The translations under genes were made by a program, and so were the position numbers. This document shows positions 1-64,000 of a stretch of 64,000 nucleotides of DNA, one piece after another. Source of the stretch: an uncultured bacterium (GTDB taxonomy: Bacteria > Omnitrophota > Gorgyraeia > Duberdicusellales > 4484-171); the NCBI GenBank assembly GCA_913050175.1, contig CAJXAF010000001.1, positions 1,126 through 65,125 of the forward strand, read 5' to 3'. Each line of letters begins with the position of its first letter. Position 1 is the first letter of the stretch. The notes beneath the pieces were generated by a model, which saw nothing but the letters and a program-made list of their open reading frames with translations, ran no database searches and had not been told where the DNA came from.

Positions 1-650
1 CAATAAAAGACTGGAAAAAAAAGAATCCTCTTTCTTATAAGCAAAAAACTACTGGTAAAATTAAACCCCAGTATGTTATTGATGAACTCTGGAAGCAAAC
101 CAAGGGCAAGGCCATAGTTACAACTGAAGTAGGCCAGCATCAGATGTGGGCTGCCCAATTTTATAAATTTAACTATCCTCGCCACTTCTTATCCAGTGGA
201 GGCTTGGGTACAATGGGTTATGGTCTGCCGGCAGCTATCGGGGCAAAGTTGGCAAATCCCAAAAAAGAGGTAATTGTTATTGCCGGTGATGGTTCAATTC
301 AAATGAATATCCAGGAATTTGCAACTTTAAACACTTATAACTTAAATGTTAAGGTAATAATTTTGAATAATCATTATTTGGGTATGGTTCGTCAGTGGCA
401 GGATCTTTTCTATGACCGACGCTATTCTGGCACTCCCATAAAGAATCCTGATTTTGTAAAAGTTGCTCAAGGTTATGGTTTAAAGGGAGTAAGAGTAAAA
501 AAGCCGGCTGATGTTAAGAAAGCAATAAAAGAAATTTTGAGTCATAAAGGTTCAGTAGTTGCTGAATTTTTAATTGAGCCCGAGGAGAATGTATTTCCTA
601 TGGTTCCAGCTGGAGAAGCCATCAATAGAATGATCGGCGGCATGGCCTAA
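1..650 (+). CDS. ilvB: Acetolactate synthase large subunit, C-terminal TPP-binding part (5' end lies upstream of window)
   Basis: Frame is open from window start (…[32 protein letters not shown]…[20 protein letters not shown]…[10 protein letters not shown]), classic ALS TPP-domain motifs; followed by ilvN and ilvC. Confidence 0.9.
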
Positions 651-684
651 AAAATGTTGATTGTAAACAAGGAGTAATTGAAAA

Positions 685-1158
685 ATGCGCCACACAATAC
701 AAGCTTTAGTTGAGAATAGATTTGGTGTTCTGGCCAGAGTAGCCTCTTTATTTAGTGCCCGCGGCTACAATATTGAGTCTTTGGCTGTAGGCGAAACCGA
801 AGAAGCCGATGTTTCCTGCATGACGATTGTTGTTAATGCCGAAGATGAGGGCATACTTGAACAGATAAAAAAGCAGCTCAATAAACTTATTGATGTAATC
901 ACTGTAACTGATTTTACCAGACGTGAGTATATTGAACGGGATCTTATTTTAATTAAAGTAGCTAAGAAAGCCAAGGGAGAGGCGATAATTACTAAATTAG
1001 TTAAAAAATACCCGGTTAAAATAATTGAAACAAAAAAAGATTATTATCTTTTAGAGATTTGTTCAGACCGTCACCAGGAGACTGAAATTTTAAAAGAGCT
1101 TAATAACTTAAAAATAAAAGAATTGGTTCGCACAGGAAGAATTGCTATAAAGAAATAA
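685..1158 (+). CDS. ilvN: Acetolactate synthase small (regulatory) subunit, ACT domain
   Basis: N-terminus MRHTIQALVENRFGVLARVASLFSARGYNIESLAVG is the conserved IlvH/IlvN ACT motif; RBS aaggag upstream; operon position between ilvB and ilvC. Confidence 0.9.
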   Translation: MRHTIQALVENRFGVLARVASLFSARGYNIESLAVGETEEADVSCMTIVVNAEDEGILEQIKKQLNKLIDVITVTDFTRREYIERDLILIKVAKKAKGEAIITKLVKKYPVKIIETKKDYYLLEICSDRHQETEILKELNNLKIKELVRTGRIAIKK

Positions 1159-1178
1159 ACTATTAAAGGAGGTCTAAA

Positions 1179-2168
1179 ATGGCAAAGGTTTATTATGATA
1201 AAGATGTTAGCATTGATATTTTAAAGAAAAAAACAATTGCTGTTATCGGTTACGGTGCTCAGGGTAGAGCCCAATCTTTAAATTTACGAGATTCAAAGAT
1301 TAAGGTTGTAGTAGCTGAATTGCCGGGTACAGTTAATTATAAGCAGGCTAAAAAGGATGGCTTTAATCCTTTGACTGCTGCCGAGGCAACAAAGAAAGCA
1401 GATATTATTCATATCTTAACTCCTGATACTATTCAGGCAGGTGTTTATAATAAAGATATCAAACCAAACTTAAAGAAAGGTAAAGCTTTAGGCTTTTCCC
1501 ATGGATTCAATATTCATTTCCATCAGATTTTACCGTCGGCTGATATTGATGTTTACATGGTTGCCCCTAAGGGTCCGGGAACACTGGTTCGTGATATGTA
1601 TGAACAGAAAAAAGGAGTGCCTTGTCTTTTTGCTGTTTATCAAAATGCTACAAAAAATGCCAGAAAGATCGCTCTGGCTTATGCCCGGGCACTCGGCGGA
1701 ACCAAAGCCGGAGTTATTGAGACTACTTTTGCCGAGGAGACCGAAACTGATCTATTTGGAGAGCAGGTAGTTTTATGTGGCGGCTTATCAAAGTTGATTC
1801 AAAAAGGTTTTGAAACTTTAGTTGAAGCAGGCTACCAGCCGGAATTAGCTTACTTTGAATGCTTACACGAAGTAAAACTTATAACTGATCTTATCTACGC
1901 AAAAGGTATAAGCGGTATGCGTTATGTTGTCTCCAATACTGCAGAATATGGTGATCTATCCCGGGGAGGCAGGATAATTACTGATGAGACCAAGAAAGAG
2001 ATGAAGAAGATTTTAGGTGAAATCCAGAGTGGTGAATTTGCCCGGGAATGGATTTTAGAAAATAAAGTTGGCGCTCCATTTTTTAAAGCCAGAAGAAAAC
2101 AGGAAGAAGACCATATTATTGAAAAAGTCGGCAAGGCTTTAAGAAAGATGATGCCCTGGATTAAATAG
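1179..2168 (+). CDS. ilvC: Ketol-acid reductoisomerase
   Basis: MAKVYYDKD…[20 protein letters not shown] Rossmann motif and length 329 aa typical of class I KARI; RBS aaaggagg. Confidence 0.95.
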
Positions 2169-2194
2169 CTAAATTTTTAACTTAGAGGAGGATC

Positions 2195-4048
2195 ATGAAA
2201 AAACCAGTACTGATAGGTTTAATTGCTGTAGTTCTAGTATCAGGAGCTATTTTTGCTTATCACCATGTTTTTAAATCTAAAAAAGTTTCTCAGATTGAAG
2301 CTATTGTCCCTGAGGATGCTATTTACTACATGTATTCTTATCAGCCGGGTAAGAAACTGGATGAATTTTTTAAAAATCAATTTTGTAAGAAAATATCAGA
2401 CTTATCTTTCTATAAACAGAATCTTGCCGAAGAACTCGCCAAACGCCAACAAGTTTTTGATAACTTAATTGAATTTTTTAATAACGATTCAGCTATAGCT
2501 GTTTTTTCTCCCGGAATTGTCCTGCCCAAGCTTGATGCAGGATATCAGCCGGGCTTTACAGCCGGTAAAATATTATTTTTTAGTAGAATGGATGCTAAGC
2601 AAAATATAAAAAAGAAAATGGGCGAACTCTACCTTAGCTTTGCCAGCGAAGAAGAAGTCTTAGACTCAAATTATAATGGTATTAAGATAACCAGTTATAA
2701 ACTGCCAATGAAAGTTTTGGATTTGGACATGACCTTAAGCTATGCTGTTTGCGGGGATATACTTGTCTTTGGCAATGATCTCGACTCCTTAAAAAAAGTA
2801 ATCGATCTCCACAATGGTGAGAATTCAAAATCTTTATTGAATAATCCAATCTATAAAGAAGTCTCCAAAAAATACTTAAAACTAAAAGAAAATTCCTTTT
2901 TCTGGACTTTTGTTAACCACAAGGAGTATTTTAAGGAATTTCTTTCCCTGGTCTTAGCTACTCCTAGCCAAGAGTCTTCAAAGATGAATGAGTTTTTTGA
3001 AAGCTTTATGCAAATATCTAAGGGTATGATTTCTTATATTGATTTTGATGAGGAGCGTCAGGGTTTGATTTGTATGACTTATCAGATTTTTGATAAGAAT
3101 AAAGATAAAGAGAACTTCTTAGATATTTTTGCCCCGGGAAAAACAGATGGCAGCCAGATTTTTAAGATGGTGCCTCCCGGTATTCTTGCTTATATAAGTT
3201 TATCCGGTGATGTAAATGGTTATTGGAACTATTTAAAGCGCTTTATGCAGCTTTCTCAAGAAGTGTCGCAGAATAATAATTCTGCTGCTTTAGGTGCTGG
3301 GCCACAAGTTGGTTTTGCTGAGATTTTAACAATGGCTAATACTTATGCTGGCTTAGACATTGAAAGTGATCTCCTACCGCTTTTGGGTAACAACTTCGCT
3401 GCTTTTATATCCCAAATAAGAGAATTGTCATTTGCCGGATCAGGCAAACAGCTTAACCCTTTACAGCTTTTCCCTACTCCTGTACCTAGTTTAGGAGTTA
3501 TGCTTGAAGCTAAGGATAGGCAAGCGGCCGAAAAATTAGAAGACATAATCAATAGTAAAATTTTAGATAAACTAAATGCAGATAGCGAGACTAAGAGTTT
3601 TGAGTTTGAAAATTATCAAGGTGTTAATATGAAGCTATTGCCTTTAAAGGATACACCGCTTAATTTGGTAGTATTTTCTCTAGATAAGTATTTAGCTCTT
3701 AGTATTGACCTTGAATTTGCTAAAGAGATTATTGATTTGAATAAAAACGGCGGTGAGTCTTTAGCCGATGATCAAACTTATTATTTCGATAAAGAAAAAA
3801 TACTTTCTCAAGGATCTTTTTCGCTTTTTATTGATTTTCAAACTTTAATTAATAGATTGGCAGAGTCGAAATTAATTGGTTTTGCCAAACCAAGTATTTC
3901 TCTATTTACTCAGGGTCAATTCACACCACAAGATATAGACGACATCATTGATGTTTTAAATGATATTACTTTAATAGCTCAGGGTAGTAAATTTTCTAAC
4001 GAAGCCACTTGTGAGAATATATTATATATTGGCATCGAAGGGCTCTAA
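2195..4048 (+). CDS. Uncharacterized 617-aa N-terminally membrane-anchored protein embedded in the ilv-leu operon (possibly DUF3352-like, unverified)
   Basis: Single N-terminal TM helix (PVLIGLIAVVLVSGAIFAY), no recognisable catalytic motifs; 26-nt gap after ilvC and 8-nt gap before leuA imply co-transcription. Confidence 0.6.
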   Translation: MKKPVLIGLIAVVLVSGAIFAYHHVFKSKKVSQIEAIVPEDAIYYMYSYQPGKKLDEFFKNQFCKKISDLSFYKQNLAEELAKRQQVFDNLIEFFNNDSAIAVFSPGIVLPKLDAGYQPGFTAGKILFFSRMDAKQNIKKKMGELYLSFASEEEVLDSNYNGIKITSYKLPMKVLDLDMTLSYAVCGDILVFGNDLDSLKKVIDLHNGENSKSLLNNPIYKEVSKKYLKLKENSFFWTFVNHKEYFKEFLSLVLATPSQESSKMNEFFESFMQISKGMISYIDFDEERQGLICMTYQIFDKNKDKENFLDIFAPGKTDGSQIFKMVPPGILAYISLSGDVNGYWNYLKRFMQLSQEVSQNNNSAALGAGPQVGFAEILTMANTYAGLDIESDLLPLLGNNFAAFISQIRELSFAGSGKQLNPLQLFPTPVPSLGVMLEAKDRQAAEKLEDIINSKILDKLNADSETKSFEFENYQGVNMKLLPLKDTPLNLVVFSLDKYLALSIDLEFAKEIIDLNKNGGESLADDQTYYFDKEKILSQGSFSLFIDFQTLINRLAESKLIGFAKPSISLFTQGQFTPQDIDDIIDVLNDITLIAQGSKFSNEATCENILYIGIEGL

Positions 4049-4056
4049 GCTGACTT

Positions 4057-5556
4057 ATGGAAAGAATTAAAATTTTTGATACAACTTTACGTGATGGAGA
4101 ACAAGCTCCCGGCGCCGCCCTGTCATCCCAGCAGAAGCTAGAGGTTGCTTTTCAGTTGGAAAACTTAGGTGTTGATATAATTGAAGCCGGATTCCCTATT
4201 GCCAGTCCTGATGACTTTAAAGCAGTAGATTTAGTTGCTCGCACTATAAAAAAAAGTATAGTCTGTGGGTTGGCCAGGTGTTTAAAAAAAGACATTGAAG
4301 CTGCGCATAATTCTACAAAAAAGGCAAAAAAGCCGCGGATACACATTTTTCTGGCAACTTCAAAGATACACCTAAAATATAAATTTAAAAAAGCTGAAAG
4401 CGAAATCCTTCAACTGGCAAAAAAAGCAACAATTATGGCCAGAAAATACTGTGATGATATAGAATTCTCACCCGAGGATGCTACTCGCAGTGAACGGGGC
4501 TTTCTCTATAAAGTTATTGAAACAGCCATAAGCCAAGGTGCTAAAACCATAAATATTCCTGATACTGTCGGCTACAGTTATCCTCAGGAAATTTATACAC
4601 TTATCAGTGATATAAGAAATAATGTGCCCAATATCAATAAAGCTATTATTGCTATCCACTGCCATGATGATTTAGGTTTGGCAACTGCTAATTCGCTTTC
4701 TGCGGTTTTAGCCGGAGCCCGGCAGATTCACTGTACAATCAATGGAATTGGAGAGCGAGCCGGGAATGCATCTTTAGAGGAGATTGTAATGGCTTTAAAG
4801 GTGAGAAAGGATGCTTTTGGTGATTTTTCTACTAAAATAAAAACCAAAGAAATTTACCGGGCCTCACATTTGGTCAGCACTTTAACCGGTTTTGTAGTTG
4901 CACCCAATAAAGCTATTGTTGGCAGGAATGCTTTCTCTCATGAGGCAGGTATTCATCAGGATGCAATACTTAAAAAGAGAATTACCTATGAGATCATGAA
5001 TCCTAAAGATATTGGCATAGGCAAGAGCCAATTGGTTCTTGGTAAACATTCCGGCCGTCATGCTTTGGGAAAGAGGCTGAAGGATTTAGGGTTTACTTTA
5101 GATGCCAAGGCAGTAAATGAAATTTTTAATAGATTTAAAGAGTTAGCCGATAAGAAAAAAGATATCTTCGATGATGATTTAATTGCTCTGGTTCAGGAGC
5201 AAACCAAACCTAAAAAAAAGACATATGAATTAGTCTCTCTTCGGGCTGTAACCGGATCAGATATTGATCCTGAGGCCACGGTCAAAATAAGACATAAACG
5301 AAAAATATTTGAGGCTTCATCTAGTGGAGATGGCCCGGTAGATGCTTGTTATAAAGCTATAGATAAAATTACCCACCTGAAACCAAAACTGCTAAATTAT
5401 AAGCTTGATGCCGTTACCAAAGGTAAAGATGCCCAAGGTATGGTGCGGATTGAGGTTGAATTAAAAGGCAAAACTATAGTTGGCAGAGGTACTAGTACTG
5501 ATATCTTTCAAGCTTCAACTAAAGCTTATTTAGATGCACTGAATAAAGCTGTATAG
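4057..5556 (+). CDS. leuA: 2-isopropylmalate synthase
   Basis: MERIKIFDTTLRDGEQAPGAALS… HCHDDLGLATANSL… conserved LeuA N-terminus and metal-binding HxH motif; C-terminal regulatory domain present (499 aa). Confidence 0.95.
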   Translation: MERIKIFDTTLRDGEQAPGAALSSQQKLEVAFQLENLGVDIIEAGFPIASPDDFKAVDLVARTIKKSIVCGLARCLKKDIEAAHNSTKKAKKPRIHIFLATSKIHLKYKFKKAESEILQLAKKATIMARKYCDDIEFSPEDATRSERGFLYKVIETAISQGAKTINIPDTVGYSYPQEIYTLISDIRNNVPNINKAIIAIHCHDDLGLATANSLSAVLAGARQIHCTINGIGERAGNASLEEIVMALKVRKDAFGDFSTKIKTKEIYRASHLVSTLTGFVVAPNKAIVGRNAFSHEAGIHQDAILKKRITYEIMNPKDIGIGKSQLVLGKHSGRHALGKRLKDLGFTLDAKAVNEIFNRFKELADKKKDIFDDDLIALVQEQTKPKKKTYELVSLRAVTGSDIDPEATVKIRHKRKIFEASSSGDGPVDACYKAIDKITHLKPKLLNYKLDAVTKGKDAQGMVRIEVELKGKTIVGRGTSTDIFQASTKAYLDALNKAV

Positions 5557-5670
5557 GGCCTTATTATAATTTATAATTTATAAGTTATATACTTACTTTT
5601 TGTATAAAATTGTGCTATATTTATAATTGAACAAACAAAGAAAATAAAGTCTTAAGAAAAGGGGCAAAAT

Positions 5671-6126
5671 ATGAAATATCTTGTTAATGTAGTTGCTTTA
5701 GTATTAGTTGTCTTAATAGTCATCGGTATCATAAAGTTTAAGGATAGTGATTCTTACTATGCTTGGCAGAAGAAGACCGAAAGAGCGACAAAAGGGGTAA
5801 GCGATTTTATGGCTGTTCGCAAAAATAATATGGAAATGGAGATGTCGCCGGAGCGTCAGAGACCTCTTACTTTTATTGAGAAAGAGGAAAAATTAAAAAT
5901 GTTTGTTCCCACTGTCTTTGACAGTTTCACTGATAAATCATGGAAAGATTTCTGGAATTTTATCTATGATCCAGTTCAAGATGATGAGGGAGCTTTAGCC
6001 GCTAAAAGATATAGAGAAAAAAGTGAAGTCGAGTCGTATTTAAGGTATAGATATCCCAAACCTTTTTCTAATTTCAGAGAAGACCACTGGCATTATTTCT
6101 GGGAGATTACCCTAGGTGATGCCTGA
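5671..6126 (+). CDS. Hypothetical protein with N-terminal TM anchor
   Basis: ORF with RBS (aaaagggg) and N-terminal hydrophobic helix; overlaps aroE start by 11 nt; no recognised motifs. Confidence 0.45.
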   Translation: MKYLVNVVALVLVVLIVIGIIKFKDSDSYYAWQKKTERATKGVSDFMAVRKNNMEMEMSPERQRPLTFIEKEEKLKMFVPTVFDSFTDKSWKDFWNFIYDPVQDDEGALAAKRYREKSEVESYLRYRYPKPFSNFREDHWHYFWEITLGDA

Positions 6127-7057
6127 GAGTTCAAATCCTCGTTTATTCGGTTTAATCGGACATCCAGTCAAACATTCTTTATCTTCTTATATGCATAATG
6201 CAGCTTTTAAAAAGATAGGCCTAAATGCTCACTATTGTTTATTTGACATTGAGGACAGCGAATTGGAAGATTTTTTATTAAAACCGGATAAAATTTTTAA
6301 AGATACTGAAGGAAATAAAATTGCTGCCGGAAAAATTGGTGGCTTTAATGTTACTATTCCTCACAAAGTAAGAGCAAAAGAAATCTTAGAAAATAATTTT
6401 TCAAGCCAAACTGATCTTGCCAACAACTATAGCAATTTAGTCGGAGCCACTAATACTGTTAAACGAACTGCCAGCGGCTTTAGCTGGTATAATACTGATG
6501 CTCCCGGTTTTATCCAGTCTTTAGAGGAAGATTTAGATTTTAAGGCTGAAAGTGAGTTTTCTGTTTTAATAATCGGTTGCGGCGGTGCCGGCAGAGCTGT
6601 AATTTCAGGTTTGTCTTCAGCTTATGAAAATACAAATAAAACAATCTATATTTATGAAATAAATGCTTCAGCGAAAGACCAAGCAAACAAATTTTATGAT
6701 AAGTTTCCCCAAGTAAAAAAAGACTTAAAGTTTATTAATAAGAGTGATTTTTCTGATACAATAAAAAAGTGTAAACTTTTAGTGAATGCGTCTCCTCTGG
6801 GTATGCATGCTGGTGATGGTTCAATTGTCTCTAAAGAGCAACTTTCTAAAGATATTTCTGTTTATGATCTAGTTTATAATCGTCAAACTCAACTCATAAG
6901 TGATGCTAAGGCTTGCGGATGCCGGGCTTCTGGTGGGTTGAACATGCTTCTTTTCCAGGGAGTAAAAGCTTTAAGTCACTGGTTAGGTCAAGATATAGAC
7001 TCAGAAGTGGTAGCGACGATGCGTGAAGTTTTAATTAAAAAAACTAAGGAGTTGTAA
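6116..7057 (+). CDS. aroE: Shikimate dehydrogenase (long form with internal insertion)
   Basis: [31 protein letters not shown]… and [13 protein letters not shown]-binding motif; stop overlaps pilD start (TAATG). Confidence 0.85.
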
Positions 7058-7935
7058 TGATTGATACACTTAGCCTTTCAATGAAGATATTTGCTTTTTT
7101 GTTTGGGTCCTGTATCGGTAGTTTTCTAAATGTCTGTATACATAGGCTTCCCCAGGAGAAGTCTATAATCAAACCACGTTCACACTGTCCTAAGTGTAAT
7201 ACTACAATTAAGTGGTACGACAATATACCGCTGCTCAGTTATTTGCTTTTAGGCGGTAAGTGCAGGAAGTGTTCTGTAAAAATACCGATTCGTTATCCCT
7301 TAGTTGAACTTATTACTAGTATTTTAATCGGTGTACTTTATTTGTTTTTTGGCTGGTCACTATTATGGATTGAATTTTCAGTATTTTTTTCTTTACTCAT
7401 TCTCGTCTCTTTTATTGATATTGATTACCACGCTATACCGGTTTATTTATGTGTAGTTGGTATTGCCATAGGACTTGTTTTTGCCTTCTTTAAAAGTGGA
7501 AGTATTGTTAATATTGTTGTAGATTTTTTAAGAATTTTTAACTTTTCTCAAGCTCAAAATATTACCCGGGCACCTACACCATTTTTTAACTCAACCATAG
7601 GATTGCTCTTTGGTTTAGGTTTCACTTATCTTTTTAAATTATTTGGCGATGTCTTTTTAAGCGTTTATCTAAGCATTAGAAAAAAAGATTCTATTGAAGG
7701 TGAGAAAGAAGCAATGGGTTTAGGTGATGTCGATTTTATGGGCATGGTTGGCGTATTCCTTGGATGGAAGGCGGTGATCCCGGTATTTTTTATTGCGCCT
7801 TTATTTGGAGTAGTCTATTCAGTCTTTGCTCTTATCTTTAAGAAGTCTCATTTAATGCCTTATCTTCCCTATTTATCCTTGTCTACTCTGACAATATTCT
7901 TTTGGGGTGATAAGATTTTGAATTTTTTATTTTAA
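7057..7935 (+). CDS. pilD: Type IV prepilin leader peptidase (A24 family, PilD/GspO-like)
   Basis: N-terminal Cys-rich zinc-binding segment [14 protein letters not shown]…[31 protein letters not shown] and polytopic membrane domain with conserved Asp residues; start overlaps aroE stop. Confidence 0.85.
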
Positions 7936-7949
7936 AAAGGAGATAAAAT

Positions 7950-9086
7950 ATGAGGGTTTTAACTGCCGGAGAATCTCATGGATTAGGAAATATTGCTATT
8001 GTTGAAGGTTTTCCTCAAGGCGTAAAAATTGATGAAAAGATTATAAACCAGGAATTAACCAAACGCATGTCTGGTGTGGGCAGAGGCAAGAGGATGTCGA
8101 TTGAGCAGGATGGAGTAAAAATTATCTCTGGTCTTCGCAATAAAAAGACCTTGGGTAGCCCGATTGCTATGGTTATTAAGAATAAAGACTCATATATACT
8201 CTCACAAGCTAAGGATTCCTACGACCCGATTACCATTCCTCGACCGGCTCATGCAGATTTATCAGGAGCTTTTAAGTATCAAGAGAAAGATATGCGAAAT
8301 ATTCTTGAGAGAGCCTCAGCTAGGTCAACGGTTTCCCAAGTCTGTATCGGCTCAATCTGTAAGCAGCTCCTAGCAAATTTTAAAATATCTATAGCTAGCT
8401 TTACTGTTAGCGTGGGTAATATTTCCTCAACTCTTAAACCAAAGAGTGCCCGTGAGATAATTTCAAAGACTAAAAAATCCCAACTTAACTGCATTGATAA
8501 AGCTGCTGAGAAGAGGATGACTTCTAAGATTAAAAAATGTGCCGCCGAAGGCGATACTCTTGGCGGGGTAGTTGAGATTTGGATAGATGGCCTACCACCC
8601 GGTATTGGTAGTTGTATGCACTTTGATAAACGTCTCGATGCTAAGTTAACTTATTACTTAATGAGTATTCAAGCAGTAAAGGGCATTGAAGTCGGCTTAG
8701 GTTTTGAATATTCCCAAAGACCGGGTTCTTTAGCTCATGATTCAATTTATCACTCAGGCAAGGAAGGTTTCTTTAGAAAAAGTAATAATTCCGGTGGCAT
8801 TGAAGGTGGCATGAGCACCGGCAACCCAATAGTCCTTCGTTTGGCTAAAAAACCAATAGCTACACTCTTAAACCCTTTAGATTCAGTAGATTTAATTAGC
8901 AAACGTAAGTCAAAAGCACCAAAAATTAGGTCAGATACTTGTGCTATTGTTGCCTTAAGCGTTATTGCTGAAAATATGGCAGCTTTAGCTATAAGCGAAA
9001 GTTTTCTCGATAAATTTGGTTCTGATTCTTTACCGGAAATCACAAGAAACTACAATAACTACTTAAATAATTGTAAGAAACTATAA
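7950..9086 (+). CDS. aroC: Chorismate synthase
   Basis: MRVLTAGESHGLGNIAIVEGFPQGV… and GGMSTGNPIV; RBS aaaggag. Confidence 0.92.
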   Translation: MRVLTAGESHGLGNIAIVEGFPQGVKIDEKIINQELTKRMSGVGRGKRMSIEQDGVKIISGLRNKKTLGSPIAMVIKNKDSYILSQAKDSYDPITIPRPAHADLSGAFKYQEKDMRNILERASARSTVSQVCIGSICKQLLANFKISIASFTVSVGNISSTLKPKSAREIISKTKKSQLNCIDKAAEKRMTSKIKKCAAEGDTLGGVVEIWIDGLPPGIGSCMHFDKRLDAKLTYYLMSIQAVKGIEVGLGFEYSQRPGSLAHDSIYHSGKEGFFRKSNNSGGIEGGMSTGNPIVLRLAKKPIATLLNPLDSVDLISKRKSKAPKIRSDTCAIVALSVIAENMAALAISESFLDKFGSDSLPEITRNYNNYLNNCKKL

Positions 9087-9137
9087 ACTTGGTAATTTTT
9101 ACTACAAGGTTAAACTTATCAGCTAAAGGAGGATGAG

Positions 9138-9296
9138 ATGTTTGATTTTAATAAATTAGGAGATCTATCAAAGATGGCTTCTCAGGCTAAGGAAATACAA
9201 CAGAGCCAGGAGAAAGTTCAAAAAGAGCAAATAGATATTTTGCATAAGATTTCAAACCAGATGGATGAAGTAATAAACTTATTGAAAAGTAAATAA
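9138..9296 (+). CDS. Small 52-aa coiled-coil protein with YbaB/EbfC-like N-terminus (not in ORF track, below length cut-off)
   Basis: ATG 7 nt after strong SD aaaggagg; MFDFNKLGDLSKMASQAKEIQQSQEKVQ resembles the N-terminal helix of YbaB nucleoid-associated proteins but ORF is half the usual length. Confidence 0.4.
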   Translation: MFDFNKLGDLSKMASQAKEIQQSQEKVQKEQIDILHKISNQMDEVINLLKSK

Positions 9297-9299
9297 TAT

Positions 9300-10211
9300 A
9301 TGCCGATAAAATTAATTAAGAAATTATTTTTAAAAACACTACCTTTATTCTTGTCTTTGGTAATTGTTTTTAATCCCCTGGCCCAACCAGAACAAAAGAG
9401 CAGTAAAACTTTTCTTTGGGAAACTAAGAGTAACCAGAGTAAAATTTATATCCTCGGTTCAATTCACTTGGCCAAAGATAGTTTATACCCCTTAGATGAA
9501 AGAATTGAGAAAGCCTACCTTGAGTCTGATTACTTAGTTGTCGAAATAAATATAAACGATTTAGACCCAACAGAGATCCAAGAAAGGTTCTTAAAAGTCG
9601 GCATGTATTTAGACGGGGATACATTTAAAAATCATATTTCTTCTGAAACTTACGATCTTGCCGCCAAAAAGCTAGCCGATCTTGGTATAGACGTAGCTTA
9701 TATGGGGTTTTATAAACCTTGGTTTTTAGCTATTAGTTTAGTAACTCTTGAGTTGGTTAAATTAGGCTTTGATCCACAAAAAGGCATTGATCAGTATTTT
9801 TTAAATAAAGCTAAAGGCCAAAAACCAATCTTAGAACTTGAAAGCCTTAAATACCAATTAGATCTCTTTGGTTCATTTACTGACCAGGAGCAGGATTTGT
9901 TTCTTCTCTCTACTCTATCCGATTTAGATATTCTTCAAAGTGAAGTTGACAATATGTTTGCGACTTGGCAGAGGGGTGATGCCCAAGCTTTATCTGAACT
10001 CATGTATAAGAGTTTCGAAAAATATCCTCAAACTAAGTCTATATACTATAAGCTCTTTACCAAGAGAAACAAAGAAATGGTTTCTAAGATTGAGAAGTAC
10101 CTAGGGAGTGATAAGACTTACTTTGTGGTTGTCGGTGCCGGGCACCTAGTTGGTGATAAAGGGATCATAGCTTTATTGAGGGAGAAGGGCTACCAACTCA
10201 ATCAATTATAA
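9300..10211 (+). CDS. TraB/GumN family protein (secreted/periplasmic)
   Basis: Signal-like N-terminus, ILGSIHLAKDSLYPLD… and C-terminal VVVGAGHLVGDKGIIALLREKGY are characteristic of TraB/GumN (pfam01963-type) proteins. Confidence 0.75.
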   Translation: MPIKLIKKLFLKTLPLFLSLVIVFNPLAQPEQKSSKTFLWETKSNQSKIYILGSIHLAKDSLYPLDERIEKAYLESDYLVVEININDLDPTEIQERFLKVGMYLDGDTFKNHISSETYDLAAKKLADLGIDVAYMGFYKPWFLAISLVTLELVKLGFDPQKGIDQYFLNKAKGQKPILELESLKYQLDLFGSFTDQEQDLFLLSTLSDLDILQSEVDNMFATWQRGDAQALSELMYKSFEKYPQTKSIYYKLFTKRNKEMVSKIEKYLGSDKTYFVVVGAGHLVGDKGIIALLREKGYQLNQL

Positions 10212-10229
10212 TAAAAATAGGGGGAATGA

Positions 10230-10691
10230 ATGAGAAGAATTACTCTGATATGTTTATTTATGATTTTTAGTCTTACTATTGTGGGTAGTTTTGCTGAAAA
10301 CAGAATAAGTTCAGCCGAAGATGTAAGTAGTAAAAGGACTCTCATGATTGGAGATCCTATATACCAAACTACATTAAAAATCAATGACTCTTCTTATGAG
10401 TTTTATCACATCAAATTAAGGTATATTGGTATTGATAAAAATGTTGTGGAAGTAAGATATGAGTTCAAAGAGGATACCTCTGAAGCTGGGCCTAAACCAA
10501 AAGAAGAAGCCATGACTTTAATATTCCCCTTAGATGAGAAAGAAGAAACATATATAAGAATCCATCAACTCCCCAAACTCCCCCAAAAATTGACAGTACC
10601 GGCTACAACATTAGTACTTAAAGTAGATGATAGACACAATCATCTAGTTACGGTAGAAGAATTCAGAGATGAAAGTAAGTATCTAGATTAA
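10230..10691 (+). CDS. Hypothetical secreted protein
   Basis: N-terminal signal peptide (ITLICLFMIFSLTIVGSFA), RBS agggggaatg; no motifs. Confidence 0.5.
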   Translation: MRRITLICLFMIFSLTIVGSFAENRISSAEDVSSKRTLMIGDPIYQTTLKINDSSYEFYHIKLRYIGIDKNVVEVRYEFKEDTSEAGPKPKEEAMTLIFPLDEKEETYIRIHQLPKLPQKLTVPATTLVLKVDDRHNHLVTVEEFRDESKYLD

Positions 10692-10693
10692 TT

Positions 10694-10948
10694 ATGAGTA
10701 AGCAAACTAAAGATTCAAATATCTGGCGTTACTTTGAAAGCAAGTTAAAAGAGAGTCCTTTGGTCAAATTTATAAAGCAATACCCAAGGGTTTCTTTGGT
10801 AATTGGTATTATTTTATGCTTAGCCGTCTTAGCCCTGCCCCTATCCTTAAAAGATAAAATTCTCCTACCCCTAAGAGCTATAGCCGTTGGTCTTATAATT
10901 GCCTCAGCAGTCTTTATTGTAAAATTGAAAAAGCTGCCCCGTGATTAG
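10694..10948 (+). CDS. Hypothetical small membrane protein
   Basis: Two predicted TM helices; tightly packed after preceding ORF. Confidence 0.4.
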   Translation: MSKQTKDSNIWRYFESKLKESPLVKFIKQYPRVSLVIGIILCLAVLALPLSLKDKILLPLRAIAVGLIIASAVFIVKLKKLPRD

Positions 10949-11001
10949 ATTAAGTTTTTATTGTTGATTGACTGCTAATATTTGTAAGTTATAATGAAAT
11001 A

Positions 11002-11274
11002 ATGAGGATATTAACTTTACTAATATCTGTAATTATTGTTTTTAGCGGTTGCAGCAATAATTACTTAAGTAATTCCAAAACCACTCATCTCGCTCCTAGC
11101 CTTAGAGGTTTAAGCCAGAAAAATATCTACTCAAGATTTGGCGAGCCAACTAAAAAACAAATTTTGGTTGACTTTGATCGCCGTCGGGAAGTTTGGCACT
11201 ATCATCATAAGCATAAGCCATCTTTGAGAGTAGTTTTTTCTGATGGTTATGCAAGCAAGGTTTCATACCGTTAG
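11002..11274 (+). CDS. Hypothetical lipoprotein
   Basis: Lipobox-like LLISVIIVFSGCSNN at N-terminus. Confidence 0.45.
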   Translation: MRILTLLISVIIVFSGCSNNYLSNSKTTHLAPSLRGLSQKNIYSRFGEPTKKQILVDFDRRREVWHYHHKHKPSLRVVFSDGYASKVSYR

Positions 11275-11297
11275 ACTTTGGGAGGAGGGAGATAGTT

Positions 11298-11486
11298 ATG
11301 AAGAATTGTCCTTTTTGCGCTGAAGAAATTCTCTCAGAGGCCATAAAGTGTAAGCATTGCGGGGAATTTCTTTCAAAGAAACCAGCAGCAACATGGTACC
11401 AACGGCCATTTTCTATAATTGTTGCTTTTCTCTGTGTTGGCCCCTTGGCTTTGCCTTTGATTTGGTTTCATCCTAAGATTAGCTAA
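11298..11486 (+). CDS. Zinc-ribbon plus C-terminal TM small protein
   Basis: CPFC…CKHC zinc ribbon followed by hydrophobic helix; RBS ggaggaggg. Confidence 0.5.
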   Translation: MKNCPFCAEEILSEAIKCKHCGEFLSKKPAATWYQRPFSIIVAFLCVGPLALPLIWFHPKIS

Positions 11487-11622
11487 GCTTTAAAAATCAC
11501 TATAAGCCTGGTTGTCGTAATTGCCAGTTATTTTTTTGGTGTAGTATTTCTTAAGTCTTTAGCAGCAGTAAAACAATATTATCAGACGATAGATTCTTAT
11601 CTCAACTAATAAAGGTATAGAT

Positions 11623-12003
11623 ATGATTAGAAAAATACTTCTTGCTGATGACGATAAAGATACTGTTGATTTCCTAAAGAGGAGTTTAGAAAGAGAAGGT
11701 TTTGAGGTTAGCACTGCCTATGATGGTCTTTTAGCAAAAGAGGCTTTGGATAGTAATGAATTTGACCTTATAATTTTAGATTTGATTATGCCTGAATTCA
11801 ATGGCTGGCAGGTGTTGAGATGGTTAAGGCATGAAAAAAAACTTCTTACTCCGACTATTATACTTTCAGCAAAAGATCAAATAGCTGACATGCAAAAAAG
11901 TTATGATTTAAATGCTGATACTTATTTAATAAAACCAATTGATGTCAGCGATATTATCAGCGCAATAAAGATGTTATCTTCTTTGGGTTTTAAGAATAAT
12001 TAG
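11623..12003 (+). CDS. Stand-alone response-regulator receiver (CheY-like REC) protein
   Basis: ILLADDDKDTVDFLKRSLEREGFEV…DLIILDLIMPEFNGWQVL…SAKDQ…YLIKP: phospho-acceptor Asp pocket and conserved T/K positions; no output domain. Confidence 0.85.
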   Translation: MIRKILLADDDKDTVDFLKRSLEREGFEVSTAYDGLLAKEALDSNEFDLIILDLIMPEFNGWQVLRWLRHEKKLLTPTIILSAKDQIADMQKSYDLNADTYLIKPIDVSDIISAIKMLSSLGFKNN

Positions 12004-12042
12004 TTTTAGATAGACTTTAAAGAAATTCAAGGAATAAATTAT

Positions 12043-12411
12043 ATGCAACGTGATTCTGTAGATCGTAGGCGTTTTATTCATATTAAATTCCCCTTTACTG
12101 TTCACGTACGCCCTCTTGATAAACAGCCTATAGCTGCTTATTCCGAAGATATTAGCCAAGAAGGCATTAAAGTAACTATTAAGGACGAATTGGCAATAGG
12201 AAGTTTAACTGACTTGGAAGTTTTCATTCAGGCTGAACCTATTAAGTGCAAAGGAAAGGTCGTCTGGGTTAAAAAAAGAGATAGCAAGTATATTCAAGAT
12301 GAAATTTTTACTGACACAGGTATTGAATTTTATGATTTAAGTGAAAACAATAGTGCCTTAATCAAAGAACACATAAGTACTTTTAGTAAGACAAGCGGTT
12401 TTATTGAATAA
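12043..12411 (+). CDS. PilZ-domain protein (putative c-di-GMP receptor)
   Basis: Arg-rich N-terminal stretch DRRRFIHI, DISQEGI (DxSxxG) and GKVVWV β-strand motif; immediately downstream of REC gene. Confidence 0.6.
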   Translation: MQRDSVDRRRFIHIKFPFTVHVRPLDKQPIAAYSEDISQEGIKVTIKDELAIGSLTDLEVFIQAEPIKCKGKVVWVKKRDSKYIQDEIFTDTGIEFYDLSENNSALIKEHISTFSKTSGFIE

Positions 12412-12434
12412 AGCTTTAAGTAGGAGGTTATCGA

Positions 12435-12767
12435 ATGGGTTCACAAAGCTTAGGAGATCTGTTTAAGCACTATCTAAATCCTTTAGCTGATTTTCAATTT
12501 ACGCTTAATAACCCTGTATTTTGGCTATTGCTTTTTATATTATTTCTTTGCTTGTTACGATTTTGGGATATTAAGAAATCTTTATCTTTTTGTTTGGTTT
12601 CCGGTAGCATTCTTTTAGCTGCTACAAAAGTAGAAGAGATATTCGGTAATACAATTAAAGCCAGTGGTGAGCCCTTTGATCCTTTAATAGTTAGATTGGT
12701 TGCAATGATTTTTATTGCTATAGTTGTTTTGTACTACTGTTTTATCAAAACCGAGTCAGGGTATTAA
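12435..12767 (+). CDS. Hypothetical membrane protein
   Basis: Three hydrophobic helices; RBS aggagg. Confidence 0.45.
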   Translation: MGSQSLGDLFKHYLNPLADFQFTLNNPVFWLLLFILFLCLLRFWDIKKSLSFCLVSGSILLAATKVEEIFGNTIKASGEPFDPLIVRLVAMIFIAIVVLYYCFIKTESGY

Positions 12768-12867
12768 TTTGACAGGTAGCTGTTTTTATCTCTACAGTTT
12801 GTGACTTTCCTAAAGAAGTTAAATTGAAATAAAAATTTATATCAGTATAGATTCCAGAGGAGGGTTT

Positions 12868-13302
12868 ATGAGAATAAGCATTTTTTTATTTTTTTTATTT
12901 ACAGTTTGCAATAATTTAATATTTGCTGAAACAATAGTGCTTAACTCCGGAGAAGAAATCCAGGGGAAAATCGTTGAAAAAACCGATGCTTACATAAGAA
13001 TTTCAGATCCATCCGGTTTTCTCACGAAGCATGATAGTTCTGATATTAAAGATATTATCGATGATGCACCTGTATTTATAGAAGAAACCGAGCCTATTAG
13101 TGCAGCTGAGCCGATTTCTGACCCGGTAAGGCAAGAGCTTAGTGATAATTTAAAGAAAACTGAAAGCATGATTCAAGACACCTTAAAAGCTCTCTACCCC
13201 GCTCCTAAGAAAAGATCCGGTAACCAGGAAAAAGAGTCGGATAAGAGCAGCCTTCAAGAAGAAATAGACCGCAAATATAAGGGTTATGATAAATTTTACT
13301 AA
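12868..13302 (+). CDS. Hypothetical secreted protein with N-terminal β-motif shared with the 17916 protein
   Basis: Signal peptide then ETIVLNSGEEIQGKIVEKTDAYIRIS; RBS ggagga. Confidence 0.5.
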   Translation: MRISIFLFFLFTVCNNLIFAETIVLNSGEEIQGKIVEKTDAYIRISDPSGFLTKHDSSDIKDIIDDAPVFIEETEPISAAEPISDPVRQELSDNLKKTESMIQDTLKALYPAPKKRSGNQEKESDKSSLQEEIDRKYKGYDKFY

Positions 13303-13310
13303 AAATATCT

Positions 13311-13772
13311 ATGCGAGTTAGCGATCATGTAATTTACTGCCTTCCTCTTTCTTTAGCATTTTCCCTATATTTAAAATCACCGCTGCCAGGACTGTTATGT
13401 CTTGCTTCGGGAGTATTAATCGATGTTGATCATACTATTGAATATGTACAAGCATATGGTTTTAATTTAGGCTGCTTAAAGAAACTTCTTATAGCCACCC
13501 AGGTGAAATCTAAGAATAAAAAGATCTCTGATTTTAAGAAAATGTATCTTATTTTTCATAGTTTAGAATTTGTTATTATTTTTTGGATTATAGGTTTAGC
13601 TACTAAAAACCTATATTTTATAAGTGCAATTTCCGGGTATAGTCTACATATTTTACTTGATTTTATCGGTAACAGAGAGTATCCAAGATTTTATTGGATT
13701 ATCTGGCGGGCTAAAAATAAATTTTTGGTTGAAAAAATACTGCGTGTAGAAATCAATAAAGAACAATTATAG
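13311..13772 (+). CDS. Hypothetical polytopic membrane protein (possibly YdjM/DUF457-type metal-dependent hydrolase)
   Basis: Membrane helices with conserved His/Asp (IDVDHTIEY…HSLEF…HILLDFIGN); assignment tentative. Confidence 0.35.
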   Translation: MRVSDHVIYCLPLSLAFSLYLKSPLPGLLCLASGVLIDVDHTIEYVQAYGFNLGCLKKLLIATQVKSKNKKISDFKKMYLIFHSLEFVIIFWIIGLATKNLYFISAISGYSLHILLDFIGNREYPRFYWIIWRAKNKFLVEKILRVEINKEQL

Positions 13773-13808
13773 CAGTAATTTAGAAATATTAATTAAGAGG
13801 ATTCGGTT

Positions 13809-14797
13809 TTGAGAAAATTACTCATAGTTTGCTTGCTGCTTAGCTTAATTGCTTGTAATAGCCAAACCCCCCCAAACAGAAATCCAAACTCAATGTTAGT
13901 AAGGTAGAAAGCATTGGAGCAAAATCAGATGCTGGGGCAGATATTGCTCTCAATGGTATTATTTACGATGAAGGCCAGTCTTTAGCAATAATAAACGGTC
14001 AGATTTACTATCAAGGCGATTTCATAGGTCAGAATCAGATAATTGACATAGCAAGTGATTATGTACGGTTTAAGGCCAAAGATAGTGAGGATCATTCGAT
14101 AGTAAGACTATCTAGTGATCATAAAGAAGTAAGCGACCAGAAGTATTCGAAAGAAAAGTCTGTCAAAAAGGAGGAATCACGCCAATATCTTTTTGCCAAA
14201 GCTAAGCTTATAGATACAGAAGATTATCTTATCTTTATACCTGAGAAAACTAATTTTAACGATACCTATCCTTTAATTGTATTTTTTACTCCTGATGCCG
14301 ACACCAAAGGAACACTAAAGCATTTTAAGGATCTTGCTCAAAAATATAAGTGGCTGCTTTTTATATCTAAAGAGTTTCATATTGGTGTTGATATGGCTAA
14401 GGTAATTACTGATTTAGCTCTAACAATCGAAAGTTTATCAGAGAGCCTTCCAATAGATAAGTCTAAAATAATAGTAAGTGGATTTTCAGCCGGAGCAATG
14501 GGGGCTCATTTTTTTTCTTATGCAGAGCCTAAACTTATCTCAGCAATCATAATTAATAGTGGAACAATTCACCAGGATCTCAAAGGTGTAGTAACAGGTC
14601 ATCCAAAGTCAAAACGAGTAGTTTTCCTGGCGAGTCCGACCGATTATGGATACAAGAGCATGCTAGAGGATAAGCGATTTTTAGACAGCCTTGGTTGGAA
14701 GACTAAATGGATAGAATTTAAAGGTGGCCATAGACTCGCTCCTAAAGATATATATGAGAAGGCTTTTGCCTGGCTAAAAATTCAGTTTAGAGAGTAA
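13809..14797 (+). pseudogene. Lipoprotein α/β-hydrolase (esterase/PHB-depolymerase-like) interrupted by a frameshift at a C7 homopolymer; intact reading would give ~329 aa
   Basis: TTG start 8 nt after SD aagagg gives signal peptide MRKLLIVCLLLSLIAC (lipobox) that stops at 13905-13907. Downstream frame is open from 13862 to 14797 with no ATG until 14393. It encodes GFSAGAMGAH (GxSxG nucleophile elbow) and esterase-like C-terminus. One extra C in the C7 run 13867-13873 fuses both frames. Confidence 0.65.
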
Positions 14798-14884
14798 AAA
14801 GACCATAAAGGCATTAGGTTTTAAAACCTTTTCTACTTTTGAGCTCTATGCTATAATTTTCTAGTTCTCTATCATAAATTAAAA

Positions 14885-15775
14885 ATGATAATGTCTGCAG
14901 AAAAGCATAAATTAGAAGGAAATTTAGCCAATTGTCTTATAATTGGGGCACAGAAGTGTGCAACCTCAAGTTTATTCCATTATCTTAGCTTCCATCCCAA
15001 TGTCATTGCCTCAGCCCATAAAGAGCTTAATTTCTTTAATGAGGAGCTTTGTTGGGATAAAGGGCTTAATTGGTACAAATCTAATTTTGTAGGCAAAGCT
15101 AAAATTTATCTCGAAGCCTCACCTAGTTACACAAACTATCCCTTATATAAAGGCGTAGCCAAACGAATGCACTCTTTAATCCCCCAGGCAAAATTGATTT
15201 ATATAGTAAGAGACCCGATAGAGAGGTTAATTTCCCAATACTTAGATAGAGTCAAAGGCGGTCAGGAAACTCTTGCAATCGAAGATGCTTTTGTTGAGGG
15301 AGAAGATTCTGTATATATTGATTTTAGCAAGTATTATATGCAGTTAGAGCAGTTTTTAAATTATTATCCTAAAGAATCGTTTCTGATTTTAACAGCCGAA
15401 GAATTAAAAAATAAGCGCAGAGAAACTTTAAAGAGAGCATTTCGGTTTTTAAATATTGATGATGATTTTTATTGTGATGAGTTTTCCGACTTAATAAATG
15501 TTTCACGTGGTAAGTTAAAACGGAAAAAACCAAGGAGAATTGTTCGTTATTTTGCCCATGGCCCCAAGAAAAAGACTTCTTTTAGCAAATTAGGCTATGC
15601 AATGATCCCTAAAATCTTAAAGGACAAGGCTTTAGAATCAACAAAAACAGGGCAAAAGGTCTATCGACCTCTTTTATCCGAAGATCTAAGAAATAAGTTA
15701 ATCGAAGCCCTTAGGGCTGATATAGCCAAGTTAAGGGAGTTCAGCGGATGCAGTTTTAGCCAGTGGTGTCTGTAA
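14885..15775 (+). CDS. PAPS-dependent sulfotransferase (heparan-sulfate 3-O-sulfotransferase-like family), cytoplasmic
   Basis: CLIIGAQKCATSSLFHYLSFHP (5'-PSB P-loop) and LIYIVRDPIERLISQY (3'-PB motif); no signal peptide. Confidence 0.7.
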   Translation: MIMSAEKHKLEGNLANCLIIGAQKCATSSLFHYLSFHPNVIASAHKELNFFNEELCWDKGLNWYKSNFVGKAKIYLEASPSYTNYPLYKGVAKRMHSLIPQAKLIYIVRDPIERLISQYLDRVKGGQETLAIEDAFVEGEDSVYIDFSKYYMQLEQFLNYYPKESFLILTAEELKNKRRETLKRAFRFLNIDDDFYCDEFSDLINVSRGKLKRKKPRRIVRYFAHGPKKKTSFSKLGYAMIPKILKDKALESTKTGQKVYRPLLSEDLRNKLIEALRADIAKLREFSGCSFSQWCL

Positions 15776-15809
15776 TTTTTTTATGTTATAAATTAATAAA
15801 GGGGGGATT

Positions 15810-16235
15810 ATGGATAAGGGAATGAACATTATAAGCAAAATTACTAACTGGGTAAAGGCAATCTCTTCTCCGGGTAACTTAAGAAGTATATATGCAAAAT
15901 ATTCTACCCCTGTGTTTTTTCTCTTTGGTTTTTACATCCTTTACTGTTTATGCTTGATGCAGTTTATTATTTCTAAGTATAAATCTGCTGTTAATAATAA
16001 AGAAGCTTTTCTAGTAGTTTTCAAAGCAGCTGTTGGTAATGCCGTAATATTTTCAATTGGGTTAGCTATTTTGAGTTTTTGTCCTCAAACTAAGGCGGCT
16101 TCCCTCTTAAGTAGTTTTTTAGATGAACACTTTCCTTCAGCAATTATGCCCTTTATAATATCCCTAGGATGTATTATAATAGCATTTGTCTGGGCAGGTT
16201 TAACTAAAATCATTTCTACCAATAAAGATAAGTAA
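15810..16235 (+). CDS. Hypothetical polytopic membrane protein
   Basis: 3-4 TM helices, RBS aaaggggg. Confidence 0.45.
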   Translation: MDKGMNIISKITNWVKAISSPGNLRSIYAKYSTPVFFLFGFYILYCLCLMQFIISKYKSAVNNKEAFLVVFKAAVGNAVIFSIGLAILSFCPQTKAASLLSSFLDEHFPSAIMPFIISLGCIIIAFVWAGLTKIISTNKDK

Positions 16236-16267
16236 TATTTATCTTTATTGTAAGGGAATATCAATAT

Positions 16268-16486
16268 ATGACTCTATCAAAGTTAATGACAGTTCTGGGA
16301 TTTCTGGTGATTCTAACCGGGGTTCATAAGCTTTATTGCTCAATTAAGCCTGAGTCTGAGAGATGTTCTGTTTCTCCTGGCGAGGAGCCTTTTGAGGGAG
16401 CGACAGTAAATGAAAAGCTTTACACCTCAGGAGTTCGTTTTATTATATATGGATTTCTTATTCAATTGTTGAGGTTAGTAGTTTAA
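16268..16486 (+). CDS. Small two-TM membrane protein, paralog A
   Basis: …LTGVHKLYCSIKPESE…SGVRFIIYGFLIQLLRLVV; paralogous to ORF 16833..17063. Confidence 0.5.
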   Translation: MTLSKLMTVLGFLVILTGVHKLYCSIKPESERCSVSPGEEPFEGATVNEKLYTSGVRFIIYGFLIQLLRLVV

Positions 16487-16538
16487 ATCATACAAAAAAA
16501 TAGATTTAAGATATATAATTTATGAGGAGGAAGAGATA

Positions 16539-16811
16539 ATGAAATGTTGTCAGTGTAATAGCCCTAAAGTGTCTAACGGGAGAATTTTTAACCAAATAGA
16601 TTATATTGCTCCAGCAGCCTATTTTAGGCCCAATGGTTTAAGGACCTTTGCGATATTAGACACTAATGTTAGGATAAAAAATATTTTTTATAGTTGTTTG
16701 GATTGTGGATTTGTCTGGGGTGAGATTGACCCAGTTAAACTAAAGAAAGTAATAATTGAAAAAGCAACTGATAGCACTAAAGAAAGGCTAGATTTAAACA
16801 AAAAACAATAG
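16539..16811 (+). CDS. Zinc-ribbon small protein
   Basis: MKCCQCNSPK… CLDCGF two Cys pairs; strong RBS gaggaggaag. Confidence 0.5.
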   Translation: MKCCQCNSPKVSNGRIFNQIDYIAPAAYFRPNGLRTFAILDTNVRIKNIFYSCLDCGFVWGEIDPVKLKKVIIEKATDSTKERLDLNKKQ

Positions 16812-16832
16812 TTTAATAATAAAAGGAGGATC

Positions 16833-17063
16833 ATGGACAATGTCATAGATTATTCAACTTACCTTACAATATTGGGTCTTCTTACAACCTTAACAGGTAT
16901 TTATAAGCTACATCACTCAGTTAAAACTAATCCAGCCACTGAAATAACCTATCATGCTAAAGAGCCACATGATGCTGCAATAATCGATTATCATCAAGCA
17001 AGGTCAGGATTACGATTTACTATTTATGGTTTCTTAATACAAATGCTTACGGTAATATTTTAA
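16833..17063 (+). CDS. Small two-TM membrane protein, paralog B
   Basis: …LTGIYKLHHSVKTNP…SGLRFTIYGFLIQMLTVIF; RBS aaaggagg. Confidence 0.5.
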   Translation: MDNVIDYSTYLTILGLLTTLTGIYKLHHSVKTNPATEITYHAKEPHDAAIIDYHQARSGLRFTIYGFLIQMLTVIF

Positions 17064-17116
17064 GTGTTAAGTTATTTATCAGAAGAAAATATACTTCTAG
17101 TAAATTCAAAGTTCAG

Positions 17117-17395
17117 ATGAGATGCAATATTTTTTATCTTATTGCTGGTTTTGCCCTTCTTGTCAGTGCAGCTCTAACTAATTTACCGTCAAAAGAAGTA
17201 ATAAATCTTATAAATCCTGATAATCTATATAGTTTTCTTTCAAGGTTTCTTATGGATTCGGCAAAAACACCTTTAACCTGGGTGGGAATAGTTTTGCTAT
17301 TTTTTAGTTTTCGTGAACCAAAAGCTAAGATAAAAAAAGTAAAACTAGAAGCTAACGACAATCAAGGTAAAGATTTAAATAAATTAAAGACATAA
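17117..17395 (+). CDS. Hypothetical membrane protein
   Basis: Two hydrophobic helices, Lys-rich tail. Confidence 0.4.
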   Translation: MRCNIFYLIAGFALLVSAALTNLPSKEVINLINPDNLYSFLSRFLMDSAKTPLTWVGIVLLFFSFREPKAKIKKVKLEANDNQGKDLNKLKT

Positions 17396-17414
17396 AATAC
17401 TAAGAGGAGTTTTT

Positions 17415-17822
17415 ATGGATGGTTCTAAAAAAAGTGTGATCTTGATTATAATTGCTCTTTTAGTTGCCGGTATAATTGGATTAAGTTTCTATAGATCCCA
17501 GCGAGCTCCGACTATAGCAGTTGAGAAGATCTTAAGCTTTTGGCGCCCAGGTTATCATAATCTTGTTGGGGAGTACTGGCATAAAGATTCACGATATGAG
17601 ACTTTGTATAATGTAAGGCAATATAAAATTCTTAAATCAGAAATTAGAAAAGACCAAGCCAGAGTTATAACTAGAGTTAATTATATTACCGGCCATAAGT
17701 TGAAATTAGAAAATATATTTACCTTTCTCTTGAGCAAATCTAAAGGAAAGTGGAAGGCTTATAGGTACTATAAGGGTTTTAAAGATACTGAGACGAAAAA
17801 CAGAAGGGCCTTCTTGAATTGA
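17415..17822 (+). CDS. Hypothetical N-terminally anchored protein
   Basis: RBS aagaggag; single N-terminal TM. Confidence 0.45.
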   Translation: MDGSKKSVILIIIALLVAGIIGLSFYRSQRAPTIAVEKILSFWRPGYHNLVGEYWHKDSRYETLYNVRQYKILKSEIRKDQARVITRVNYITGHKLKLENIFTFLLSKSKGKWKAYRYYKGFKDTETKNRRAFLN

Positions 17823-17830
17823 GTTTATCT

Positions 17831-17914
17831 ATGACTGATACAAAAGTAAGAAAAATATTAGTAGTCGACGATGGGGAGGAGAACCTTAAGCTTTTAAATG
17901 AGAGAGGTATTTAA
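17831..17914 (+). pseudogene. 27-codon remnant resembling the N-terminus of a response-regulator receiver domain
   Basis: MTDTKVRKILVVDDGEENLKLLNERGI* matches the β1-α1 start of REC domains (ILVVDD…) then terminates. Confidence 0.3.
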
Positions 17915-17915
17915 A

Positions 17916-18920
17916 ATGAAACAAAGAAGATATTTGTTTTTAATTTTTTCTTTAGCATTTTCCTTCTATTTTTGCGGAAGTTCTTTTGCTGATATAGTTT
18001 TTCTAAAAAATGGCCGGGAATTAGAAGGGCAAATAATCAAGGAAGATGAATTAAAAATTTGGTTGCTTACTTATGGAAATGCTAAGATAGGCATAAAGAA
18101 ACGAGAAATATTAAAAATTGAACCTCAGGAATTTATAGCCAAAGATAGCAAGGCTCGTGGCGATACCACAAAGTCTAAAGGTCAAGCTAAAGGAAGCAAA
18201 AAAAGTAAGTACAATGTTATCTCTACTGAGGTTGTGTATGATGATATGGCCCGTAGCGATAAGAAAGATATTTATACTAAAGATTACTCAATCAGCGGCA
18301 CAACCTACCAACAAGTGCGCTTTAAAGACGGTAAAGCTATAGGTAAACACGTAGAATACAATAAAGACGGCACAGTTAAGTTGCAAGTCAGTATGTTAGG
18401 TAGTAAAAAAGAAGGAAAATTTGTCAGTTATTATAAAGGGGGTAGTATTAAGTATGAGGGTGAGTATGCGGGAGACTTAAAATCTGGTCTGCATAAGCAT
18501 TATTGGCCAAATGCTAGATTAAAATCTAAAATAACTTATAGATTAGATAAAAAGCATGGTTTAGCCCAAACCTTTTATGAAAGCGGAGAGTTGTTTGAGG
18601 AAGCTTATTATGTTGACGGCAAAAAGAGCGGAGAACAAAAACAATACTATAAAAGTGGTAAAGTATTAGCAGAGATGACTTATTTTAATGATGAGCCTCA
18701 AGCTAAGGGCAAAAAATATTATGAGAACGGTAAAACTCAAGAAGAGTATTTTTATGATCTCGGCGTAACAAAAGCTTACTTTGAAAGTGGAAAAATTAAG
18801 AGTGTAATTAACTTTAAGAAACTAAAGTATATTGAGTATGATGTTGAAGGTAATATCATTTATAATGGTGAACTGACCGATGAAATGGCAAATAAAGTTA
18901 AAGATCAAGATGACGAGTGA
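17916..18920 (+). CDS. Secreted MORN/YwqK-type repeat protein
   Basis: Signal peptide MKQRRYLFLIFSLAFSFYFCGSSFA (start chosen at second Met, SD gagagg) followed by DIVFLKNGRELEGQII motif. C-terminal half has ~23-aa repeats G-x-Y…G-x-x-x-G-x-Y (KEGKFVSYYKGGSIKYEGEY…, YYVDGKKSGEQKQYYKSGK…, KKYYENGKTQEEYFY). Confidence 0.6.
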   Translation: MKQRRYLFLIFSLAFSFYFCGSSFADIVFLKNGRELEGQIIKEDELKIWLLTYGNAKIGIKKREILKIEPQEFIAKDSKARGDTTKSKGQAKGSKKSKYNVISTEVVYDDMARSDKKDIYTKDYSISGTTYQQVRFKDGKAIGKHVEYNKDGTVKLQVSMLGSKKEGKFVSYYKGGSIKYEGEYAGDLKSGLHKHYWPNARLKSKITYRLDKKHGLAQTFYESGELFEEAYYVDGKKSGEQKQYYKSGKVLAEMTYFNDEPQAKGKKYYENGKTQEEYFYDLGVTKAYFESGKIKSVINFKKLKYIEYDVEGNIIYNGELTDEMANKVKDQDDE

Positions 18921-18945
18921 ACTATCTTAAAGGGAGGGATTAATC

Positions 18946-19116
18946 ATGGATTATTTTCAAGAAGCTGCAAACTGGTTTACTGAGGCTGAACATCTTTTCT
19001 TTAAGGACGAAACTCAGGCAAAGCAATTATTTTGTTCTGCCATGAAGAACCTCACCCTAGGCATGGGTGAAATCAAGACTTTATTAGAAAAAAAAGCCTC
19101 TCAAGATAACAACTAA
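18946..19116 (+). CDS. Small 56-aa hypothetical protein (below ORF-track cut-off)
   Basis: ATG 7 nt after SD aagggaggg; fills the 207-nt gap before the PilZ gene. Confidence 0.35.
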   Translation: MDYFQEAANWFTEAEHLFFKDETQAKQLFCSAMKNLTLGMGEIKTLLEKKASQDNN

Positions 19117-19127
19117 GGATTTTTTAG

Positions 19128-19481
19128 ATGAAAGAAAGAAGACATTTTCCCAGACTGGATATAACTAAGATAGACGTTTCTTGGACAAAAGATGATAATA
19201 ACAGAGAAACTGACAAGGTAAAAAACATTGCCGGCGGTGGGATTCGTTTAATATTGGATAAGGGTAATGTTAAAATCGGTGACATAATTAATTTAAAATT
19301 TAGTTTACCTAGCGGAGATGAAATTACTTCAAAAGGGAAAGTTATTTGGGTTAGAGCTTTTGAGATACTCGGTAATAATACTGAAGTCATCAATGAAGCT
19401 GGAATTGAATTCATTGATATCAGCCAAAAAGATAAATTTCTCATTAATCAATACATATTTTCCTTAATGCCACCAAAATAA
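19128..19481 (+). CDS. PilZ-domain protein
   Basis: RRHFPR (RxxxR), NIAGGGI (D/NxSxGG), GKVIWV. Confidence 0.8.
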   Translation: MKERRHFPRLDITKIDVSWTKDDNNRETDKVKNIAGGGIRLILDKGNVKIGDIINLKFSLPSGDEITSKGKVIWVRAFEILGNNTEVINEAGIEFIDISQKDKFLINQYIFSLMPPK

Positions 19482-19494
19482 AAAGGAGGGCAAA

Positions 19495-19953
19495 ATGCTT
19501 GCAAAAAAATTCGCTTTAGGATTTGGTCTCGCTATTATATTACCGATGATGATCCATTACGGTGTAAGCACATTTGTGGAACAACCTAAATGGGGAGATT
19601 ATCAGATAAGGGATTATTATCAACGCCATAAAGATGCCTCTCCGGAAGAGAAAAAAGAACTTCAAGCCAAAAGAGATCGCTTGCATGACGAGAGGAAAGT
19701 GAAAGAAAAACATTTTCAAAAGTATTTGTTCTTTGCAGCCATACCTCTAGGGATAACTGCAATTATTATTGGAGCTTTCCTTCCCATACAAGCAATTGGA
19801 ACTGGACTTATGTTTGGGGGCATCTTTAGCGTCTGCGATGGGTATATAAATTATTGGTCAGAATTAAGTGATGGTTTAAGATTCATCTCCTTGGTATTTG
19901 CATTTATCGTACTCATAGTTATTGGCTACAAAAAACTTGAAAGCAAAGCCTAG
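19495..19953 (+). CDS. Hypothetical membrane protein
   Basis: RBS aaaggaggg; 3 TM helices. Confidence 0.5.
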   Translation: MLAKKFALGFGLAIILPMMIHYGVSTFVEQPKWGDYQIRDYYQRHKDASPEEKKELQAKRDRLHDERKVKEKHFQKYLFFAAIPLGITAIIIGAFLPIQAIGTGLMFGGIFSVCDGYINYWSELSDGLRFISLVFAFIVLIVIGYKKLESKA

Positions 19954-20011
19954 CAGTCTAATCTAGCTGATATTCAGGCAACCAAAACCTTTAGTGAGAG
20001 ACAAAAATCAC

Positions 20012-20039
20012 TTGCCTAAAATAGACCCTATGCTATAAT
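20012..20039 (+). promoter_or_regulatory. Putative sigma70 promoter for tRNA-Phe (TTGCCT-16-TGcTATAAT extended -10)
   Basis: ttgcct at 20012-17, tgctataat at 20031-39, ~60 nt upstream of tRNA start. Confidence 0.5.
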
Positions 20040-20101
20040 TTTTCTCTGTTGCATTGAAAATTAAGTGTTATTTTTTCTATTAACGAAATCTACCGCTAGA
20101 T

Positions 20102-20177
20102 GGCGAGGTAGCTCAGACGGTAGAGCGAGGGACTGAAAATCCCTGCGTCAGGGGTTCGATTCCCTTCCTCGCCACCA
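20102..20177 (+). tRNA. tRNA-Phe (anticodon GAA), CCA encoded
   Basis: Cloverleaf: acceptor GGCGAGG/CCTCGCC, D-arm GCTCAGACGGTAGAGC, anticodon loop CTGAAAA, T-arm GGTTCGATTCC, 3' ACCA. Confidence 0.92.
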
Positions 20178-20181
20178 TAAT

Positions 20182-20210
20182 AAAGGAAGGCTTAAACGCC
20201 TTCCTTTGCT
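20182..20210 (+). terminator. Intrinsic terminator after tRNA-Phe
   Basis: 10-bp perfect stem aaaggaaggc/gccttccttt with 6-nt loop followed by T-rich tract. Confidence 0.7.
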
Positions 20211-20282
20211 ATTTCTGCATACCCATATTAAGCTTAATCGCAGGCCTACCATTTTTTAATACCTATGATATAATGCCCTAAT

Positions 20283-21332
20283 TTGGGTAACAAGATACTT
20301 AAAATGAAAACTAATAAACCTATTATTTTAATCTTATGTGGTGGGCAATCCTTGCGTCTTTGGCCGTTTAGTCAATACAAAAGCAAGAATTTCCTTGATG
20401 TTTTTGGCTTCTCGCCTTTAGAATTAACCATAAAACGCTTTTTAAAACTGGCCCCAAAAGAAAATATCTTCTTAGTTGCCAATAAGTACGAGAAGAAACA
20501 ATTACTTAAATTAAAATCAATAAATAAAAAAAATATATTTTTTGAACCAGAGAGCAAAAATACAGCAGCAGCGGTTTTACTTTCCTTGATTAATTTAAAA
20601 AAATACAGCAGGCAAGCAGTCATTATCACCCCGGTAGATCATCTTATTACTAAGGAAAAACTTTTTCTTTCAGCTGTAAGAAAAGCTCTGCTTCAGGCAA
20701 AGAGTAATTTTATTGCTACCTTAGGTATAAAACCGGACAGGCCTGATCCCAATTTTGGGTATATCCAGGCAGGAAAGCAGGTAAGCAAGACAGGAGTTTA
20801 CTCTGTTAAGCGTTTTATTGAAAAGCCAAGCCAGAAGAGAGCAAAGAAGCTAATTAGTTCCGGGAAGTGTTTTTATAATAGCGGGATGTTTATTGGAAAA
20901 ATAGAGACCATTTTAGCTGAATATGAGAAGTATTACAGTGACTATAAGCACTTTGCTAAGTCTATTAAAGCAAAGAAAGTTGTGGCTTTGTATAAAAGAA
21001 TAAAAAATACTCCTTTTGATAAGGCTATAATGGAGAAAACCAAAAAAGTAATAGTGATTAGGGGCGATTTTTCCTGGAAGGATTTTGGCACTTGGTTATC
21101 AATATATGAGGTTTTGGCTAAAGATAAAAAAGCAAATGCTTCTCGCGGTAAGGCTTTATTGCTGGATAGCAGCAATAACTTAATCTATCTCGATAATTTA
21201 AAGAAGAAAGTAATAGCTTTAGGGCTTAAAGATATTTTTTTAATTGATACCAAAGACTACACCCTCCTTACAACTCGCTCTCATATAGATAGCTTAAAGC
21301 TTGTATTGAAAAAATATGTTAATTTTTTATAA
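20283..21332 (+). CDS. Sugar-1-phosphate nucleotidyltransferase (mannose-1-phosphate guanylyltransferase-like, N-terminal domain only)
   Basis: ILCGGQSLRLWPFSQYKSKNFL matches the GxGxRLxP sugar-nucleotidyltransferase P-loop of ManC/GMP enzymes; start could alternatively be Met at 20304. Confidence 0.7.
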   Translation: MGNKILKMKTNKPIILILCGGQSLRLWPFSQYKSKNFLDVFGFSPLELTIKRFLKLAPKENIFLVANKYEKKQLLKLKSINKKNIFFEPESKNTAAAVLLSLINLKKYSRQAVIITPVDHLITKEKLFLSAVRKALLQAKSNFIATLGIKPDRPDPNFGYIQAGKQVSKTGVYSVKRFIEKPSQKRAKKLISSGKCFYNSGMFIGKIETILAEYEKYYSDYKHFAKSIKAKKVVALYKRIKNTPFDKAIMEKTKKVIVIRGDFSWKDFGTWLSIYEVLAKDKKANASRGKALLLDSSNNLIYLDNLKKKVIALGLKDIFLIDTKDYTLLTTRSHIDSLKLVLKKYVNFL

Positions 21333-21358
21333 CTTTCTCTCATTAATCCTTTAAAGTT

Positions 21359-22288
21359 ATGAAGTACTTTTATGGTCCAGTCCCTTCAAGGAGATTAGGT
21401 TTTTCTTTAGGCGTAGATTTTTTTGCCGATAAGTCATGTACCTTTGACTGTCTTTACTGTCAATTGGGAAAAAGCACCAAGCATATAAGTAAGCGGATAA
21501 ATAATTTTGATTTAAAAGCCTTTAAATCCCAGCTGAAAGAAATTTTTAAATCTAAACCAAGAATAGACTATATAACAATTTCCGGTTCCGGCGAGCCGAC
21601 CTTGCAGATAGGTCTAGATAAGATAATTAAAATTATTAAAAAAGAAACTTCTCATAAATATTCTGTTTGTGTAATAACTAATTCTTCACTTATCCATCGA
21701 AAAAGTATAAGGAGAGAGCTTTTGGCTGCCGATATAATAATACCTTCGCTTGATGCAGCTTATGATAAGTCTTTTAAAAAAATTAATCGTCCCGGAAAAG
21801 GAACTAGCTTAACAAAAATTATCAGTGGCTTAATTGCTTTACGTAAAGAGTTTAGGGGAGCAATTTGGCTGGAGATAATGCTAGCTAAAGGTATTAATGA
21901 TTCACTTAAAGAAGCCAAGAGGTTTAAAGAACTTATTAAAAAAATCAAGCCTGATAAGGTACAGTTAAATCTTCCTGTAAGGCCTTCAGATTATAAAGTT
22001 TCTTTACCGGATAAAGAAAAAATAAAGAAAATAAAAGCTATATTAAGTGAGGCAGCAGAGGTTGTATCAGATTTTCGCTCCAAACGCAGAGCCCCTAAAA
22101 TTGATAAAGACTTAACTGAAGCGTTAATGAGCTATTTAAAGGTTAGGCCAGCCAGTATAGAGGACTTAATAAGCTCTTTAGGAAAAACCAGAAAAGATAC
22201 CCTAAAGCAATTAAATACTCTGATTGCTAAAAAAGTAGTTCGCTTAAGTATTCATAAGAATAAAAAATACTACCGTTTAAATGATTAA
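21359..22288 (+). CDS. Radical SAM protein (COG0731-like)
   Basis: GPVPSRRLGFSLGVDF…CTFDCLYCQ CxxxCxxC cluster-binding motif. Confidence 0.75.
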   Translation: MKYFYGPVPSRRLGFSLGVDFFADKSCTFDCLYCQLGKSTKHISKRINNFDLKAFKSQLKEIFKSKPRIDYITISGSGEPTLQIGLDKIIKIIKKETSHKYSVCVITNSSLIHRKSIRRELLAADIIIPSLDAAYDKSFKKINRPGKGTSLTKIISGLIALRKEFRGAIWLEIMLAKGINDSLKEAKRFKELIKKIKPDKVQLNLPVRPSDYKVSLPDKEKIKKIKAILSEAAEVVSDFRSKRRAPKIDKDLTEALMSYLKVRPASIEDLISSLGKTRKDTLKQLNTLIAKKVVRLSIHKNKKYYRLND

Positions 22289-22931
22289 AGAAAATACTTT
22301 AAAAATAATAAATAGTTTACCGGAAAATGTTGAATTGGTGGTTGCTACAAAAACCCGCAGTTTGCCGGAAATTAAAGAAGCGCTTTCTGCCGGAGCCAGG
22401 ATAATAGGTGAAAATTATGTCCAGGAAGCTCAAACTAAACATGCACTTATTGGCAGCGGAGCCCAGTGGCATTTAATCGGTCATCTTCAAAAAAATAAAG
22501 CCAAATCTGCTGTGAAAATATTTGATATGATTCAAACTCTTGATTCCTTAGCTCTGGCTGAGGCAATAGATAAAGAGTGCAAAAAAATTGATAAGATTAT
22601 GCCGGTCTTAATTGAGATTAATTCCGCAGCTGAACCACAAAAAAATGGTATACTACCCGGAGATTGTGATGAGTTTTTAGAGAAACTTTTTTCTTTAACA
22701 AGTATTAAACTAATGGGTTTAATGACCATGGGGCCATTTTTTTCTGATCCGGAAAAATTAAGACCTTATTTTAAAATAACCAAAGAGTTATTCGAAGGTC
22801 TCAAAGAGAGGTACTCATCTCTTTCAGATTTCAAATATCTCTCAATGGGTATGAGTTCTTCCTATAAAGTTGCCATCGAAGAGGGCTCTAATATGGTAAG
22901 AGTCGGAACAAATATTTTTGGCGAAAGATAA
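22281..22931 (+). CDS. yggS: YggS-family pyridoxal-phosphate homeostasis protein
   Basis: VELVVATKTRSLPEIKEALSAGARIIGENYVQEA…WHLIGHLQKNKAK is the conserved YggS/PLPBP signature incl. PLP-Lys. Confidence 0.85.
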   Translation: MIKENTLKIINSLPENVELVVATKTRSLPEIKEALSAGARIIGENYVQEAQTKHALIGSGAQWHLIGHLQKNKAKSAVKIFDMIQTLDSLALAEAIDKECKKIDKIMPVLIEINSAAEPQKNGILPGDCDEFLEKLFSLTSIKLMGLMTMGPFFSDPEKLRPYFKITKELFEGLKERYSSLSDFKYLSMGMSSSYKVAIEEGSNMVRVGTNIFGER

Positions 22932-23640
22932 GATGAAAGTAAAGATACTTTTTGATAAGCGGGCAGCCGACGATAAGTACTATAGCGGCTGGGGACAGTC
23001 ATACCTTATTGACGGAAAAGTTCTTTTTGATTTAGGTGAGAGCCAAGAGCATGTTATAAAAAATATTCAGGAATTGGGAGTAGATTTATCAGCAATTGAA
23101 AAAATAGTGATTTCACACAAGCACTGGAATCATCGAGCCGGCCTTGGCCAGGTGCTGGAGAATAATAAGAATGCAGAACTTTATGTTTGTTCTGATTTAT
23201 ACCAGGAGATTAAAGATAAGGGTTCCTCACATAAAGTAAGTGTAGTTAAAGACTCTCAGGAAATATGTAAAAATATATATACTAGCGGATGTTTTGAGGT
23301 ATTATATAAGGGTAAGTCTTTACTGGAACAAGCTCTTTTTATACGAACCGAAAAAGGTATTTCTATTGTTTGCGGCTGCGCTCATCCCGGGATTTTAGAG
23401 TATTTAAAAAAAGCCAGGGAGATGTTTCCGCAAGAAAAAATATACTTAATTTTTGGCGGTTTTCATCTTATTGATAAAGATAAAAGATATATAGATTATA
23501 TAGCCGAAGAGCTGAAAAGTTTAGGCGTTGTTAATATTGGCCCCTCTCATTGTACTGGGTTTAAAGCAAGCAGCTTGTTAAAAGGCTATTTTCCAAAAAA
23601 CTTTATTAAAATTGAGTCAGGATTAGAAATAGATATATAA
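22918..23640 (+). CDS. MBL-fold metallo-hydrolase
   Basis: ISHKHWNHRAGLG (HxHxDH-type motif variant) and downstream His/Asp ligands (CGCAHPG, GGFHL). Confidence 0.65.
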   Translation: MAKDKMKVKILFDKRAADDKYYSGWGQSYLIDGKVLFDLGESQEHVIKNIQELGVDLSAIEKIVISHKHWNHRAGLGQVLENNKNAELYVCSDLYQEIKDKGSSHKVSVVKDSQEICKNIYTSGCFEVLYKGKSLLEQALFIRTEKGISIVCGCAHPGILEYLKKAREMFPQEKIYLIFGGFHLIDKDKRYIDYIAEELKSLGVVNIGPSHCTGFKASSLLKGYFPKNFIKIESGLEIDI

Positions 23641-23664
23641 TTTAAAAAACTTAGGAGGGTAGGT

Positions 23665-24009
23665 ATGAAAAAATATAGTTTTTTTATAATTTTTTTATTT
23701 TCAATGTTTTTTTTATCAGCTTGCGTACAAATGCGTGATTATGTAGGTGAAAGAGAAGGTGCTTACGGTTTGATGAGAAAAAAGACTTTCGGTGAGGGCG
23801 AGGAAGTTAAGAAGGATTATTATGTAATTAATGACGGTGATGGGTTAGTCATCGGTGATACCAAGAATGAAGTAATTAAAAAGATCGGTCTTCCTGATGA
23901 AGTTAAGACTACTTTAGAAGGCTATGAGACTTGGGTTTATCCTCAAAGAGGCGATATTTTTTATTTTAGCGGAGATAGGCTTAATAGGTGGGATGAGCTT
24001 ACCGAATAA
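23665..24009 (+). CDS. Hypothetical lipoprotein
   Basis: FFLSACVQ lipobox; RBS ggagggtagg. Confidence 0.5.
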   Translation: MKKYSFFIIFLFSMFFLSACVQMRDYVGEREGAYGLMRKKTFGEGEEVKKDYYVINDGDGLVIGDTKNEVIKKIGLPDEVKTTLEGYETWVYPQRGDIFYFSGDRLNRWDELTE

Positions 24010-24177
24010 AATAGCCTGTTTTTTAAGCGGAGTTAGAAAAGCTTCGATTTAATCGCACCAAAAATTCTTTATCCTTTCGTTAAAAAACCTTTATACCAAT
24101 AAAAAAACTTTCTACCGGAAAGCGAAAGGAATCCAGGCAAAAATATCCCAACCGGTATTTGGTAAAAATTTCTAAAT

Positions 24178-25164
24178 ATGATCGAAGATATTTTTAAAAA
24201 TACAATTGCTCAGAACTCTCTTCTTAAAAAGAAAGATAAAATTATCCTGGGAGTCTCGGGAGGCCCTGATTCTGTATTTATGCTCTATCAATTTTTTTAT
24301 TTGAAAAAAGAGTATAAACTTCAATTAGCTTGTGCACACTTTAATCATAGTTTGCGTAAAGAAGCCGACCAGGAAGAAATTTTTATCAATGAGCTTTGTC
24401 ATAAGTTAGAAATACCATATATTTGTGAGAAAAAAGACGTGAAGTCTTTTTTTAATGGTGATTCCTTAGAGCAGACCGCAAGAATTTTGCGCTATGATTT
24501 TTTCCTAAAAACCGCACGGCAATTAAAGTTTAAGAAGTTAGCTCTGGGGCACCACAAGGATGATTTAGTCGAAACAATCTTAATGCGCCTTATCCGGGGT
24601 ACAGGCCTAAAAGGTCTGCGTGGTTTTCTGCCTAAAACACGTTATAAAGCTCTTACTGTAATTAGACCATTAATTGAAACAACCAAAAAGGATATTGAGT
24701 CCTGGTTAAAGAAGCAGAAAATAGACTACTGCATTGATAAGAGTAATTTTGAGGAAAAATTCTTTAGGAACCGTATCCGCTTAAAGCTCCTGCCGCTGCT
24801 TAAAGAGTATAATCCTAATATAGTTGATACCCTTTGTAACTTAGCTAAGACTATAGCTTATGATTACGAGTTAATCCAGACTGTTAGTTTAGAACACTAT
24901 AATTTGCTTAAAAAGCGTGAAACAAAGCGTGAGATTTTCCTGGATTTAGCCGGGCTTAATCAAGCTACCCCAGCCTTATTTAATAATGTCTTAAGAATTA
25001 CTATTGAACAGCTGCAAGGGCATACAAGAAGATTGGAGGCCAGACATTTAGACGAAGTAAGGGATTTAGCCTTAAATAGGCCGGGGGAGAGCGTAGTCGA
25101 TTTACCTAACCTAAAAGTTAAAAAAAGCCAGAATTTCCTTATTATTCAAGCCTTGCTTTTATAA
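24178..25164 (+). CDS. tilS: tRNA(Ile)-lysidine synthetase
   Basis: ILGVSGGPDSVFMLY PP-loop (SGGxDS) and short-form TilS length; precedes ftsH as in many genomes. Confidence 0.88.
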   Translation: MIEDIFKNTIAQNSLLKKKDKIILGVSGGPDSVFMLYQFFYLKKEYKLQLACAHFNHSLRKEADQEEIFINELCHKLEIPYICEKKDVKSFFNGDSLEQTARILRYDFFLKTARQLKFKKLALGHHKDDLVETILMRLIRGTGLKGLRGFLPKTRYKALTVIRPLIETTKKDIESWLKKQKIDYCIDKSNFEEKFFRNRIRLKLLPLLKEYNPNIVDTLCNLAKTIAYDYELIQTVSLEHYNLLKKRETKREIFLDLAGLNQATPALFNNVLRITIEQLQGHTRRLEARHLDEVRDLALNRPGESVVDLPNLKVKKSQNFLIIQALLL

Positions 25165-25188
25165 GTCAATACAGTATAATAACTACCT

Positions 25189-27048
25189 ATGAGCCCCAAA
25201 CCTAAGAAGTCAAAATCAGATTCCCTTAGAGCTTTAATCATTGTAATTGTTGTCTTTTTTAGCCTTATGCTCCTATCCAGCGCTCTGGATCCGGAGACTG
25301 GTGTTTTAACAAAAAAGATAACTTATACTGATTTTTACTATGCTTTAGAGAGAAATCTTGAAAATCCTACCATAGAGTCTGTTAAGCTGGAGGGAGAGTT
25401 ACTTAAGGGTAAATTTAAGAAATCATCCGGCACAAAAGGTTTTCATCTCTATAAGCCTGACGATGACGAGGATTTGATCAGACTCTTGCGAAAGAATGTT
25501 GATCAATTCGAAGTTATTCCGCCTCCGATTTGGGGTAGCCTCTTATATCCTATATTTTCCTTGTCGTTTTTAGTATTTTTATTCTGGTATATTACTCATA
25601 GGGGAAATCAAATTGGCTCTAAAGTTTGGAGTTTTGGTAAATCAAGAGCTGCTGTCTTAGATAAGGAGAAAAAAACAAAGATAACTTTTAAGAATGTAGC
25701 GGGAATTGATGAAGCTAAAGAAGAGCTTCAAGAAGTGATTGAATTTTTAATAGATCCGAGAAAATTTCAACGCCTGGGGGGAAGATTTCCCAAAGGAGTT
25801 ATCTTGGTTGGCCCACCCGGCTGCGGTAAAACTCTTCTTGCTAAAGCTGTTGCCGGTGAAGCCGATGCTCCTTTTTTTAGCATAAGCGGATCTGATTTCG
25901 TTGAGATGTTCGTTGGTGTTGGCGCATCTAGAGTAAGAGACCTTTTTGCTCAAGCTAAAAAGGCAGTCAACCTGGAAAAGAAAGGGTGTATTATTTTTAT
26001 TGATGAGATTGATGCTGTTGGCCGGCAACGGTTTTCCGGTTTAGGCGGTGGTCATGATGAGAGAGAGCAGACATTAAATCAGTTGCTTACTGAAATGGAT
26101 GGTTTCCAAACCGAAGTAGGAATTATTGTTATCGCTGCTACTAACAGGCCGGATGTGCTTGATTCGGCACTTCTTCGTCCGGGAAGGTTTGACCGCCATA
26201 TTGTTATCTACGCTCCTGATATCCGAGGCCGGGAGGAAATTTTAAAAGTTCATACTAAAAAAGTAAAATTATCACCAAAAGTTGACTTGCATTCGATTGC
26301 TAAAAAGACACCCGGGTTTTCAGGTGCAGATTTAGAGAATCTTTGTAACGAAGGTGCTCTTCTAGCTGCCCGCAGAGACAAAGATGATGTTGGCCAAACT
26401 GAATTGGAGGAGTCAATAGAGCGGGTTATAATGGGTCCGGAAAAAAGAAGCCGGGTAATCTCAAAGCATGAGAAGAAGCTAACTGTTTATCATGAAGCCG
26501 GGCACGCTATACTCTCTTTATTAATACCGGAAGTTGATCCCATGACAAAAGTATCAATTATACCTAGAGGCATGGCCGGTGGTTATACTTTTATGCCGCC
26601 CCGTGAAGATAGACGCTATAAATCAAAAAAGGACCTTTTAGGAGAAATTACCGTTGCTTTAGGCGGAAGAGCATCAGAGGAGATTAACTTAAGCGACGTT
26701 ACTACCGGAGCAATGAATGATCTGGCTGAAGTAACCCGCATAGCCAGAAAAATGGTTTGTGAATATGGCATGAGTGATCGGCTTGGGCCTTATGCTTTAG
26801 GTAAGAGCCAGGGACCGATTTTTCTCGGACGGGATTTGGCCCGGGAGAAAGATTATAGTGAGGAAACTGCTAATATTGTTGATGAAGAAGTTAAAAGAAT
26901 AGTAGATCAATGCTATGCCAGAGCCAAAAAAGTAATTGAAGAAAATAAAGATAAATTAGAATTATTAGCTGATGCTTTATTTGAAAAAGAAGTCATGAAT
27001 GGCGATGAAGTTAAGGCTTTAATCGGCGTAAAAGACACTCCCCAGTAG
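25189..27048 (+). CDS. ftsH: ATP-dependent zinc metalloprotease FtsH
   Basis: Two N-terminal TM helices, Walker [12 protein letters not shown] region, HEAGHAI zinc motif. Confidence 0.97.
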
Positions 27049-27123
27049 TACTTATCTTAGAGCACTTAAGTGCTGTCTTTAATCAAATAAAGCATTTTAA
27101 AATAATTATAAAATCGGGTCGAA

Positions 27124-28359
27124 TTGAGTAATAGTAAAGAGATTAAAATTACGCCTTTTGAATTAACCACTGAGGCAGGAGCTATCAAATTAATGACCTC
27201 CTTAGGCGTGACCAGTCAGGGGATTAAGATTTTAGCTGCTAAGAGCATCTTCTGCGCTTTTTTAATTAAAGGCATAAAATCCTGGGAAGCAAACATCATC
27301 AAGCAGCACCTCTTATCTTTAGGCTCTGATGCTGCAATTGAGCGTGATGCTTTGGTAAAGGATATAAATACAGACATTCTTATTTTTGGTAGCCGAAGCC
27401 AATTGAAACGCTTAAGTAATAAGCTAAAAGGACAGCCCTTTAGCTTAAAAGAAGTATCGAGGTTAATATCCTTATATTTAGAAAATTTGGAAAAAAAAGA
27501 ATTTGTTTTTCTGGCAAGAAAAAAAACCTTAAAAATAAGAAAGCCAATTGTTTGCGGAATAATTAATCTAACTAAAGATTCTTTTTCCGGCGATGGTTTA
27601 TTAGCTAAAGCAACAAGTTCAAGTGAGAAGATAAAGTTTCTGGCTTTAAAGAAAGCCGAACAAATGATAAAAGAAGGTGCTAAGATTCTTGATATTGGGG
27701 CTGAATCTTCGCGACCCTTTGCCAAGCAGCTTAGAGTTAAAGAAGAACTCGCTCAATTGATACCGGTAATTAAAGCAATACGTAAGGAATTTAAGAAAAT
27801 TCCCCTTTCAGTGGATACCTATAAATATCCGGTTGCTTATGAGGCAAGCTGTCTTGGCATTGATATTATAAATGATATAACAGCTTTAAGGCATAACCCT
27901 AAAATAGCCGATATCATAAAAAAGAACTCTTTAGGCTGTATTCTTATGCATATGAAAGGCAGCCCTTTGACTATGCAGCTTAATCCTTACCATAAAGACG
28001 TTGTTTGGGAGATAATTTCTTTTTTTAAAGACAGAATTAACTTTTTGAATAAAAAGGGCATTTCCCAAAACCAAATATGTCTTGATCCGGGAATAGGCTT
28101 TGGTAAAAGGTTAGAAGACAACACAAGGATAATTAACGAGCTTTATAAATTAAAAATTTTCGGTCTACCAATTTTCCTAGGTTTATCACGAAAATCATTT
28201 ATTGGGAAAATTCTTAAAAACAATATAGATCAGCGTCTGGCGGGAACTATAGCAGCCAATGTAGTCTCCATTAATAAGGGAGCAAATATTTTAAGAGTTC
28301 ATGATGTAAAAGAAACAGTCGAAGCTATTAAAATAGCTTCTAGTATTAATTTAAATTGA
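27124..28359 (+). CDS. folP: Dihydropteroate synthase with ~135-aa N-terminal extension
   Basis: Pterin-binding domain starts IVCGIINLTKDSFSGDG…; preceding 135 aa have no recognisable motif. Confidence 0.85.
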   Translation: MSNSKEIKITPFELTTEAGAIKLMTSLGVTSQGIKILAAKSIFCAFLIKGIKSWEANIIKQHLLSLGSDAAIERDALVKDINTDILIFGSRSQLKRLSNKLKGQPFSLKEVSRLISLYLENLEKKEFVFLARKKTLKIRKPIVCGIINLTKDSFSGDGLLAKATSSSEKIKFLALKKAEQMIKEGAKILDIGAESSRPFAKQLRVKEELAQLIPVIKAIRKEFKKIPLSVDTYKYPVAYEASCLGIDIINDITALRHNPKIADIIKKNSLGCILMHMKGSPLTMQLNPYHKDVVWEIISFFKDRINFLNKKGISQNQICLDPGIGFGKRLEDNTRIINELYKLKIFGLPIFLGLSRKSFIGKILKNNIDQRLAGTIAANVVSINKGANILRVHDVKETVEAIKIASSINLN

Positions 28360-29120
28360 TGGATTTTCTTGCTCGACCCATAAATTGGAAAGATATAGTT
28401 GAAGTAATAATTCTCTGGATTGTTATCTACCGTATTTTTCTTTTTTTAAAAGGAACAAAAGCTATCTATTTACTCCGGGGCATTGTTTTTCTAGTTGTAG
28501 CTTTGTTAGGTTTTCAACTATTTGATTTTCCGGTTTTAACCAGGTTACTCACATACTTTTTTGCTTTTTTTATTATTTTGGTTACAATAATTTTTCAACC
28601 CGAACTTAGAGACGGTCTTATCCATTTAGGTAAACGTCATATATTTTATATTGAGCCAAAAAAAGAGGAAATTGAGAAAACCTTGCGGGAAATAGTCTCA
28701 GTAGCAGGAGTCCTTTCCCGAAAAAAAATCGGTGCCCTTATCGCCATTCAAAGAGAGATACCGCTTAAAAGATATATTGAGAGCGGCGTAATATTAAATG
28801 CTGATATTAGCGCAGAATTGCTTCAGAGTATATTTTATCCCGGAGCCACCCTGCATGATGGAGGAGTTGTAGTAACCGGTAGAAGCATTATCGCCACTTC
28901 TTGTCTTTTCCCTTTAAGTGAGAATCCTGCTCTGGAAAGAGCTTTAGGTATGCGTCACCGGGCAGCTGTTGGTTTATCTGAACATTCGGATGCCTTGGTA
29001 ATAATTGTATCTGAGGAAAATGGTTCAGTTTCTTTAGCTATTAACGGACAATTGACTCGTAACTTAGCACCCAATGACTTACTTACAATACTAAAAGGGC
29101 AGTTGTCTAAACCACGTTAA
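28356..29120 (+). CDS. cdaA: Diadenylate cyclase CdaA (membrane-anchored DAC domain, c-di-AMP synthase)
   Basis: Three N-terminal TM helices then DAC motifs GALIAIQRE…HDGGVVV…RHRAAVGLSE. Confidence 0.88.
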   Translation: MMDFLARPINWKDIVEVIILWIVIYRIFLFLKGTKAIYLLRGIVFLVVALLGFQLFDFPVLTRLLTYFFAFFIILVTIIFQPELRDGLIHLGKRHIFYIEPKKEEIEKTLREIVSVAGVLSRKKIGALIAIQREIPLKRYIESGVILNADISAELLQSIFYPGATLHDGGVVVTGRSIIATSCLFPLSENPALERALGMRHRAAVGLSEHSDALVIIVSEENGSVSLAINGQLTRNLAPNDLLTILKGQLSKPR

Positions 29121-29136
29121 AAATTAAGAGTAGACA

Positions 29137-29274
29137 ATGAAGTTTCTAAAAAAGATTGACCTTAAAAAAGCTTTAACTCATAACCTTTGGCTTAAGATTG
29201 TCTCTTTAGCTATTGCAATCTTAGTTTGGGTTTATGTTATTGGAACGATTACCGCTGGTGGAAGTCCCACATAG
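29137..29274 (+). other. 45-aa ORF resembling only the N-terminal TM helix of CdaR (YbbR-like) regulator
   Basis: MKFLKKIDLKKALTHNLWLKIVSLAIAILVWVYVIG…* matches the conserved start of CdaR proteins (…NLWLKL.SL..A..LW) but stops before any YbbR repeat. Confidence 0.35.
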
Positions 29275-29300
29275 AAACCTTTAATTCATAATCATTAAAT

Positions 29301-30026
29301 ATGAAAATTAAATTAGGTATAAATGTTGACCATGTTGCTACTCTTCGTCAAGCTAGAGGCACAGACTATCCTGATCCGGTGGTCGCGGCTTTATTGGCTG
29401 AGGCAGCAGGTTCTGATTCAGTAGTAATTCACTTGCGCGAGGACAGAAGACATATTAGAGAGAGGGATGTTCTCCTTATTAGAGAAGCCATAAATATACC
29501 TTTGAATTTGGAGATGGCAACAAGTAAAGATATCGTGGATTTTGCCTTAGATCTATGCCCTGATCAGGCAACTTTAGTCCCCGAGAAAAGACAAGAGCTT
29601 ACAACTGAAGGTGGCTTGGATTTAATAAAAACCTATAAAAAGACATCTCAGGCAGTAAAGAAATTAAAAAAAGCCGGTAGCAAAGTCAGTCTCTTTATTG
29701 ATCCTTTCAAAAATCAAGTTAAAGCAGCTTGTGATTTAGGTGCAGATAACATCGAGTTTAATACAGCTAGATATGTCGAAGCAAAAACAGCAAAGCAACT
29801 TCAAACTGAATTTAAGCGTTTAAAAGAAACTTCTTTGCTGGCAACCAAAAAAGGATTTTTTGTTGCTGCCGGTCACGGCCTTGATTATGAAAACACTAAA
29901 AAAATATTAAAAATTAAGGAAATAAAAGAACTCAATATTGGCCACTCTATAATCTCCCGGTCTATCTTTATTGGTATTGTTGCAGCTATTGAGGAGATGA
30001 TAGATTTAATTAAGGATAAAAAGTAA
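29301..30026 (+). CDS. pdxJ: Pyridoxine 5'-phosphate synthase
   Basis: MKIKLGINVDHVATLRQARGTDYPDPV conserved PdxJ N-terminus. Confidence 0.92.
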   Translation: MKIKLGINVDHVATLRQARGTDYPDPVVAALLAEAAGSDSVVIHLREDRRHIRERDVLLIREAINIPLNLEMATSKDIVDFALDLCPDQATLVPEKRQELTTEGGLDLIKTYKKTSQAVKKLKKAGSKVSLFIDPFKNQVKAACDLGADNIEFNTARYVEAKTAKQLQTEFKRLKETSLLATKKGFFVAAGHGLDYENTKKILKIKEIKELNIGHSIISRSIFIGIVAAIEEMIDLIKDKK

Positions 30027-30028
30027 AG

Positions 30029-30379
30029 ATGGTAGCAGGCGTTGGCATTGATATAATTAAGATCGAAAAAATGAAGCAAGCTATTGATAAGTGGGGAGAT
30101 AGCTTTTTAGATAGAGTATTTAACCCCGAAGAGATAGAAAATATTTATAAAGGGAAAATGTACTACCAGAGGCTTGCAGCTAGATTTGCTGCTAAGGAAG
30201 CTGTTATCAAGGCGCTATCTAAAGAATACCCTTTAGCTTTAAAAGATATTATTATTCTTAATAAGCCTAATGGTGCACCTTATTGTAAGTTTAAAAAAGA
30301 TATAGGAGACGAGATTTTTCTCTCAATTACTCACGTTGAAGATTATGCAGTTGCCAGCGCAGTTGCGCAGAAAACCTGA
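30029..30379 (+). CDS. acpS: Holo-[acyl-carrier-protein] synthase
   Basis: MVAGVGIDIIKIEKM…FAAKEA conserved AcpS motifs. Confidence 0.9.
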   Translation: MVAGVGIDIIKIEKMKQAIDKWGDSFLDRVFNPEEIENIYKGKMYYQRLAARFAAKEAVIKALSKEYPLALKDIIILNKPNGAPYCKFKKDIGDEIFLSITHVEDYAVASAVAQKT

Positions 30380-31190
30380 TAGTTATAAGGGCAGTTACGG
30401 ACACATTTTGGTTCTGGGCGGATCAGGAGGTCTAACCGGAGCCGTCTGTCTGTGTTCTTTGGCAGCTTTAAAAACCGGAGCCGGCCTGGTAACGGCCGGT
30501 GTGCCGTCTACTTTAAACGAAGTCTTTGAGATAAAGCTTACTGAAGTAATGACTTTGCCTTTAGCTGATCAATCGGGATCACTAAGTATAAAAGCTTTTA
30601 AGAAAATCGAAGAAAACATTGATAAATTTGATATTGTGGTTTTAGGTCCAGGGGCCGGCCTTGCTTTAGATACCAAGAAATTAATTTTAAAAATAATCAG
30701 CCGGATCAACAAGCCTTTGATTATTGATGCTGATGCTTTAACTGTGATTTCAGAGAATTTAGATATTTTAAGTAAAAGGAAAGCAAGAGATATTATTTTA
30801 ACTCCTCATTTGGGAGAATTTTCTCGTTTGTTAGGTGAAAACACAAGAGTAATAAAATCAAAGAGAAAAGAGCTTGTCAAGAAGTTTGCTCTCCGCTATA
30901 ATCTAAGTCTTGTTCTTAAAGGCCATAAGACAATAATAAGTGATGGCAAAAAACTAGTTGAAAACAGAACAGGTAATCCTGGTATGGCTACAGCTGGTTC
31001 AGGCGACGTTTTAGCCGGTATTATTGCCGGCTTAGCTGCCCAGGGCTTAAGTCTTTTTGAGGCTGGAAAACTTGGAGCCTATATTCACGGTTTATCAGCT
31101 GATATAGCTGTAAAGGAAAAGACCCAAAATTGCCTTCTGGCTTCTGATATTATAGAGTATTTACCGAAAGCTTATAAACGATTGGGATAG
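30336..31190 (+). CDS. nnrD: ADP-dependent NAD(P)H-hydrate dehydratase (YjeF C-terminal domain)
   Basis: GSYGHILVLGGSGGLTGAVCL…GPGAGL…TPHLGEF…GSGDVLAG carbohydrate-kinase-like Nnr motifs; 5' end overlaps acpS so true start may be internal. Confidence 0.8.
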   Translation: MKIMQLPAQLRRKPDSYKGSYGHILVLGGSGGLTGAVCLCSLAALKTGAGLVTAGVPSTLNEVFEIKLTEVMTLPLADQSGSLSIKAFKKIEENIDKFDIVVLGPGAGLALDTKKLILKIISRINKPLIIDADALTVISENLDILSKRKARDIILTPHLGEFSRLLGENTRVIKSKRKELVKKFALRYNLSLVLKGHKTIISDGKKLVENRTGNPGMATAGSGDVLAGIIAGLAAQGLSLFEAGKLGAYIHGLSADIAVKEKTQNCLLASDIIEYLPKAYKRLG

Positions 31191-31215
31191 AAGTCTTCTT
31201 TGATATTATGAGATT

Positions 31216-31288
31216 GCCGGCGTAGCTCAATTGGCAGAGCACCTCACTTGTAATGAGGATGTTGGGGGTTCGATTCCTCTCGCCGGCT
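31216..31288 (+). tRNA. tRNA-Thr (anticodon UGU)
   Basis: Acceptor GCCGGCG/CGCCGGC, anticodon loop CTTGTAA, T-arm GGTTCGATTCC; no encoded CCA. Confidence 0.85.
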
Positions 31289-31319
31289 TATTAATTCTTT
31301 AAAAGTATAGTAAAACATT

Positions 31320-31405
31320 GGTCGGGTTCCCGAGTGGCCAAAGGGGACAGACTGTAAATCTGTTGCGCTTGCGCTTCGAAGGTTCAAATCCTTCCCCGAC
31401 CACCA
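31320..31405 (+). tRNA. tRNA-Tyr (anticodon GUA), long variable arm, CCA encoded
   Basis: Acceptor GGTCGGG/CCCGACC, anticodon loop CTGTAAA, extended variable arm, T-arm GGTTCAAATCC. Confidence 0.88.
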
Positions 31406-31433
31406 TGTTTTAAAGTAGCGATATTAAATATTC

Positions 31434-31504
31434 GCGGGTGTAGTTCAATGGTAGAACACTAGCCTTCCAAGCTGGATATGGCGGTTCGATCCCGCTCGCC
31501 CGCT
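31434..31504 (+). tRNA. tRNA-Gly (anticodon UCC)
   Basis: Acceptor GCGGGTG/CGCCCGC (one G·U), anticodon loop CTTCCAA, T-arm GGTTCGATCCC. Confidence 0.85.
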
Positions 31505-31546
31505 TTTAATTAAAACTAAACTTTCTAAAATTAAACAAACCTTACA

Positions 31547-32551
31547 ATGAAAGAAAAGATTTCAATAATCGGTGCTGGAAACTGGGGAACAACCCAAGCT
31601 GTTTTTCTTGCCCGTAAGGGTTTGGAGGTAGAGCTCCATAGTGTATTTGATGCCCATAATCGAAAAATGGCTAAAGACAGGGAGAATAAACTCTACCTTA
31701 AAGGTACAAAGTTTCCGGCAAAACTAAAAGTAAACCCATCTTTAAAGGAAACCTTAAAAAACCAAATAATAGTAATCGCAATTCCGGTTAAATTTATTCG
31801 AAAGGTTGTAAGAAAAATAGGAAGCCAAGCTCCCTCCTTGAAGAATAAGGTTTTTTTAAGTCTTAGCAAAGGCATTGAAGTTACTTCTTTAAAAAGACCA
31901 TCACAAATTATGGAAGAGGAGTTAGAAATAACAAATGTTGCTGTTTTATCCGGACCAAATATAGCCAAAGAAGTCTTAGCCGGTATACCGTCTACTTCTG
32001 TTCTTGTTTGTAAAAACAAGAGGATTGCTAAAAAGCTTCAATTATTATTCACCAGTAAAACTTTCAGAGTATATTTACATGATGATATGGTTGGTGTCGA
32101 ATTGGGAGCAGCCTTAAAAAATATTATAGCAATATCTTGCGGTATTGCCGATGGTTTGGGCTTTGGTACTAATACTAAAGCTGCTTTGGTGACAAGGGGT
32201 TTGGCAGAAATAACCAGATTGGGTAAGCCTCTAGGGGCAAAAGCTTCGACTTTTTGGGGGATTAGCGGTTTAGGTGATTTAGTAACAACTTGCTTTTCTC
32301 CTTTTTCCAGGAATAGAATTGTCGGTGAACAAATTGGAAAGGGTAAGAAAATAAAATCTATTTTAAGTAACATGTCTATGGTGGCCGAAGGTGTTGAGAC
32401 TGTTAAATCTACTTTCCATTTAAGCAAAGAGCTGGGTGTTGAAATGCCAATTACACGGGAAGTTTACTCAGTCCTTTATAAGGGTAAATCTCCTCAAAAA
32501 GCTGTATCTGATTTGATGACCCGAACCTTAAAGAAAGAAAAAATCTCTTAA
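31547..32551 (+). CDS. gpsA: NAD(P)H-dependent glycerol-3-phosphate dehydrogenase
   Basis: MKEKISIIGAGNWGTT Rossmann start and GpsA catalytic region (…GLGFGTNTKAAL…). Confidence 0.92.
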   Translation: MKEKISIIGAGNWGTTQAVFLARKGLEVELHSVFDAHNRKMAKDRENKLYLKGTKFPAKLKVNPSLKETLKNQIIVIAIPVKFIRKVVRKIGSQAPSLKNKVFLSLSKGIEVTSLKRPSQIMEEELEITNVAVLSGPNIAKEVLAGIPSTSVLVCKNKRIAKKLQLLFTSKTFRVYLHDDMVGVELGAALKNIIAISCGIADGLGFGTNTKAALVTRGLAEITRLGKPLGAKASTFWGISGLGDLVTTCFSPFSRNRIVGEQIGKGKKIKSILSNMSMVAEGVETVKSTFHLSKELGVEMPITREVYSVLYKGKSPQKAVSDLMTRTLKKEKIS

Positions 32552-32674
32552 TAGTTTATTCTCGCCTCTAATAACACCCTTTAAATAGCGAATTCTATTC
32601 AATAATTCCATTATTTTTCTTGTCAAAGGAATGTTTAAGCGATAAAATTAATTAAAAGGTAAATTATTTTTAAA

Positions 32675-33025
32675 ATGCAAGAAGAACGCCGGGAAAAAAT
32701 CAGGATAGAGGAATCTTTAACTGTTAGACATTCACCCGCTAAAAGTCTCTTTATTAGTTCATCTGAGACTAAGAATATTTCAAGCGGCGGCCTGTGTTTT
32801 CCTGCTTTGCAGAGACTGGAACCGGAAATGGCCCTGGATCTTGATATTGATTTACCGGGTTTTAAAGAACCCATTAAAGCTGAGGCTAAAGTAATCTGGC
32901 TATCTGAAATAAGTGATATTAATCACCGTTATGATGTAGGGGTGCAATTTGCAAAGATAAGTTCTACCGACCACAGTAAAATACTCCACTATATTTCCAG
33001 CAAATTCGATAATTTAAATATGTAA
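32675..33025 (+). CDS. PilZ-domain protein
   Basis: RREKIR, NISSGGL, AKVIWL. Confidence 0.8.
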   Translation: MQEERREKIRIEESLTVRHSPAKSLFISSSETKNISSGGLCFPALQRLEPEMALDLDIDLPGFKEPIKAEAKVIWLSEISDINHRYDVGVQFAKISSTDHSKILHYISSKFDNLNM

Positions 33026-33080
33026 CCTGGAAAAATATCGTCTTATATCTACATTTCAGATAGTTTTTTAACTTTATATC

Positions 33081-33527
33081 ATGAAGAGTAATTTTATTAA
33101 AATAGCTAAAAAGGTTCTCCTAACTGTACTTTTTGTTTTCTTCCTACCGTATCTTGCTTATTGTTCATATGCCAGCGATATATTTAAGGAATTGACTACA
33201 GCTATAAGAGAGGATGCTATCAAGGTGGAATTAAAGGCTTTAGAAGCAAAATACCTTGATAAACGTATTGAGGGTAAAGGCTACATAAAAAGCATAACTC
33301 ATGATCTTAAGGAGAGAGTAGTTCTTACTGTTTCTACCCTTGAAGATGTCAATGACGTTGAATCGGTTAGTGTAGTTATATATTTACGTAAGTACACTGC
33401 CCGAACAATATCACGATTCAAGGTTGGTGATAAGATACGTCTTTTTGGTGATTTTAAGGGTATTCGAATGAAGACCATAGTTGTAGAAGAAACTATTATT
33501 AAACCGCATTATCAAGATATAAAATAA
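33081..33527 (+). CDS. Hypothetical secreted protein
   Basis: N-terminal signal/TM (VLLTVLFVFFLPYLAYCSYA). Confidence 0.45.
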   Translation: MKSNFIKIAKKVLLTVLFVFFLPYLAYCSYASDIFKELTTAIREDAIKVELKALEAKYLDKRIEGKGYIKSITHDLKERVVLTVSTLEDVNDVESVSVVIYLRKYTARTISRFKVGDKIRLFGDFKGIRMKTIVVEETIIKPHYQDIK

Positions 33528-33822
33528 AGCTTTAAGATAATTTTACTTGATTCCTTAGTAAAGGATGAATTTTTCTCTTAATTTCTAATTCTTCTTTTTA
33601 TCTGGGTTTAAAAATAATATTTTTAAAAGAAAACGTTTTCAGTAGTGATTTTGATACTTTTTTTGTAAAAACCTCTCTGTTTCCTTGAAATCGAAGGATA
33701 AATATGGTATATATTCTAGACGGGGGTTTAAATTTATTGCAAAAAGTAGTAAATTAAGCCTCTTTTTATTTAATAGGCCTTAAAAATGGCAGGATATGCA
33801 TTGAACTAATAAGGGAGGCCCA

Positions 33823-34134
33823 GTGCATAATGAATCATTTGGACATCGTAGATCTTCTAAAAGAAGAGCATGTTTTTTAGCTGCTGGGTATTTATTGTTT
33901 GATAAAGCTCCTTACCTTGCAAAATACCATGATATTAATCTTGATGGTATAGGAGCAATAGTTGATAAACCTTTACCGGTTAATATACAGGTTAAAATAG
34001 CTCTCAATACAAAAAAGAAAGGTTTGGTTTTAGTTAAGGGCAAAGTATGTTGGTGTAAAAAAGCCCAGCTTGGCTGGCGCTTAGGAATATCTTTTAACCG
34101 TAAGCTATCGTATGAAACTACTATGATTGCTTAG
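33823..34134 (+). CDS. PilZ-domain protein (divergent)
   Basis: RRSSKRR (RxxxR), DINLDGIG (DxSxxG with S→N), GKVCWC; SD agggaggcc. Confidence 0.65.
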   Translation: MHNESFGHRRSSKRRACFLAAGYLLFDKAPYLAKYHDINLDGIGAIVDKPLPVNIQVKIALNTKKKGLVLVKGKVCWCKKAQLGWRLGISFNRKLSYETTMIA

Positions 34135-34137
34135 GTA

Positions 34138-34503
34138 TTGCTTTATAAAAATGGCTTTTTAAAAGATAAGGCTATTATGATTCAAAGAAGAAAACAAAAA
34201 AGAGTTAAAATATCATTTCCAATTGAGTGCGATTGCCTGTCTCACCGTAACTATTTCTGCTCAGTCAGCAGGGATTTGAGTTTAACCGGGATACAAACCG
34301 TAAATAATAGTTTTATACCTAAAGATAGCATAGTAAAGATCAATATTAACCTTATTGATAGATTTGTAAGCTTAAAAGCTAATGTTATCTGGAGCATAAA
34401 AAAGAGAGCCTCAGAAAGATATTCTACTGGTCTAGAGTTTATTGAAACAACTCAGGCCCATAAGAGGCATATCACTCACTTCCTACACAACCTCACTGCT
34501 TAA
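34138..34503 (+). CDS. PilZ-domain protein
   Basis: RRKQKR, DLSLTGI, ANVIWS; true start may be Met at 34177 (MIQRRKQKR). Confidence 0.75.
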   Translation: MLYKNGFLKDKAIMIQRRKQKRVKISFPIECDCLSHRNYFCSVSRDLSLTGIQTVNNSFIPKDSIVKININLIDRFVSLKANVIWSIKKRASERYSTGLEFIETTQAHKRHITHFLHNLTA

Positions 34504-34678
34504 TTAAATCTTACTGATTTACTTAAAAAACTCCTATAAACACTGCAAAATCATTCTTTACACCTATTCTAAAAGCGGTTATAATAATTGGAAATCCATA
34601 GAATTTTGAGTAGGTCTAGCCTTAATTATTGCAATAACTTGCATAAGATTATAGGTATAAAGCCCTACCCTATTTATT

Positions 34679-34754
34679 CGGGAGGTGGCCCAGTCTGGAT
34701 TAGGGCACTTGAATGGGGTTCAAGGGGTCGCGGGTTCAAATCCCGCTCTCCCGA
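34679..34754 (+). tRNA. tRNA-Pro (anticodon GGG)
   Basis: Acceptor CGGGAGG/TCTCCCG, D-arm GCCCAGTCTGGATTAGGGC, anticodon stem CTTGA/TCAAG with loop ATGGGGT, T-arm GCGGGTTCAAATCCCGC. Confidence 0.8.
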
Positions 34755-34809
34755 TTTAATAATTGTTGTAAATTTAGTATTAAACATATAGCGTGGCGAG
34801 GAGGTCAGA

Positions 34810-35178
34810 ATGAATGAATATGGTGGTTCAGAGAGAAGAGGGCATCCGCGAGTTGATGTAAATTTTGTTGTAAGTTACAGGATTCAAGAAACAGCTCACG
34901 ATTACGATCTTTCTCAAACAAAAAATTTAAGTCAAGGCGGTATGCTTCTTACAACAAATAAAAAATTTACTCAAGGTACATGTTTATCTATGATTTTACG
35001 TTTTCCCTTGATACCACAGAAAATCGAAGTTACTGGAATAATTGTAGATTCTAAAGAAGTAGTAAGAGACATTATCTATGAAACAAGAATACAGTTTCTG
35101 GATTTGGATAAAGAATTTTTCTATAAATTAGGTGAGTTTATCAAGGATAATTTGAAGGATGACCTAAAGAATGATTAA
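34810..35178 (+). CDS. PilZ-domain protein (overlaps hom start by 8 nt)
   Basis: RRGHPR, NLSQGGM; SD ggcgaggagg; stop TAA inside ATGATTAA of hom. Confidence 0.8.
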   Translation: MNEYGGSERRGHPRVDVNFVVSYRIQETAHDYDLSQTKNLSQGGMLLTTNKKFTQGTCLSMILRFPLIPQKIEVTGIIVDSKEVVRDIIYETRIQFLDLDKEFFYKLGEFIKDNLKDDLKND

Positions 35179-36445
35179 AAAAATTGGCATCATTGGTTTA
35201 GGTCATGTTGGCACTTCGGTTGTCGAATCACTTAAAAAATATTCAAGCCTGATCAGAGAACGTTCTTCTTTGTCTTTAAAGATAAAGAAAGTTTGTGATG
35301 CTAATAAATCAAGAAGAAACTTTGCTAAGAAGCTCGGTGTCCCTTTTACGACTGACTACAATGATCTAACCAATGATCCGGAAATTGATATCATAGTGGA
35401 GTTGATAGGAGGCATTGAACCTGCCAATTCTATTATTTTATCAGCTTTGAATAAGGGCAAAAGCGTTGTAACAGCTAATAAAGCTTTACTTGCAACTAAG
35501 GGTAAGAAGATCTTTGCTTTAGCCCAGAAAAACCGAAAACGTGTCGGCTTTGAAGCTTCAGTCTGCGGAGCCATACCTTTGATAAAGAGCACTAGTGAAG
35601 GCTTGGTCTGTTGTGACGTAAAAAAAATATACGGAATACTTAATGGCACAACAAATTATATTCTCTATAAAATGCAAAGAGAAAATATTGATTTTGCCTC
35701 TTCTTTAAATGAGGCTCAAGTTCAAGGTTATGCTGAAAAAAAGGCAGATTTAGATATAAACGGCGTAGATTCTTTGCACAAATTATGTATTTTAAGTTAC
35801 TTATGTTATGGTATCTGGCCTTCTCTGGATAAAGTTTATGCTGAAGGCATTTCTAAGATTTCTTTGTTGGATATTGCCTACGCTAAAGATTTAGGATACC
35901 AAATAAAATTATTATCCATAGCCAAAAAGGAAAAAGGTTCATTGGATATAAGAGTACACCCAACCCTGATTCCCATTGATCATCCTTTAAGTCAGGTGGC
36001 GCTTGCCTTTAATGCTGTTTATTTTGACACTAAGCCAGCCGGTGATCTGCTTTTTTATGGTCAGGGAGCTGGAGGCGTAGCAACATCTTCTTCAGTTATC
36101 TCTGATATTGTCAGTATAGCTTCAGGCCATAAAGGGTTCATTAGAAGCCAGGGCAAAGCTAAGATAAAAAATATTGCCGATATAAAGACCAGATACTATA
36201 TCCGATGCATGGTTATGGATTCTCCGGGAGTTTTAGCCAAGATTTCAAAAATTCTTGCCAGTTATAAGATTAGCATAGCCTCAGTTAATCAAAAAGAGAG
36301 AAGAGAAGGTAAATTTGTCCCTATTGTTATGCAGACACACCAGGCAAAAGAAAGTAATATGCAAAAAGCCATTAATAACATAAACAGGTTAAAGGTTATT
36401 AAAAGCCCTTTACAGATAATTCGCATTGAGGATCTACCCAGCTAA
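35171..36445 (+). CDS. hom: Homoserine dehydrogenase
   Basis: MIKKIGIIGLGHVGTSV NAD-binding start, catalytic domain, C-terminal ACT domain (…MVMDSPGVLAKISKILA…). Confidence 0.92.
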   Translation: MIKKIGIIGLGHVGTSVVESLKKYSSLIRERSSLSLKIKKVCDANKSRRNFAKKLGVPFTTDYNDLTNDPEIDIIVELIGGIEPANSIILSALNKGKSVVTANKALLATKGKKIFALAQKNRKRVGFEASVCGAIPLIKSTSEGLVCCDVKKIYGILNGTTNYILYKMQRENIDFASSLNEAQVQGYAEKKADLDINGVDSLHKLCILSYLCYGIWPSLDKVYAEGISKISLLDIAYAKDLGYQIKLLSIAKKEKGSLDIRVHPTLIPIDHPLSQVALAFNAVYFDTKPAGDLLFYGQGAGGVATSSSVISDIVSIASGHKGFIRSQGKAKIKNIADIKTRYYIRCMVMDSPGVLAKISKILASYKISIASVNQKERREGKFVPIVMQTHQAKESNMQKAINNINRLKVIKSPLQIIRIEDLPS

Positions 36446-36466
36446 ATTTATTTATTATCTTTAAAA

Positions 36467-37573
36467 ATGAGTAATTCAGGAAAATTTAAACTCCCCAATA
36501 AATCCTACAAAGGTGTTATTGATCGCTATAAAAAATATCTGCCTATAACAAAGTGTACTCCGATTATAAGCTTACAGGAAGGAGATACACCTCTTATTTA
36601 TGCTGAAAAAATTTCCTCATTCCTAGGGAAAAACTTTAAAGTTTTCTTAAAATACGAAGGCCTTAATCCAACCGGTTCATTTAAGGACCGGGGCATGACC
36701 ATGGCTATATCTAAGGCAAAGGAGGAGGGAGCCAAAGCAGTTATCTGTGCTTCAACCGGAAATACTTCCGCTTCTGCTGCTGCTTTTTCAGCCAAGGGAA
36801 ATTTAAAATGCATTGTAGTTATACCTAAAGGCGCCATAGCCCTAGGCAAACTTGCCCAGGCCTTAATACATAAAGCAGTAGTCATTGCAGTCAAGGGTAA
36901 CTTTGATGATGCTCTTTCAGTTGTCAGAGAGATTTCGGATAATTATCCGGTTAAACTGGTAAATTCTATAAACCCTTATAGGATTGAAGGTCAAAAGACA
37001 GCCGCTTTTGAAATTTGTGACTATTTAAAACGAGCTCCTGATTTTCACTGTTTACCGGTGGGTAACGCCGGCAATATTACTGCTTATTGGAAAGGTTATA
37101 AAGAGTATTACGCCTATAAAAAAATAAGCAGTCTGCCGCAGATGTTAGGATTTCAGGCTAAAGGCTCAGCTCCGATTGTAAAAGGTTATCCAATAGCTAA
37201 ACCAAAAACTATTGCTACAGCCATTAAAATCGGTAATCCTGCAAGCTGGAAGCAGGCTCTGGGAGCAAAAAAAGAATCAAAAGGATTAATTAATGCTGTT
37301 AGTGATAGCCAAATATTAGCTGCTTATAAATTATTAACTGAAAGAGAGGGAGTTTTTGTTGAGCCTGCTTCAGCAGCTTCAATAGCAGGTCTATTGGCGC
37401 TTAATAGAGATGGGTTTTTTAATAAATTTAAAAACAATAAAAAAGAATTTATCATAACTTGTACTCTTACCGGACACGGCCTCAAAGATCCTCAAATAGC
37501 TATAAAAAGTGTAAAAACTCCCCCGCTTGTAAGTGCAAAGGCCGAAGCTGTTGTAAAAATAGCTAAGATTTAA
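36467..37573 (+). CDS. thrC: Threonine synthase
   Basis: KYEGLNPTGSFKDRGMT PLP-lysine motif of ThrC. Confidence 0.9.
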   Translation: MSNSGKFKLPNKSYKGVIDRYKKYLPITKCTPIISLQEGDTPLIYAEKISSFLGKNFKVFLKYEGLNPTGSFKDRGMTMAISKAKEEGAKAVICASTGNTSASAAAFSAKGNLKCIVVIPKGAIALGKLAQALIHKAVVIAVKGNFDDALSVVREISDNYPVKLVNSINPYRIEGQKTAAFEICDYLKRAPDFHCLPVGNAGNITAYWKGYKEYYAYKKISSLPQMLGFQAKGSAPIVKGYPIAKPKTIATAIKIGNPASWKQALGAKKESKGLINAVSDSQILAAYKLLTEREGVFVEPASAASIAGLLALNRDGFFNKFKNNKKEFIITCTLTGHGLKDPQIAIKSVKTPPLVSAKAEAVVKIAKI

Positions 37574-37576
37574 AAA

Positions 37577-39175
37577 ATGAAAAATTTCTACGATAAGGTT
37601 TCTTTAGCTTTAAAAGAAATTTTAAATAAAGATTTCGATATTGAGCTTAATCCGCCTTTATGGGAATTGCCCCAACGTCTTGAATTTGGTGACCTATCTT
37701 CAATGGTGGCCTTAAGGTTGGCTTCAAAACTTAAAGAAGATCCTCTTCAAATTGCCGGTAAAATTAAATTAAGATTAGCTGAGGTGTTGGTAGGGTCGGT
37801 TAAAGATATAGAAGTCCTAAAACCAGGCTTTATAAATATATTTATTTCAGTCGACGTATTAAAAGATTCTTTAAATGAAGTTCTAGAGAAGGAATCAGAT
37901 TTTTTCCGTCACAATTTTAGGAAAAAAGTACTTATTGAATTCTTGAGCGCAAATCCTACGGGACCGCTTTCTATAGCTCATGGACGTCAGGCTGTCGTTG
38001 GTGATTCGGTTGCTAAGGTTTTAGAATTTTGCGGAAACACAGTCGAAAGAGAATACTACTTAAATGATGCCGGAAGGCAGATTGAACTTTTTAAAGAGTC
38101 ATTGCTAGTTCGTTTAGGTCAGCTTAAAGGTGAGGATGTAGCTTTGTCTGAAGGCGGCTATAAGGGCCAATATATAGAGGATATAGCGAAAAAGTATTTA
38201 GAAGAGAAAAAAACTTCTGATATATCAAAATTCGGCATTGGAACTATGATTGATCTTATAAAAGAAGATTTAAAAAATCTCGGGATAAAGAAGTTCGATA
38301 AGTGGTTTAGCCAAAAAGAAATTATTAACAATAAGACTGTAGAAGCAGCTATTAAGGATTTAAAAGCCAAAGATCTTATTTATGAGAAAGATGGCGCCCT
38401 CTGGTTTTCGGCAACTAAATTCGGAGATGATAAAGACAGGGTTATTAAGAAGGCTGACGGAGAGCTAACTTACTTTGCTTCTGATATTGCCTATCATCGG
38501 GATAAAGCCAAACGTAAATTTGGCCAGTTGATAAATCTCTGGGGTCCTGACCATCACGGCTATATAAAAAGAGTTAAGACAGCACTCACAGCCCTTGGTT
38601 TTAAAGAGGAAATCTTAAAAGTTATCATTATTCAATTAGTAACCCTTAAGACTAAAGAGCGTATGTCAAAACGAGCCGGTACTTTTGTTTTGCTTTCAGA
38701 GTTAATTAATAATGTCGGTAAAGATGCGACACGATTTTATTATCTTATGAGAAAAAACTCATCCCATCTTGAGTTTGATATTGATTTAGCCAAGCAAACA
38801 TCTTTTGACAATCCCTTATACTATATCCAATATGTTTGTGCCCGGATAAATAGTATTTTTACGAAGGCAGAAATTGCCTCTTTTGACCAAAATTATACCC
38901 AGTATTTGAGTAAGGAGGAGGAGTTTGATCTCCTAAGAACCTTATTACAGTTCTCTTATTGTCTTGAAAAAGCATACTATTCTCTAGAGCCGGTTTTTAT
39001 TATTGAATTCTTAAAAAATTTAGCTTCTGCTTTTCATAAATTTTATGAAAAGGTAAAGGTTATAGATAAGGATAATAATCTCACCCTGGCTCGCAGCAAT
39101 CTCCTAAAGGCAGTTTTAATTGTTTTTCACAGTGGTTTAAATTTGTTGGGGATTAAGCCGGTTGAGAAGATGTAA
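37577..39175 (+). CDS. argS: Arginine--tRNA ligase
   Basis: Class I aaRS; SANPTGPLSIAHGR (HIGH-region equivalent) and C-terminal DALR anticodon-binding region. Confidence 0.9.
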   Translation: MKNFYDKVSLALKEILNKDFDIELNPPLWELPQRLEFGDLSSMVALRLASKLKEDPLQIAGKIKLRLAEVLVGSVKDIEVLKPGFINIFISVDVLKDSLNEVLEKESDFFRHNFRKKVLIEFLSANPTGPLSIAHGRQAVVGDSVAKVLEFCGNTVEREYYLNDAGRQIELFKESLLVRLGQLKGEDVALSEGGYKGQYIEDIAKKYLEEKKTSDISKFGIGTMIDLIKEDLKNLGIKKFDKWFSQKEIINNKTVEAAIKDLKAKDLIYEKDGALWFSATKFGDDKDRVIKKADGELTYFASDIAYHRDKAKRKFGQLINLWGPDHHGYIKRVKTALTALGFKEEILKVIIIQLVTLKTKERMSKRAGTFVLLSELINNVGKDATRFYYLMRKNSSHLEFDIDLAKQTSFDNPLYYIQYVCARINSIFTKAEIASFDQNYTQYLSKEEEFDLLRTLLQFSYCLEKAYYSLEPVFIIEFLKNLASAFHKFYEKVKVIDKDNNLTLARSNLLKAVLIVFHSGLNLLGIKPVEKM

Positions 39176-39197
39176 TGTTTATTATAATAAAACTTAT

Positions 39198-40868
39198 ATG
39201 AAAAGACGACTCTGGAAAGTTAAACAATTAAGTCTTAAGGTTAAAGAAATTGCTGCTAAGAAAAATATGCCGGCCTACCTGGTGCAAGTTTTAATTAACC
39301 GCAGTATAAAACCAGATGATTTTAACTCATTTTTGAATCCAGATATTAAGAATTTACACTCTCCTTTTTTACTCCCCGACATGGAAAGAGCAGTTAAGCG
39401 AATAGAAAAGGCAGTTAGTAATAAGGAAAAAGTACTTATCTTTGGTGATTATGATGTTGACGGAGTTACTTCCTTAGCAATATTTAATCATTTTGCCCAA
39501 AAGTTTCCCGATGTTTTTAGTTTTTATATTCCTCATCGCATAAAAGAAGGTTACGGGTTAAATTCAGAAGCTATTTTAGCAGCTAAAGAGGAAGGCGTAA
39601 GCTTGCTTATAACTTTTGATTGTGGCAGTAATGCCTATGTAGAGGTGTCACTGGCTAACTCTTTAAATATAGATACTATCGTTGTTGATCATCACACCTT
39701 AGGAGACCAAACTTTACCTGCCTATGCTTTTATTAATCCCCAAAGAGAGGAGTCAAAATATCCTTTCAAATATTTAAGTTCAGGAGCCCTATCTTTTAAA
39801 GTGCTCCAAGCCTTATCAGGCAGTGAGGCTTATCAAGCTTTGGACCTGGTTGTATTATCACTAGTTTGCGATATATCGCCTCTGATTGGAGAGAATAGGT
39901 TGTTATTAAAGGAGGGCCTTTCTTTGATCAAAAAGAGCTCTAGAATGGCCATAAAAGCTCTATGTAAGGTAGCGAAAATAAAACAGGCTAATATCGATAT
40001 ATTTCATATCGGTTATATTATTGGTCCGCGAATTAATGCTTCTGGCCGAGTTGCCCACGGCCAACAGTCGTTAGATCTTTTTTTAAGCCAAGATCCTAAG
40101 CAAGTCGAGAGCTTAGCTAATCAACTCGGTGAATATAATATCTTAAGAAGAAATATTGAATCTCAAATTTTAAAAGAAGCTGAGCAAAAAATTCAAGATA
40201 GCCTGGGTAGTAGTAATTCAATAGTTGTAAGTGGTGATGGTTGGCATCCCGGTGTTTTAGGTATTGTAGCTTCTCGTTTAGCTGTTAAGTATAGCCGGCC
40301 TTCTTTTGTTATTTCTTTTGATAAGGAAAAAGGCGTTGGTTCCGGACGTTCAGTTGGTGGTTTGCATTTAATTGAGATATTGGATAAGTGTGCTGATTCA
40401 CTTATTTCTTACGGTGGACATAAAAAAGCAGCCGGGGTACATATTAACCGCCAAGGTTTAGAAGTATTTAAAGAGAAGATTAATTCAATTATTGAAGAGG
40501 ATGTTAAGCCTAAAGATTTTATTCCTATTCTTGATATTGATACTGAAATAAACTTTGATGATATTGATATAAATTTGGCTGAAGGGATTGAAATGCTTAA
40601 ACCTTACGGGGAAGGCAACTCTAAACCGCTCTTTGTCTCCTACGGTCTTAGTAAGAAAAGCCCGATTAAAAAGATAAGATACGGCTATTCTCTCTGGCTG
40701 ACTAATGGCAAAAAAACCTTTGAAGGTTTGGTTTCCAGTAAGGATCTTGTTGAGATCCTTGAATATGGGAGCCAGCTAGATATAGTTTTTTCTCTGGCCA
40801 CTAATACTTACCACAATATACCAAGATTAGAGATTAAGGATTGTAGACTCGCAGATTCTTTGAATTGA
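39198..40868 (+). CDS. recJ: Single-stranded-DNA-specific exonuclease RecJ
   Basis: DHH motifs (IFGDYDVDGVTS…VVDHH…) and DHHA1 (…GGHKKAAG…); start set at Met 39198 (MKRRLWKV…) rather than track start that overlaps argS. Confidence 0.88.
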   Translation: MKRRLWKVKQLSLKVKEIAAKKNMPAYLVQVLINRSIKPDDFNSFLNPDIKNLHSPFLLPDMERAVKRIEKAVSNKEKVLIFGDYDVDGVTSLAIFNHFAQKFPDVFSFYIPHRIKEGYGLNSEAILAAKEEGVSLLITFDCGSNAYVEVSLANSLNIDTIVVDHHTLGDQTLPAYAFINPQREESKYPFKYLSSGALSFKVLQALSGSEAYQALDLVVLSLVCDISPLIGENRLLLKEGLSLIKKSSRMAIKALCKVAKIKQANIDIFHIGYIIGPRINASGRVAHGQQSLDLFLSQDPKQVESLANQLGEYNILRRNIESQILKEAEQKIQDSLGSSNSIVVSGDGWHPGVLGIVASRLAVKYSRPSFVISFDKEKGVGSGRSVGGLHLIEILDKCADSLISYGGHKKAAGVHINRQGLEVFKEKINSIIEEDVKPKDFIPILDIDTEINFDDIDINLAEGIEMLKPYGEGNSKPLFVSYGLSKKSPIKKIRYGYSLWLTNGKKTFEGLVSSKDLVEILEYGSQLDIVFSLATNTYHNIPRLEIKDCRLADSLN

Positions 40869-40894
40869 ACTTTTAATCAGGTTGGTTTTGGGTT

Positions 40895-41149
40895 CTAGTT
40901 AGATAAAGAAGCAGTCTTTTTTACCGGAATGGGTAATTTTCCGCTTTTGATGCACTTTGCGCAGACCAGTGATTTCTTTACCTTGCCGTTGACAAGTATT
41001 CTTTTTACTTGAAGGTTGGGCAGGAATCTTCTCTTGGTTACACCTGTAGTTTTAAGGCCTACTCCGCCTTTTTTCTTAGGCAAACCTCTTCTGGCAATAG
41101 AATTGCCGGTTATAGATTTTTTACCACAAAAGTCACATCTTCTACTCAT
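40895..41149 (-). CDS. rpmB: 50S ribosomal protein L28
   Basis: MSRRCDFCGKKSITGNSIARRGLPKKKGGVGLKTTGVTKRRFLPNLQ… matches L28 (MSR.C..tGK….GN..SHA…TKRRF.PNL); the 20 extra N-terminal codons of the track ORF are not L28. Confidence 0.85.
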   Translation of the reverse strand: MSRRCDFCGKKSITGNSIARRGLPKKKGGVGLKTTGVTKRRFLPNLQVKRILVNGKVKKSLVCAKCIKSGKLPIPVKKTASLSN

Positions 41150-41159
41150 AGTGAGAGCT

Positions 41160-41187
41160 AGTATAATGATAAAATATTTATTGTCAA
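41160..41187 (-). promoter_or_regulatory. Putative rpmB promoter TTGACA-16-TATACT (minus strand) ending ~10 nt before the ATG (near-leaderless transcript)
   Basis: Reverse complement of 41160-41187 reads ttgaca ataaatattttatcat tatact; no SD between -10 and ATG. Confidence 0.4.
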
Positions 41188-41344
41188 GGAAAAATATTGT
41201 TGGCGGCAATTAGTTCTAAAAATTACCCCATATATAGGTTCATAGGGGATAATCCTATACTATATATAGGAAAAAGCTTGAGTTTCTTGAAAGGAGTAGC
41301 ATTTTATGTTATACATGACTTGTAATTGTTCTTTGAGTTATATA

Positions 41345-41519
41345 TATTGGGCGAAAAGGCAAAACGCCTGAAAAGGCGTTACGGCACACCAGATTTTTAG
41401 TGTGCCCTCATATTTTATATGAGGCAAAACTTAAGAACCTAAGGTCGAAAAGACTAAGGCAGTCAGTTATCGAATCATTTCTTCTTACTACCTATGGTCT
41501 TATGCTATAGGTTTTTTTA
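41345..41519 (+). ncRNA. Candidate structured small RNA / leader with intrinsic terminator (no ORF)
   Basis: Consecutive hairpins: cgcct-GAAA-aggcg (GNRA tetraloop, 41365-41378), ggcacac/gtgtgcc 7-bp stem (41383-41406), cctcata/tatgagg 7-bp stem (41406-41424). Terminal hairpin cctatgg…ctatagg + T8 (41491-41519). Possible promoter ttgaaa-17-tataca at 41287-41315. Confidence 0.35.
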
Positions 41520-41627
41520 TTTCCAGGGGCTTATTTAAGTTAAGATAAGTTTGTGGCTTATATAAATTTAGTTTACCGGTGGTTTTCTCAAAGAGAGGTC
41601 AAAATGAGTAAAAACGGAGGTGACAAA

Positions 41628-41987
41628 ATGAAGCGTATAATTTTTGGTCTACTAATTATGCTTTTAAGCTTTCCTTTGCTGACTATGGCTGATGAGCACC
41701 AAGTGAGACAAGCAGACCCGGCAAGTAAACTCGCCTATGGTATAACAGAAGTTGCTTTTAGCTGGACTGAGATACCACAGTCAATTTACTACTATTCCAA
41801 GAAACATGATCCGATCAGTGGACTTTTTCTAGGTGTGGCCGAGGGTACTGTTTTAGGTCTTAGAGATGTGGTTGAAGGTACAATTGATACAACCTTCTTT
41901 TTGTTGCCACCATATAAGACTAAAGGAAAAAGCTTTTTTGAGAAATTAAAAGATTGGGATGATAACGTATCCGATCATCTTTGGTAA
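41628..41987 (+). CDS. Hypothetical secreted protein
   Basis: Start chosen at ATG 41628 (SD ggagg 7 nt upstream) giving signal peptide MKRIIFGLLIMLLSFPLLTMA; track start (GTG 41553) lies inside the terminator of the upstream RNA. Confidence 0.5.
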   Translation: MKRIIFGLLIMLLSFPLLTMADEHQVRQADPASKLAYGITEVAFSWTEIPQSIYYYSKKHDPISGLFLGVAEGTVLGLRDVVEGTIDTTFFLLPPYKTKGKSFFEKLKDWDDNVSDHLW

Positions 41988-42024
41988 GCATATTTGATTC
42001 TTTTATAAATTAGACTCATGTCTG

Positions 42025-42060
42025 GGGTGGAAGTTTTTTAATAAAGCTTCCACCCTTTTT
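42025..42060. terminator. Bidirectional intrinsic terminator between convergent genes
   Basis: 9-bp perfect stem gggtggaag/cttccaccc flanked by A-run and T-run. Confidence 0.7.
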
Positions 42061-42065
42061 AATTA

Positions 42066-43184
42066 TTACTTTAGTAGTTTTAGGCCGGTAGCCCCAACAG
42101 TTATAAAAAATATTGGCGCCATCCAAGCACTAAGGAAAGGTATGAGAATGCCTGATTTTCCCAGGGCAACACTAAAAGAAAGAAGAGCAAAGTAGATCAG
42201 ACTAAATACAAAGCCGATACCTAAAGAAGAAAGAGCAGCTTTTCTCTTTTTAACTTGAAGGGCCAGAGGAAGAATGCCGATAACCAGAAAAAAACAAGTA
42301 AAAGGTTCTACAATTTTATTGTAGTAATCAACGATTAAATCTGCCAATTGCTTGCTTCCGCTAACTCTTTTTAAGCTATTGATTCTTTTTCGTAAGCTGT
42401 GAAGTGAAGAGAACTTTGCCAGGTAGCTTTTTTTCAAGATTAACTCATTAGGTTTATCTTTAAGAGGCATTTTTTTACTAGCAAATATCTCTGCCTGAGA
42501 ACTTATTTTTCCTTCCTCGTCAAAGCCATATTCAATTATGTCTTTTCCTATCCAAAATCCGTATTCGTAAACTATTTTGCTACAAACCATCTTTTTTACA
42601 ATATTGCGATTGGAATCCTCCTGAAAAATAAGTACATTCTTTAAAGTTTTTTCTGCCGGTGAGTATGCCCGGGCAAAGTAAATCATATCACCTGAGACAA
42701 AGGCTAATTTTTTTTCCTCGCCAAAGTTAGATTTTTTCTTAATGAATTGAGTTTTGATATCTTCAACTCTTTTTTGTGAATGAATAAGTACTTTCTCCTG
42801 GAGAAACAATAGGCTGCAGGATATAGCCAGGGCAAATACTATTACCGGTTTAGCAATCTTCATAACACTGAGTCCTGAAGCGCGAAGACTGACTATTTCG
42901 TTATTTTTATTTAATTCGCCAAAAGTGTAAAGGGTGCCTATTAGTATTGCAAAAGGGCTTACTCGCAAGATTATTAAAGGCAGGGATTGGAGATAAAACT
43001 CACCGATAATATCCAAGGGAGTTTTAGCCTTAATTATATGAGAAAGATTTGAGAAGAGGTCAATTATCAAATAAAGTCCTACAAATAATAAGAGAATAAA
43101 AAAGTAGGCGCTAGCAATATTTTTTGTTATGTATTTATCCAGTATTCGCATGTCTAAAAAATAGATAAAAGCCAATAGCGGCAA
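42066..43184 (-). CDS. lptG: LptF/LptG-family LPS export permease (second gene of pair)
   Basis: MRILDKYITKNIASAYFFILLLFVGLYLIIDLF… YjgP/YjgQ family topology (TM-periplasmic β-jellyroll-TM); overlaps upstream paralog by 50 nt. Confidence 0.75.
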   Translation of the reverse strand: MPLLAFIYFLDMRILDKYITKNIASAYFFILLLFVGLYLIIDLFSNLSHIIKAKTPLDIIGEFYLQSLPLIILRVSPFAILIGTLYTFGELNKNNEIVSLRASGLSVMKIAKPVIVFALAISCSLLFLQEKVLIHSQKRVEDIKTQFIKKKSNFGEEKKLAFVSGDMIYFARAYSPAEKTLKNVLIFQEDSNRNIVKKMVCSKIVYEYGFWIGKDIIEYGFDEEGKISSQAEIFASKKMPLKDKPNELILKKSYLAKFSSLHSLRKRINSLKRVSGSKQLADLIVDYYNKIVEPFTCFFLVIGILPLALQVKKRKAALSSLGIGFVFSLIYFALLSFSVALGKSGILIPFLSAWMAPIFFITVGATGLKLLK

Positions 43185-44241
43185 TAATGAAATTAGGCAT
43201 CCACATTCCCAGCCAGGTTGCTATGTACTCATGTTCTATGAGTACGGTCCCTAGAAACCAGAGTAAATAATACAGGCCAAAGCCTAATATGGCAAGGAGT
43301 AGATTTACTGATCTTTCCCGGTGTTTAACCAAAAGAGATACGCCAAAGCCTAAGATAATAAATACTATAATTGAAAAGGGAAGGCTTATTCTTTCATGTA
43401 GTTCCCGGCGTAATTCCAAGGGTTCGTAAGGTGAATCTAGGCCTAAGTTTTTTAAGTATATTATTTTTTCTTTTAACTCCTTGATGCTCATATCAGTAGG
43501 TTTTTTACGAATCTTTCCTTTTTCTTTTTTATGAATAGGGATATCCATAAAGAATACTTTGAAATTAAGCCGGTAGAGCTCTTTACCCTTTGATGTTGAA
43601 GCCTCATCCCGGAAACCATCTTCTAATTTTATCTTTAGAATATCGCCATCACGTATAAATTCACCGCGTTTGGCAAAAATCACCTTGTTGGTATCAGAAG
43701 TCTCGCTAAGTTCATAGATGAAGACGTTTTTAAGTTTATTTTCATCATATTTATCTGAGACATAGAGGACGTATTTTTCAAAATTTTCTAAAAATACCCC
43801 TGGTTCTATTAAAGAGGATATGTTTTTAAAGATAAAAGTCTTCTTTCCTTTTTGATACCGGTAATGGAAATCGGGAATTACCTTGTCATTTAAGATAAAT
43901 AAGAGTAATGAGAATATGAATCCGACGATCAGAAAGATATTTAAAATTTTCATCAGGCTTATGCCGGCAACTCTAATTGCAGTCAATTCGTTATCAGCAA
44001 TTAAACGGCCCATAACCAGGAGTACGCCAAATAAAAAAGATATAGGAATTATGTATTTTAATAAGACCGGAGCATGAAAGAGAAATATTTTCATGGCATC
44101 AAAGAAGTTGACGCCTTTTCTGATTATCATATCAGTAATCGGAACCATGTTTCCCATTAGCATGACCATTGCTGTGAGAAGAAAGGAGAAGAGGGAGACT
44201 GAGACAAAATCTTTAAGAATATAATTTCTAAGTATTTTCAT
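43135..44241 (-). CDS. lptF: LptF/LptG-family LPS export permease (first gene of pair)
   Basis: MKILRNYILKDFVSVSLFSFLLTAMVMLM… same family; tandem pair typical of lptFG. Confidence 0.75.
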   Translation of the reverse strand: MKILRNYILKDFVSVSLFSFLLTAMVMLMGNMVPITDMIIRKGVNFFDAMKIFLFHAPVLLKYIIPISFLFGVLLVMGRLIADNELTAIRVAGISLMKILNIFLIVGFIFSLLLFILNDKVIPDFHYRYQKGKKTFIFKNISSLIEPGVFLENFEKYVLYVSDKYDENKLKNVFIYELSETSDTNKVIFAKRGEFIRDGDILKIKLEDGFRDEASTSKGKELYRLNFKVFFMDIPIHKKEKGKIRKKPTDMSIKELKEKIIYLKNLGLDSPYEPLELRRELHERISLPFSIIVFIILGFGVSLLVKHRERSVNLLLAILGFGLYYLLWFLGTVLIEHEYIATWLGMWMPNFIIAAIGFYLFFRHANTG

Positions 44242-44247
44242 ATTTCT

Positions 44248-44910
44248 TTATGTTCTGGTAATTGTTTTTGCCAGAGTTAATACAGAAACACTTCCTGCTT
44301 GTTTTTCCTTTAGGGCCATGCTGGCGAAATATGCGGTTGATCCGGTTGTAAAAATATCGTCTATTAGGAGTACTCTTTGCCCCTTTAATGATTTTGTTGC
44401 CAGGAAAGCACCTTTTACATTTTCTTTTCTCTGAGAAAAAGATAGCCTGGTTTGAGAGGGCTTATTTATTATAAGTCGTATTATATCATTGCCAAGAGGT
44501 ATTTTAAACTGTTTTGACAACAATTGGGCCAGCAGCTGGGATTGGTTATAACCCCTTGATTTTAGCTTATAGGCGTGCATGGGTACAGAAACTATCAAAT
44601 CATAATTTAGAAAATTAAACTTTATTTTACTAAGATGGCTAACCATTATCTTGGTAAAGAAGCCAGCTAGAAAATCGTATTTTTTATACTTAAAAAACCC
44701 TATTAAATCTATGAGTGGTTGTTTGTAGGCTGTAGTGCTTATGACTAAATCGTAGGGGAAAGATATGCTTGAACATTTTCGACAAATTTTCTGCCTGTTT
44801 AACTTAAGTGGCTTTGAACAAAACTTACATAGGGGAGGATAGAGAAAGTATATTTTTTTAAAACAATCTGGGCAGAGAGGTTTGCTTTTAGCTTTTCTAT
44901 CACAAATCAA
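44248..44910 (-). CDS. comF: ComF-family protein (zinc ribbon + phosphoribosyltransferase domain)
   Basis: N-terminal CPDC…C…C zinc ribbon and C-terminal PRTase motif VLLIDDIFTTGSTA. Confidence 0.8.
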   Translation of the reverse strand: MICDRKAKSKPLCPDCFKKIYFLYPPLCKFCSKPLKLNRQKICRKCSSISFPYDLVISTTAYKQPLIDLIGFFKYKKYDFLAGFFTKIMVSHLSKIKFNFLNYDLIVSVPMHAYKLKSRGYNQSQLLAQLLSKQFKIPLGNDIIRLIINKPSQTRLSFSQRKENVKGAFLATKSLKGQRVLLIDDIFTTGSTAYFASMALKEKQAGSVSVLTLAKTITRT

Positions 44911-45089
44911 ACAAAGATTGGGGAATAAGACGTTACCTAGGGCCTTAATATACCTTTTTAAGGTGAAAGATTTTATAATTTTATTTTCTTCCTTGTAAAG
45001 ATACTATGAATATATAGAATATATATAATATACTATCATTTTAATTAAAATTTAATACCTAATTAATTGACCTGCTATTTCTTTTATGA

Positions 45090-45134
45090 TACCATGGTTT
45101 TATGGTACTTACCGTAACTACAGTAAATACGGTA
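45090..45134. promoter_or_regulatory. Two adjacent palindromes (TACCAT-N6-ATGGTA and TACCGTA-N11-TACGGTA) upstream of the HTH gene: candidate operator
   Basis: Perfect inverted repeats at 45090-45107 and 45110-45134, 40-85 nt upstream of the 45176 start. Confidence 0.4.
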
Positions 45135-45175
45135 ATTGAAGATTAGAGTATTTTTTTAAGAAAAGAGAGCAAGCA

Positions 45176-45424
45176 ATGGCAAGTCAAAGCAATAACCATA
45201 ACAATAAAATGATTTCTGCCAGAGATATCATGACCCAGTATGACGTTACCTATCAAACTGTTAACCACTATACAGATTTTGGCCTTCTTACAGTCAAAGC
45301 AAAAAGAGGAAATGTCAGATTTTACGATAAGATTCTAGTTAAAGAACGGATGCAGAAAATAAGGCTTTTTATTGAAGAGGGGTACTCTCTTCGTCTAATA
45401 CGTAAGAAATTAATTGGAATTTAA
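45176..45424 (+). CDS. Small MerR/excisionase-like HTH DNA-binding protein
   Basis: 82 aa; ISARDIMTQYDVTYQTVNHYTDFGLL…RGNVRFYD resembles MerR-superfamily/Xis-type winged HTH. Confidence 0.5.
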   Translation: MASQSNNHNNKMISARDIMTQYDVTYQTVNHYTDFGLLTVKAKRGNVRFYDKILVKERMQKIRLFIEEGYSLRLIRKKLIGI

Positions 45425-45450
45425 GGGCTTTTTAAAAAAGAGAGTGGAAG

Positions 45451-46332
45451 ATGAGTTATTTTAAAATTTTAGGATTTGAAAAGGAACCATTTTCAACTAG
45501 TCCGGACCCTGATTTTTTATATTTAGCCAAGGATCACGATACAGTTTTAATGAACACCTTAATTGAGTTGCGTTTGCGCCGGGGCTTAAGCGTGATTTTA
45601 GGTGATGTCGGTACAGGCAAGACTACCCTTTCCCGTAAACTCATTCAAGAGCTTAAAGACAGAGAAGATTTTATCTTTCACATGGTTTTAGATCCATCTT
45701 TTTCAGATGAGCATTCCTTCCTTGATTATTTAGCCAGGAGTCTTGATATACCAACTCAAGGCCTATCGTCAGCTGTAGCCTTAAGAGATACTTTAGAAAA
45801 ATATTTATTCCAAAAAGGGGTAATTGAAGGCAAGATTGTTGTTTTGATAATAGATGAGGCCCAGAAATTAAACGAAACATCTTTAGAGATGTTAAGGGTT
45901 CTGTTTAATTATGAGACTAATGAATTTAAGTTAATTCAAATAGTTCTCCTAGGACAGCTGGAACTACACTCAAAGATTATTGATATTGCTAATTTTTTTG
46001 ATCGGATAAGCTTTAAATACACACTCAATCCTTTAAGTAAGGAAGAGACTAAGGAGATGATTGAGTTTCGAATCAAAAAAGCAGGTTATAAATCAAGCAT
46101 GCACTTATTTTTGGATGAAGCCATCAGCGAAGTTTATCAGGCCAGTAAGGGTTATCCCCGACGCATAACTATGCTTTGCCATAGGTTGCTCAAAGAGCTT
46201 ATTTTAAAAAACAAGGTTGTTGTCGATGCCAACTTTGTAAAAAGCATTATTCGTAAAGATATTCAATCTGGTTGGCACCACGATGATGCTTTAAATAGGG
46301 AACAGGCCTTGGTTTATCAATTTCAAAGATGA
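45451..46332 (+). CDS. ExeA/TniB-like AAA+ ATPase (type II secretion GspA / MshM-like, ATPase domain only)
   Basis: Walker A LGDVGTGKTTLSRKL, Walker B VVLIIDEAQKL, sensor region; ~290 aa typical of ExeA N-domain. Confidence 0.7.
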   Translation: MSYFKILGFEKEPFSTSPDPDFLYLAKDHDTVLMNTLIELRLRRGLSVILGDVGTGKTTLSRKLIQELKDREDFIFHMVLDPSFSDEHSFLDYLARSLDIPTQGLSSAVALRDTLEKYLFQKGVIEGKIVVLIIDEAQKLNETSLEMLRVLFNYETNEFKLIQIVLLGQLELHSKIIDIANFFDRISFKYTLNPLSKEETKEMIEFRIKKAGYKSSMHLFLDEAISEVYQASKGYPRRITMLCHRLLKELILKNKVVVDANFVKSIIRKDIQSGWHHDDALNREQALVYQFQR

Positions 46333-46421
46333 TTATTGAAAATCACAAAGGAGTTTTGTCTGTAGATAGTGAGTCGGGTAAAGGAACAGTGGTAAGGATT
46401 ATTTTACCTTTAATAAGGTGA
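46299..46421 (+). pseudogene. Vestigial C-terminal ~40 aa of a sensor histidine kinase (G2 box to end), no upstream catalytic core
   Basis: Frame opens right after a stop at 46296-98 and encodes GTGLGLSISKMIIENHKGVLSVDSESGKGTVVRIILPLIR*. This is the canonical HATPase_c G2 box (GTGLGLSI) and terminal β-strands; N, G1 and F boxes are absent in all frames. Confidence 0.6.
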
Positions 46422-46466
46422 ACTGATTAGTTTTTGTCAAAATGTTTATTCAAAAGGAGGTGGCTT

Positions 46467-46841
46467 ATGCGTACCGTACTGATAATTGATGATGAAGAAG
46501 ATTTAACATTTTTTGTAAAAGCAAACCTTGAATTATCGGGAGAGTACAAGGTAATAATTGCCAATAATGGCAGGGATGGCATCAAAGCGGCCGAACACCT
46601 TAAGCCTGATGTTGTTCTTTTAGACATCATGATGCCTCAGATGGATGGCCTTGAAGTTTTAGCTAAATTAAAAAAATCAATTAAAACACTATCCATTCCC
46701 GTAGTTATGCTTTCAGCTAAGGGAGATGATGAGTCTAAGGTTTATGCTGCCAGCTCTTATAACGAAGACTACATTGTAAAGCCAGTACAGATTGAATTTT
46801 TAAAAGAAAAGCTAGATCAAGTCTTAGGCTTGAGAGAATAG
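46467..46841 (+). CDS. Stand-alone response-regulator receiver (CheY-like)
   Basis: MRTVLIIDDEEDLTFFVKANLELSGEYKV…DVVLLDIMMPQMDGLEVL…LSAKGD; start set at ATG 46467 after SD aaaggagg. Confidence 0.85.
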   Translation: MRTVLIIDDEEDLTFFVKANLELSGEYKVIIANNGRDGIKAAEHLKPDVVLLDIMMPQMDGLEVLAKLKKSIKTLSIPVVMLSAKGDDESKVYAASSYNEDYIVKPVQIEFLKEKLDQVLGLRE

Positions 46842-46863
46842 TTTTAAGATAAAAAAGAGTTTT

Positions 46864-47217
46864 ATGGTAGAAAGGAGAAAATACGTACGTTTTCGGGCGT
46901 CTTTTTTGTTCAAGTTTAAAAATCACGCACCTAACGGAGCTCAGGGTGTGGTTAAAGATGTTAGCATGAGCGGTTTAAGGGTAGTTTTAGACAAATCTGT
47001 TGAGTTAGATTCCAACTCCCAACTTAATTTTTATTTACTCCTTCCCAGCCAAACTTTTGAAATATCCGGAGAAACTGTTTGGGTGGATATTTTCGATAAT
47101 AGAAAAGAAGCCGGTATTCACTTTACCAATATCGCTGATAGCTATAAAGAGGATATTTATAACTATATTTCAAAGTACTATCGTGAGGAACTAGTGCATA
47201 AGTGGTGGCAATCTTAA
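46864..47217 (+). CDS. PilZ-domain protein
   Basis: RRKYVR, DVSMSGL, GETVWV. Confidence 0.8.
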   Translation: MVERRKYVRFRASFLFKFKNHAPNGAQGVVKDVSMSGLRVVLDKSVELDSNSQLNFYLLLPSQTFEISGETVWVDIFDNRKEAGIHFTNIADSYKEDIYNYISKYYREELVHKWWQS

Positions 47218-47243
47218 AACTGCTGCTATTAATAACCATTTAG

Positions 47244-47582
47244 ATGCAAGCTATTTTTTCCTGGACCATACTTTTTACTTACTCTTTTTTTATCATTGTT
47301 CTTTCTTTTATGCCGATCAGGGCCCCTGAGGTCGTTATTATCCCTTTTTTAGATAAGATTATTCATACCTTTGCTTATATGCTACTTTCTTTTTTAACTG
47401 TAAATACTCTCTGTAAAAAGAGAAAAGCCCGGCCCCGGCTGATTAGCTTTTCTTATGCCTTTTTATTAGGATTTGCAATTGAGATAATTCAGCATTTTTT
47501 GCCTTATAGAGCCTTCGAAGCAGGAGATATTTTTTCAAATTCTTTAGGAGGTTCTCTAGGGTTATTTTTAAGAGCAGTATAG
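47244..47582 (+). CDS. VanZ-like family membrane protein
   Basis: Four TM helices with VanZ-type motif (…FLDKIIHTFAYMLLSF…GFAIEIIQHFLPYRAFEAGDIFSNSLG…). Confidence 0.7.
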   Translation: MQAIFSWTILFTYSFFIIVLSFMPIRAPEVVIIPFLDKIIHTFAYMLLSFLTVNTLCKKRKARPRLISFSYAFLLGFAIEIIQHFLPYRAFEAGDIFSNSLGGSLGLFLRAV

Positions 47583-47595
47583 TATAAAATTAGCT

Positions 47596-49149
47596 ATGGG
47601 AAATCAAAATAATAATTTAGCCAACTTACTTGATGATAGCGTTAGTCGATTTCCTAAGAGGGTAGCTTTAATTTTTGGTTCAAGAAAGATTACTTATGCT
47701 CAGTTAGGTTTTATCAGTCGGAAGATTTCCGGAGGATTGTTAAATCTAGGTATAAAGCCTTCAGACAAAGTTGCTCTCTGGTTGCCTAATTGCCGGGAAT
47801 TTATCTATTCTTACTTTGCGATTTTGCGCCTGGGAGCAACAGTAGTGCCGGTAAATAACATGTTAAAGAGAGAGGAGGCAAGGTATGTTATTGAGGATTC
47901 CCAAGCAAAGACACTTATCTGTTCTATCGATAAGACTGAAGATGCAAAAAATATTCTTTCCCGGATTGAAAGTTTAGAAAATGTAATAGTTTCACCCTTT
48001 CCCAAGGATGATAGAATAGTTTTGAATTTTACTAAACTTATCCATGAAAGCCAAGAATTTAAGCAAAAAACTGAAATAAAAGAAAGCGATATAGCCCAGA
48101 TAGTTTATACTTCCGGTACAACCGGTAAACCTAAAGGGGTTTGCCTTACTCACAGTAATATTTATTCTAATGTTAGAGCTTCAGCTTTGGCAATTTACTT
48201 TAATAAGCGGGATTCACTTATCTGTATCTTGCCGCTCTTTCATTCTTTTGCTTCAACCGTTTGCATGTGTTTACCTCTTTATAAAGGAGCAAAAATTGTG
48301 CTTATGCGATCAGTCCGGCCGTTTAAGAGGATCATCCGGGCTATATTTAAACACCGGGTAACTGTCTTCATCGGTGTACCTTCGCTTTACAATATTTTAA
48401 ACGAAATGAAATTAAAAAAATGGCAGTGGATATTTAATCTTATTCTAAATCCGCTCCGCTTATCAATTTCCGGAGCTGCAGCTCTTCCTGGTTCTGTTTG
48501 GCAGAAATTCGAGAAAAAATTTAAACGGCCGCTCCTGCAAGGCTATGGCCTAACTGAAGCTTCTCCGGTTGTTTCCATGAACCCTTTAAAAGGTAGGAGA
48601 AAACCTGATTCAATCGGCTTGCCAGTTGATAAAGTTCTCATAAAAATTGTTGATAAAAATGACAAGGAAGTACCTCTGGGTCAGGTGGGAGAGTTATTAG
48701 TTAGAGGCCCTAATGTAATGCAGGGATATTTTAATTTAGAAGCTGAAACCGCAAAAGTCTTAAAAAACGGCTGGCTATATACTGGAGACTTAGCTAAGAA
48801 GGATAAAGACGGCCACTTTTATATAATTGGCCGTAGTAAGGAGATGATAAATGTCCGCGGTTTTAATGTCTATCCCCGGGAAATAGAAGATATCCTTTAT
48901 AAATATCCTCATGTAAAAGAAGCAGCTGTGGTAGGAGTTAACCACAAACATAGAGGTGAAGTGCCGGTTGTTTTTCTGGTAAGTGATAAAGAAATCTCTC
49001 AGCGAGAGGTAATTGTTTATTTACGCAACAATCTTGCCAGCTATAAGGTGCCGCTTAAAGTATTTTTTAAAGATAACCTGCCTAAGAATACTACCGGTAA
49101 GATTCTTAAGCGTCAACTTAAAGACGAGATAAAGGATTTGTTTGAATGA
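47596..49149 (+). CDS. AMP-dependent synthetase/ligase (long-chain fatty-acid--CoA ligase-like)
   Basis: AMP-binding motif IVYTSGTTGKPKGV, motifs GYGLTE, …TGDL…DGH.YI.GR…, C-terminal Lys (…TTGKILKRQL). Confidence 0.88.
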   Translation: MGNQNNNLANLLDDSVSRFPKRVALIFGSRKITYAQLGFISRKISGGLLNLGIKPSDKVALWLPNCREFIYSYFAILRLGATVVPVNNMLKREEARYVIEDSQAKTLICSIDKTEDAKNILSRIESLENVIVSPFPKDDRIVLNFTKLIHESQEFKQKTEIKESDIAQIVYTSGTTGKPKGVCLTHSNIYSNVRASALAIYFNKRDSLICILPLFHSFASTVCMCLPLYKGAKIVLMRSVRPFKRIIRAIFKHRVTVFIGVPSLYNILNEMKLKKWQWIFNLILNPLRLSISGAAALPGSVWQKFEKKFKRPLLQGYGLTEASPVVSMNPLKGRRKPDSIGLPVDKVLIKIVDKNDKEVPLGQVGELLVRGPNVMQGYFNLEAETAKVLKNGWLYTGDLAKKDKDGHFYIIGRSKEMINVRGFNVYPREIEDILYKYPHVKEAAVVGVNHKHRGEVPVVFLVSDKEISQREVIVYLRNNLASYKVPLKVFFKDNLPKNTTGKILKRQLKDEIKDLFE

Positions 49150-49802
49150 AAAAACCTTTTAATGTCGTCTTTGAAGATGATTACCTGGTAGTTGTTAATA
49201 AGATTGCCAAACTCTTAGTTCAGCCTTCGCCTAAAAGAGAGAAAATAACCTTAACTTCACTCTTAAGCCGAGACCTAAATATAAAAGCTTTACCTTGTCA
49301 TCGTCTTGATCGGGAAACTTCCGGTCTTATTATTTATGCTAAGTCTAGCGATATCCAGAGAAAAGTTATGGAGCAATTTAAACAAGCCAAGGTTAAAAAG
49401 AAGTATTTTGCCTTTGTTAAGGGTGAGATAGCTAAGCAAAAGGGTTTGTTGGAGGGTTTTATCCTTGATAGGGAGGGGCAAAGGTTCTCGGAAAAAGCAA
49501 AAAAAGCCAAGACTTTTTACCGGGCTAAAGCTAGGTTCAATCAATTTAGCTTTTTAGAATTAGAGCCCTTAACCGGAAGGACTAATCAGTTGCGCATCCA
49601 GCTGGCTGATATTGGCCATCCTATTCTCGGAGAGAGTAAATACGCTTTTAGACGTGATTTTCCTTTAAAATTTAAGCGGCTTGCTCTCCATGCTTATTTC
49701 TTAAGCTTTCTTCATCCCTATAGTAATGATCGCCTGCACTTAGAAGTAAAATTAGCCTCTGATATGGCGCTTTTTTTAGATCAGGCCAGGAAAGCCGATT
49801 AA
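49146..49802 (+). CDS. RluA-family pseudouridine synthase
   Basis: Catalytic Asp motif HRLDRETSGLIIYAKS; overlaps preceding gene by 4 nt. Confidence 0.85.
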   Translation: MKKPFNVVFEDDYLVVVNKIAKLLVQPSPKREKITLTSLLSRDLNIKALPCHRLDRETSGLIIYAKSSDIQRKVMEQFKQAKVKKKYFAFVKGEIAKQKGLLEGFILDREGQRFSEKAKKAKTFYRAKARFNQFSFLELEPLTGRTNQLRIQLADIGHPILGESKYAFRRDFPLKFKRLALHAYFLSFLHPYSNDRLHLEVKLASDMALFLDQARKAD

Positions 49803-49893
49803 GTTTTATAGGTTAAAATCTGCCTCTGCGGGTAGAAAAATGTTATTTCTTATTTTTTCGACTTTTTAAAGGGAAATGATATAATATCATCCT

Positions 49894-50280
49894 ATGGCAG
49901 TGATGAAAAAGAAGATCTACTATCACGATACAGATGCCGGGGGTGTTGTTTACTATGCTAATTACCTTAAGTACTTTGAAGAGGCCCGGACTGAATTCTT
50001 AAATGACTTAGGTATTAACCTTAAAGCCTTAACTGATAATAATACTTGGTTTGTGGTAAAGCATGTAGATATTGAATACAAATCTCCGGCCCGCTATGCT
50101 GATTCGCTGATTATTGAGAGTGATATAAGCAAACTTAAGAGTGTATCGCTTATATTTTCTCAAACAATTAAAAGAGATGATCAAGTTTTAATTTTTGCCC
50201 AGACCCAGATGGTCTGCGTGGATTCATCCTTTCGTCCCAAACCAATTCCGGAAGAACTCCACTCTTTATTTAAGAAATGA
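49894..50280 (+). CDS. Acyl-CoA thioesterase, YbgC/4HBT (hot-dog) family
   Basis: YYHDTDAGGVVYYANYLKYFEEART conserved YbgC N-terminal motif. Confidence 0.85.
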   Translation: MAVMKKKIYYHDTDAGGVVYYANYLKYFEEARTEFLNDLGINLKALTDNNTWFVVKHVDIEYKSPARYADSLIIESDISKLKSVSLIFSQTIKRDDQVLIFAQTQMVCVDSSFRPKPIPEELHSLFKK

Positions 50281-50633
50281 CCTACACTATTAAGAAAAAA
50301 GATAGTCAGCAGCCAATAATTAAATCAGCTCGTCTTGCTGATACGTTTTTCTTAAGGCTTTTAGGGTTGATGTTTAGGAAAAGCATTAGACAAGACCAGG
50401 CTTTGGTATTTTATAATGCTCCGTCAATTCATATGTTTTTTATGCGCTTTCCTCTGGATATACTTTTTTTAGATAAAGAAAGTAAAATTATCCGTATTTG
50501 CCACTCACTTAAGCCTTGGAAAATGGTCTTTACGCCTGGGGCCAGGACTACAATCGAAATGGCGTCTAAGAAAGCTGCAGAAAATTCATTAAAAGCAGGG
50601 GATGTATTGGAATTAACCCCCAATCCTTCCTAA
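50277..50633 (+). CDS. DUF192 (COG1430) domain protein
   Basis: …GLMFRKSIRQDQALVF…IHMFFMRFPLDILFLDKESKII pattern typical of DUF192. Confidence 0.65.
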   Translation: MTYTIKKKDSQQPIIKSARLADTFFLRLLGLMFRKSIRQDQALVFYNAPSIHMFFMRFPLDILFLDKESKIIRICHSLKPWKMVFTPGARTTIEMASKKAAENSLKAGDVLELTPNPS

Positions 50634-50740
50634 AATCCCGATTTACCCCTAAAAAATACTTGATTATACTAATAATAGGGAATTATATTGACTCTTATTA
50701 TATTTTGGTTTATCATAACTCTTACCTAATATGGTGAAAT

Positions 50741-51763
50741 ATGGCTAATTACAAGAAGGTAAAAGTAGGAGTAATCGGGGCAGCCGGCTTTACAGGTGAG
50801 AAGCTGGTTGAGCTATTGCTTTGTCATCCTCAGGTAGAGGTCTCTTATCTCAGCTCCATGCTAGATAAAGACACTGCTTTTAGTACACTTTTCCCTCGAT
50901 TTAAAGGCAGGCTGGAGTTGGTCTGTAAGAATTTAGATATTAATGAGGCCTCACAAAAGGCAGATGTTATTTTTCTGGCTCTTCCTCACCGCATATCTTT
51001 AGATATAGCTCCGAAATTCCTTAAGAAGAAAAAGATAGTAATCGATCTTTCAGCTGACTATCGCCTTAAAGATGTAAGCCTATATGAGAAATTTTATAAA
51101 AATAAACACTCTGACCTTGGTAATTTAAAAAAAGCTGTCTATGGTTTGCCTGAATTTTATCGAAAAAGTATTAAAAAGGCAAAATTAATAGCTAATCCCG
51201 GTTGTTACCCTACAGCCTCAATTTTAAGTACAGCTCCGTTGTTAAAAGAGGGATTGATAAAAGATATTGTTATTGATGCAAAATCAGGAATAACCGGAGC
51301 TGGCAGGAAAGCATCCCTTGATTATCATTTTGCTCACTTAGACGGCAATCTCTTCAGCTATAAACCTTTTGGCCATCAGCACTCACCGGAAATAAATCAG
51401 GTTCTTTCTGATCTGGCTAAAAAGAAAATTAAGATCCGTTTTACTCCTCATGTAATTCCGGCAGAGCGAGGTATTTTAATCACAGTATATGCTAAATTAA
51501 ATAAGGCTGTTAAAGCTAGCACTATTTCCAATATCTACAAGAAGTACTATAAATCTGAAAAGTTTGTACGTCTCTTTAACCAGAAGTTACCGCAATTAAA
51601 AGATGTAGTCGGAACAAATTTCTGTGATATTGGTTTCGAAATCCAAGACAAAGAGATAACTATAGTTGGGGCTATTGATAATTTAATTAAAGGCGCCTCC
51701 GGCCAGGCTGTGCAGAATATGAATATAATCTTTAACTGGGATGAAGGACTGGGCTTGCTATGA
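50741..51763 (+). CDS. argC: N-acetyl-gamma-glutamyl-phosphate reductase
   Basis: VKVGVIGAAGFTGEKLVELL and active-site GCYPTASIL. Confidence 0.93.
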   Translation: MANYKKVKVGVIGAAGFTGEKLVELLLCHPQVEVSYLSSMLDKDTAFSTLFPRFKGRLELVCKNLDINEASQKADVIFLALPHRISLDIAPKFLKKKKIVIDLSADYRLKDVSLYEKFYKNKHSDLGNLKKAVYGLPEFYRKSIKKAKLIANPGCYPTASILSTAPLLKEGLIKDIVIDAKSGITGAGRKASLDYHFAHLDGNLFSYKPFGHQHSPEINQVLSDLAKKKIKIRFTPHVIPAERGILITVYAKLNKAVKASTISNIYKKYYKSEKFVRLFNQKLPQLKDVVGTNFCDIGFEIQDKEITIVGAIDNLIKGASGQAVQNMNIIFNWDEGLGLL

Positions 51764-52854
51764 TTATTCCCGATGGCTTTCTTTTGTCCGGACTGCATTG
51801 CGGTTTGAAGAGGAAAAACCTTGATTTAGGCCTGATTTATATTTATGACTTTGCCAAGGCAATTGGTTTTTTTACTCCTAATGTTAACCCATCCTATTCA
51901 GTTACTCTTAGCCGTAAACATATAAACAACCAGATTAGAGCTGTGATTGTTAATAGCGGTAATGCCAATTGTTATTCACATAAGCAGGGCCTTAAGGATA
52001 CTAAGGAGATAGTCTCCGCCTTAGCTAAGTATTTAAATATTAAGAGCTCAGATGTTCTTATTGCTTCAACCGGTATTATCGGTAAAAAACTTAAAAAAAA
52101 TAATATTATTAAGAATATTCCTAACCTAGTAAAGAGCTTAATAAATGAAGGTGACGATTTTTCCCAAAGTCTTTTAACTACCGATACTTTTACTAAACAG
52201 GCCGCAGTTAAGATTAAGCTTAAGGTAAAGACTGCTACAATTTCTGGTTTTGCCAAGGGTGCTGGCATGATTTATCCTAATATGGCAACTATGCTTGGTT
52301 TTATCTTAACTGACGTAGATTTGCCGAAAAGCTTATTTAAAAAAATAGCTAAAGCAGCTCTAGATGAGAGCTTTAACTCTATAAGTGTTGATGGCTGCAC
52401 CAGCACTAATGATACAGTATTTTTTCTTTCCAGCCGCAAGGTCAGCTTAAAGACTAAGAAGGATATAGATTGTTTTTCTTTGAAATTAAAAGATGTATGT
52501 TTAAAGCTGGCTAAACTAATAGTTAAAGATGCTGAGGGAGCAAGTAAGTTCTTAGAAATTGAGATTAAAGGGGCTAAGACTAAATTGGAGGCAAAAAAAG
52601 CAGGTTTTAGTTTAGCTAATTCAAGTCTTTTTAAGTGCGCCATATACGGTGCCAATGCAAATTGGGGAAGAATTATCGCAAGCTTAGGCCAGGCCGGGAT
52701 TAAAGTAAGCGAAGATATCTCGATAAAAGCCGGCAATTTAAAGAAAAAAAATATAAAAATAGCAGTAGATCTAAAGAGGGGTAAATCAGGAGCAACAATT
52801 TATACATCTGATTTGACTCCTAAGTACATTAAGATCAACGCTGAGTATAACTAA
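51760..52854 (+). CDS. argJ: Bifunctional ornithine acetyltransferase / N-acetylglutamate synthase
   Basis: Autocatalytic cleavage site ATMLGFILTD (Thr nucleophile). Confidence 0.92.
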   Translation: MIIPDGFLLSGLHCGLKRKNLDLGLIYIYDFAKAIGFFTPNVNPSYSVTLSRKHINNQIRAVIVNSGNANCYSHKQGLKDTKEIVSALAKYLNIKSSDVLIASTGIIGKKLKKNNIIKNIPNLVKSLINEGDDFSQSLLTTDTFTKQAAVKIKLKVKTATISGFAKGAGMIYPNMATMLGFILTDVDLPKSLFKKIAKAALDESFNSISVDGCTSTNDTVFFLSSRKVSLKTKKDIDCFSLKLKDVCLKLAKLIVKDAEGASKFLEIEIKGAKTKLEAKKAGFSLANSSLFKCAIYGANANWGRIIASLGQAGIKVSEDISIKAGNLKKKNIKIAVDLKRGKSGATIYTSDLTPKYIKINAEYN

Positions 52855-52872
52855 AACTATTAAGGAGTAAAA

Positions 52873-53724
52873 ATGGTACAAGAAGCAATTAGGAAAGCTG
52901 ATGTTTTAATTGAAGCTCTTCCTTATATTAAGAAGTTTAACAAGAAAATTTTCGTTATTAAGTACGGTGGCTCAATACTTGGTGAAGAACGGGTAAGAAA
53001 ATCAGTACTTGAAGATATTGCTTTTTTGCGTTATGCCGGCATTAGGCCTATTATTGTTCATGGCGGTGGTCCTAATATAACTGAGCGCCTAAGAGATGAA
53101 AAAATTGAAACCGGCTTCGTTGATGGAATGAGAATTACCGATAAAGATACTTTAAATATAGTCGAAGAAGAGCTTAACAAGCTTAACGATATGATCGTTG
53201 AAGAAATAGAGTCACACGGAGTTAAGGCTTCCAGCTTTAAAAATGCTGATGAGCTTCTTACAGTTACTAAGAAAGATTCTGAAATAGACTTAGGTTTTGT
53301 CGGCCATGCAGTAGATTTTAATCGAAAGGCTCTCGATAAAGCTTTAGCCGCATCTATTCCGGTAATTTGTCCAATGGGCAAAGCCGAAAATAATGAATCT
53401 TTTAATATTAATGCTGATGAAGCCGCTTTCTTCCTGGCTTCAGAGCTAAAAGCTGAAAAATTAGTTCTTCTGACCAATGTTTTAGGAGTCATGGGTGATC
53501 CCAAGGATGAGAACTCTTTGATTTCAACTATAACGGTTGAAGAGATTGAAGGTTTAATTGAGAAGAACACTATTGATGAGGGCATGGTGCCTAAGGTGCG
53601 GGCCGCAGCCGGAGCAATCCATGCCGGTGTCGGAAAAGCTCACATAGTTGATGCTAAAATACCTCATGCTCTGCTTTTAGAAATTTTTACTGATAAGGGT
53701 ATAAGTACTGAAATTGTAAAATAA
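52873..53724 (+). CDS. argB: Acetylglutamate kinase
   Basis: FVIKYGGS… VHGGGP amino-acid kinase motifs. Confidence 0.93.
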   Translation: MVQEAIRKADVLIEALPYIKKFNKKIFVIKYGGSILGEERVRKSVLEDIAFLRYAGIRPIIVHGGGPNITERLRDEKIETGFVDGMRITDKDTLNIVEEELNKLNDMIVEEIESHGVKASSFKNADELLTVTKKDSEIDLGFVGHAVDFNRKALDKALAASIPVICPMGKAENNESFNINADEAAFFLASELKAEKLVLLTNVLGVMGDPKDENSLISTITVEEIEGLIEKNTIDEGMVPKVRAAAGAIHAGVGKAHIVDAKIPHALLLEIFTDKGISTEIVK

Positions 53725-53727
53725 ATT

Positions 53728-54894
53728 ATGAGCCTTAAAAAAGATTTTAAAAAATACTCTTTAAATACTTACGCCAGGGTTGGCCCGGTCTTTGTCAAAG
53801 GCAGTGGCAGTTGGCTTTGGGATGGTAAGGGTAATAAATATTTGGATTTGTTTCCTGGCTGGGGAGTTTCTATCCTCGGGCATGCACATCCGGCGATAGC
53901 TAAGGTTATAGCCGCCCAGGCTAAAAAACTTATCCATATTCCTAATAATTTATATTTTAAAGAACAGGCAGCTTTAGCTAAAGAAATTGTTCTCGCAAGT
54001 TTTCCTTCACGGGTATTTTTTGGTAATTCCGGAGCTGAGGCAGTAGAGGGGGCGATAAAAATAAGCCGTCTCTACTCTAAAGAAAAATATGAAGTTATTA
54101 CTATGACCGATTCCTTTCATGGCCGGACCTTTGCAGCAATGTCAGCTACCGGTCAGAAAAAATATAAAGCAAAATTTAAACCAATCCTTAAAGGGTTTAA
54201 AGAAGTTGCTTTTGGCAATCTAGCGGCTTTTAAGAAGAGTCTATCAAAGAAGACAGCAGCTGTAATCTTAGAGTTAATTCAGGGAGAGGGCGGAGTTAAC
54301 GTAGCCAGCCGCGCTTATATTAAGGAAATTAAAAAAATTTGTCAGAAAAAAAAGATACTCTTAATTTTTGATGAAGTTCAAACAGGAATGGGGCGAACCG
54401 GTAAGTTATTTTGCTTTCAACACTATGGAGTTAAACCGGATATTATGCTTTTATCCAAAGGTTTAGGAGCCGGTGTACCTATTTCAGCAATAGTCGTAAG
54501 CAATAAGATAGCCGGCTTAATGCAGCCGGGTCTGCACGCTTCTACTTTCGGTGGCTCTCCCTTGGTTACCTCAGCATCTTTAGCGGCATTTAAAGTAATT
54601 AAAAAAGAAAAACTCCTTAATAATGTCAATAGGATAGGTGATTATGCAGTTAAACGCTTGAAAGTTTTAAAGAATAAGTTTTCTTTAATTGAGCAAATAA
54701 AGGGTAAGGGTCTTATGCTTGGTATTGAGCTTAATTGTCCAGCTCAACCAATATTTCTAAAGTGTCTTTCTAAGAAATTGATTATTAATGCTACCCACGG
54801 TAATATCTTACGCTTTATGCCGGCTTTAAACGTGAGTCGAAAAGAAATAGATAAGGGATTGGATATTTTAGAGGGAGTTTTAAGTAATTCTTAG
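53728..54894 (+). CDS. argD: Acetylornithine aminotransferase (class III)
   Basis: …LIFDEVQTGMGRTGKLF… PLP-Lys (LSKGLGAG) region. Confidence 0.9.
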   Translation: MSLKKDFKKYSLNTYARVGPVFVKGSGSWLWDGKGNKYLDLFPGWGVSILGHAHPAIAKVIAAQAKKLIHIPNNLYFKEQAALAKEIVLASFPSRVFFGNSGAEAVEGAIKISRLYSKEKYEVITMTDSFHGRTFAAMSATGQKKYKAKFKPILKGFKEVAFGNLAAFKKSLSKKTAAVILELIQGEGGVNVASRAYIKEIKKICQKKKILLIFDEVQTGMGRTGKLFCFQHYGVKPDIMLLSKGLGAGVPISAIVVSNKIAGLMQPGLHASTFGGSPLVTSASLAAFKVIKKEKLLNNVNRIGDYAVKRLKVLKNKFSLIEQIKGKGLMLGIELNCPAQPIFLKCLSKKLIINATHGNILRFMPALNVSRKEIDKGLDILEGVLSNS

Positions 54895-54897
54895 ATT

Positions 54898-55815
54898 ATG
54901 AATAATTTTATATCTTTACAATTTTTTTCAAGTCAACAGCTTCAAGATATTTTATCTTTAGCCAAAGCCATTAAAGCTGAGCCGCTTAAATATTCTCAAA
55001 GTCTGGAAGGAAAATATATTGGTCTTTTGTTTGAAAAGCCATCACTTCGCACCAAGACTGCCTTTTATATCGGGGCCCTAGGTTTAGGGGCCCAGGCAAT
55101 CTACTATACTTCTCAGGAGATAAAGCTTGGTCAGCGAGAAAAGGTATCCGATGCAGCCAGGACTTTAGCTTCCTATCTGGATGCAGTAGTCTTACGTACT
55201 TTTTCTCATGATGTTCTCTTGGAGTTTACCCAGTTTTCTTCAATACCGGTTGTAAACGCCTTAAGTAATCTTCTTCACCCTTCTCAGGCTTTGGCCGATA
55301 TTCTTACGATTTCAGAATTAAAGCCGGATATCAAAAAGCTTAAAATTGTTTATCTTGGTGACGGGAATAATGTTTGTCACTCTTTAATTTACTGTCTTTC
55401 TATACTTGGCTGCCACTTAACTATTTCTACTCCCGATGACTTTAAGCCATCAGCTGAAGTCTTAGAGCGAGCTGGAGGTTTTAATCGGGTCTCTGGCGGC
55501 TCAATAAGTGTTTGCCCTGATCCGGTACTAGCGGCTAAAGATGCCGATGTCTTATACACAGATGTTTGGACATCAATGGGCGATGAAGACAAGCGCGAGG
55601 AGCGAAAAAAAGCATTCAAAAACTTTCAAATAAATGATAAAATCGTATCTCAAGCTAAAGAAGACTCTATTGTCATGCACTGTCTTCCGGCTCACAGGGC
55701 TGAGGAGATAACCGATAGTGTAATTGACGGAAAACATTCAGTAGTTTTTCATCAAGCTGAGAATCGACTACACTCAGCCAAAGCAATTTTATACCATCTC
55801 TTAGGAGAAAAATAA
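54898..55815 (+). CDS. argF: Ornithine carbamoyltransferase
   Basis: SLRTKTAF (STRTR CP-binding motif), HCLPAHR; position in arg operon. Confidence 0.88.
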   Translation: MNNFISLQFFSSQQLQDILSLAKAIKAEPLKYSQSLEGKYIGLLFEKPSLRTKTAFYIGALGLGAQAIYYTSQEIKLGQREKVSDAARTLASYLDAVVLRTFSHDVLLEFTQFSSIPVVNALSNLLHPSQALADILTISELKPDIKKLKIVYLGDGNNVCHSLIYCLSILGCHLTISTPDDFKPSAEVLERAGGFNRVSGGSISVCPDPVLAAKDADVLYTDVWTSMGDEDKREERKKAFKNFQINDKIVSQAKEDSIVMHCLPAHRAEEITDSVIDGKHSVVFHQAENRLHSAKAILYHLLGEK

Positions 55816-55846
55816 ATCCTGATAGGAAAATTAATTTGAGTTTACA

Positions 55847-57028
55847 ATGAAGAAAAAGAAAAAAGTTATCTTAGCTTACTCCGGAGGCCTGGATACATCA
55901 TGCTGCCTGGTCTGGTTAAAAGAACGGGGCTATGATGTTGTCTGTTTTTCAGCAGACTTAGGAAGTGAATTCTCTCCTGCGGTTTTACGAAAAAAAGCAA
56001 AACAGTCAGGAGCATCAAAAATATACATCAAAGACTTACGTTCCGAATTTGCTAAGGAGTACATTTTAGCTTCTTTAAAAGCCGGGGCTATATATCAGGG
56101 GAAGTACCTTCTTAATACAGCTTTAGGCAGGCCTTTGATTGCTAAGTACTTAGTCGAAATAGCTAAAAAAGAAGGGGCTGGTTTTGTTTCTCACGGTTGT
56201 ACTGCTAAAGGCAATGATCAGGTTCGTCTTGAGCTGGTAGTTAAAACTCTTAATCCGAAACTAAAAATTATTGCTCCTTTAAGGGAGTGGGAGCTTACCA
56301 GTCGTGAGTCAGAGGTAGAATATGCTAAAGCTAAAAAAATACCAATTGAGAATACTAAGAAAAAAATTTACAGTATTGATAAGAATATCTGGGGGACAAG
56401 CATTGAAGCCGGGATACTTGAGAATTTAGAAAATGAACCTACTGAAGATGCATTCATCGAAACCGTTAGTCTAAGTAAAGCTTCGGCTAAGCCTCAATAC
56501 ATAAGCCTTGAGTTTGCCAAAGGCAAACCGACAAAGCTTAATGGTAAGCGCTGCAATTTTGTAAAAATTATTGAGAGACTAAATAAAATTGGCGGAAAGC
56601 ACTGTATTGGTCGCACAGATTTAATTGAAGACAGGATGGTGGGGATAAAATCACGAGAAGTCTATGAGGCTCCGGCTGCCTGGATTTTGCGCACAGCTCA
56701 TAAAGAGTTAGAGTCCTTAGTTCTTGATAAAGAGACGCTTTATTTTAAAGAGATAATTTCTCTTAAGTATGCCCAGATAGTTTATCAGGGGTTATGGTTT
56801 TCCCGAATTAAGCAGTCTTTAGACGGATTTGTTGCCAAGAGTCAGACTAGGGTAAGCGGAAAAATAACTTTGAAATTATATAAGGGTAATATTATAATTG
56901 CTAAACGAAGTAGTCCTTATTCTTTATATAAGGAGAGTCTAGCAACTTACGGGAAAAAGGATACTTTTAATCGAGACTGGGCTAAAGGGTTCATCGATAT
57001 TTGGAGTATGCCTTTTATTGAGAAATAG
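55847..57028 (+). CDS. argG: Argininosuccinate synthase
   Basis: AYSGGLDTS PP-loop. Confidence 0.95.
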   Translation: MKKKKKVILAYSGGLDTSCCLVWLKERGYDVVCFSADLGSEFSPAVLRKKAKQSGASKIYIKDLRSEFAKEYILASLKAGAIYQGKYLLNTALGRPLIAKYLVEIAKKEGAGFVSHGCTAKGNDQVRLELVVKTLNPKLKIIAPLREWELTSRESEVEYAKAKKIPIENTKKKIYSIDKNIWGTSIEAGILENLENEPTEDAFIETVSLSKASAKPQYISLEFAKGKPTKLNGKRCNFVKIIERLNKIGGKHCIGRTDLIEDRMVGIKSREVYEAPAAWILRTAHKELESLVLDKETLYFKEIISLKYAQIVYQGLWFSRIKQSLDGFVAKSQTRVSGKITLKLYKGNIIIAKRSSPYSLYKESLATYGKKDTFNRDWAKGFIDIWSMPFIEK

Positions 57029-57040
57029 GAGATATCAGAT

Positions 57041-58435
57041 ATGTCAAAAAATCTTTGGGGTGGGAGGTTTAAGAAAGCAATCGATCAGGATTTTTTTAAT
57101 TTTCAAAAATCAATCCACTATGATCATAAATTGGTTGAGTATGATCTATATCACTCAATCATTCATGTCAGTGCTCTAAGGGAAGCTAAGATTTTAAATG
57201 CCAGTGAAGCCAAGAGGCTTACTTCTGCTTTAAATGATATTGCCCGGGAAGTAATGACTAATACTTTTAAGCCAAACCCTAACGCCGAGGATATCCATAC
57301 TGATATCCACAATCGAGTCACTAAAAAATTAGGTGATCTGGCTCAGAAACTCCACACTCTTCGTTCCCGCAATGATCAGGTTGTTTTTGATGAGAAGTGG
57401 TATTGTTACAAGGAAGGAATATATATCTTAGGAGAATTGAATATTCTTCTTACAGCTCTAAATCATCTTGGCACAAGGTATAAGCATATTTATTTGCCCG
57501 GCTATACGCACACCCAGCGGGCCCAGGTAGTATCTTTTTTTAATTATACCGGTGCATTTTTTGCTATGTTTGAGCGTGATTTTGAGAGAATTGATATGTT
57601 TGTTAAGCGCTCATCGATTTATATTGGTTCCGGAGCTTTAGCCGGAAGTGCAATTCCTAAGGCTGCTTATAGTGAGGCGATTAAAAAATTCCTGGCAAAA
57701 ATTAAGTATGAATCAAAACACGGTCGCTCGGAAACAGTTAAGAACTCTCTTGATAATGTTGCCAGCCGCGACTTTGTAATTGAATTTTTAAGTATCTTAT
57801 CAATGCTTCAGATGCATCTCTCACGCATGGCTGAGGATTTTATCCTTTACTCTACCCGTGAGTTCAGTTTCTTTGATTTGCCGGAAGAGTATTGTACTGG
57901 CTCATCGCTTCTGCCGCATAAGAAAAATCCTGACTTTCTCGAATTGGTCAGGGGTAACACCGGCCGGATATACGGTAATTTAATGTCAGTATTAACTACT
58001 ATGAAAGGATTACCCTTAACTTATAATCGTGATATGCAGCTTGATAAGGAACCTTTGTTTTCATCAACTGAGACAATCAAGGAAGAATTAAAAATTTCCG
58101 CAGGTTTAATCAATGGTCTTATCCTAAATGAGGATAAGATACACAAGGCTTTAGAAGACGAAGATCTTTATGCGACTGAGTTGGTAGAATTTTTAGTTTT
58201 AAAAGGTGTTGCTTTTAAGAATGCCCACACTCTTGTAGGCAGGTTGATTCGTTTTACCCAGGACAACGATTTAAAGATAAAAGAGATGTCCGATTCTGAC
58301 TTAAAGAAGTTTCATAAACAGCTGACTGCCAAAGATGTTAAAAGGATTATGAATCCGGAATATGCTGTGGCATCAAAGAAGTCAATACCGACACTTAAAA
58401 AGGCCACATCAAAAAAGCCTCGTAAGTTAAAATAA
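57041..58435 (+). CDS. argH: Argininosuccinate lyase
   Basis: LWGGRF start; fumarate-lyase signature GSSLLPHKKNPD. Confidence 0.95.
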   Translation: MSKNLWGGRFKKAIDQDFFNFQKSIHYDHKLVEYDLYHSIIHVSALREAKILNASEAKRLTSALNDIAREVMTNTFKPNPNAEDIHTDIHNRVTKKLGDLAQKLHTLRSRNDQVVFDEKWYCYKEGIYILGELNILLTALNHLGTRYKHIYLPGYTHTQRAQVVSFFNYTGAFFAMFERDFERIDMFVKRSSIYIGSGALAGSAIPKAAYSEAIKKFLAKIKYESKHGRSETVKNSLDNVASRDFVIEFLSILSMLQMHLSRMAEDFILYSTREFSFFDLPEEYCTGSSLLPHKKNPDFLELVRGNTGRIYGNLMSVLTTMKGLPLTYNRDMQLDKEPLFSSTETIKEELKISAGLINGLILNEDKIHKALEDEDLYATELVEFLVLKGVAFKNAHTLVGRLIRFTQDNDLKIKEMSDSDLKKFHKQLTAKDVKRIMNPEYAVASKKSIPTLKKATSKKPRKLK

Positions 58436-58444
58436 TTCCCAATT

Positions 58445-59698
58445 ATGCACTACTTTAAATATAAAGGTAAGACTCTATTCTGTGAAAATATAAGTGTAGC
58501 TAAGCTTATGGATAAGTACGGTACTCCTTTGTTTATCTATAGCCAAAAAACTATTTTAGACCACTTTAATAAGTTAAAAAAAGCTTTTTCATCGATAGAT
58601 GCTTTAATATGTTACTCGGTAAAGGTAAATTCAAATATTTGCATTTTAAATCTTCTTACTAAGAAAGGTTCTGGTTTAGATATAGTCTCAGGGGGAGAGC
58701 TTTTTCTGGCAAAGCAGGTAGGTTGTCCAGGTAAAAAAATCGTTTATGCTTCAGTTGGCAAGACTGATAAGGAGATAAAAGATGCTATAAACTATGAAAT
58801 TCTTATGTTTAACGTTGAATCAATTCCTGAACTAAAAAGGATGAATCGAATTGCCAGGCAATTAAAGAAAAAGCCAAAGGTGGCTTTAAGGTTTAATCCT
58901 AATGTTGACGCTAAGACCCATAAGTACATTACTACCGGTAAGAAGGAAAATAAGTTTGGTATGGATGAGGAGACAGTAAAGAAGCTTATACTAAATAACC
59001 AAGACTACTCTTATCTTGATATAGTTGGTTTACATATGCATATTGGTTCGCAAATTACTCAAAGCTCGCCTTATATCAATGCTATAAAAAATGCCGCCAG
59101 ACTTATTAACTTTTTAAAAAAGCAAGGCATAGCTCTTAAATATTTAAATATTGGCGGAGGATTGGGGATAATCTATGATAAGGAAAAACCCCAGACAGCT
59201 AAAGCTTTTGCAAAAAAAGTGCTACCTTTACTAAAAAAGCTAAAGCTTAAGATTATTCTTGAGCCGGGTAGATTTATTGTGGGAAATGCCGGGATCCTGG
59301 CTTCAAAAGTAACTTATGTTAAGGAAACTAGAACTAAGAAATTCATAATCGTTGATGCAGCTATGAATGATTTACTTAGACCGTCTCTTTACGGAGCCTA
59401 TCATAATATTATGCCAGTAGTTAAGTCAGCTAACAATAAGCAAAAAAGCATAAAGAAGGCTGATGTGGTCGGTCCGATATGTGAGAGTGGTGATTTCCTG
59501 GGAAAAGACAGGCTAATCAATGTCGAAGAATCTGAAGGTATCGCAGTTTTTGCTGCCGGTGCCTATGCTTTTTCAATGAGTTCAAATTATAATTCCCGAC
59601 CCCGGGCAGCAGAGGTCTTAGTTAGAGGTAGTAGGGATTATTTAATCAGAAAGCGAGAAACTTATAAAGATTTAATCAATAAAGAGATAATTGTATGA
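58445..59698 (+). CDS. lysA: Diaminopimelate decarboxylase
   Basis: YSVKVNSN (PLP-Lys) and …GGGLGI…, C-terminal …CESGD…. Confidence 0.92.
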   Translation: MHYFKYKGKTLFCENISVAKLMDKYGTPLFIYSQKTILDHFNKLKKAFSSIDALICYSVKVNSNICILNLLTKKGSGLDIVSGGELFLAKQVGCPGKKIVYASVGKTDKEIKDAINYEILMFNVESIPELKRMNRIARQLKKKPKVALRFNPNVDAKTHKYITTGKKENKFGMDEETVKKLILNNQDYSYLDIVGLHMHIGSQITQSSPYINAIKNAARLINFLKKQGIALKYLNIGGGLGIIYDKEKPQTAKAFAKKVLPLLKKLKLKIILEPGRFIVGNAGILASKVTYVKETRTKKFIIVDAAMNDLLRPSLYGAYHNIMPVVKSANNKQKSIKKADVVGPICESGDFLGKDRLINVEESEGIAVFAAGAYAFSMSSNYNSRPRAAEVLVRGSRDYLIRKRETYKDLINKEIIV

Positions 59699-60534
59699 AA
59701 AAAATTGAATTTTATAAATTAGAGGCTTCAGGCAATGATTTTATTTTAATTGATGCCTATAGGATAAAAGGTAAAAAGATAAATTATAAAGCTTTTGCCA
59801 GAAAAATTTGTCAGAGGAAAAATTCTATCGGGGCAGATGGCCTCTTGGTAATTGATAAATCCAAGAAAGCTCGGTTTAAAATGAGGATTTTCAATGCTGA
59901 CGGCTCAGAAGCTGAGATGTGCGGTAATGGTTCAAGATGTGCTGCTCTCTGGGCAGCTTTAAATTGTGCTTGCAAGGGGAAAAGGAAACGAGAGTTTGAT
60001 TTTGAAACCATAGCTGGTTTAATTAAGGCCAAGGTAACCCCGCGGAAAAATACAGCTAAAGTGCAAATGGTTGATCCTTTTAACTTAAAGCTAAATATTG
60101 CTTTAGCTGTATTAGGCAGAAGGGTTAGGGTAAACTTTATAAACACCGGAGTTCCTCATGTGGTAGTATTTGTTCAGGGCTTAGCTAAAATAAATGTAGA
60201 TGAAATCGGGCGGGCAATTCGTTTTCATAGTAAATTCGCCCCGGCCGGAGCAAATGTTAATTTTGTGGAGTTAATGTCAAAAGATACTATTTCAGTACGT
60301 ACCTATGAACGGGGGGTTGAAGCTGAGACTGATAGCTGTGGTACTGGTTCAGTTGCCGCCGCCATAATCAGTGGTTTTAAACTAAAAAGTGATTTAAACA
60401 AGTTCTCACTTAAAGTTAAGACTAAGGGTAAAGATACTTTAAAAATTTATTATAGTCGCAATAAAAATAAAGTCAGTGAGGTTTTCTTAGAAGGCCAAGC
60501 TCATTTAGTTTATAAAGGGTCTATTCAAATATAA
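59695..60534 (+). CDS. dapF: Diaminopimelate epimerase
   Basis: FYKLEASGNDFILID and CGNGSRC catalytic Cys motifs. Confidence 0.92.
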   Translation: MKKIEFYKLEASGNDFILIDAYRIKGKKINYKAFARKICQRKNSIGADGLLVIDKSKKARFKMRIFNADGSEAEMCGNGSRCAALWAALNCACKGKRKREFDFETIAGLIKAKVTPRKNTAKVQMVDPFNLKLNIALAVLGRRVRVNFINTGVPHVVVFVQGLAKINVDEIGRAIRFHSKFAPAGANVNFVELMSKDTISVRTYERGVEAETDSCGTGSVAAAIISGFKLKSDLNKFSLKVKTKGKDTLKIYYSRNKNKVSEVFLEGQAHLVYKGSIQI

Positions 60535-60545
60535 GAGGGGGTTTT

Positions 60546-61424
60546 ATGTTAAAGGGAAGCATTGTAGCCTTAGTTACTCCTTTTGATAACCAGGGCAATA
60601 TTTTAGAAGATAAGATGAAAACTCTTATCGAGTGGCATATAGAGCGGGGCACAGACGGCATACTAGTTTGTGGAACTACTGGTGAGAGTGCCACTCTTAC
60701 CCACCCTGAACATAAGAAAATAATTGAATTCGCTGTTTCAGTTTCTAATAAAAGAATACCGATTGTTGCTGGTTGCGGTTCTAACTCAACCCAGGAAGCC
60801 TTGGAGTTAACCCAATTTGCAAAAAAAGTCGGAGCTGATTATGCTTTAGTTATTACACCCTATTATAATAAACCTACTCAGGAAGGACTATATCAACACT
60901 TTAAAAAAATATCTTCCAGCGTCGATATACCAATTATTATTTACAATGTTCCTTCTCGTACTGGCAGTAATATTTTTCCTGAAACTGTAGCCAGGCTCTA
61001 CCTTGATTTTGCCAATATTGTAGGGATAAAAGAAGCAAGTGGAAACTTAGACCAGATATCTAAAATAATGACCTTAGTTGATGATAAATTTTTGCTTTTC
61101 TCAGGTAGTGATGAGATAACTTTACCCATTCTTTCAGTAGGCGGGGCAGGGGCTATTTCTGTTGTTGCTAATATTATGCCTAAAGAAAGCCATGATATGA
61201 TCGCAGCTTTTCTCGAGGGAAACCCGTCTGAAGCCAAGAGGTTACAGCTATACCTTTATAATATAATCAAAGCCTTATTTATAGAGACAAACCCTATTCC
61301 GGTTAAAACCTCTCTTAAACTTATGGGATTAGTAGATGCTAACTTTCGTCTACCTCTATATAAGATGAGTGAGGCTAATTTGGGAGCTTTAAAATCACTT
61401 TTAAGTAGTTATAAGTTAATATGA
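60546..61424 (+). CDS. dapA: 4-hydroxy-tetrahydrodipicolinate synthase
   Basis: …GTTGESATLT… and Schiff-base Lys region (…GIKEASGN…). Confidence 0.92.
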   Translation: MLKGSIVALVTPFDNQGNILEDKMKTLIEWHIERGTDGILVCGTTGESATLTHPEHKKIIEFAVSVSNKRIPIVAGCGSNSTQEALELTQFAKKVGADYALVITPYYNKPTQEGLYQHFKKISSSVDIPIIIYNVPSRTGSNIFPETVARLYLDFANIVGIKEASGNLDQISKIMTLVDDKFLLFSGSDEITLPILSVGGAGAISVVANIMPKESHDMIAAFLEGNPSEAKRLQLYLYNIIKALFIETNPIPVKTSLKLMGLVDANFRLPLYKMSEANLGALKSLLSSYKLI

Positions 61425-61434
61425 GGATAAGACT

Positions 61435-62157
61435 ATGATTAAAATTGGTGTAAGCGGAGCTAAAGGGAGAATGGGCCAACGCATAATTGCTTTGGCAAAC
61501 GATGATCCTCAGTTAGAAGTTGTTTTTGGCCTGGAGAAAAAAGATCATTCTGATCTTGGCAAGACTTCTGATGGTTTAACTATAAGTAGCGATCTAAGCA
61601 TAATAGCAGGTTGCGATTGTTTAATTGATTTTAGCTTTCATACTGCTGTGGTCGAGAATATCTCTTATCTGGTTAAATTTAAAAAACCGGCGGTAATTGG
61701 AACAACCGGTTTAGATGAGAAAGAATTAGAGATTATCAATCAGGCTGCAAAAGATATTCCTATAGTTTTTGCACCAAATATGAGTGTAGGGGTTAATTTA
61801 TTATTTCGTCTCCTTAATCAAGCCAGCCAAGTCCTGGGAGGATATAAGGTAGATGTGGAGGAGGCCCATCATATTCATAAAAAAGATGCGCCTTCAGGCA
61901 CAGCTAAAAAAATTGCTCAAGTAGTTAATGACCAGGGATTTAATATTAAATTTGAGGATATAAAGTCAATTAGAGAAGGCGAAATAATAGGTGATCACAA
62001 AATCGTTTTTGAGAGCGATGTTGACAAGATAGAGCTCAGCCACTCTGCTAAAACCAGAGATATTTTTGTCCAAGGTTCTCTTATTGCTGCAAAGTGGATT
62101 GTTGGTAAAGCCCCTGGTCTTTACTCAATGGATAACGTCTTATTTACTAAATCTTAG
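61435..62157 (+). CDS. dapB: 4-hydroxy-tetrahydrodipicolinate reductase
   Basis: MIKIGVSGAKGRMGQ NAD(P)-binding start; …EAHHIHKKDAPSGTA…. Confidence 0.9.
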   Translation: MIKIGVSGAKGRMGQRIIALANDDPQLEVVFGLEKKDHSDLGKTSDGLTISSDLSIIAGCDCLIDFSFHTAVVENISYLVKFKKPAVIGTTGLDEKELEIINQAAKDIPIVFAPNMSVGVNLLFRLLNQASQVLGGYKVDVEEAHHIHKKDAPSGTAKKIAQVVNDQGFNIKFEDIKSIREGEIIGDHKIVFESDVDKIELSHSAKTRDIFVQGSLIAAKWIVGKAPGLYSMDNVLFTKS

Positions 62158-62169
62158 AAAGGACAGACA

Positions 62170-63327
62170 ATGAAAAAAATTGATACTTCAAGGAGATTAA
62201 AAGCATTTCCGCCTTATTTGTTTGCCGAGATTGACCGCCAGAAATCTATTTTACGCAAAAAGAAAATTGATTTTATTGATATAAGCATTGGTGATCCTGA
62301 TATTCCGGCACCAAAAGCAGTTATTGAGGCTTTAGCTAAGGCAGCTAAGGTGAAAGTAAATCAAAAATACGCTCTTGACCAGGGAAAGAGCGCCCTGCGA
62401 GCCGCTATAAAGAACTGGTCTAAGAAGAGATTTTCAGTTAATCTCAATCAAGACACTGAAATTCTTCCTCTCATTGGTTCAAAAGAAGGATTAATCCATT
62501 TTCCCTTGGCTTTTGTTAACCAAGGAGAATATGTTATTACTCCTTCACCCGGTTATCCCGGTTATAAGAGCGCAGCCCGTTTTATTAATGCTAAAATTTA
62601 CGACTTAGCTTTACTTGAGGAAAATGCTTTCTTGCCTCAGTTATCAAAGATACCCCTTAGTGTACGTAATAAAGCTAAGTTAATGTACTTAAATTACCCC
62701 CACAACCCAACTACAGCTTTAGCACCTAAGAAGTTTTTAGAAGAATTGGTTAGTTTTTGTAGTAAGTACGGAATTATCCTTGCTTATGACAATGCTTATT
62801 CAGAAGTTTATTTCAACCAGAAACCCTTAAGCATTCTCCAGATAAAAGGTGCCAAAGAAATTGCCCTTGAATTTCATTCTTTATCTAAAACATTTTGTAT
62901 GACTGGTTTTCGTATTGGCTGGGCAGCCGGCAATGCCAATTTTATAAAAGCTCTTCTGAAGGTAAAAGCTAATATTGATTCAGGTATTTTTGGTGCAGTT
63001 CAGGAAGCAGCCATAACCGCTTTAAAAACTCAGGAGAAGTATGTTAGCAATTTAAGGAAAATCTTAAAAGACCGTAGAGATTACTTTGTGAAAAATCTAA
63101 AAGCTGCCGGCTTTAAGGGTATACATTCTGATTCGACTTTTTATGTTTGGACGAGGATACCTAAAGAGTTTAAAACTTCGATTGATTTCTCAACCTACCT
63201 GCTTACTAAGAAGAGCATTGTCGCTACTCCCGGAGTTGGTTTTGGCAAGCATGGTGAAGGGTTTATCAGGTTTGCTTTAACTGTAGATAAGAGCAGTTTA
63301 AAAAAAGTTTTTCAAAAACTAAAATGA
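62170..63327 (+). CDS. dapL: Class I aminotransferase, probable LL-diaminopimelate aminotransferase (DapL route)
   Basis: YLFAEIDRQK…ISIGDPD…YLNYPHNPT…SLSKTFCMTGFRIGW resemble DapL signatures; sits with dapA/dapB/dapF/lysA and no dapD/dapE in window. Confidence 0.6.
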   Translation: MKKIDTSRRLKAFPPYLFAEIDRQKSILRKKKIDFIDISIGDPDIPAPKAVIEALAKAAKVKVNQKYALDQGKSALRAAIKNWSKKRFSVNLNQDTEILPLIGSKEGLIHFPLAFVNQGEYVITPSPGYPGYKSAARFINAKIYDLALLEENAFLPQLSKIPLSVRNKAKLMYLNYPHNPTTALAPKKFLEELVSFCSKYGIILAYDNAYSEVYFNQKPLSILQIKGAKEIALEFHSLSKTFCMTGFRIGWAAGNANFIKALLKVKANIDSGIFGAVQEAAITALKTQEKYVSNLRKILKDRRDYFVKNLKAAGFKGIHSDSTFYVWTRIPKEFKTSIDFSTYLLTKKSIVATPGVGFGKHGEGFIRFALTVDKSSLKKVFQKLK

Positions 63328-63836
63328 AGAAAGCCATAATCTTCTTAAATTTAATGCTTTTTACTATTCAGCTCTTTGCTTTAAACATTGAAACCGATGC
63401 TTTTAATCATAAAGAGTACATTCCTCATCGTTATACTTGTGATACTAAAGATTCTTCTCCCAGCTTTTCCTGGTCAAATGTGCCTGAGGAGGCAAAGAGT
63501 TTTGTTCTTATTTGCGATGATCCCGACGCTCCTTTTAAGGCCTGGGTTCACTGGGTTTTAGTAAATATCCCTAAAGAAGTAACTAGTCTTAAAGAGGGCG
63601 TGAGTGCTGATGAGCTAAAAAATATGGGGGTCATAATCGGTAATAATGATTTTGGCAGCCTTGGTTACCGTGGTCCCTGTCCGCCCCCGGGAAAAACTCA
63701 CCGCTATTTTTTTACACTCTATGCTTTAGACTCAATTCTTCCCTTAAAGGAAGGCGTTGAAAAAAAGGAAGTATTAAAGGCCATCCAAGGTCGTATTCTT
63801 TCCGAAACTAGAGTAATCGGCTTATATCAACGGTAA
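63324..63836 (+). CDS. YbhB/YbcL-family PEBP (Raf-kinase-inhibitor-like) protein, secreted
   Basis: Signal peptide then …PSFSWSNVPEEAKSFVLICDDPDAP…WVHWVLVNIP…GYRGPCPPPGKTHRYFFTLYAL conserved PEBP motifs. Confidence 0.85.
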   Translation: MKKAIIFLNLMLFTIQLFALNIETDAFNHKEYIPHRYTCDTKDSSPSFSWSNVPEEAKSFVLICDDPDAPFKAWVHWVLVNIPKEVTSLKEGVSADELKNMGVIIGNNDFGSLGYRGPCPPPGKTHRYFFTLYALDSILPLKEGVEKKEVLKAIQGRILSETRVIGLYQR

Positions 63837-63912
63837 GTTTATAAGCAAAAAATAAGGTTTTGATCAAATTTCGTTTTTGATCAGTATTGAAATTATATAA
63901 AGGAGGATAATA

Positions 63913-64000
63913 ATGGCAAAGATTAAAAGCCTAAAGGCAAGAGAGGTACTTGATTCCCGCGGTAATCCTACTGTTGAAGTAGATGTTTTATTAAGTGATG
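63913..64000 (+). CDS. eno: Enolase, N-terminal 29 codons (continues beyond window)
   Basis: [29 protein letters not shown] is the conserved enolase N-terminus; SD aaaggagg. Confidence 0.9.

Follow-up and report, generated by a model that had tools for sequence, protein, structure and literature searches.

Stand-alone PilZ receptors of c-di-GMP include DgrA/DgrB of Caulobacter and MapZ/PA4608 of Pseudomonas. These proteins, and single-domain receivers likewise, work by binding partner proteins. Leptospira surface proteins form paralogous families, among them those with the Lepto_7_Nterm domain (NF047433) and the LIC20035 family adhesin (NF033566). Genomic islands and integrative elements can be associated with tRNA genes, and tRNA-targeting integrases place the island 3' of the tRNA. 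Features recalling each of these systems are found in ~10 kb of small genes for membrane, secreted and signalling proteins from an uncultured marine Omnitrophota bacterium. In the window (the whole 64-kb stretch of DNA analysed) this block spans positions 10230-19953, and a tRNA gene comes after its last ORF. The features are as follows.

B01, 10230-10691, + strand: secreted all-beta protein of an orphan family, 153 aa (signal-like N-terminus)
B02, 10694-10948, + strand: two-TM protein, 84 aa (two hydrophobic segments)
B03, 11002-11274, + strand: small putative lipoprotein (VFSGC), 90 aa (sequence inspection and hydrophobicity)
B04, 11298-11486, + strand: zinc-ribbon and TM protein, 62 aa as called (weak Zn_ribbon_3 match)
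B05, 11623-12003, + strand: stand-alone CheY-like receiver (REC), 126 aa (PF00072, 92 bits)
B06, 12043-12411, + strand: stand-alone PilZ protein, 122 aa (PF07238, 48 bits)
B07, 12435-12767, + strand: two-TM protein of an orphan family, 110 aa (orthologues)
B08, 12868-13302, + strand: secreted protein with a Lepto_7_Nterm-like N-terminal domain, 144 aa (NF047433)
B09, 13311-13772, + strand: membrane protein, weakly YdjM-like, 153 aa (DxDH, HSLEF and HxLLD motifs)
B10, 13809-14797, + strand: lipoprotein alpha/beta-hydrolase (esterase), frameshifted here (LIAC lipobox, GFSAG motif)
B11, 14885-15775, + strand: PAPS-type sulfotransferase, 296 aa (Sulfotransfer_1, 50 bits)
B12, 15810-16235, + strand: three-TM protein, 141 aa (hydrophobic TM segments)
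B13, 16268-16486, + strand: two-TM mini-protein, 72 aa, paralogue of B15 (paralogy)
B14, 16539-16811, + strand: cytosolic CxxC...CxxC zinc-ribbon protein of an orphan family, 90 aa (orthologues)
B15, 16833-17063, + strand: two-TM mini-protein, 76 aa, paralogue of B13 (orthologues)
B16, 17117-17395, + strand: TM protein, 92 aa (coding potential best in its own frame)
B17, 17415-17822, + strand: N-terminally anchored protein, 135 aa (orthologues)
B18, 17898-18920, + strand: secreted MORN_2-repeat protein with a Lepto_7_Nterm-like N-terminus, 340 aa (PF07661, 64.7 bits)
B19, 18946-19116, + strand: small cytosolic protein, 56 aa (L104 orthologue)
B20, 19128-19481, + strand: stand-alone PilZ protein, 117 aa (PF07238, 49.5 bits; cut-off 22.5)
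B21, 19495-19953, + strand: three-TM protein of a large uncharacterised family, 152 aa (homologue search)
tRNA-Phe(GAA), 20102-20177, + strand: ancestral landmark (tRNA call)

The bounds of the block, from the start of its first ORF to the end of its last ahead of tRNA-Phe, agree with a preliminary description of the locus, as does its run of short genes, although the count of ~22 ORFs is reduced to 21. All are on the + strand, densely spaced with gaps of 2-136 nt, and encode 56-340 aa (median 122 aa; 18 of 21 do not exceed 153 aa). By the Kyte-Doolittle scale, 13 contain a hydrophobic segment. With the esterase, which has a LIAC lipobox, and B15, added as the weaker paralogue of B13, the ORFs with a signal, lipobox or TM segment come to 15 of 21, in keeping with the earlier claim that most have one. 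No terminator-like hairpin was found between block genes before the one at 20181-20208, just after tRNA-Phe.

It is extremely improbable that many of these small ORFs are spurious over-calls of non-coding sequence in an AT-rich genome. Such over-calling would fit the lack of a Pfam or NCBIfam family for most of them, the absence of a detected homologue for B16 (which retrieved only itself among the top 150 matches of an exhaustive search and is missing from L104 and L092; L numbers denote sequences compared with the window), and codon scores of 0.03-0.38, somewhat below those of long genes (0.31 +/- 0.06). However, for each of the 21 ORFs its own frame gives the best score, GGAGG-type ribosome-binding sites precede many of them, and 18 have homologues elsewhere. 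Moreover, in every orthologue pair tested (15 genes) pN was 0.13-0.48 against a saturated pS of 0.64-1.07. As pN lies far below pS, the block ORFs are real genes under purifying selection, and at the level of sequence the over-calling explanation is already refuted for all but B16, B03 and B11; orthologues of the latter two were not found in relatives. The same pN/pS pattern is seen for aroC, leuA and TraB. Identity to the nearest relative is 28-76% for block proteins and 41-86% for flanking genes, with B14, B15 and B19 conserved to the degree of aroC.

The closest relative, Omnitrophota MAG GCA_016939345.1, keeps at least 13 of the 21 block genes in order on two contigs, with TraB-B01-B02-B04-REC on L009 and B10-B12-B13-B14-B15-B17-B18-B19-B20 on L104. 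These contigs stop within the block, leaving B06-B09 unobserved and the continuity of L009 with L104 assumed. A second relative (L092/L093) has 13-14 block genes, again in order: aroC-o52-B01-B02-lipoprotein-REC-PilZ-B07-B08-B09-B13-B14-B15-B18...B20. Two others are credited with the first seven genes; as listed, L010 holds B01 to B07 and L089 holds REC-PilZ-B07-B08. In the distant L102 (49% GC), PilZ, small TM genes and B14 precede tRNA-Phe, which is followed by rSAM-AlaRacN-LactB. tRNA-Phe has an equivalent relative position in L005, L013 and L102. In the more distant L004, L005, L013 and L015, the flanks and tRNA-Phe are kept around different small genes in the TraB-to-tRNA-Phe interval, and the region is therefore more fluid than its flanks. 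A comparison of presence and absence thus finds the block syntenic in close relatives and replaced in distant ones. The term "lineage-specific" used earlier applies at clade level only, since most genes have syntenic orthologues in relatives. Of the synteny and annotated functions that the preliminary description had named as counter-evidence, synteny was found in close relatives, and an annotated function for none of the 21 genes.

The block is probably a vertically inherited neighbourhood of one clade of (mostly marine) Omnitrophota, bounded by the aro/TraB genes on one side and by an ancestral tRNA-Phe on the other. The interval would turn over slowly through the gain and loss of single genes, and in the window lineage gains may be limited to the sulfotransferase, B16 and B21. 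Its lesions appear minor, comprising the in-frame stop of B04 and an esterase poly-C tract of variable length.

The preliminary description had also considered an old or degraded accessory block. A genomic island at tRNA-Phe that lost its integrase and has since ameliorated to host composition is a very improbable origin, and synteny already contradicts it as far as sequence can tell. The block does resemble tRNA-associated islands and integrative elements in being a poorly annotated multi-gene run that adjoins a tRNA gene, the gene content of the interval varies among more distant relatives, and the window has one frameshift and one nonsense codon. However, the block lies 5' of tRNA-Phe, the wrong side for a tRNA-targeting integrase. 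Domain searches detected no integrase or transposase in the block, and the 3' end of tRNA-Phe is not repeated within the 64 kb, where other repeats are at chance level. The k-mer scan gave a tetranucleotide z of 0 to 1.3, a host-like composition without deviation; on both recombinases and composition the earlier account holds. Searches for defence systems (PADLOC) and phage proteins (tblastn) gave matches solely through the generic REC domain and the MORN repeats, respectively. The nearest relatives are collinear with the block and diverge from it to the same extent as in housekeeping genes, and the distant L102 already links tRNA-Phe with a small-gene cluster that includes B14 and PilZ. Finally, the esterase frameshift is limited to one assembly. 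In the window it falls at a C7 tract (13867-13873), so the earlier reading of a frameshifted lipoprotein esterase holds there. In five further assemblies from this population the tract is C8 and the 329-aa lipoprotein is intact; the intact gene with C8 is seen in L001 and L097-L101. A frameshift private to one assembly is no sign of decay.

REC-PilZ-B07 is the triad conserved best in the neighbourhood. The REC and PilZ pair reported earlier is confirmed. Similar to CheY-like receivers, B05 is a single domain with all phospho-acceptor residues present by inspection (D9/D10, D53, S82 and K104), and its orthologues are 62% (L009), 53% (L092), 51% (L010) and 49% (L089) identical. B06 and B20 resemble stand-alone PilZ receptors in being single-domain proteins above the Pfam cut-off; B20 had been taken for a REC stub and is instead the second PilZ domain of the block. 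Both depart from the canonical c-di-GMP motif at one residue each. B06 keeps DxSxxG but has RxxxH rather than RxxxR (RRRFIH, against RRRFIR or RRRSLR in orthologues), whereas B20 keeps RxxxR but has NxAxxG (NIAGGG) rather than [D/N]xSxxG. Orthologues of B06 are found in L010 (57%), L089 (52%) and L092 (50%), and those of B20 in L104 (37%) and, as a remnant, L092 (40%). In contrast to PilZ and CheY systems, where it would belong to the flagellar, chemotaxis or cellulose-synthase machinery, the fixed neighbour here is the orphan two-TM protein B07, which invariably comes next after REC-PilZ. Its orthologues (L089 49%, L010 48%, L092 45%) keep the stretch LLRFWDIKKS.SF.

Ahead of this triad, B01 orthologues stand directly after TraB or o52 (L009 48%, L010 41%, L092 28%; pN 0.33, pS 0.82). 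A single-sequence AF2 model of B01 has eight strands (pLDDT 75.5) and found no match in the PDB by Foldseek. B02, without a Pfam family above cut-off, has orthologues at the equivalent position in L009 (44%), L010 (42%) and L092 (38%). B03 is missing from L009. Its positional counterparts in L010 (7040-7354) and L092 (2180-2503) have a lipobox and resemble it in a C-terminal motif, and neither BLAST nor phmmer detected homology to them. In B04 an in-frame TAA (11484-11486) interrupts a homologous frame that runs on to 11609. The orthologues in L009 and L010 have 104-107 aa and are 65% identical; L098 B04 is also called as 62 aa.

B08 and B18 share a Lepto_7_Nterm-like N-terminal domain. As in the Leptospira families, a signal peptide is followed by a domain of ~55 aa, and in B18 by MORN_2 repeats as in the LIC20035 family adhesin; the MORN-repeat protein was correctly recognized in the preliminary description. 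The matches are below the NCBIfam cut-offs (B08 against NF047433, E 3.3e-9; B18 against the adhesin family, E 1.4e-12; 36-37 bits vs 43 and 47 vs 250), and Leptospira belongs to another phylum. B08 orthologues are 42% identical in both L092 and L089, and those of B18 37% (L104) and 35% (L092). In relatives this N-terminal domain is also found fused to TraB. B09 matches Pfam YdjM only at E 0.019; an exhaustive search places it in a large family, with a 45% orthologue in L092.

The esterase B10 gives a borderline match to Abhydrolase_2, has a weak likeness to PHA depolymerase and is 57% identical to its L104 orthologue. The sulfotransferase B11, of the PAPS type as described earlier, aligns with heparan-sulfate 3-O-sulfotransferases (PDB 3rnl, 3bd9 and 1zrh; E 1e-16 to 1e-18), and both the 5'-PSB (QKCATSS) and 3'-PB (RDPIERLIS) motifs are conserved in it. 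Unlike these enzymes, it is a lone lineage-restricted gene. It is missing between B10 and B12 of L104 and from L092, and looks like a single-gene addition outside the conserved backbone. B12 has an L104 orthologue (28%, phmmer E 6e-15) and weakly matches a 120-aa protein of L092.

As proposed earlier, paralogous two-TM mini-proteins surround a zinc-ribbon protein: B13 and B15 (37% identity, E 3.5e-10) flank B14. B14 matches nothing in Pfam, NCBIfam or the PDB and is the most widely kept gene of the block (L104 70%, L092 64%, L102 54%). Orthologues of B13 are 58% (L092) and 55% (L104) identical, with pN 0.28 and pS 0.87; those of B15 are 71% (L104) and 63% (L092). A single H/R polymorphism of B15 occurs in L090 and L091. 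B17 orthologues reach 46% in L095 and 38% in L104, and its poor AF2 model was set aside. B19 has an L104 orthologue of 76% identity over 49 aa (pN 0.135, pS 0.90). B21 homologues number hundreds, also in unrelated contexts (L094, L096), and L104 has a pilin-like gene where B21 would stand.

The backbone B01-B02-(B04)-REC-PilZ-B07-B08-B09-B13-B14-B15-B18-B19-B20 might be a single dedicated and undescribed Omnitrophota surface or adhesion machine, controlled by c-di-GMP and phosphorylation and possibly serving host attachment. Consistent with this, at least 13 genes keep their order despite saturated synonymous sites, spacing is close without internal terminators, B14, B15 and B19 match aroC in conservation, B18 is similar to a MORN adhesin, and relatives have a pilin-like gene after B20 and a GGDEF-HD gene upstream. 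Type-4a pili, moreover, are reportedly common in Omnitrophota and have been proposed to function there in attachment (PMC10066038). Such a machine nevertheless seems unlikely. The unrelated ilv/leu/aro/prepilin-peptidase neighbours are equally syntenic, and conserved order alone is therefore no proof of shared function. PilZ genes are spread over the genome, with five scattered through the window (~1 per 13 kb), and B03, B04, B10-B12, B16, B17 and B21 were gained or lost one by one. Neither a known machine of such composition nor interaction evidence was found, and structure prediction gave no usable lead. The phrase "lineage-specific envelope/signalling module" is therefore apt as a description of a clade-restricted, ordered and constrained set of envelope, REC and PilZ genes, without implying one functional module.

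As a vertically inherited neighbourhood, the block would mostly encode envelope proteins, including secreted beta proteins, lipoproteins, mini-proteins with one to three TM segments and an adhesin-resembling MORN-repeat protein. Interleaved with these are the putative cytosolic signalling parts, namely the orphan receiver of CheY type, the two PilZ proteins, each of one domain, and small proteins that are helical or carry a zinc ribbon. The genes may be co-transcribed as a few long units. REC and PilZ would relay phosphorylation and c-di-GMP signals to the adjoining membrane proteins, with the products of the block probably working at the cell envelope or surface of these Omnitrophota.

The interval 10230-19953 was found to contain 21 ORFs (B01-B21), all on the + strand and separated by gaps of 2-136 nt. 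The encoded proteins range from 56 to 340 aa (median 122 aa, n = 21), and a scan of the block for further ORFs of at least 100 aa left none beyond these. A signal sequence, lipobox or transmembrane (TM) segment is present in 15 of the 21, which bears out the preliminary description of a run of small envelope and signalling ORFs before tRNA-Phe. The features discussed most are as follows.

11623-12003 (+), B05, receiver (REC) protein
12435-12767 (+), B07, two-TM protein
13809-14797 (+), B10, candidate esterase
14885-15775 (+), B11, sulfotransferase
16268-16486 (+), B13, two-TM mini-protein
16539-16811 (+), B14, CxxC...CxxC protein
16833-17063 (+), B15, two-TM mini-protein
17898-18920 (+), B18, MORN_2 repeat protein
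19128-19481 (+), B20, PilZ protein
20102-20177, tRNA-Phe(GAA), 3' of the block
20181-20208, strong terminator-like hairpin directly after tRNA-Phe

No terminator-like hairpin was found between the block genes before the one that follows tRNA-Phe. Together with the single strand and the tight spacing, this suggests that the block is transcribed as a few long units. Promoter-like sites occur at chance level (49 found versus 46.9 +/- 7.1 expected), and transcription units are therefore not definable from them.

With a codon model built from the long genes in the window, the annotated frame gave the highest score for each of the 21 ORFs, and GGAGG-type ribosome-binding sites precede many of them. 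For each block gene tested, orthologue pairs compared by the Nei-Gojobori method gave pN values of 0.13-0.48 against saturated pS values of 0.64-1.07. The same pattern is found in housekeeping and flanking genes (pN/pS of 0.24/0.84 for aroC, 0.14/0.80 for leuA and 0.32/0.83 for TraB), and B14, B15 and B19 are constrained as strongly as aroC. Identical or near-identical contigs (99.96-100%) are found in Tara Oceans and other marine assemblies; three of these population variants (L001, L090 and L091) are 1-3 SNPs away from the window, too few for within-population dN/dS to be usable.

Relatives were identified by a TraB-alignment scan with one genome per species, and by an exhaustive phmmer search with the concatenated late-block ORFs combined with context look-ups. 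The best non-self homologue of TraB is 54% identical, and the named relatives are Candidatus Omnitrophota MAGs. The closest by housekeeping proteins is relative Z (GCA_016939345.1, Candidatus Omnitrophota Zod_Metabat.1444), with identities of 86% for ilvC, 81% for leuA and 66% for aroC. Relative R (contigs L092/L093) shows 80% for leuA and 66% for aroC, and relative S (contig L102, 49% GC) is more distant.

Gene order in relatives (identity in brackets; o52 is a gene of the upstream flank)
Relative Z, L009: aroC, o52, TraB, B01 (48%), B02 (44%), B04 (65%), REC (62%), contig end
Relative Z, L104: B10 (57%), B12 (28%), B13 (55%), B14 (70%), B15 (71%), B17 (38%), B18 (37%), B19 (76%), B20 (37%), pilin-like gene
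Relative R, start: aroC, o52, no TraB, B01 (28%), B02 (38%), B03-like lipoprotein, REC (53%), PilZ (50%), B07 (45%)
Relative R, after B07: B08 (42%), B09 (45%), B13 (58%), B14 (64%), B15 (63%), B18 (35%)
Relative R, after B18: six other small genes, B20 remnant (40%), SUI1, PIF1 helicase
L010: TraB, B01, B02, lipoprotein, extra TM gene, B04, REC, PilZ, B07, contig end
L089: REC, PilZ, B07, B08
L095: B17-like gene, REC, Lepto_7_Nterm protein
Relative S: PAS-GGDEF-HD, TPR, PilZ, several small TM or secreted ORFs, B14 (54%), then tRNA-Phe
Relative S, past tRNA-Phe: two glycosyltransferases, Sortilin-like protein, rSAM-AlaRacN-LactB

These comparisons are the decisive evidence on the status of the block. 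Its backbone is common to the sub-clade of the window, and the linkage of tRNA-Phe to a cluster of small genes, B14 and PilZ among them, is ancestral. In four other distant relatives (L005, L013, L015 and L004) the flanks and tRNA-Phe are kept, with only 2-4 different genes between TraB and the tRNA. Collinearity of the block in the nearest relatives goes against its reading as accessory DNA; in distant ones it is replaced. Contig L104 of relative Z lacks B11 and B16 between the genes that flank them here, and a pilin-like gene stands in place of B21. The only apparent gains of the window lineage are B11, B16 and B21; B03 and B04 are patchy. B16 is also the sole block ORF without a homologue among the top matches listed by the exhaustive phmmer search. 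Two further observations concern gene neighbours in these genomes: a prepilin-type pilin-like protein (L104, 4254-4835) directly follows the B20 PilZ orthologue, and a PAS-GGDEF-HD protein, a c-di-GMP turnover enzyme (L102, 3536-6037), borders the small-gene cluster of relative S.

The preliminary description had offered two readings, an old or degraded accessory block at a tRNA or a lineage-specific envelope and signalling module. The first is rejected. Scans of the 21 ORFs against Pfam, NCBIfam and PHROG revealed no integrase or transposase domain. The final 15-25 nt of tRNA-Phe do not recur in the 64 kb, even with up to 3 mismatches allowed, and the repeats that were found are chance-like only. 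Integrases that target tRNA genes leave their cargo 3' of the tRNA; the block sits 5' of tRNA-Phe. Its GC content is 0.31-0.36 within a window range of 0.30-0.42, and 5-kb windows in the block have tetranucleotide distances of z 0 to 1.3. The earlier remarks on host-like composition and on missing integrases and transposases proved correct. Sporadic presence in close relatives was not seen, with collinear blocks in L009/L104, L092/L093 and L010, and divergence of the block is comparable to that of flanking genes as judged from orthologue pairs. Matches to phages by tblastn were limited to MORN repeats, and PHROG matches to unannotated families. In every respect tested, the block lacks the marks of a tRNA-linked island; it is core, constrained and clade-specific content. 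The second reading holds only as the description of a clade-conserved neighbourhood: the unrelated ilv, leu, aro and prepilin-peptidase neighbours are equally syntenic, and conserved order alone is therefore no proof of joint function.

The window as a whole has about 35% GC, a steadily positive GC skew and nearly all genes on the + strand. Practically all credible genes within 1-41987 run on the + strand, and the sole clear minus-strand cluster lies at 42066-44910. The strongest tetranucleotide deviation of the window (z = 3.35) falls at 20001-25000, just downstream of the block and not over it, in a segment with ManC, radical-SAM, Ala_racemase_N and metallo-beta-lactamase genes.

Among the signalling genes, B05 is a full CheY-type receiver (PF00072, 92 bits over its whole length) whose translation keeps D9/D10, the phospho-acceptor D53, S82 and K104. 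A PADLOC 'PDC-M60B/C' pair was rejected as two parts of one defence candidate, since it is the generic REC domain in B05 that produces both calls. B06 and B20 match PilZ (PF07238) at 48.0 and 49.5 bits (cut-off 22.5). B20 had been taken for a REC stub, a call that was discarded in favour of this second PilZ domain. When the RxxxR and [D/N]xSxxG ligand-binding motifs were checked, each protein was found to depart at one canonical residue. B06 (RxxxH) contains RRRFIH, whose last Arg is replaced but is retained in orthologues, and DISQEG; B20 (NxAxxG) contains RRHFPR and NIAGGG, with Ala for Ser, where the orthologue has NVSEGG. The best-conserved signalling unit is REC-PilZ-B07, present in five genomes. 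Stand-alone single-domain PilZ genes (Pfam 40-54 bits) were found at five places in the window:

12043-12411, PilZ gene (B06)
19128-19481, PilZ gene (B20)
32675-33025, PilZ gene
34810-35178, PilZ gene
46864-47217, PilZ gene

Three of these genes, and a borderline c-di-GMP-I riboswitch, lie elsewhere in the window; PilZ is a genome-wide feature and not a hallmark of the block. The source genome is probably small. Five stand-alone PilZ genes in 64 kb, among housekeeping genes, make an unusually dense set of candidate c-di-GMP receptors. The riboswitch match at 41348-41474 (+) scores 35.1 bits against an Rfam gathering score of 35 (E 0.004); some 80 nt downstream of it begins an orphan ORF of 144 aa (41553-41987), for which Pfam has no family.

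B13 and B15 are paralogous (37% identity, E 3.5e-10) and flank B14, confirming the reported arrangement of two-TM mini-proteins around a zinc-ribbon protein. For B01, B07, B13/B15, B14 and B19 no relative was found in Pfam, NCBIfam or the PDB. A single-sequence structure prediction of B01 gave a plausible beta protein with no fold match in the PDB (E >= 0.03, TM <= 0.3); the model of B17 was discarded as poor (pLDDT 61, pTM 0.24). A metagenome scan with B07 patterns yielded nothing beyond the same population and a single contig of 1.4 kb. B09 is weakly YdjM-like, and B09 and B21 each fall in a large, uncharacterised family of hundreds of proteins.

Searches of Pfam, NCBIfam and the PDB upheld the zinc-ribbon, MORN-repeat, REC-PilZ and sulfotransferase assignments. 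B04 combines a zinc ribbon with a TM helix. B11 matches Sulfotransfer_1 at 50.3 bits (cut-off 22), its relatives of known structure are heparan-sulfate 3-O-sulfotransferases (E 1e-16 to 1e-18), and by inspection it carries a 5'-PSB motif (QKCATSS) and a 3'-PB motif (RDPIERLIS). The MORN_2 protein B18 shares with B08 an N-terminal domain (about 55 aa) akin to Lepto_7_Nterm (NF047433), with scores of 36.8 and 36.3 bits, respectively (E about 1e-9), under the cut-off of 43. In some relatives, the TraB/GumN protein (356-369 aa; L005 298-1368, L015 8798-9907) carries this same Lepto_7_Nterm-like domain as an additional N-terminal part, about 60 aa long, behind the signal peptide; the TraB of the window (9300-10211, 303 aa) is without it.

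B10 is a lipoprotein with a LIAC lipobox, a GFSAG elbow and a putative alpha/beta-hydrolase core. Its Abhydrolase_2 scores of 24.3 and 22.8 bits are borderline against a cut-off of 23, its match to NF050058 (PHA-depolymerase-like, E 3e-8) is far under the cut-off, and no PDB sequence matched. The frameshift described in this gene is real in the window, at a C7 tract (13867-13873) directly after the lipobox cysteine. It is private to this assembly, since five other same-population assemblies (L001/L097, L098, L099, L100 and L101) have C8 and an intact protein of 329 aa. The C7 tract, the sole C or G run of at least 7 in the 64 kb (0.14 C-runs expected), reflects either a consensus error or slipped-strand variation, and poly-C slippage could act as phase variation of this surface lipoprotein. 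In B04, an in-frame TAA (11484-11486) cuts the protein to 62 aa, a call also made in assembly L098. The TAA points to a recent nonsense mutation, because the frame stays open for 40 codons past it (11484-11609) and still resembles the C-terminal half of the 104-107-aa orthologues.

A working scheme can be proposed from these sequence features. The block would be expressed as a few long transcripts, with most products at the envelope. The orphan receiver B05 and PilZ may bind the adjacent two-TM protein B07 or another membrane partner and so signal phosphorylation and c-di-GMP status to the envelope, B13-B14-B15 may form a small membrane-tethered zinc-ribbon complex, and B08, the adhesin-like B18 and the esterase B10 would be surface or periplasmic proteins. 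A bolder proposal, which is improbable, is that the conserved backbone is an undescribed Omnitrophota envelope or attachment device under c-di-GMP and phosphorelay control, with a poly-C tract that phase-varies the esterase. Its strongest parts would be the REC-PilZ-B07 triad and the B13-B14-B15-(B19)-PilZ group, with constraint like that of core enzymes, and it would couple small membrane proteins and a MORN-repeat surface protein to signal input. Omnitrophota are reported to encode type-4a pili commonly, and these are proposed to mediate attachment (PMC10066038). Any tie between such attachment and the block is speculation.

Parts of the block belong or relate to known families, namely CheY-like receivers, PilZ receptors, HS-3-OST-type sulfotransferases, alpha/beta-hydrolases, MORN_2 and Lepto_7_Nterm surface proteins. 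Such a block is nothing out of the ordinary for a poorly sampled phylum, and no long-standing question is opened or settled by it. The main value of the result is as a correction, in that dense small 'hypothetical' genes beside a tRNA are easily misread as an island. It also yields a short list of strongly conserved small families without a Pfam or NCBIfam model (B01, B07, B13/B15, B14 and B19). Beside these orphan families, the recurrent REC-PilZ-two-TM triad is a second lead for Omnitrophota envelope biology or c-di-GMP signalling.

Follow-up and report, generated by a model that had tools for sequence, protein, structure and literature searches.

A predicted PAPS-dependent sulfotransferase of the carbohydrate type, encoded apart from glycan-assembly genes in a marine Omnitrophota bacterium

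The stretch of DNA analysed in this study (64,000 nucleotides, hereafter the window) encodes a sulfotransferase of 296 amino acids, the open reading frame (ORF) of which spans 14885..15775 on the forward strand, stop codon included. An alternative start at the second methionine (ATG 14891) would give a product of 294 amino acids, which is the form used in public gene calls. A protein 100% identical to that of the window (P0001) is found on independent ENA, JGI and Tara contigs (ENA ERZ27286381 contig k119_864547 of 82 kb, with equivalents in the JGI 3300020423 Ga0211525 contigs and the Tara_037_MES scaffolds), and none of the four independent assemblies shows damage to the ORF. The DNA comes from a marine (Tara mesopelagic), non-photosynthetic bacterium, assigned to Omnitrophota through its ArgS, and the host is diderm as judged by the presence of LptF and LptG within the window. 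No signal peptide or transmembrane (TM)-like segment was found in the 296 residues, and the enzyme can therefore reasonably be taken to be soluble and cytoplasmic.

The GC content of the gene (0.35) is like that of the remaining window, throughout which the profile stays between 0.32 and 0.39 with no compositional island, and recent horizontal acquisition was rejected. Together with an orthologue of 59% identity in a related genome, L004, this shows that the gene is native and under constraint (purifying selection). The frameshift in the neighbouring lipoprotein gene in this assembly could raise the suspicion that the sulfotransferase is itself a decayed or non-catalytic relic. This is scarcely credible, however, and is already contradicted by the ORF being undamaged in every assembly, by the retention of all PAPS-binding and catalytic residues, and by an orthologue conserved at the level of housekeeping genes.

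Upstream lies a gene for a lipoprotein with a predicted alpha/beta-hydrolase domain (13809..14797, forward strand), with a TTG start, the lipobox LIAC and a GFSAG elbow. The sequence-only reading had called this neighbour a secreted lipoprotein esterase; the lipobox and elbow agree with that description, but the match to Abhydrolase_2 is only borderline (22.8–24.3 bits, cut-off 23) and the gene is frameshifted in the window at a run of seven cytosines (C7, 13870-13876). In two further assemblies from this population the run is C8 and the gene, of 329 amino acids, is intact; the difference may be true phase variation or a homopolymer error. Downstream, six small ORFs (141, 72, 90, 76, 92 and 135 amino acids; 15810..17822, forward strand) match no Pfam family, four of them carrying TM-like or N-terminal hydrophobic segments and one being Zn-ribbon-like, and they keep the same order in L004. 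More widely, 12 of the 17 correctly translated neighbouring ORFs (9300-19953) have an N-terminal hydrophobic or TM-like segment, yet none belongs to a recognised envelope-biogenesis family, a caveat to the earlier description of the neighbours as many envelope proteins.

The sulfotransferase gene stands alone among housekeeping and small membrane or lipoprotein genes. There is no glycosyltransferase, flippase or polymerase within 5 kb of it, either in the window or in the syntenic region of L004, and of sugar-related genes the vicinity of the window copy contains just an NTP_transferase, which lies 4.5 kb downstream, past a tRNA. As noted previously from the sequence, PAPS-synthesis genes are absent from the window, with no ATP-sulfurylase, APS-kinase or CysDN family among its annotated genes. 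A promoter and terminator scan of 11000-20200 returned 38 sites where 33.4 are expected in shuffled sequence, and close to the gene terminator-like sites occur only within the ORF itself; as the scan does no better than shuffled sequence, it does not define an operon.

Membership of the sulfotransferase family is evidenced through profile-HMM matches above cut-off to Pfam Sulfotransfer_1 (PF00685; E 2.9e-13, 50.3 bits, cut-off 22), Sulfotransfer_3 (PF13469; E 1.6e-10, 42.1 bits, cut-off 27) and Sulfotransfer_2 (PF03567; 24.9 bits, cut-off 22). Such a profile search had been proposed as a check on the assignment, and it was positive for all three. An NCBIfam search with the protein gave no match, and no curated equivalog name can therefore be transferred to it. 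Residue conservation was assessed in an alignment of 40 homologues, down to 35% identity. Both PAPS-binding motifs are present exactly as the sequence-only reading described them. The 5'-phosphosulfate-binding (5'-PSB) loop IIGAQKCATSSL (14939..14974, forward strand; residues 19-30) aligns with the GVRKGGT loop of the heparan-sulfate (HS) enzymes 3-OST-1 and -5 and contains the catalytic Lys in the pattern GxxKxGT/S, as G21-A-Q-K24-C-A-T27-S28, of which G21, K24 and T27 are invariant. The 3'-phosphate-binding (3'-PB) motif YIVRDPIERLISQY (15200..15241, forward strand; residues 106-119) aligns with ILRDPSERVLSDY of 3-OST-1 and has the strand-helix pattern RxPxxRxxS, as R109-D-P-I-E-R114-L-I-S117, in which R109, P111 and R114 are invariant and S117 is at least 90% conserved.

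Between the two lies KELNFF (15020..15037, forward strand; residues 46-51), in which K46, E47, L48 and F51 are invariant and which aligns with N-E-V-H-F-F of 3-OST-1. Glu47 is the predicted catalytic base; in the animal enzymes the base is Glu90 (3-OST-1) or Glu184 (3-OST-3) (PMC8341778). Family membership and the intact, conserved PAPS-binding and catalytic residues are shown, the use of PAPS being predicted. Towards the C-terminus there is a Lys/Arg-rich segment, NVSRGKLKRKKPRRIVRYFAHGPKKK (15497..15574, forward strand; about residues 205-230, alignment columns 260-290), the KLKR-KKPRR form of which occurs in the closest subclade alone. The model is less confident in this part (pLDDT 68-80 for residues 201-230), and the segment may contact either the 3'-phosphate or a membrane or anionic substrate.

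The AF2 model (pLDDT 89.9, pTM 0.82) is a single alpha/beta domain with a central parallel sheet, like solved sulfotransferases, and the top 50 Foldseek PDB matches listed are all sulfotransferases with E<=1.5e-3. The leading ranks are taken by 3RNL, 3-OSTs and NDST1 (1e-13 to 1e-10). The sequence agrees with this, with 3RNL the best match in a PDB search (2.4e-18) followed by HS 3-OST-5 and -1 at about 1e-16, and similarity to HS 3-OST-1, -3 and -5 and NDST1 extends over the full length (E 1e-16 to 1e-8). The window protein, the 3RNL protein and Synechocystis XssA belong to one large bacterial clade, the sister group of the 3-O- and N-sulfotransferases that act on heparan sulfate in animals. 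The earlier proposal of a cytoplasmic PAPS-type sulfotransferase resembling animal carbohydrate sulfotransferases is thus backed by profile HMMs, sequence, structure prediction and residue conservation.

The same fold and the same PAPS motifs also occur in enzymes with other substrates, and a Glu base is found in non-carbohydrate sulfotransferases such as CurM-ST and TPST. The window protein could accordingly be a protein or peptide (tyrosine) sulfotransferase of the RaxST/TPST kind, or a tailoring enzyme of natural products such as StaL or CurM-ST, and Foldseek does detect CurM-ST (6e-6) and TPST (1e-4). Compared with 3RNL, 3-OST and NDST, however, these enzymes match less well by seven to nine orders of magnitude and have TM-scores of 0.4-0.5, and the window encodes no RiPP precursor, PKS or NRPS, making a protein or natural-product acceptor very unlikely. 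Cytosolic SULTs, which use a His base and have a C-terminal GxxGxxK PAPS motif, align only over residues 100-190 or thereabouts (E 5e-4 or worse) and reach Foldseek E-values of 1e-4 or worse with TM-scores of 0.35-0.5, so that an enzyme of the cytosolic SULT type was rejected. An arylsulfate (PAPS-independent) sulfotransferase was likewise rejected, being of a different fold and family.

The sequence-only reading held that bacterial members of this family are uncommon, which proved to be wrong. An exhaustive phmmer search, counted as representatives of 50%-identity clusters, returned 29,405 at E<=1e-3, 12,788 at E<=1e-10 and 822 at E<=1e-30. A contig search of GTDB species-representative genomes found at least 563 loci, among which 80 distant relatives are listed, in Actinomycetota, Cyanobacteriota, Omnitrophota, Gemmatimonadota, Desulfobacterota, Pseudomonadota and other phyla, the genome of the window itself not being among the loci returned; a homologue on pSymB of S. 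meliloti is 27% identical. The window sulfotransferase is therefore a routine addition to a large and common bacterial family. A literature search combining sulfotransferase with Omnitrophota found nothing relevant.

Across this wider family, the commonest neighbours of diverse relatives are glycosyltransferases, Wzx flippases, Wzt and further sulfotransferases. Among 117 proteins encoded within 4 kb of homologues at 19 diverse loci, the commonest Pfam families were GT2 (18), GT1/GT4 (7), Wzx-type Polysacc_synt (6) and sulfotransferases (3). When cyanobacteria and Solirubrobacterales are left aside, the remaining 69 proteins still include seven GT2, four GT1/4, two flippases and one Bac_transf. 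This neighbour set is taxonomically diverse and was filtered by GC3, because unfiltered ORF clustering was swamped by Solirubrobacterales synteny and by spurious antisense ORFs in DNA of high GC (clusters 12, 16 and 18); in one group of Solirubrobacterales the genes run GT28-like, sulfotransferase, Wzx. As its relatives lie mostly in gene clusters for sugar polymers, the window enzyme probably sulfates a cell-surface sugar.

Taken together, the gene is moderately likely to encode an active, soluble, cytoplasmic, PAPS-dependent sulfotransferase of the 3RNL/XssA clade, the acceptor of which would most likely be a sugar of an envelope glycan and the product of which would be exported. By homology, PAPS would be held by the 5'-PSB loop (Lys24, Thr27, Ser28) and the 3'-PB element (Arg109, Ser117). 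Glu47 would deprotonate a hydroxyl (or amine) of the acceptor for in-line attack on the sulfuryl group, while Lys24 would stabilise the transition state and the PAP leaving group. The acceptor would most likely be a sugar in a glycoconjugate that is assembled at the inner membrane, on its cytoplasmic side, with a lipid-linked repeat unit, an O-antigen, capsule or exopolysaccharide (EPS) chain, an LPS core or a glycolipid as candidates. Export of the product would then place a sulfated, strongly anionic glycan on the surface of the diderm Omnitrophota cell.

The surroundings of the closest relatives bear on this acceptor. Among the close homologues examined, the gene order of the window is kept only in L004, where the 59% identity of the sulfotransferase is on a par with that of aroC (63%) and aroE (50%) and much higher than that of the flanking lipoprotein (36%) and membrane protein (28%). 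The closest homologues otherwise (51-60%) lie in mutually unrelated contexts, between xseB and rpsO or after hexokinase, GATase_7 and NAD-synthase genes; further close homologues (42-45%) are found between fmt and gap or among radical-SAM genes. A functional connection with the lipoprotein and membrane genes next to it, implied by the sequence-only reading, is not supported, as the order is confined to L004 and other homologues of 45-57% identity are in unrelated contexts. With gene order common only to L004, the acceptor remains inferred. Glycan genes do adjoin two close homologues: one of 46% identity (P0013) lies beside Wzt (ABC_tran and Wzt_C) and a GT2, and one of 54% (P0007) beside a NodU-type carbamoyltransferase and a GT2.

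Some of these contexts would also suit an acceptor that is a soluble small molecule (a free sugar, sugar phosphate, osmolyte or secondary metabolite) and not a polymer or lipid-linked glycan. The genes of two homologues (P0005 and P0008, 56-57%) come immediately after one for hexokinase, in a block that also contains GATase_7, NAD_synthase-like, ATP-grasp, AlaDH and OprB carbohydrate porin genes, which resembles small-molecule metabolism more than polymer assembly. The P0007 carbamoyltransferase is accompanied by an SxtJ-like gene, both families also being found in toxin pathways. Several close homologues, like the copy in the window, are encoded by stand-alone genes. Glycosyltransferases and flippases nevertheless dominate the neighbours family-wide, the nearest genetically studied relative works in EPS synthesis, and the structural neighbours are polysaccharide sulfotransferases, with small-molecule SULTs about nine orders of magnitude worse. 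A small-molecule acceptor is therefore unlikely, though it has a real chance of being correct.

An envelope glycan is accordingly still preferred, of which a more specific form would be the modification of LPS (lipid A or core) or of a membrane glycolipid as a constitutive envelope feature. This would explain housekeeping-like conservation outside accessory polysaccharide clusters, and is consistent with the membrane and lipoprotein genes that flank the syntenic block, with LptF and LptG in the window, and with the subclade-specific Lys/Arg-rich segment, which could touch an anionic membrane. Genes of the families GT9 (heptosyltransferases) and GT2 lie 3-6 kb upstream of an Omnitrophica homologue of 51% identity (L008), and the homologue locus L092 has an MGDG-synthase-like glycosyltransferase gene 4 kb upstream and an AsmA-family gene downstream. 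These glycosyltransferase genes are, however, separated from the sulfotransferase by unrelated housekeeping genes, and in the window no gene for making LPS core or lipid A adjoins it. As a special case of the envelope-glycan reading with a weak context, it seems improbable.

For the gene on its own the stakes are modest, as it is one more predicted carbohydrate-type sulfotransferase, from an uncultured marine Omnitrophota bacterium, and it corrects an impression of rarity. Omnitrophota are ultra-small and reportedly host-dependent, and the acceptor, if identified, would show what type of anionic surface these tiny cells have. It may be speculated, with low confidence, that a stand-alone sulfotransferase conserved like a housekeeping gene provides the cells constitutively with a sulfated glycan at their surface, for instance a GAG-like coat or sulfated LPS, which might serve attachment to partner cells or mesopelagic particles, and that sulfated polysaccharides are widespread in bacteria. 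The last point is not specific to the window: the family lies mostly inside glycan-assembly clusters in many phyla, which supports sulfated bacterial polysaccharides being under-recognised. XssA-like enzymes occur in clusters with glycosyltransferase, Wzx and Wzt genes in Solirubrobacterales, Gemmatimonadota, Rhodothermales, Desulfobacterota and others and, if these do make sulfated polysaccharides, such polymers would be widespread in bacteria and not the cyanobacterial speciality that they are called in PMC8205485. With its acceptor identified, the protein would also add a soluble bacterial enzyme for making sulfated glycans, a task for which the enzyme toolbox is a stated bottleneck (PMC13125312).

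Among known systems, the animal HS3ST1/3/5 and the NDST sulfotransferase domain have the same fold as the window protein, with the PAPS-binding Lys, Arg and Ser and the Glu base aligned, Glu47 of K-E-L-N-F-F-N falling on the catalytic Glu (E-x-H-F-F-D) of N-E-V-H-F-F-D. In animals these enzymes face the Golgi lumen as type II membrane proteins, anchored at the N-terminus, whereas the window protein is bacterial and has neither TM segment nor signal peptide. The HS-binding residues of the 3-OSTs, His92, Asp95, Lys123, Arg67 and Arg72, are replaced by Asn49, Asn52, Ala78, Gln23 and Ser28, respectively; in 3-OST-3 the substrate-contact residues His186, Asp189, Lys215 and Arg166, with Asn49, Asn52, Ala78 and Ser28 at the aligned positions, are important for activity (PMC8341778). 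As these contacts are absent, the window protein is not filed as a member of HS3ST, nor can its acceptor be read from the HS enzymes.

The best match among solved structures is 3RNL, a structural-genomics entry for a sulfotransferase of Alicyclobacillus acidocaldarius, both by sequence (residues 16-294) and by structure (Foldseek 1.8e-13, rmsd 2.7 A). Both proteins have a C-terminal region missing from the animal enzymes, the bacterial clade having a C-terminal extension of its own. The two are no more than about 22% identical, however, and 3RNL is uncharacterised, with no paper found in a literature search for it. A further likeness, by family and habitat, is to the putative GAG sulfotransferases of Pontiella (Kiritimatiellae), which are marine, non-cyanobacterial and of the Sulfotransfer_3 type (PF13469). 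In Pontiella a sulfated GAG-like exopolymer was shown chemically, and one predicted sulfotransferase gene lies in a GT2/GT4 cluster (PMC7356697).

The closest genetically studied relative found is XssA (sll5042) of Synechocystis sp. PCC 6803, encoded in the xss cluster on pSYSM for the sulfated exopolysaccharide synechan. At 301 amino acids it is of the same length class, and it aligns over the full length of the window protein (30% identity, E 5e-29, residues 18-288); the two have in common the GxxKxxTS loop, the K-E-x-N-F-F motif, the RxP-x-x-R-x-x-S motif and a C-terminal extension. The second sulfotransferase of the xss cluster, XssE, shows similarity over no more than 18 residues, around the 3'-PB motif (E 8e-4). 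Deletion of XssA abolishes the sulfated EPS (PMC8205485); XssA is a soluble enzyme that uses PAPS and works at the cytoplasmic side of a Wzx/Wzy pathway (PMC8205485, PMC13125312). With an identity of only 30%, the acceptor sugar may differ, and the hosts differ as well, the one being a Synechocystis and the other a non-photosynthetic marine Omnitrophota bacterium. The EPS cluster of XssA comprises 19 genes, among them those for eight glycosyltransferases, for Wzx, Wzy and PCP, and for a second sulfotransferase, none of which the window sulfotransferase has nearby; such a location in a polysaccharide-assembly cluster is, however, found in many of its relatives.

The 296-residue translation of the ORF at 14885..15775 (+ strand) carries both PAPS-binding motifs that the sequence-only reading had reported, the 5'-phosphosulfate-binding loop (5'-PSB) IIGAQKCATSSL at residues 19-30 (nt 14939-14974, +) and the 3'-phosphate-binding element (3'-PB) YIVRDPIERLISQY at residues 106-119 (nt 15200-15241, +). 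Its assignment to the sulfotransferases is borne out by Pfam, with Sulfotransfer_1 (50.3 bits, E 2.9e-13, curated cut-off 22), Sulfotransfer_3 (42.1 bits, cut-off 27) and Sulfotransfer_2 (24.9 bits, cut-off 22) all above threshold; no NCBIfam model matches. Among solved structures, sequence matches were found to the bacterial sulfotransferase 3RNL (2.4e-18, residues 16-294), HS 3-OST-5/-1/-3 (1e-16 to 4e-13) and the NDST1 sulfotransferase domain (~1e-8), and the motif and family match is no chance resemblance. Public gene calls start at the second Met (14891, 294 aa), with one 296-aa call also on record, but the exact start is immaterial, since the first 13 residues are neither conserved in the alignment nor confidently modelled.

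Across 40 aligned homologues, with identities as low as 35%, G21, K24 and T27 of the 5'-PSB loop, K46 and E47, and R109, P111 and R114 of the 3'-PB are invariant, and S117 is kept in at least 90% of sequences. The protein is very probably an active PAPS-type sulfotransferase, and that the gene is a relic is extremely improbable. HMMER aligns K-E47-L-N-F-F-N with N-E-V-H-F-F-D of 3-OST-1, in which Glu90 (Glu184 in 3-OST-3) acts as catalytic base; for in-line transfer it hydrogen-bonds the 3-OH of the acceptor (PMC8341778). The further residues important for HS 3-OST activity are a His, an Asp, a Lys and an Arg after the P-loop (PMC8341778), whereas the window protein has Asn49, Asn52, Ala78 and Ser28, respectively, at these positions. 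Because the Glu is aligned and the others are replaced, a 3-OST/NST-like chemistry with a different acceptor site is predicted, and membership of the HS3ST family itself was rejected, as those four residues are not kept.

The AlphaFold2 model, built on the homologue alignment, has a mean pLDDT of 89.9 and a pTM of 0.82, with only the N-terminus and residues ~201-230 and 251-260 weaker. Foldseek against the PDB placed 3RNL at the top (1.8e-13, rmsd 2.7 A), followed by the 3-OSTs and NDST1 at 1e-13 to 1e-10, with CurM-ST, TPST and cytosolic SULTs at least 7 orders of magnitude behind; a peptide or natural-product sulfotransferase is a very unlikely reading. A hydropathy scan found no signal peptide or TM-like segment, and a cytoplasmic location is expected, as for a PAPS user. 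In the closest subclade the C-terminal segment is rich in Lys and Arg (NVSRGKLKRKKPRRIVRY…), and it could conceivably contact the 3'-phosphate, or else the membrane or an anionic substrate.

The host is an uncultured marine Omnitrophota bacterium, as evidenced by a 100%-identical protein on independent contigs from ENA, JGI and Tara Oceans (mesopelagic, station 37) and by the window's ArgS, whose best named relatives (57-70% identity) are exclusively Candidatus Omnitrophica/Omnitrophota MAGs. The window is ordinary chromosome, with biosynthesis genes (ilvBNC, leuA, aroE, aroC, hom, thrC, argCJBDFGH, lysA, dapFAB, folP, pdxJ), other housekeeping genes (tilS, ftsH, cdaA, acpS, gpsA, argS, recJ, lptF/lptG), five tRNA genes and a flat GC content of 0.32-0.39, against which the sulfotransferase gene is inconspicuous. 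That no PAPS-synthesis genes lie in the window holds, with no ATP-sulfurylase, APS-kinase or CysDN family among its annotated genes. Gene co-orientation is strong, presumably with replication, since nearly all credible genes lie on the + strand (clear exceptions being lptF, lptG and a ComF-like gene, 42066-44910) and every 2-kb bin shows a positive GC skew.

Within its 64 kb the window also encodes seven stand-alone PilZ-domain proteins (12043-12411, 19128-19481, 32675-33025, 33823-34134, ~34138-34503, 34810-35178 and 46864-47217), which for a small genome is an unusual density of c-di-GMP effectors, and in two instances a single-domain response regulator (11623-12003 and 46434-46841) lies directly upstream of a PilZ gene. 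A c-di-GMP-I riboswitch match at 41348-41474 (+) is borderline (35.1 bits against an Rfam gathering score of 35, E 0.0037) and plausible in view of the PilZ abundance; downstream of it is a 144-aa ORF (41553-41987) with no Pfam family. Since a CdaA-type diadenylate cyclase (DAC plus CdaA_N, 28356-29120) is encoded, adjoining folP, c-di-AMP signalling is present beside the many c-di-GMP effectors.

The genes flanking the sulfotransferase are non-glycan. Upstream, after an 88-nt gap, is a lipoprotein gene (13809-14797, +) with a TTG start at 13809, a LIAC lipobox and a GFSAG nucleophile elbow; it matches Abhydrolase_2 only at borderline level. This gene is frameshifted at a C7 homopolymer (13870-13876) just past the lipobox, and the indel is the sole difference between the window and the ENA contig across 20.9 kb; the Tara scaffold shares C7, while the ENA and JGI contigs have C8 and an intact 329-aa gene, reflecting either slipped-strand (phase-variation-like) population heterogeneity or a homopolymer assembly error. 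Downstream, after 35 nt, are six small ORFs (72-141 aa) with no Pfam family, most with TM-like or N-terminal hydrophobic segments, and then a secreted MORN-repeat protein. Two of the small ORFs, 16268-16486 (72 aa) and 16833-17063 (76 aa), are apparent paralogues with the common pattern ...LTG..KL..S...SG.RF.IYGFLIQ..., and flank a 90-aa Zn-ribbon-like ORF (16539-16811); of the two paralogues, only the 72-aa protein has TM-like segments in the hydropathy scan.

This gene order recurs in one other metagenomic genome, L004, in which the sulfotransferase is 59% identical, on a par with aroC (63%), prepilin peptidase (64%) and aroE (50%), and far above the lipoprotein (36%) and the adjacent membrane protein (28%). 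The gene is thus inherited vertically, under strong constraint. The 72-, 76- and 90-aa ORFs are 51-68% identical in L004, above most neighbours. Such housekeeping-like conservation, together with the presence of LptFG, would fit an enzyme dedicated to modifying LPS or a glycolipid, one particular form of the envelope-glycoconjugate explanation favoured below, but as a specific proposal this is quite unlikely.

Outside L004, the other homologues examined sit in unrelated contexts: between xseB and rpsO (P0010, 51%), between fmt and gap (P0016, 45%), among radical-SAM genes (P0023, 42%), or after hexokinase, GATase_7 and NAD_synthase genes (P0005 and P0008, 56-57%). The neighbourhood of the window copy is therefore no reliable clue to the acceptor, and the envelope-gene neighbourhood noted from the sequence is true as a description, its functional link being unproven. 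In two related metagenomic genomes (L006 6738-8855 and L091 6710-8864), the sulfotransferase (56-57%) directly follows a eukaryote-type hexokinase (Hexokinase_1/2), in a block with GATase_7, NAD_synthase-like, ATP-grasp, AlaDH and OprB porin genes that may be a sulfated-sugar small-molecule pathway. This hexokinase linkage suggests a soluble small molecule or sugar as acceptor, a possible though unlikely reading for the window enzyme.

The sequence-only reading had called bacterial members of the family uncommon, which is untenable given their numbers. When 1.84 billion representatives (50% identity) were searched exhaustively with phmmer, 29,405 matched at E<=1e-3, 12,788 at E<=1e-10 and 822 at E<=1e-30; nearly all of the strongest matches are full-length (about 270-310 aa). 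A pattern scan of GTDB, with one genome per species, found at least 563 confirmed relatives, the matches listed including Solirubrobacterales and other Actinomycetota, cyanobacteria, Omnitrophota, Gemmatimonadota, Desulfatiglandales, Syntrophobacteria, Vicinamibacteria, Rhodothermales, Trueperaceae, Microvirga and Gammaproteobacteria, and a further 214 plasmid records contain relatives, including records from Sinorhizobium, Phaeobacter and Synechocystis. The domain also occurs fused to one or more additional domains, at residues 2-271 of P0133 (717 aa) and 144-420 of P0195 (450 aa). Of the earlier interpretation, the family thus stands and the rarity does not, the link to the neighbourhood being unproven; nothing in the protein's sequence, structure or distribution is unexpected.

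Across 19 taxonomically diverse loci (GC3-filtered ORF calls), the commonest Pfam families among 117 proteins within 4 kb of family members were GT2 (18), GT1/GT4 (7), Wzx-type Polysacc_synt (6) and additional Sulfotransfer_3 (3). Without cyanobacteria and Solirubrobacterales, the remaining 69 neighbours include 7 GT2, 4 GT1/GT4, 2 flippases, 2 sulfotransferases, 2 PMT_2 and 1 Bac_transf. In one Solirubrobacterales group the sulfotransferase lies between a GT28-like gene and a Wzx flippase, with other sulfotransferases close by. Downstream of P0007 (54% identity, L096 316-3451) come genes for a NodU-type carbamoyltransferase and an SxtJ-like protein and, at a greater distance, a GT2. P0013 (46%, L097 611-4758) immediately precedes Wzm-like, Wzt (ABC_tran plus the carbohydrate-binding Wzt_C domain) and GT2 genes, a 288-aa gene standing between it and Wzt. 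Since P0013 adjoins these genes, sulfate there might cap the chain and end its growth, the cap being recognised by the ABC exporter in the way of methyl or phosphate caps.

A carbohydrate is the best-supported acceptor for the family, taking together these contexts, XssA, and marine Pontiella, in which sulfated exopolymers were shown chemically and GAG-type sulfotransferases predicted (PMC7356697). On balance we lean towards a cytoplasmic, PAPS-dependent enzyme of the XssA/3RNL-like bacterial clade that would use Glu as base and sulfate a sugar of an envelope-bound glycoconjugate, with export following sulfation. A bolder and doubtful extension is that Omnitrophota constitutively bear a sulfated glycan on their surface, and that such glycans are common far outside the cyanobacteria. 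Among plasmid sequences, the top match opens the xss cluster of Synechocystis pSYSM and is taken to be xssA (sll5042) from its position heading sll5042-60. When xssA is deleted, the sulfated exopolysaccharide synechan no longer accumulates (PMC8205485); the authors assign its sulfation to the cytoplasmic part of a Wzx/Wzy pathway, alongside the glycosyltransferases (PMC8205485; PMC13125312). XssA aligns with the window protein over its full length (30% identity, E 5e-29), whereas XssE, the second xss sulfotransferase, matches it only in an 18-residue stretch around the 3'-PB motif.

Follow-up and report, generated by a model that had tools for sequence, protein, structure and literature searches.

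The 64-kb stretch of DNA analyzed here (the window) is, in our reading, part of the core chromosome of a marine (Tara Oceans) Candidatus Omnitrophota bacterium that encodes a series of putative stand-alone PilZ c-di-GMP adaptors, two of them apparently coupled to a phospho-relay; we put the probability of this reading at about 0.7. Omnitrophota are abundant and uncultivated bacteria that have been proposed to be host-dependent or predatory, and the regulation of this lifestyle is almost undescribed. An earlier note on this DNA had reported seven PilZ ORFs, here named by their start positions (12043, 19128, 32675, 33823, 34138, 34810 and 46864), and had held such a density to fit predatory or surface-associated lineages, which agrees with the assignment of the organism to Omnitrophota. 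Among the ArgS and PilZ matches listed, every named one was from Omnitrophica or Omnitrophota. A profile search recognized all seven at these coordinates. Their PF07238 scores (33-54 bits, E = 8e-08 to 1.9e-14) exceed the gathering score of 22.5 bits and lie far beyond chance. All seven ORFs are on the + strand and encode proteins of 103-122 aa, in which a single PilZ domain spans nearly the whole length and no second domain was found by Pfam. When an HMM built from the seven was run across the window (filters off, six frames, ORFs of at least 40 aa), it returned the same seven only, the next best match having E = 0.32. Beyond the window, the 82-kb contig has an eighth PilZ gene about 5.5 kb from the window end; its 134-aa product shows canonical motifs, is annotated with PF07238 in the public entry and reaches 42.4 bits with the HMM of the seven. 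The seven-protein profile also matches PilZ proteins in the PDB. We concluded that the PilZ finding is sound, yet since the seven genes are old diverged copies of a well-known family, it reveals neither a new receptor type nor a new mechanism. Table 1 shows the features discussed below.

TABLE 1. Coordinates, strand and supporting evidence for features of the window.
Feature	Coordinates	Strand	Evidence and remarks
Stand-alone REC response regulator	11623-12003	+	PF00072 92 bits; paired with PilZ 12043
PilZ, 122 aa	12043-12411	+	RRRFIH in place of RRxxxR; DISQEG canonical; PF07238 48 bits
PilZ, 117 aa	19128-19481	+	RRHFPR canonical; NIAGGG, Ser to Ala; PF07238 49.5 bits
PilZ, 116 aa	32675-33025	+	RREKIR and NISSGG canonical; PF07238 52.8 bits; first gene after gpsA
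Membrane-anchored OB-fold (tRNA_anti-like) protein, 148 aa, not PilZ	33081-33527	+	PF12869 22.6 bits, just under cut-off
PilZ, 103 aa, shortest and most divergent	33823-34134	+	RRSSKR canonical; DINLDG, Ser to Asn; PF07238 33 bits
PilZ, 121 aa from TTG 34138 or 108 aa from ATG 34177	34138-34503	+	RRKQKR and DLSLTG canonical; PF07238 48.6 bits
tRNA-Pro (GGG)	34678-34755	+	ARAGORN and Rfam
PilZ, 122 aa	34810-35178	+	RRGHPR and NLSQGG; PF07238 39.6 bits
hom, homoserine dehydrogenase	35171-36445	+	Pfam families on public contigs, synteny; followed by thrC, argS, recJ
c-di-GMP-I (GEMM-I) riboswitch aptamer	41348-41474	+	RF01051 35.1 bits against gathering score 35, marginal
Terminator-like hairpin and T-run, putative expression platform	41490-41518	+	Sequence reading
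Small secreted protein, TIGR04073 (exosortase-system-associated) family	41553-41987	+	TIGR04073 47.4 bits against cut-off 50
Stand-alone REC response regulator	46467-46841	+	PF00072 85 bits; ATG start behind AAGGAGG; paired with PilZ 46864
PilZ, 117 aa	46864-47217	+	RRKYVR and DVSMSG; PF07238 54.2 bits
VanZ-like membrane protein	47244-47582	+	PF04892 41.9 bits; conserved neighbor of 46864-type PilZ

The earlier note had ascribed the full PilZ signature to every copy, which is true of four of them (32675, 34138, 34810 and 46864). The N-terminal RxxxR arm (usually RRxxxR) is canonical in 6 out of 7 proteins, the exception being 12043, and the (D/N)xSxxG motif, located 28-30 residues or so past RxxxR, is canonical in 5 out of 7, the exceptions being 19128 and 33823; at least one motif is intact in each of the seven. 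The three deviant copies are thus altered at a ligand-contacting position (R to H, S to A and S to N, respectively) and may, judging from the motifs, bind c-di-GMP weakly or not at all. The G-x-V-x-W strand, also assigned to every copy, lacks its tryptophan in 34810. An alignment of the binding residues gave the expected correspondence. Four copies (12043, 34138, 34810 and 46864) had orthologues in other Omnitrophota among the best 120 of 499 profile matches, and these orthologues conserve the binding residues; both RxxxR and (D/N)xSxxG are conserved across the orthologues of 12043, 34138 and 46864. The orthologues of 12043 (50-57% identity) read RRRFIR or RRRFLR and therefore keep Arg, which makes the His of 12043 a change peculiar to this organism. 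Orthologues of 34138 show 44-53% identity with both motifs kept. None was found for 19128 in the best 120 matches, and none for 33823 either there or in the comparison with the related locus L015. The 33823 gene starts with GTG behind a strong AAGGGAGG ribosome-binding site, and its product has no C-terminal helix.

Orthologues of 34810 make up 102 of the best 120 of 499 profile matches (45-78% identity); R10, R14, G43 and G44 are invariant in this family and S41 is found in 98 out of the 102 orthologues. Judging from these matches the family is found widely across Omnitrophota. The fold was modelled for 34810 only: the AF2 model (pLDDT 72.9, pTM 0.63) is a six-strand beta-barrel with a C-terminal helix, and in a Foldseek search the top 30 or more PDB matches were all PilZ domains (probability 1.00, TM about 0.6-0.7), with c-di-GMP-bound structures among them (MotI 5vx6, BcsA 4p00, Alg44 4rt1, PA0012 8u0i and YcgR 5y6g). 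The end of the 34810 gene overlaps the start of hom by 8 nt, and in 56 of 76 loci (74%) hom is the gene that immediately follows a 34810-type PilZ gene. We did not adopt a functional PilZ-hom link, as members of the same family are found between a MshEN-T2SSE ATPase gene, T2SSF and four pilin-like genes in four loci (L072, L079, L080 and L087), near smc/ftsY in one clade and near a tail-specific protease gene in another; the hom linkage may be merely inherited synteny. Because the neighborhood varies among clades, gene context points to no single partner of 34810, and the best lead, suggested by the pilin-type operons, is a type IV pilus or type II secretion-like machinery. One could go further and propose that the 34810 type is a core Omnitrophota receptor gating the type IV pilus/type II secretion-like filaments with which small and probably host-dependent cells would attach to other cells or attack them, and that together with the dense paralogues (8 in about 74 kb, two wired to REC proteins) it would make up a many-channel c-di-GMP network in a small genome; we regard this as an unlikely, speculative extension.

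Two PilZ genes had been described as paired with stand-alone REC genes (11623/12043 and 46467/46864), the REC partners being suggested as possible phospho-inputs. Both pairs stand, with gaps of 39 and 22 nt between the end of REC and the start of PilZ. Both REC proteins are of the canonical type; by sequence reading, REC 11623 retains the acidic pocket, the phospho-acceptor Asp, and the Ser and Lys. The order Zn-ribbon, REC, PilZ of the 12043 locus is also seen in another Omnitrophota MAG (L100), and a REC gene adjoins the 12043-type PilZ in 2 out of 2 genomes. For the 46864-type PilZ, which has a conserved C-terminal helix ending in KWW and orthologues of 40-57% identity with the motifs kept, a REC gene adjoins in 4 out of 5 genomes examined, including L018, L101 and L019; in the last, a close REC homologue stands beside the 46864 orthologue and a PAS-GAF-HisKA-HATPase histidine kinase gene is located directly upstream. 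The order within the pairs flips between genomes (REC-PilZ or PilZ-REC). The neighbors of the 46864 module, a VanZ-like membrane protein and an acyl-AMP ligase, are kept as well: VanZ follows the 46864-type PilZ or the PilZ-REC pair in L018, L019, L101 and L102, and in L102 it is fused to an AMP-binding enzyme. Since the adjacency recurs across genomes for both pairs, the REC-PilZ partnership appears to be more than coincidence, and the recurrence, with the histidine kinase in one case, speaks for the suggested phospho-input.

The earlier note had also placed four PilZ genes within 2.5 kb flanking tRNA-Pro, which proved correct, three being upstream and one downstream. The gpsA-to-hom interval that contains them is a PilZ hot spot with 1-3 PilZ genes per locus in relatives and four in this genome. 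The 32675 gene has a weak positional counterpart in L015 (31% identity), and public gene calls place the start of the 34138 gene at the internal ATG (108 aa). The same tRNA-Pro is located upstream of the hom-linked PilZ in L015, L016 and L017, so that tRNA-Pro, PilZ and hom form a conserved syntenic block and no tRNA-linked island. An ORF at 34588-34791 was rejected as spurious because it overlaps the tRNA gene. A promoter and terminator scan of the PilZ cluster gave counts equal to those of shuffled sequences.

An expansion had been claimed for these genes. The seven paralogues are real, but pairwise identity among them is 19-31%, which indicates old paralogues and no recent tandem duplicates; they are most simply read as ancient paralogues kept under selection. 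It could still be argued that horizontal transfer brought in the tRNA-Pro group of four as an island inserted at a tRNA gene, or that these genes arose by a recent tandem amplification within the lineage, since the gpsA-to-hom interval differs in content between genomes and, in L015, contains inserted small ORFs along with genes for a radical-SAM protein and an SNF transporter, and since the hom-linked PilZ is itself duplicated in tandem in some relatives (37-50% identity). We consider this very improbable. Direct and inverted repeat scans of the PilZ cluster gave short imperfect matches only, with no repeats or duplication scars, and the tRNA-Pro 3' end is repeated nowhere in the scan except in other tRNA genes. 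No integrase-like gene was recognized in the interval among the genes called on the public contig, and the GC content of the cluster (33-35%) is like that of the rest of the window. The tRNA-Pro, PilZ and hom arrangement is ancestral and syntenic in three other genomes, and 34138 has a positional orthologue in L015. Recent tandem duplication was thus rejected on the low identity among the copies, and a tRNA-linked mobile island on the repeat scan, the lack of a recognized integrase-like gene among those called and the uniform composition. A stronger contender, to which we give not quite even odds, is that the density is unremarkable, small PilZ genes being abundant throughout Omnitrophota and the window an ordinary sample of them. 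The profile search with the seven gave 499 single-domain matches, and every named one among the matches listed is from Omnitrophota; 13 PilZ genes beyond the copy used for fishing were counted in 544 kb of related loci (about 1 per 42 kb), and the eighth PilZ follows soon past the window end. West-Roberts et al. (bioRxiv 10.1101/2023.11.21.568195) also report that most giant genes of Omnitrophota are followed by one or several small pilZ genes. Against such ordinariness, the 64-kb window contains 6 copies in addition to the central one, as compared with about 1.5 predicted from the rate in relatives (Poisson P of about 0.005), and the four PilZ genes between gpsA and hom alone exceed the whole-locus count (3 or fewer) of each of 33 unique loci. 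Should the rest of the genome be equally dense, few known genomes would have more PilZ genes per megabase.

A further possibility concerns function: several copies might be degenerate PilZ proteins that do not bind c-di-GMP and serve as ligand-independent scaffolds, in which case true receptors would number fewer than seven. The original PilZ of Pseudomonas and Xanthomonas bridges FimX and PilB in such a ligand-independent manner. This would fit the His that replaces the second Arg in 12043 (where orthologues keep Arg), the NxAxxG and DxNxxG variants of 19128 and 33823, and the state of 33823 in general, which has the weakest Pfam match, no C-terminal helix and no detected orthologue; the seven-protein profile also matches the non-binding Xanthomonas PilZ structures 3dsg and 3cnr. 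In each deviant copy, however, the remaining motif is intact and the invariant Gly is retained, and four copies plus the eighth gene outside the window are fully canonical. Classical non-binding PilZ proteins are missing both motifs altogether (PMC10333796), and none of the seven has lost both. We treat wider degeneration as a tentative reading, appreciably less probable than its negation, and keep putative c-di-GMP adaptors as the preferred description of the set. The comparison with PilZ proper (PA2960/XAC1133), a type IV pilus assembly factor, is instructive in both directions. It is small and single-domain like the window proteins, its solved structures are matched by the seven-protein profile (E of about 1e-3), and one Omnitrophota clade has a 34810-type gene inside a PilB-like/PilC-like/pilin operon; in contrast, PA2960-type proteins are non-binders without the c-di-GMP motifs, whereas in the 34810 family of Omnitrophota both motifs are essentially invariant.

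By homology, the N-terminal RxxxR arm and the (D/N)xSxxG strand of the beta-barrel would hold c-di-GMP between them; the arm would then clamp down and the PilZ protein would gain or lose affinity for a specific partner, so that the paralogues might each convey the same second messenger to a different output. The 12043 and 46864 channels, which gene order suggests to be wired to single-domain response regulators, would probably integrate phosphorylation with c-di-GMP. The closest likeness in architecture is to MapZ (PA4608) and DgrA, which have about 110-125 aa, one barrel with a C-terminal helix, canonical motifs and no other domain, as do the window proteins, and a c-di-GMP-dependent binding of partners is presumed by analogy. 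MapZ binds the chemotaxis methyltransferase CheR1, whereas no chemotaxis or flagellar gene was found near the PilZ copies and no flagellar gene in the window, and there is no detectable orthology beyond the family-level match. Coupling of PilZ to a receiver domain, as proposed for the two window pairs, is known from HapZ (PA2799) with the SagS receiver and from the fused PilZ-REC protein PixA of Myxococcus; HapZ is reported to inhibit the SagS-to-HptB phosphotransfer (PMC10333796). Those cases involve a hybrid kinase or a fusion, in contrast to the window REC, which is a separate single-domain protein whose coupling is suggested by adjacency. The best PDB match in structure and sequence is to the C-terminal PilZ domain of MotI/DgrA (YpfA) of Bacillus subtilis and of YcgR. 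In these proteins the PilZ domain is preceded by a PilZN/YcgR-N domain, and their target is the flagellar motor, whereas the window proteins are single-domain and too short for a YcgR-N domain; the JGI label 'YcgR' on some orthologues is an over-annotation. The small pilZ genes that follow the giant genes of the same phylum, singly or in a row, are discussed as c-di-GMP sensors (bioRxiv 10.1101/2023.11.21.568195). Unlike these, the window has no giant gene or GGDEF-bearing protein, and its PilZ genes are located next to housekeeping genes (the hom-thrC-argS operon), REC genes and VanZ.

No GGDEF, EAL or HD-GYP gene was found in the 64-kb window, as had been claimed. GG[DE]EF and EAL motifs are absent from ORFs of at least 50 aa, and tblastn of the window with GGDEF, EAL and HD-GYP probes gave nothing better than E = 0.18, the GGDEF and EAL probes serving as crude negative checks only. 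The HD-GYP probe matched four related loci, which served as a positive control for tblastn; one of these HD-GYP genes adjoins the PilZ hot spot. With the crude GGDEF probe, the related loci gave no match. The large ORFs of the window were all assigned to other families. Giant proteins of Omnitrophota are reported to contain GGDEF domains, and small pilZ genes come after the genes that encode them (West-Roberts et al., bioRxiv 10.1101/2023.11.21.568195). Taken together with a syntenic c-di-GMP riboswitch described below and with HD-GYP in related loci, these reported domains suggest that c-di-GMP signaling is live in this lineage. The analysis provides a PilZ family in at least 102 Omnitrophota sequences with an intact predicted ligand site, two conserved REC-PilZ modules, and the riboswitch before a small secreted TIGR04073-family gene; with these handles, c-di-GMP signaling could be tested on purified proteins and RNA without the need for a culture.

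The riboswitch match at 41348-41474 has a 55-nt insertion in its first hairpin. Syntenic RF01051 copies score 71.5 (L050), 71.3 (L044), 65.7 (L039) and 40.8 bits (L036). In the minimum-free-energy fold the 5' arm of the adjacent terminator-like hairpin pairs with the 3' half of the aptamer (z = -3.8), and this hairpin is conserved in L039, L044 and L050. An RsaH match near the riboswitch was dismissed because its 23 bits fall short of the gathering score (50). The aptamer lies 78 nt ahead of position 41553, where the ORF starts, and 130 nt ahead of an internal ATG at 41604, which is probably the true start of the gene. A literature search under the name TIGR04073 found nothing. The homologues behind the strong riboswitches score 91-94 bits for TIGR04073 and were connected with the window protein by BLASTP (E = 2e-16).

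Seven ORFs in the window, all on the forward strand and named here by their start positions, had been proposed as PilZ genes in an earlier note, and all seven were recognized by the profile search recommended there. They score 33-54 bits against PF07238, above the curated Pfam cut-off of 22.5, with E-values from 8e-08 to 1.9e-14 and matches that span nearly the whole of each protein. When an HMM built from the seven was run, with all heuristics off, against every six-frame window ORF of at least 40 aa, it recovered exactly these seven, the next match having an E-value of 0.32. By every test run, the window proteins are PilZ family members. The statement that each carries the PilZ signature plus a G-x-V-x-W strand was too broad: a ligand-contacting position is altered in 12043, 19128 and 33823 (table below), and the strand of 34810 lacks the Trp. 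The second Arg of RxxxR in 12043 is His in the window organism only, three orthologues having the canonical Arg at this position, and 12043 may be a naturally weakened receptor. The grouping of four PilZ genes around tRNA-Pro was confirmed. The word "expansion" does not hold in the sense of recent amplification. Pairwise identity among the seven proteins is only 19-31%, and a scan of the tRNA-Pro cluster region found no duplication scars, att-like sequences or repeats apart from short imperfect matches; the seven are therefore old paralogues.

Features of the window discussed in the text (window positions; for PilZ genes the start is given)
Feature	Position	Details
Prepilin peptidase	7057-7935	A24_N_bact + Peptidase_A24
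REC gene	11623-12003	PF00072, 92 bits; adjoins PilZ 12043
PilZ 12043	12043	RRRFIH
PilZ 19128	19128	NIAGGG
CdaA-type diadenylate cyclase	28356-29120	DAC + CdaA_N domains
PilZ 32675	32675	
PilZ 33823	33823	DINLDG
PilZ 34138	34138	public gene calls begin at ATG 34177 (108 aa)
tRNA-Pro (GGG)	34678-34755	three PilZ genes before, one after
PilZ 34810	34810	
c-di-GMP-I riboswitch	41348-41474	Rfam, 35.1 bits (threshold 35.0)
Terminator-like hairpin	41490-41518	after riboswitch
Small secreted TIGR04073 (exosortase-system-associated) family gene	after hairpin	unit 41348-41987
ComF-like phosphoribosyltransferase	44248-44910	
MerR-family regulator + AAA_22 ATPase	45176-46332	directly upstream of 46467/46864 pair
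REC gene	46467-46841	PF00072, 85 bits; adjoins PilZ 46864
PilZ 46864	46864	

A profile of the seven matched 499 single-domain proteins, and all named matches among those listed are from Omnitrophota. The best 120 of the 499 include orthologues of 34810 (n = 102), 46864 (n = 10), 34138 (n = 6) and 12043 (n = 4), and none of 19128, 32675 or 33823. The 102 orthologues of 34810 in this set share 45-78% identity (median 64%); both Arg of RxxxR and two Gly are invariant, Asn/Asp is always there, Ser is found in 98 of 102, and many further positions are invariant. The 34138 and 46864 orthologues, too, keep both motifs. Modelled with AlphaFold2 on the alignment of 102 sequences, 34810 is a six-stranded barrel with a C-terminal helix (pLDDT 72.9). 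In the PDB, the model matches c-di-GMP-bound PilZ domains (MotI, BcsA, Alg44, PA0012, YcgR, MrkH and VCA0042), and the sequence profile of the seven also finds PilZ proteins there.

The PilZ density was compared with that of homologous loci (L-numbers) from other Omnitrophota genomes and metagenome contigs. Of the 33 unique loci that span 8 kb or more, most have one PilZ gene and the others two or three; the four in the window's gpsA-to-hom interval exceed the whole-locus count of any relative. The extra PilZ genes of relatives at this hot spot differ in type: tandem hom-linked copies, 12043-like genes on the opposite strand, or an orthologue of 34138 (L015). The related loci, 544 kb in all, hold 13 PilZ genes in addition to each locus's bait gene, about one per 42 kb; at this rate about 1.5 extra genes are expected in 64 kb and six were observed (Poisson P ~0.005). 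The density continues past the window, at about one PilZ gene per 9 kb across 74 kb, because an eighth gene lies on the same contig 5.5 kb beyond the window end (L103 16217-16621; 134 aa, canonical RRKSKR and DLSEGG), with an RRM-domain gene on one side and a MatE transporter on the other. The density that the earlier note called unusual is high by these numbers; that the organism is exceptionally PilZ-rich is likely, as judged from ~74 kb. Across Omnitrophota, small pilZ genes are evidently common. For comparison, a recent survey gives twelve PilZ proteins for the entire Leptospira interrogans genome (PMC12943098). Such a density in a small candidate-phylum genome is noteworthy and would not surprise a c-di-GMP specialist. 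In one relative (L021 721-2211) we observed an unusual fusion, a 496-aa protein with AMIN, coiled-coil and PilZ parts.

The window proteins are not of the YcgR/MotI type, as its N-terminal domain is missing, nor of the non-binding pilus PilZ type, as they retain the motifs. The analysis shows their family and fold, the conservation of the ligand site and of neighbouring genes, and orthology; c-di-GMP binding and partner switching are inferred. In each protein, the RxxxR arm together with the (D/N)xSxxG strand would bind c-di-GMP, and affinity for a partner would change on binding, as it does in MapZ, DgrA or HapZ; each paralogue would then have an output of its own. There is no new mechanism in this set. 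Small pilZ genes in Omnitrophota have already been mentioned in passing (bioRxiv 10.1101/2023.11.21.568195), and what is added here is a widely conserved orthologous group (34810) with fixed synteny, two conserved REC-PilZ modules, and a variable PilZ hot spot together with a syntenic riboswitch.

The pairing of two PilZ genes with stand-alone REC genes proved real, both REC proteins keeping the acidic pocket, phospho-acceptor Asp, Ser and Lys as read from sequence. The 12043 pair recurs in L100 with the same upstream genes (aroC, TraB/GumN and Zn-ribbon). For 46864, the orthologues in CP070807.1 (L018) and L101 have REC and VanZ next in order. The L019 orthologue lies behind a PAS-GAF-HisKA-HATPase kinase and a closely similar REC, with VanZ after it. 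In L102 an unusual fusion of VanZ to an AMP-binding acyl ligase (L102 685-2595) comes directly after the PilZ gene, and no REC is visible at this locus. Adjacency to REC is confined to these two orthologous groups. The REC-linked pairs probably merge phospho-relay input with c-di-GMP. Fused PilZ-REC proteins are a precedent for such coupling. A further precedent is HapZ, which blocks phosphotransfer from SagS (PMC10333796). The conserved VanZ and acyl-AMP ligase neighbours hint at an envelope-related output of the 46864 module. The AAA_22 ATPase upstream of this pair resembles the XrtA/PEP-CTERM-system ATPase (TIGR03015, 188 bits, below cut-off); the MerR/AAA_22 adjacency is not kept in L018, L019 or L101.

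The order gpsA ... tRNA-Pro, PilZ, hom, thrC, argS, recJ is also found in three further Omnitrophota genomes, two of them complete (CP070684.1 and CP070807.1). Another 80 loci were taken from metagenomes via the 34810 family; of the 76 with enough downstream sequence, 56 have a hom start no more than a few bases from the PilZ stop, in many cases overlapping it. Loci that are not hom-linked represent clades with other contexts: between smc and ftsY (L046), beside a tail-specific protease (L071, L084), or within a type IV pilus-like operon (L072, L079, L080, L087; L072 5920-13000) in the order MshEN-T2SSE ATPase, T2SSF, pilin, PilZ, three N-methyl pilin-like genes and a PilX/Ig-domain protein. 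The MshEN domain of this ATPase is another potential c-di-GMP sensor. In a neighbour-joining tree, of low resolution for so short a protein, the pilus-linked clade is nested among hom-linked sequences. The pilus operon context of this one clade is the sole functional lead for the family, and a doubtful one. Since a prepilin peptidase and a ComF-like gene are present, the window genome is predicted to have a type IV filament system; the window itself has no gene for a pilus ATPase or a pilin.

As noted before, no GGDEF, EAL or HD-GYP gene is visible in the window. Window ORFs of at least 50 aa contain no GG[DE]EF or EAL motif, and tblastn probes for the three domains gave no window match better than E = 0.18; the HD-GYP probe matched four related loci, which served as positive control. 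The larger ORFs all belong to other families (ilv, leu, aro, arg, dap and lys genes, ftsH, tilS, folP, cdaA, pdxJ, gpsA, hom, thrC, argS, recJ and lptFG, among others). In relatives, an HD-GYP-type phosphodiesterase gene abuts an extra hot-spot PilZ gene (L038 3795-4755), and a PAS-HD-GYP gene lies 9 kb upstream of the 46864 orthologue (L018 1-853). Omnitrophota giant proteins are reported to hold GGDEF domains and to be followed by small pilZ genes (bioRxiv 10.1101/2023.11.21.568195). The window does contain a c-di-GMP-I riboswitch; its first hairpin holds a 55-nt insertion, which is why the score only just reaches threshold. Riboswitches of 40.8-71.5 bits occupy the same position in L036, L039, L044 and L050, which lies downstream of recJ and rpmB, ~6.5 kb past the hom-linked PilZ gene. 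In the window and these four relatives, a terminator-like hairpin able to pair alternatively with the aptamer follows, and then a small secreted TIGR04073-family protein. Judged from this shared position, hairpin and gene, the window riboswitch is a genuine, divergent orthologue. Because a CdaA-type diadenylate cyclase is encoded, the organism is also predicted to use c-di-AMP; the gene adjoins folP/pdxJ in L017 too.

The window is a piece of ordinary core chromosome, with a uniform GC content (33-39%) and a GC skew that stays positive in every 2-kb bin. The forward strand carries 78 of 82 ORFs, and the whole window appears to lie on one leading-strand replichore. Marine metagenome contigs of up to 82 kb, from Tara Oceans and other sources, encode proteins identical to those of the window, and ArgS is 56-70% identical to proteins of Candidatus Omnitrophica/Omnitrophota MAGs wherever the source is named. 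At 13773-14797, a 620-nt ORF-free stretch precedes a 134-aa ORF, which may be a gene remnant, as its match to the Abhydrolase_2 profile is confined to the central part (93-142 of 217). A series of small zinc-ribbon or membrane ORFs without family assignment follows at 15810-17822, including two similar ~75-aa proteins (16268-16486 and 16833-17063), each with a short Cys-rich or membrane ORF after it. A related Omnitrophota contig carries a group I intron (RF00028, 86.8 bits; L029 7130-7443) in the tRNA cluster upstream of gpsA.
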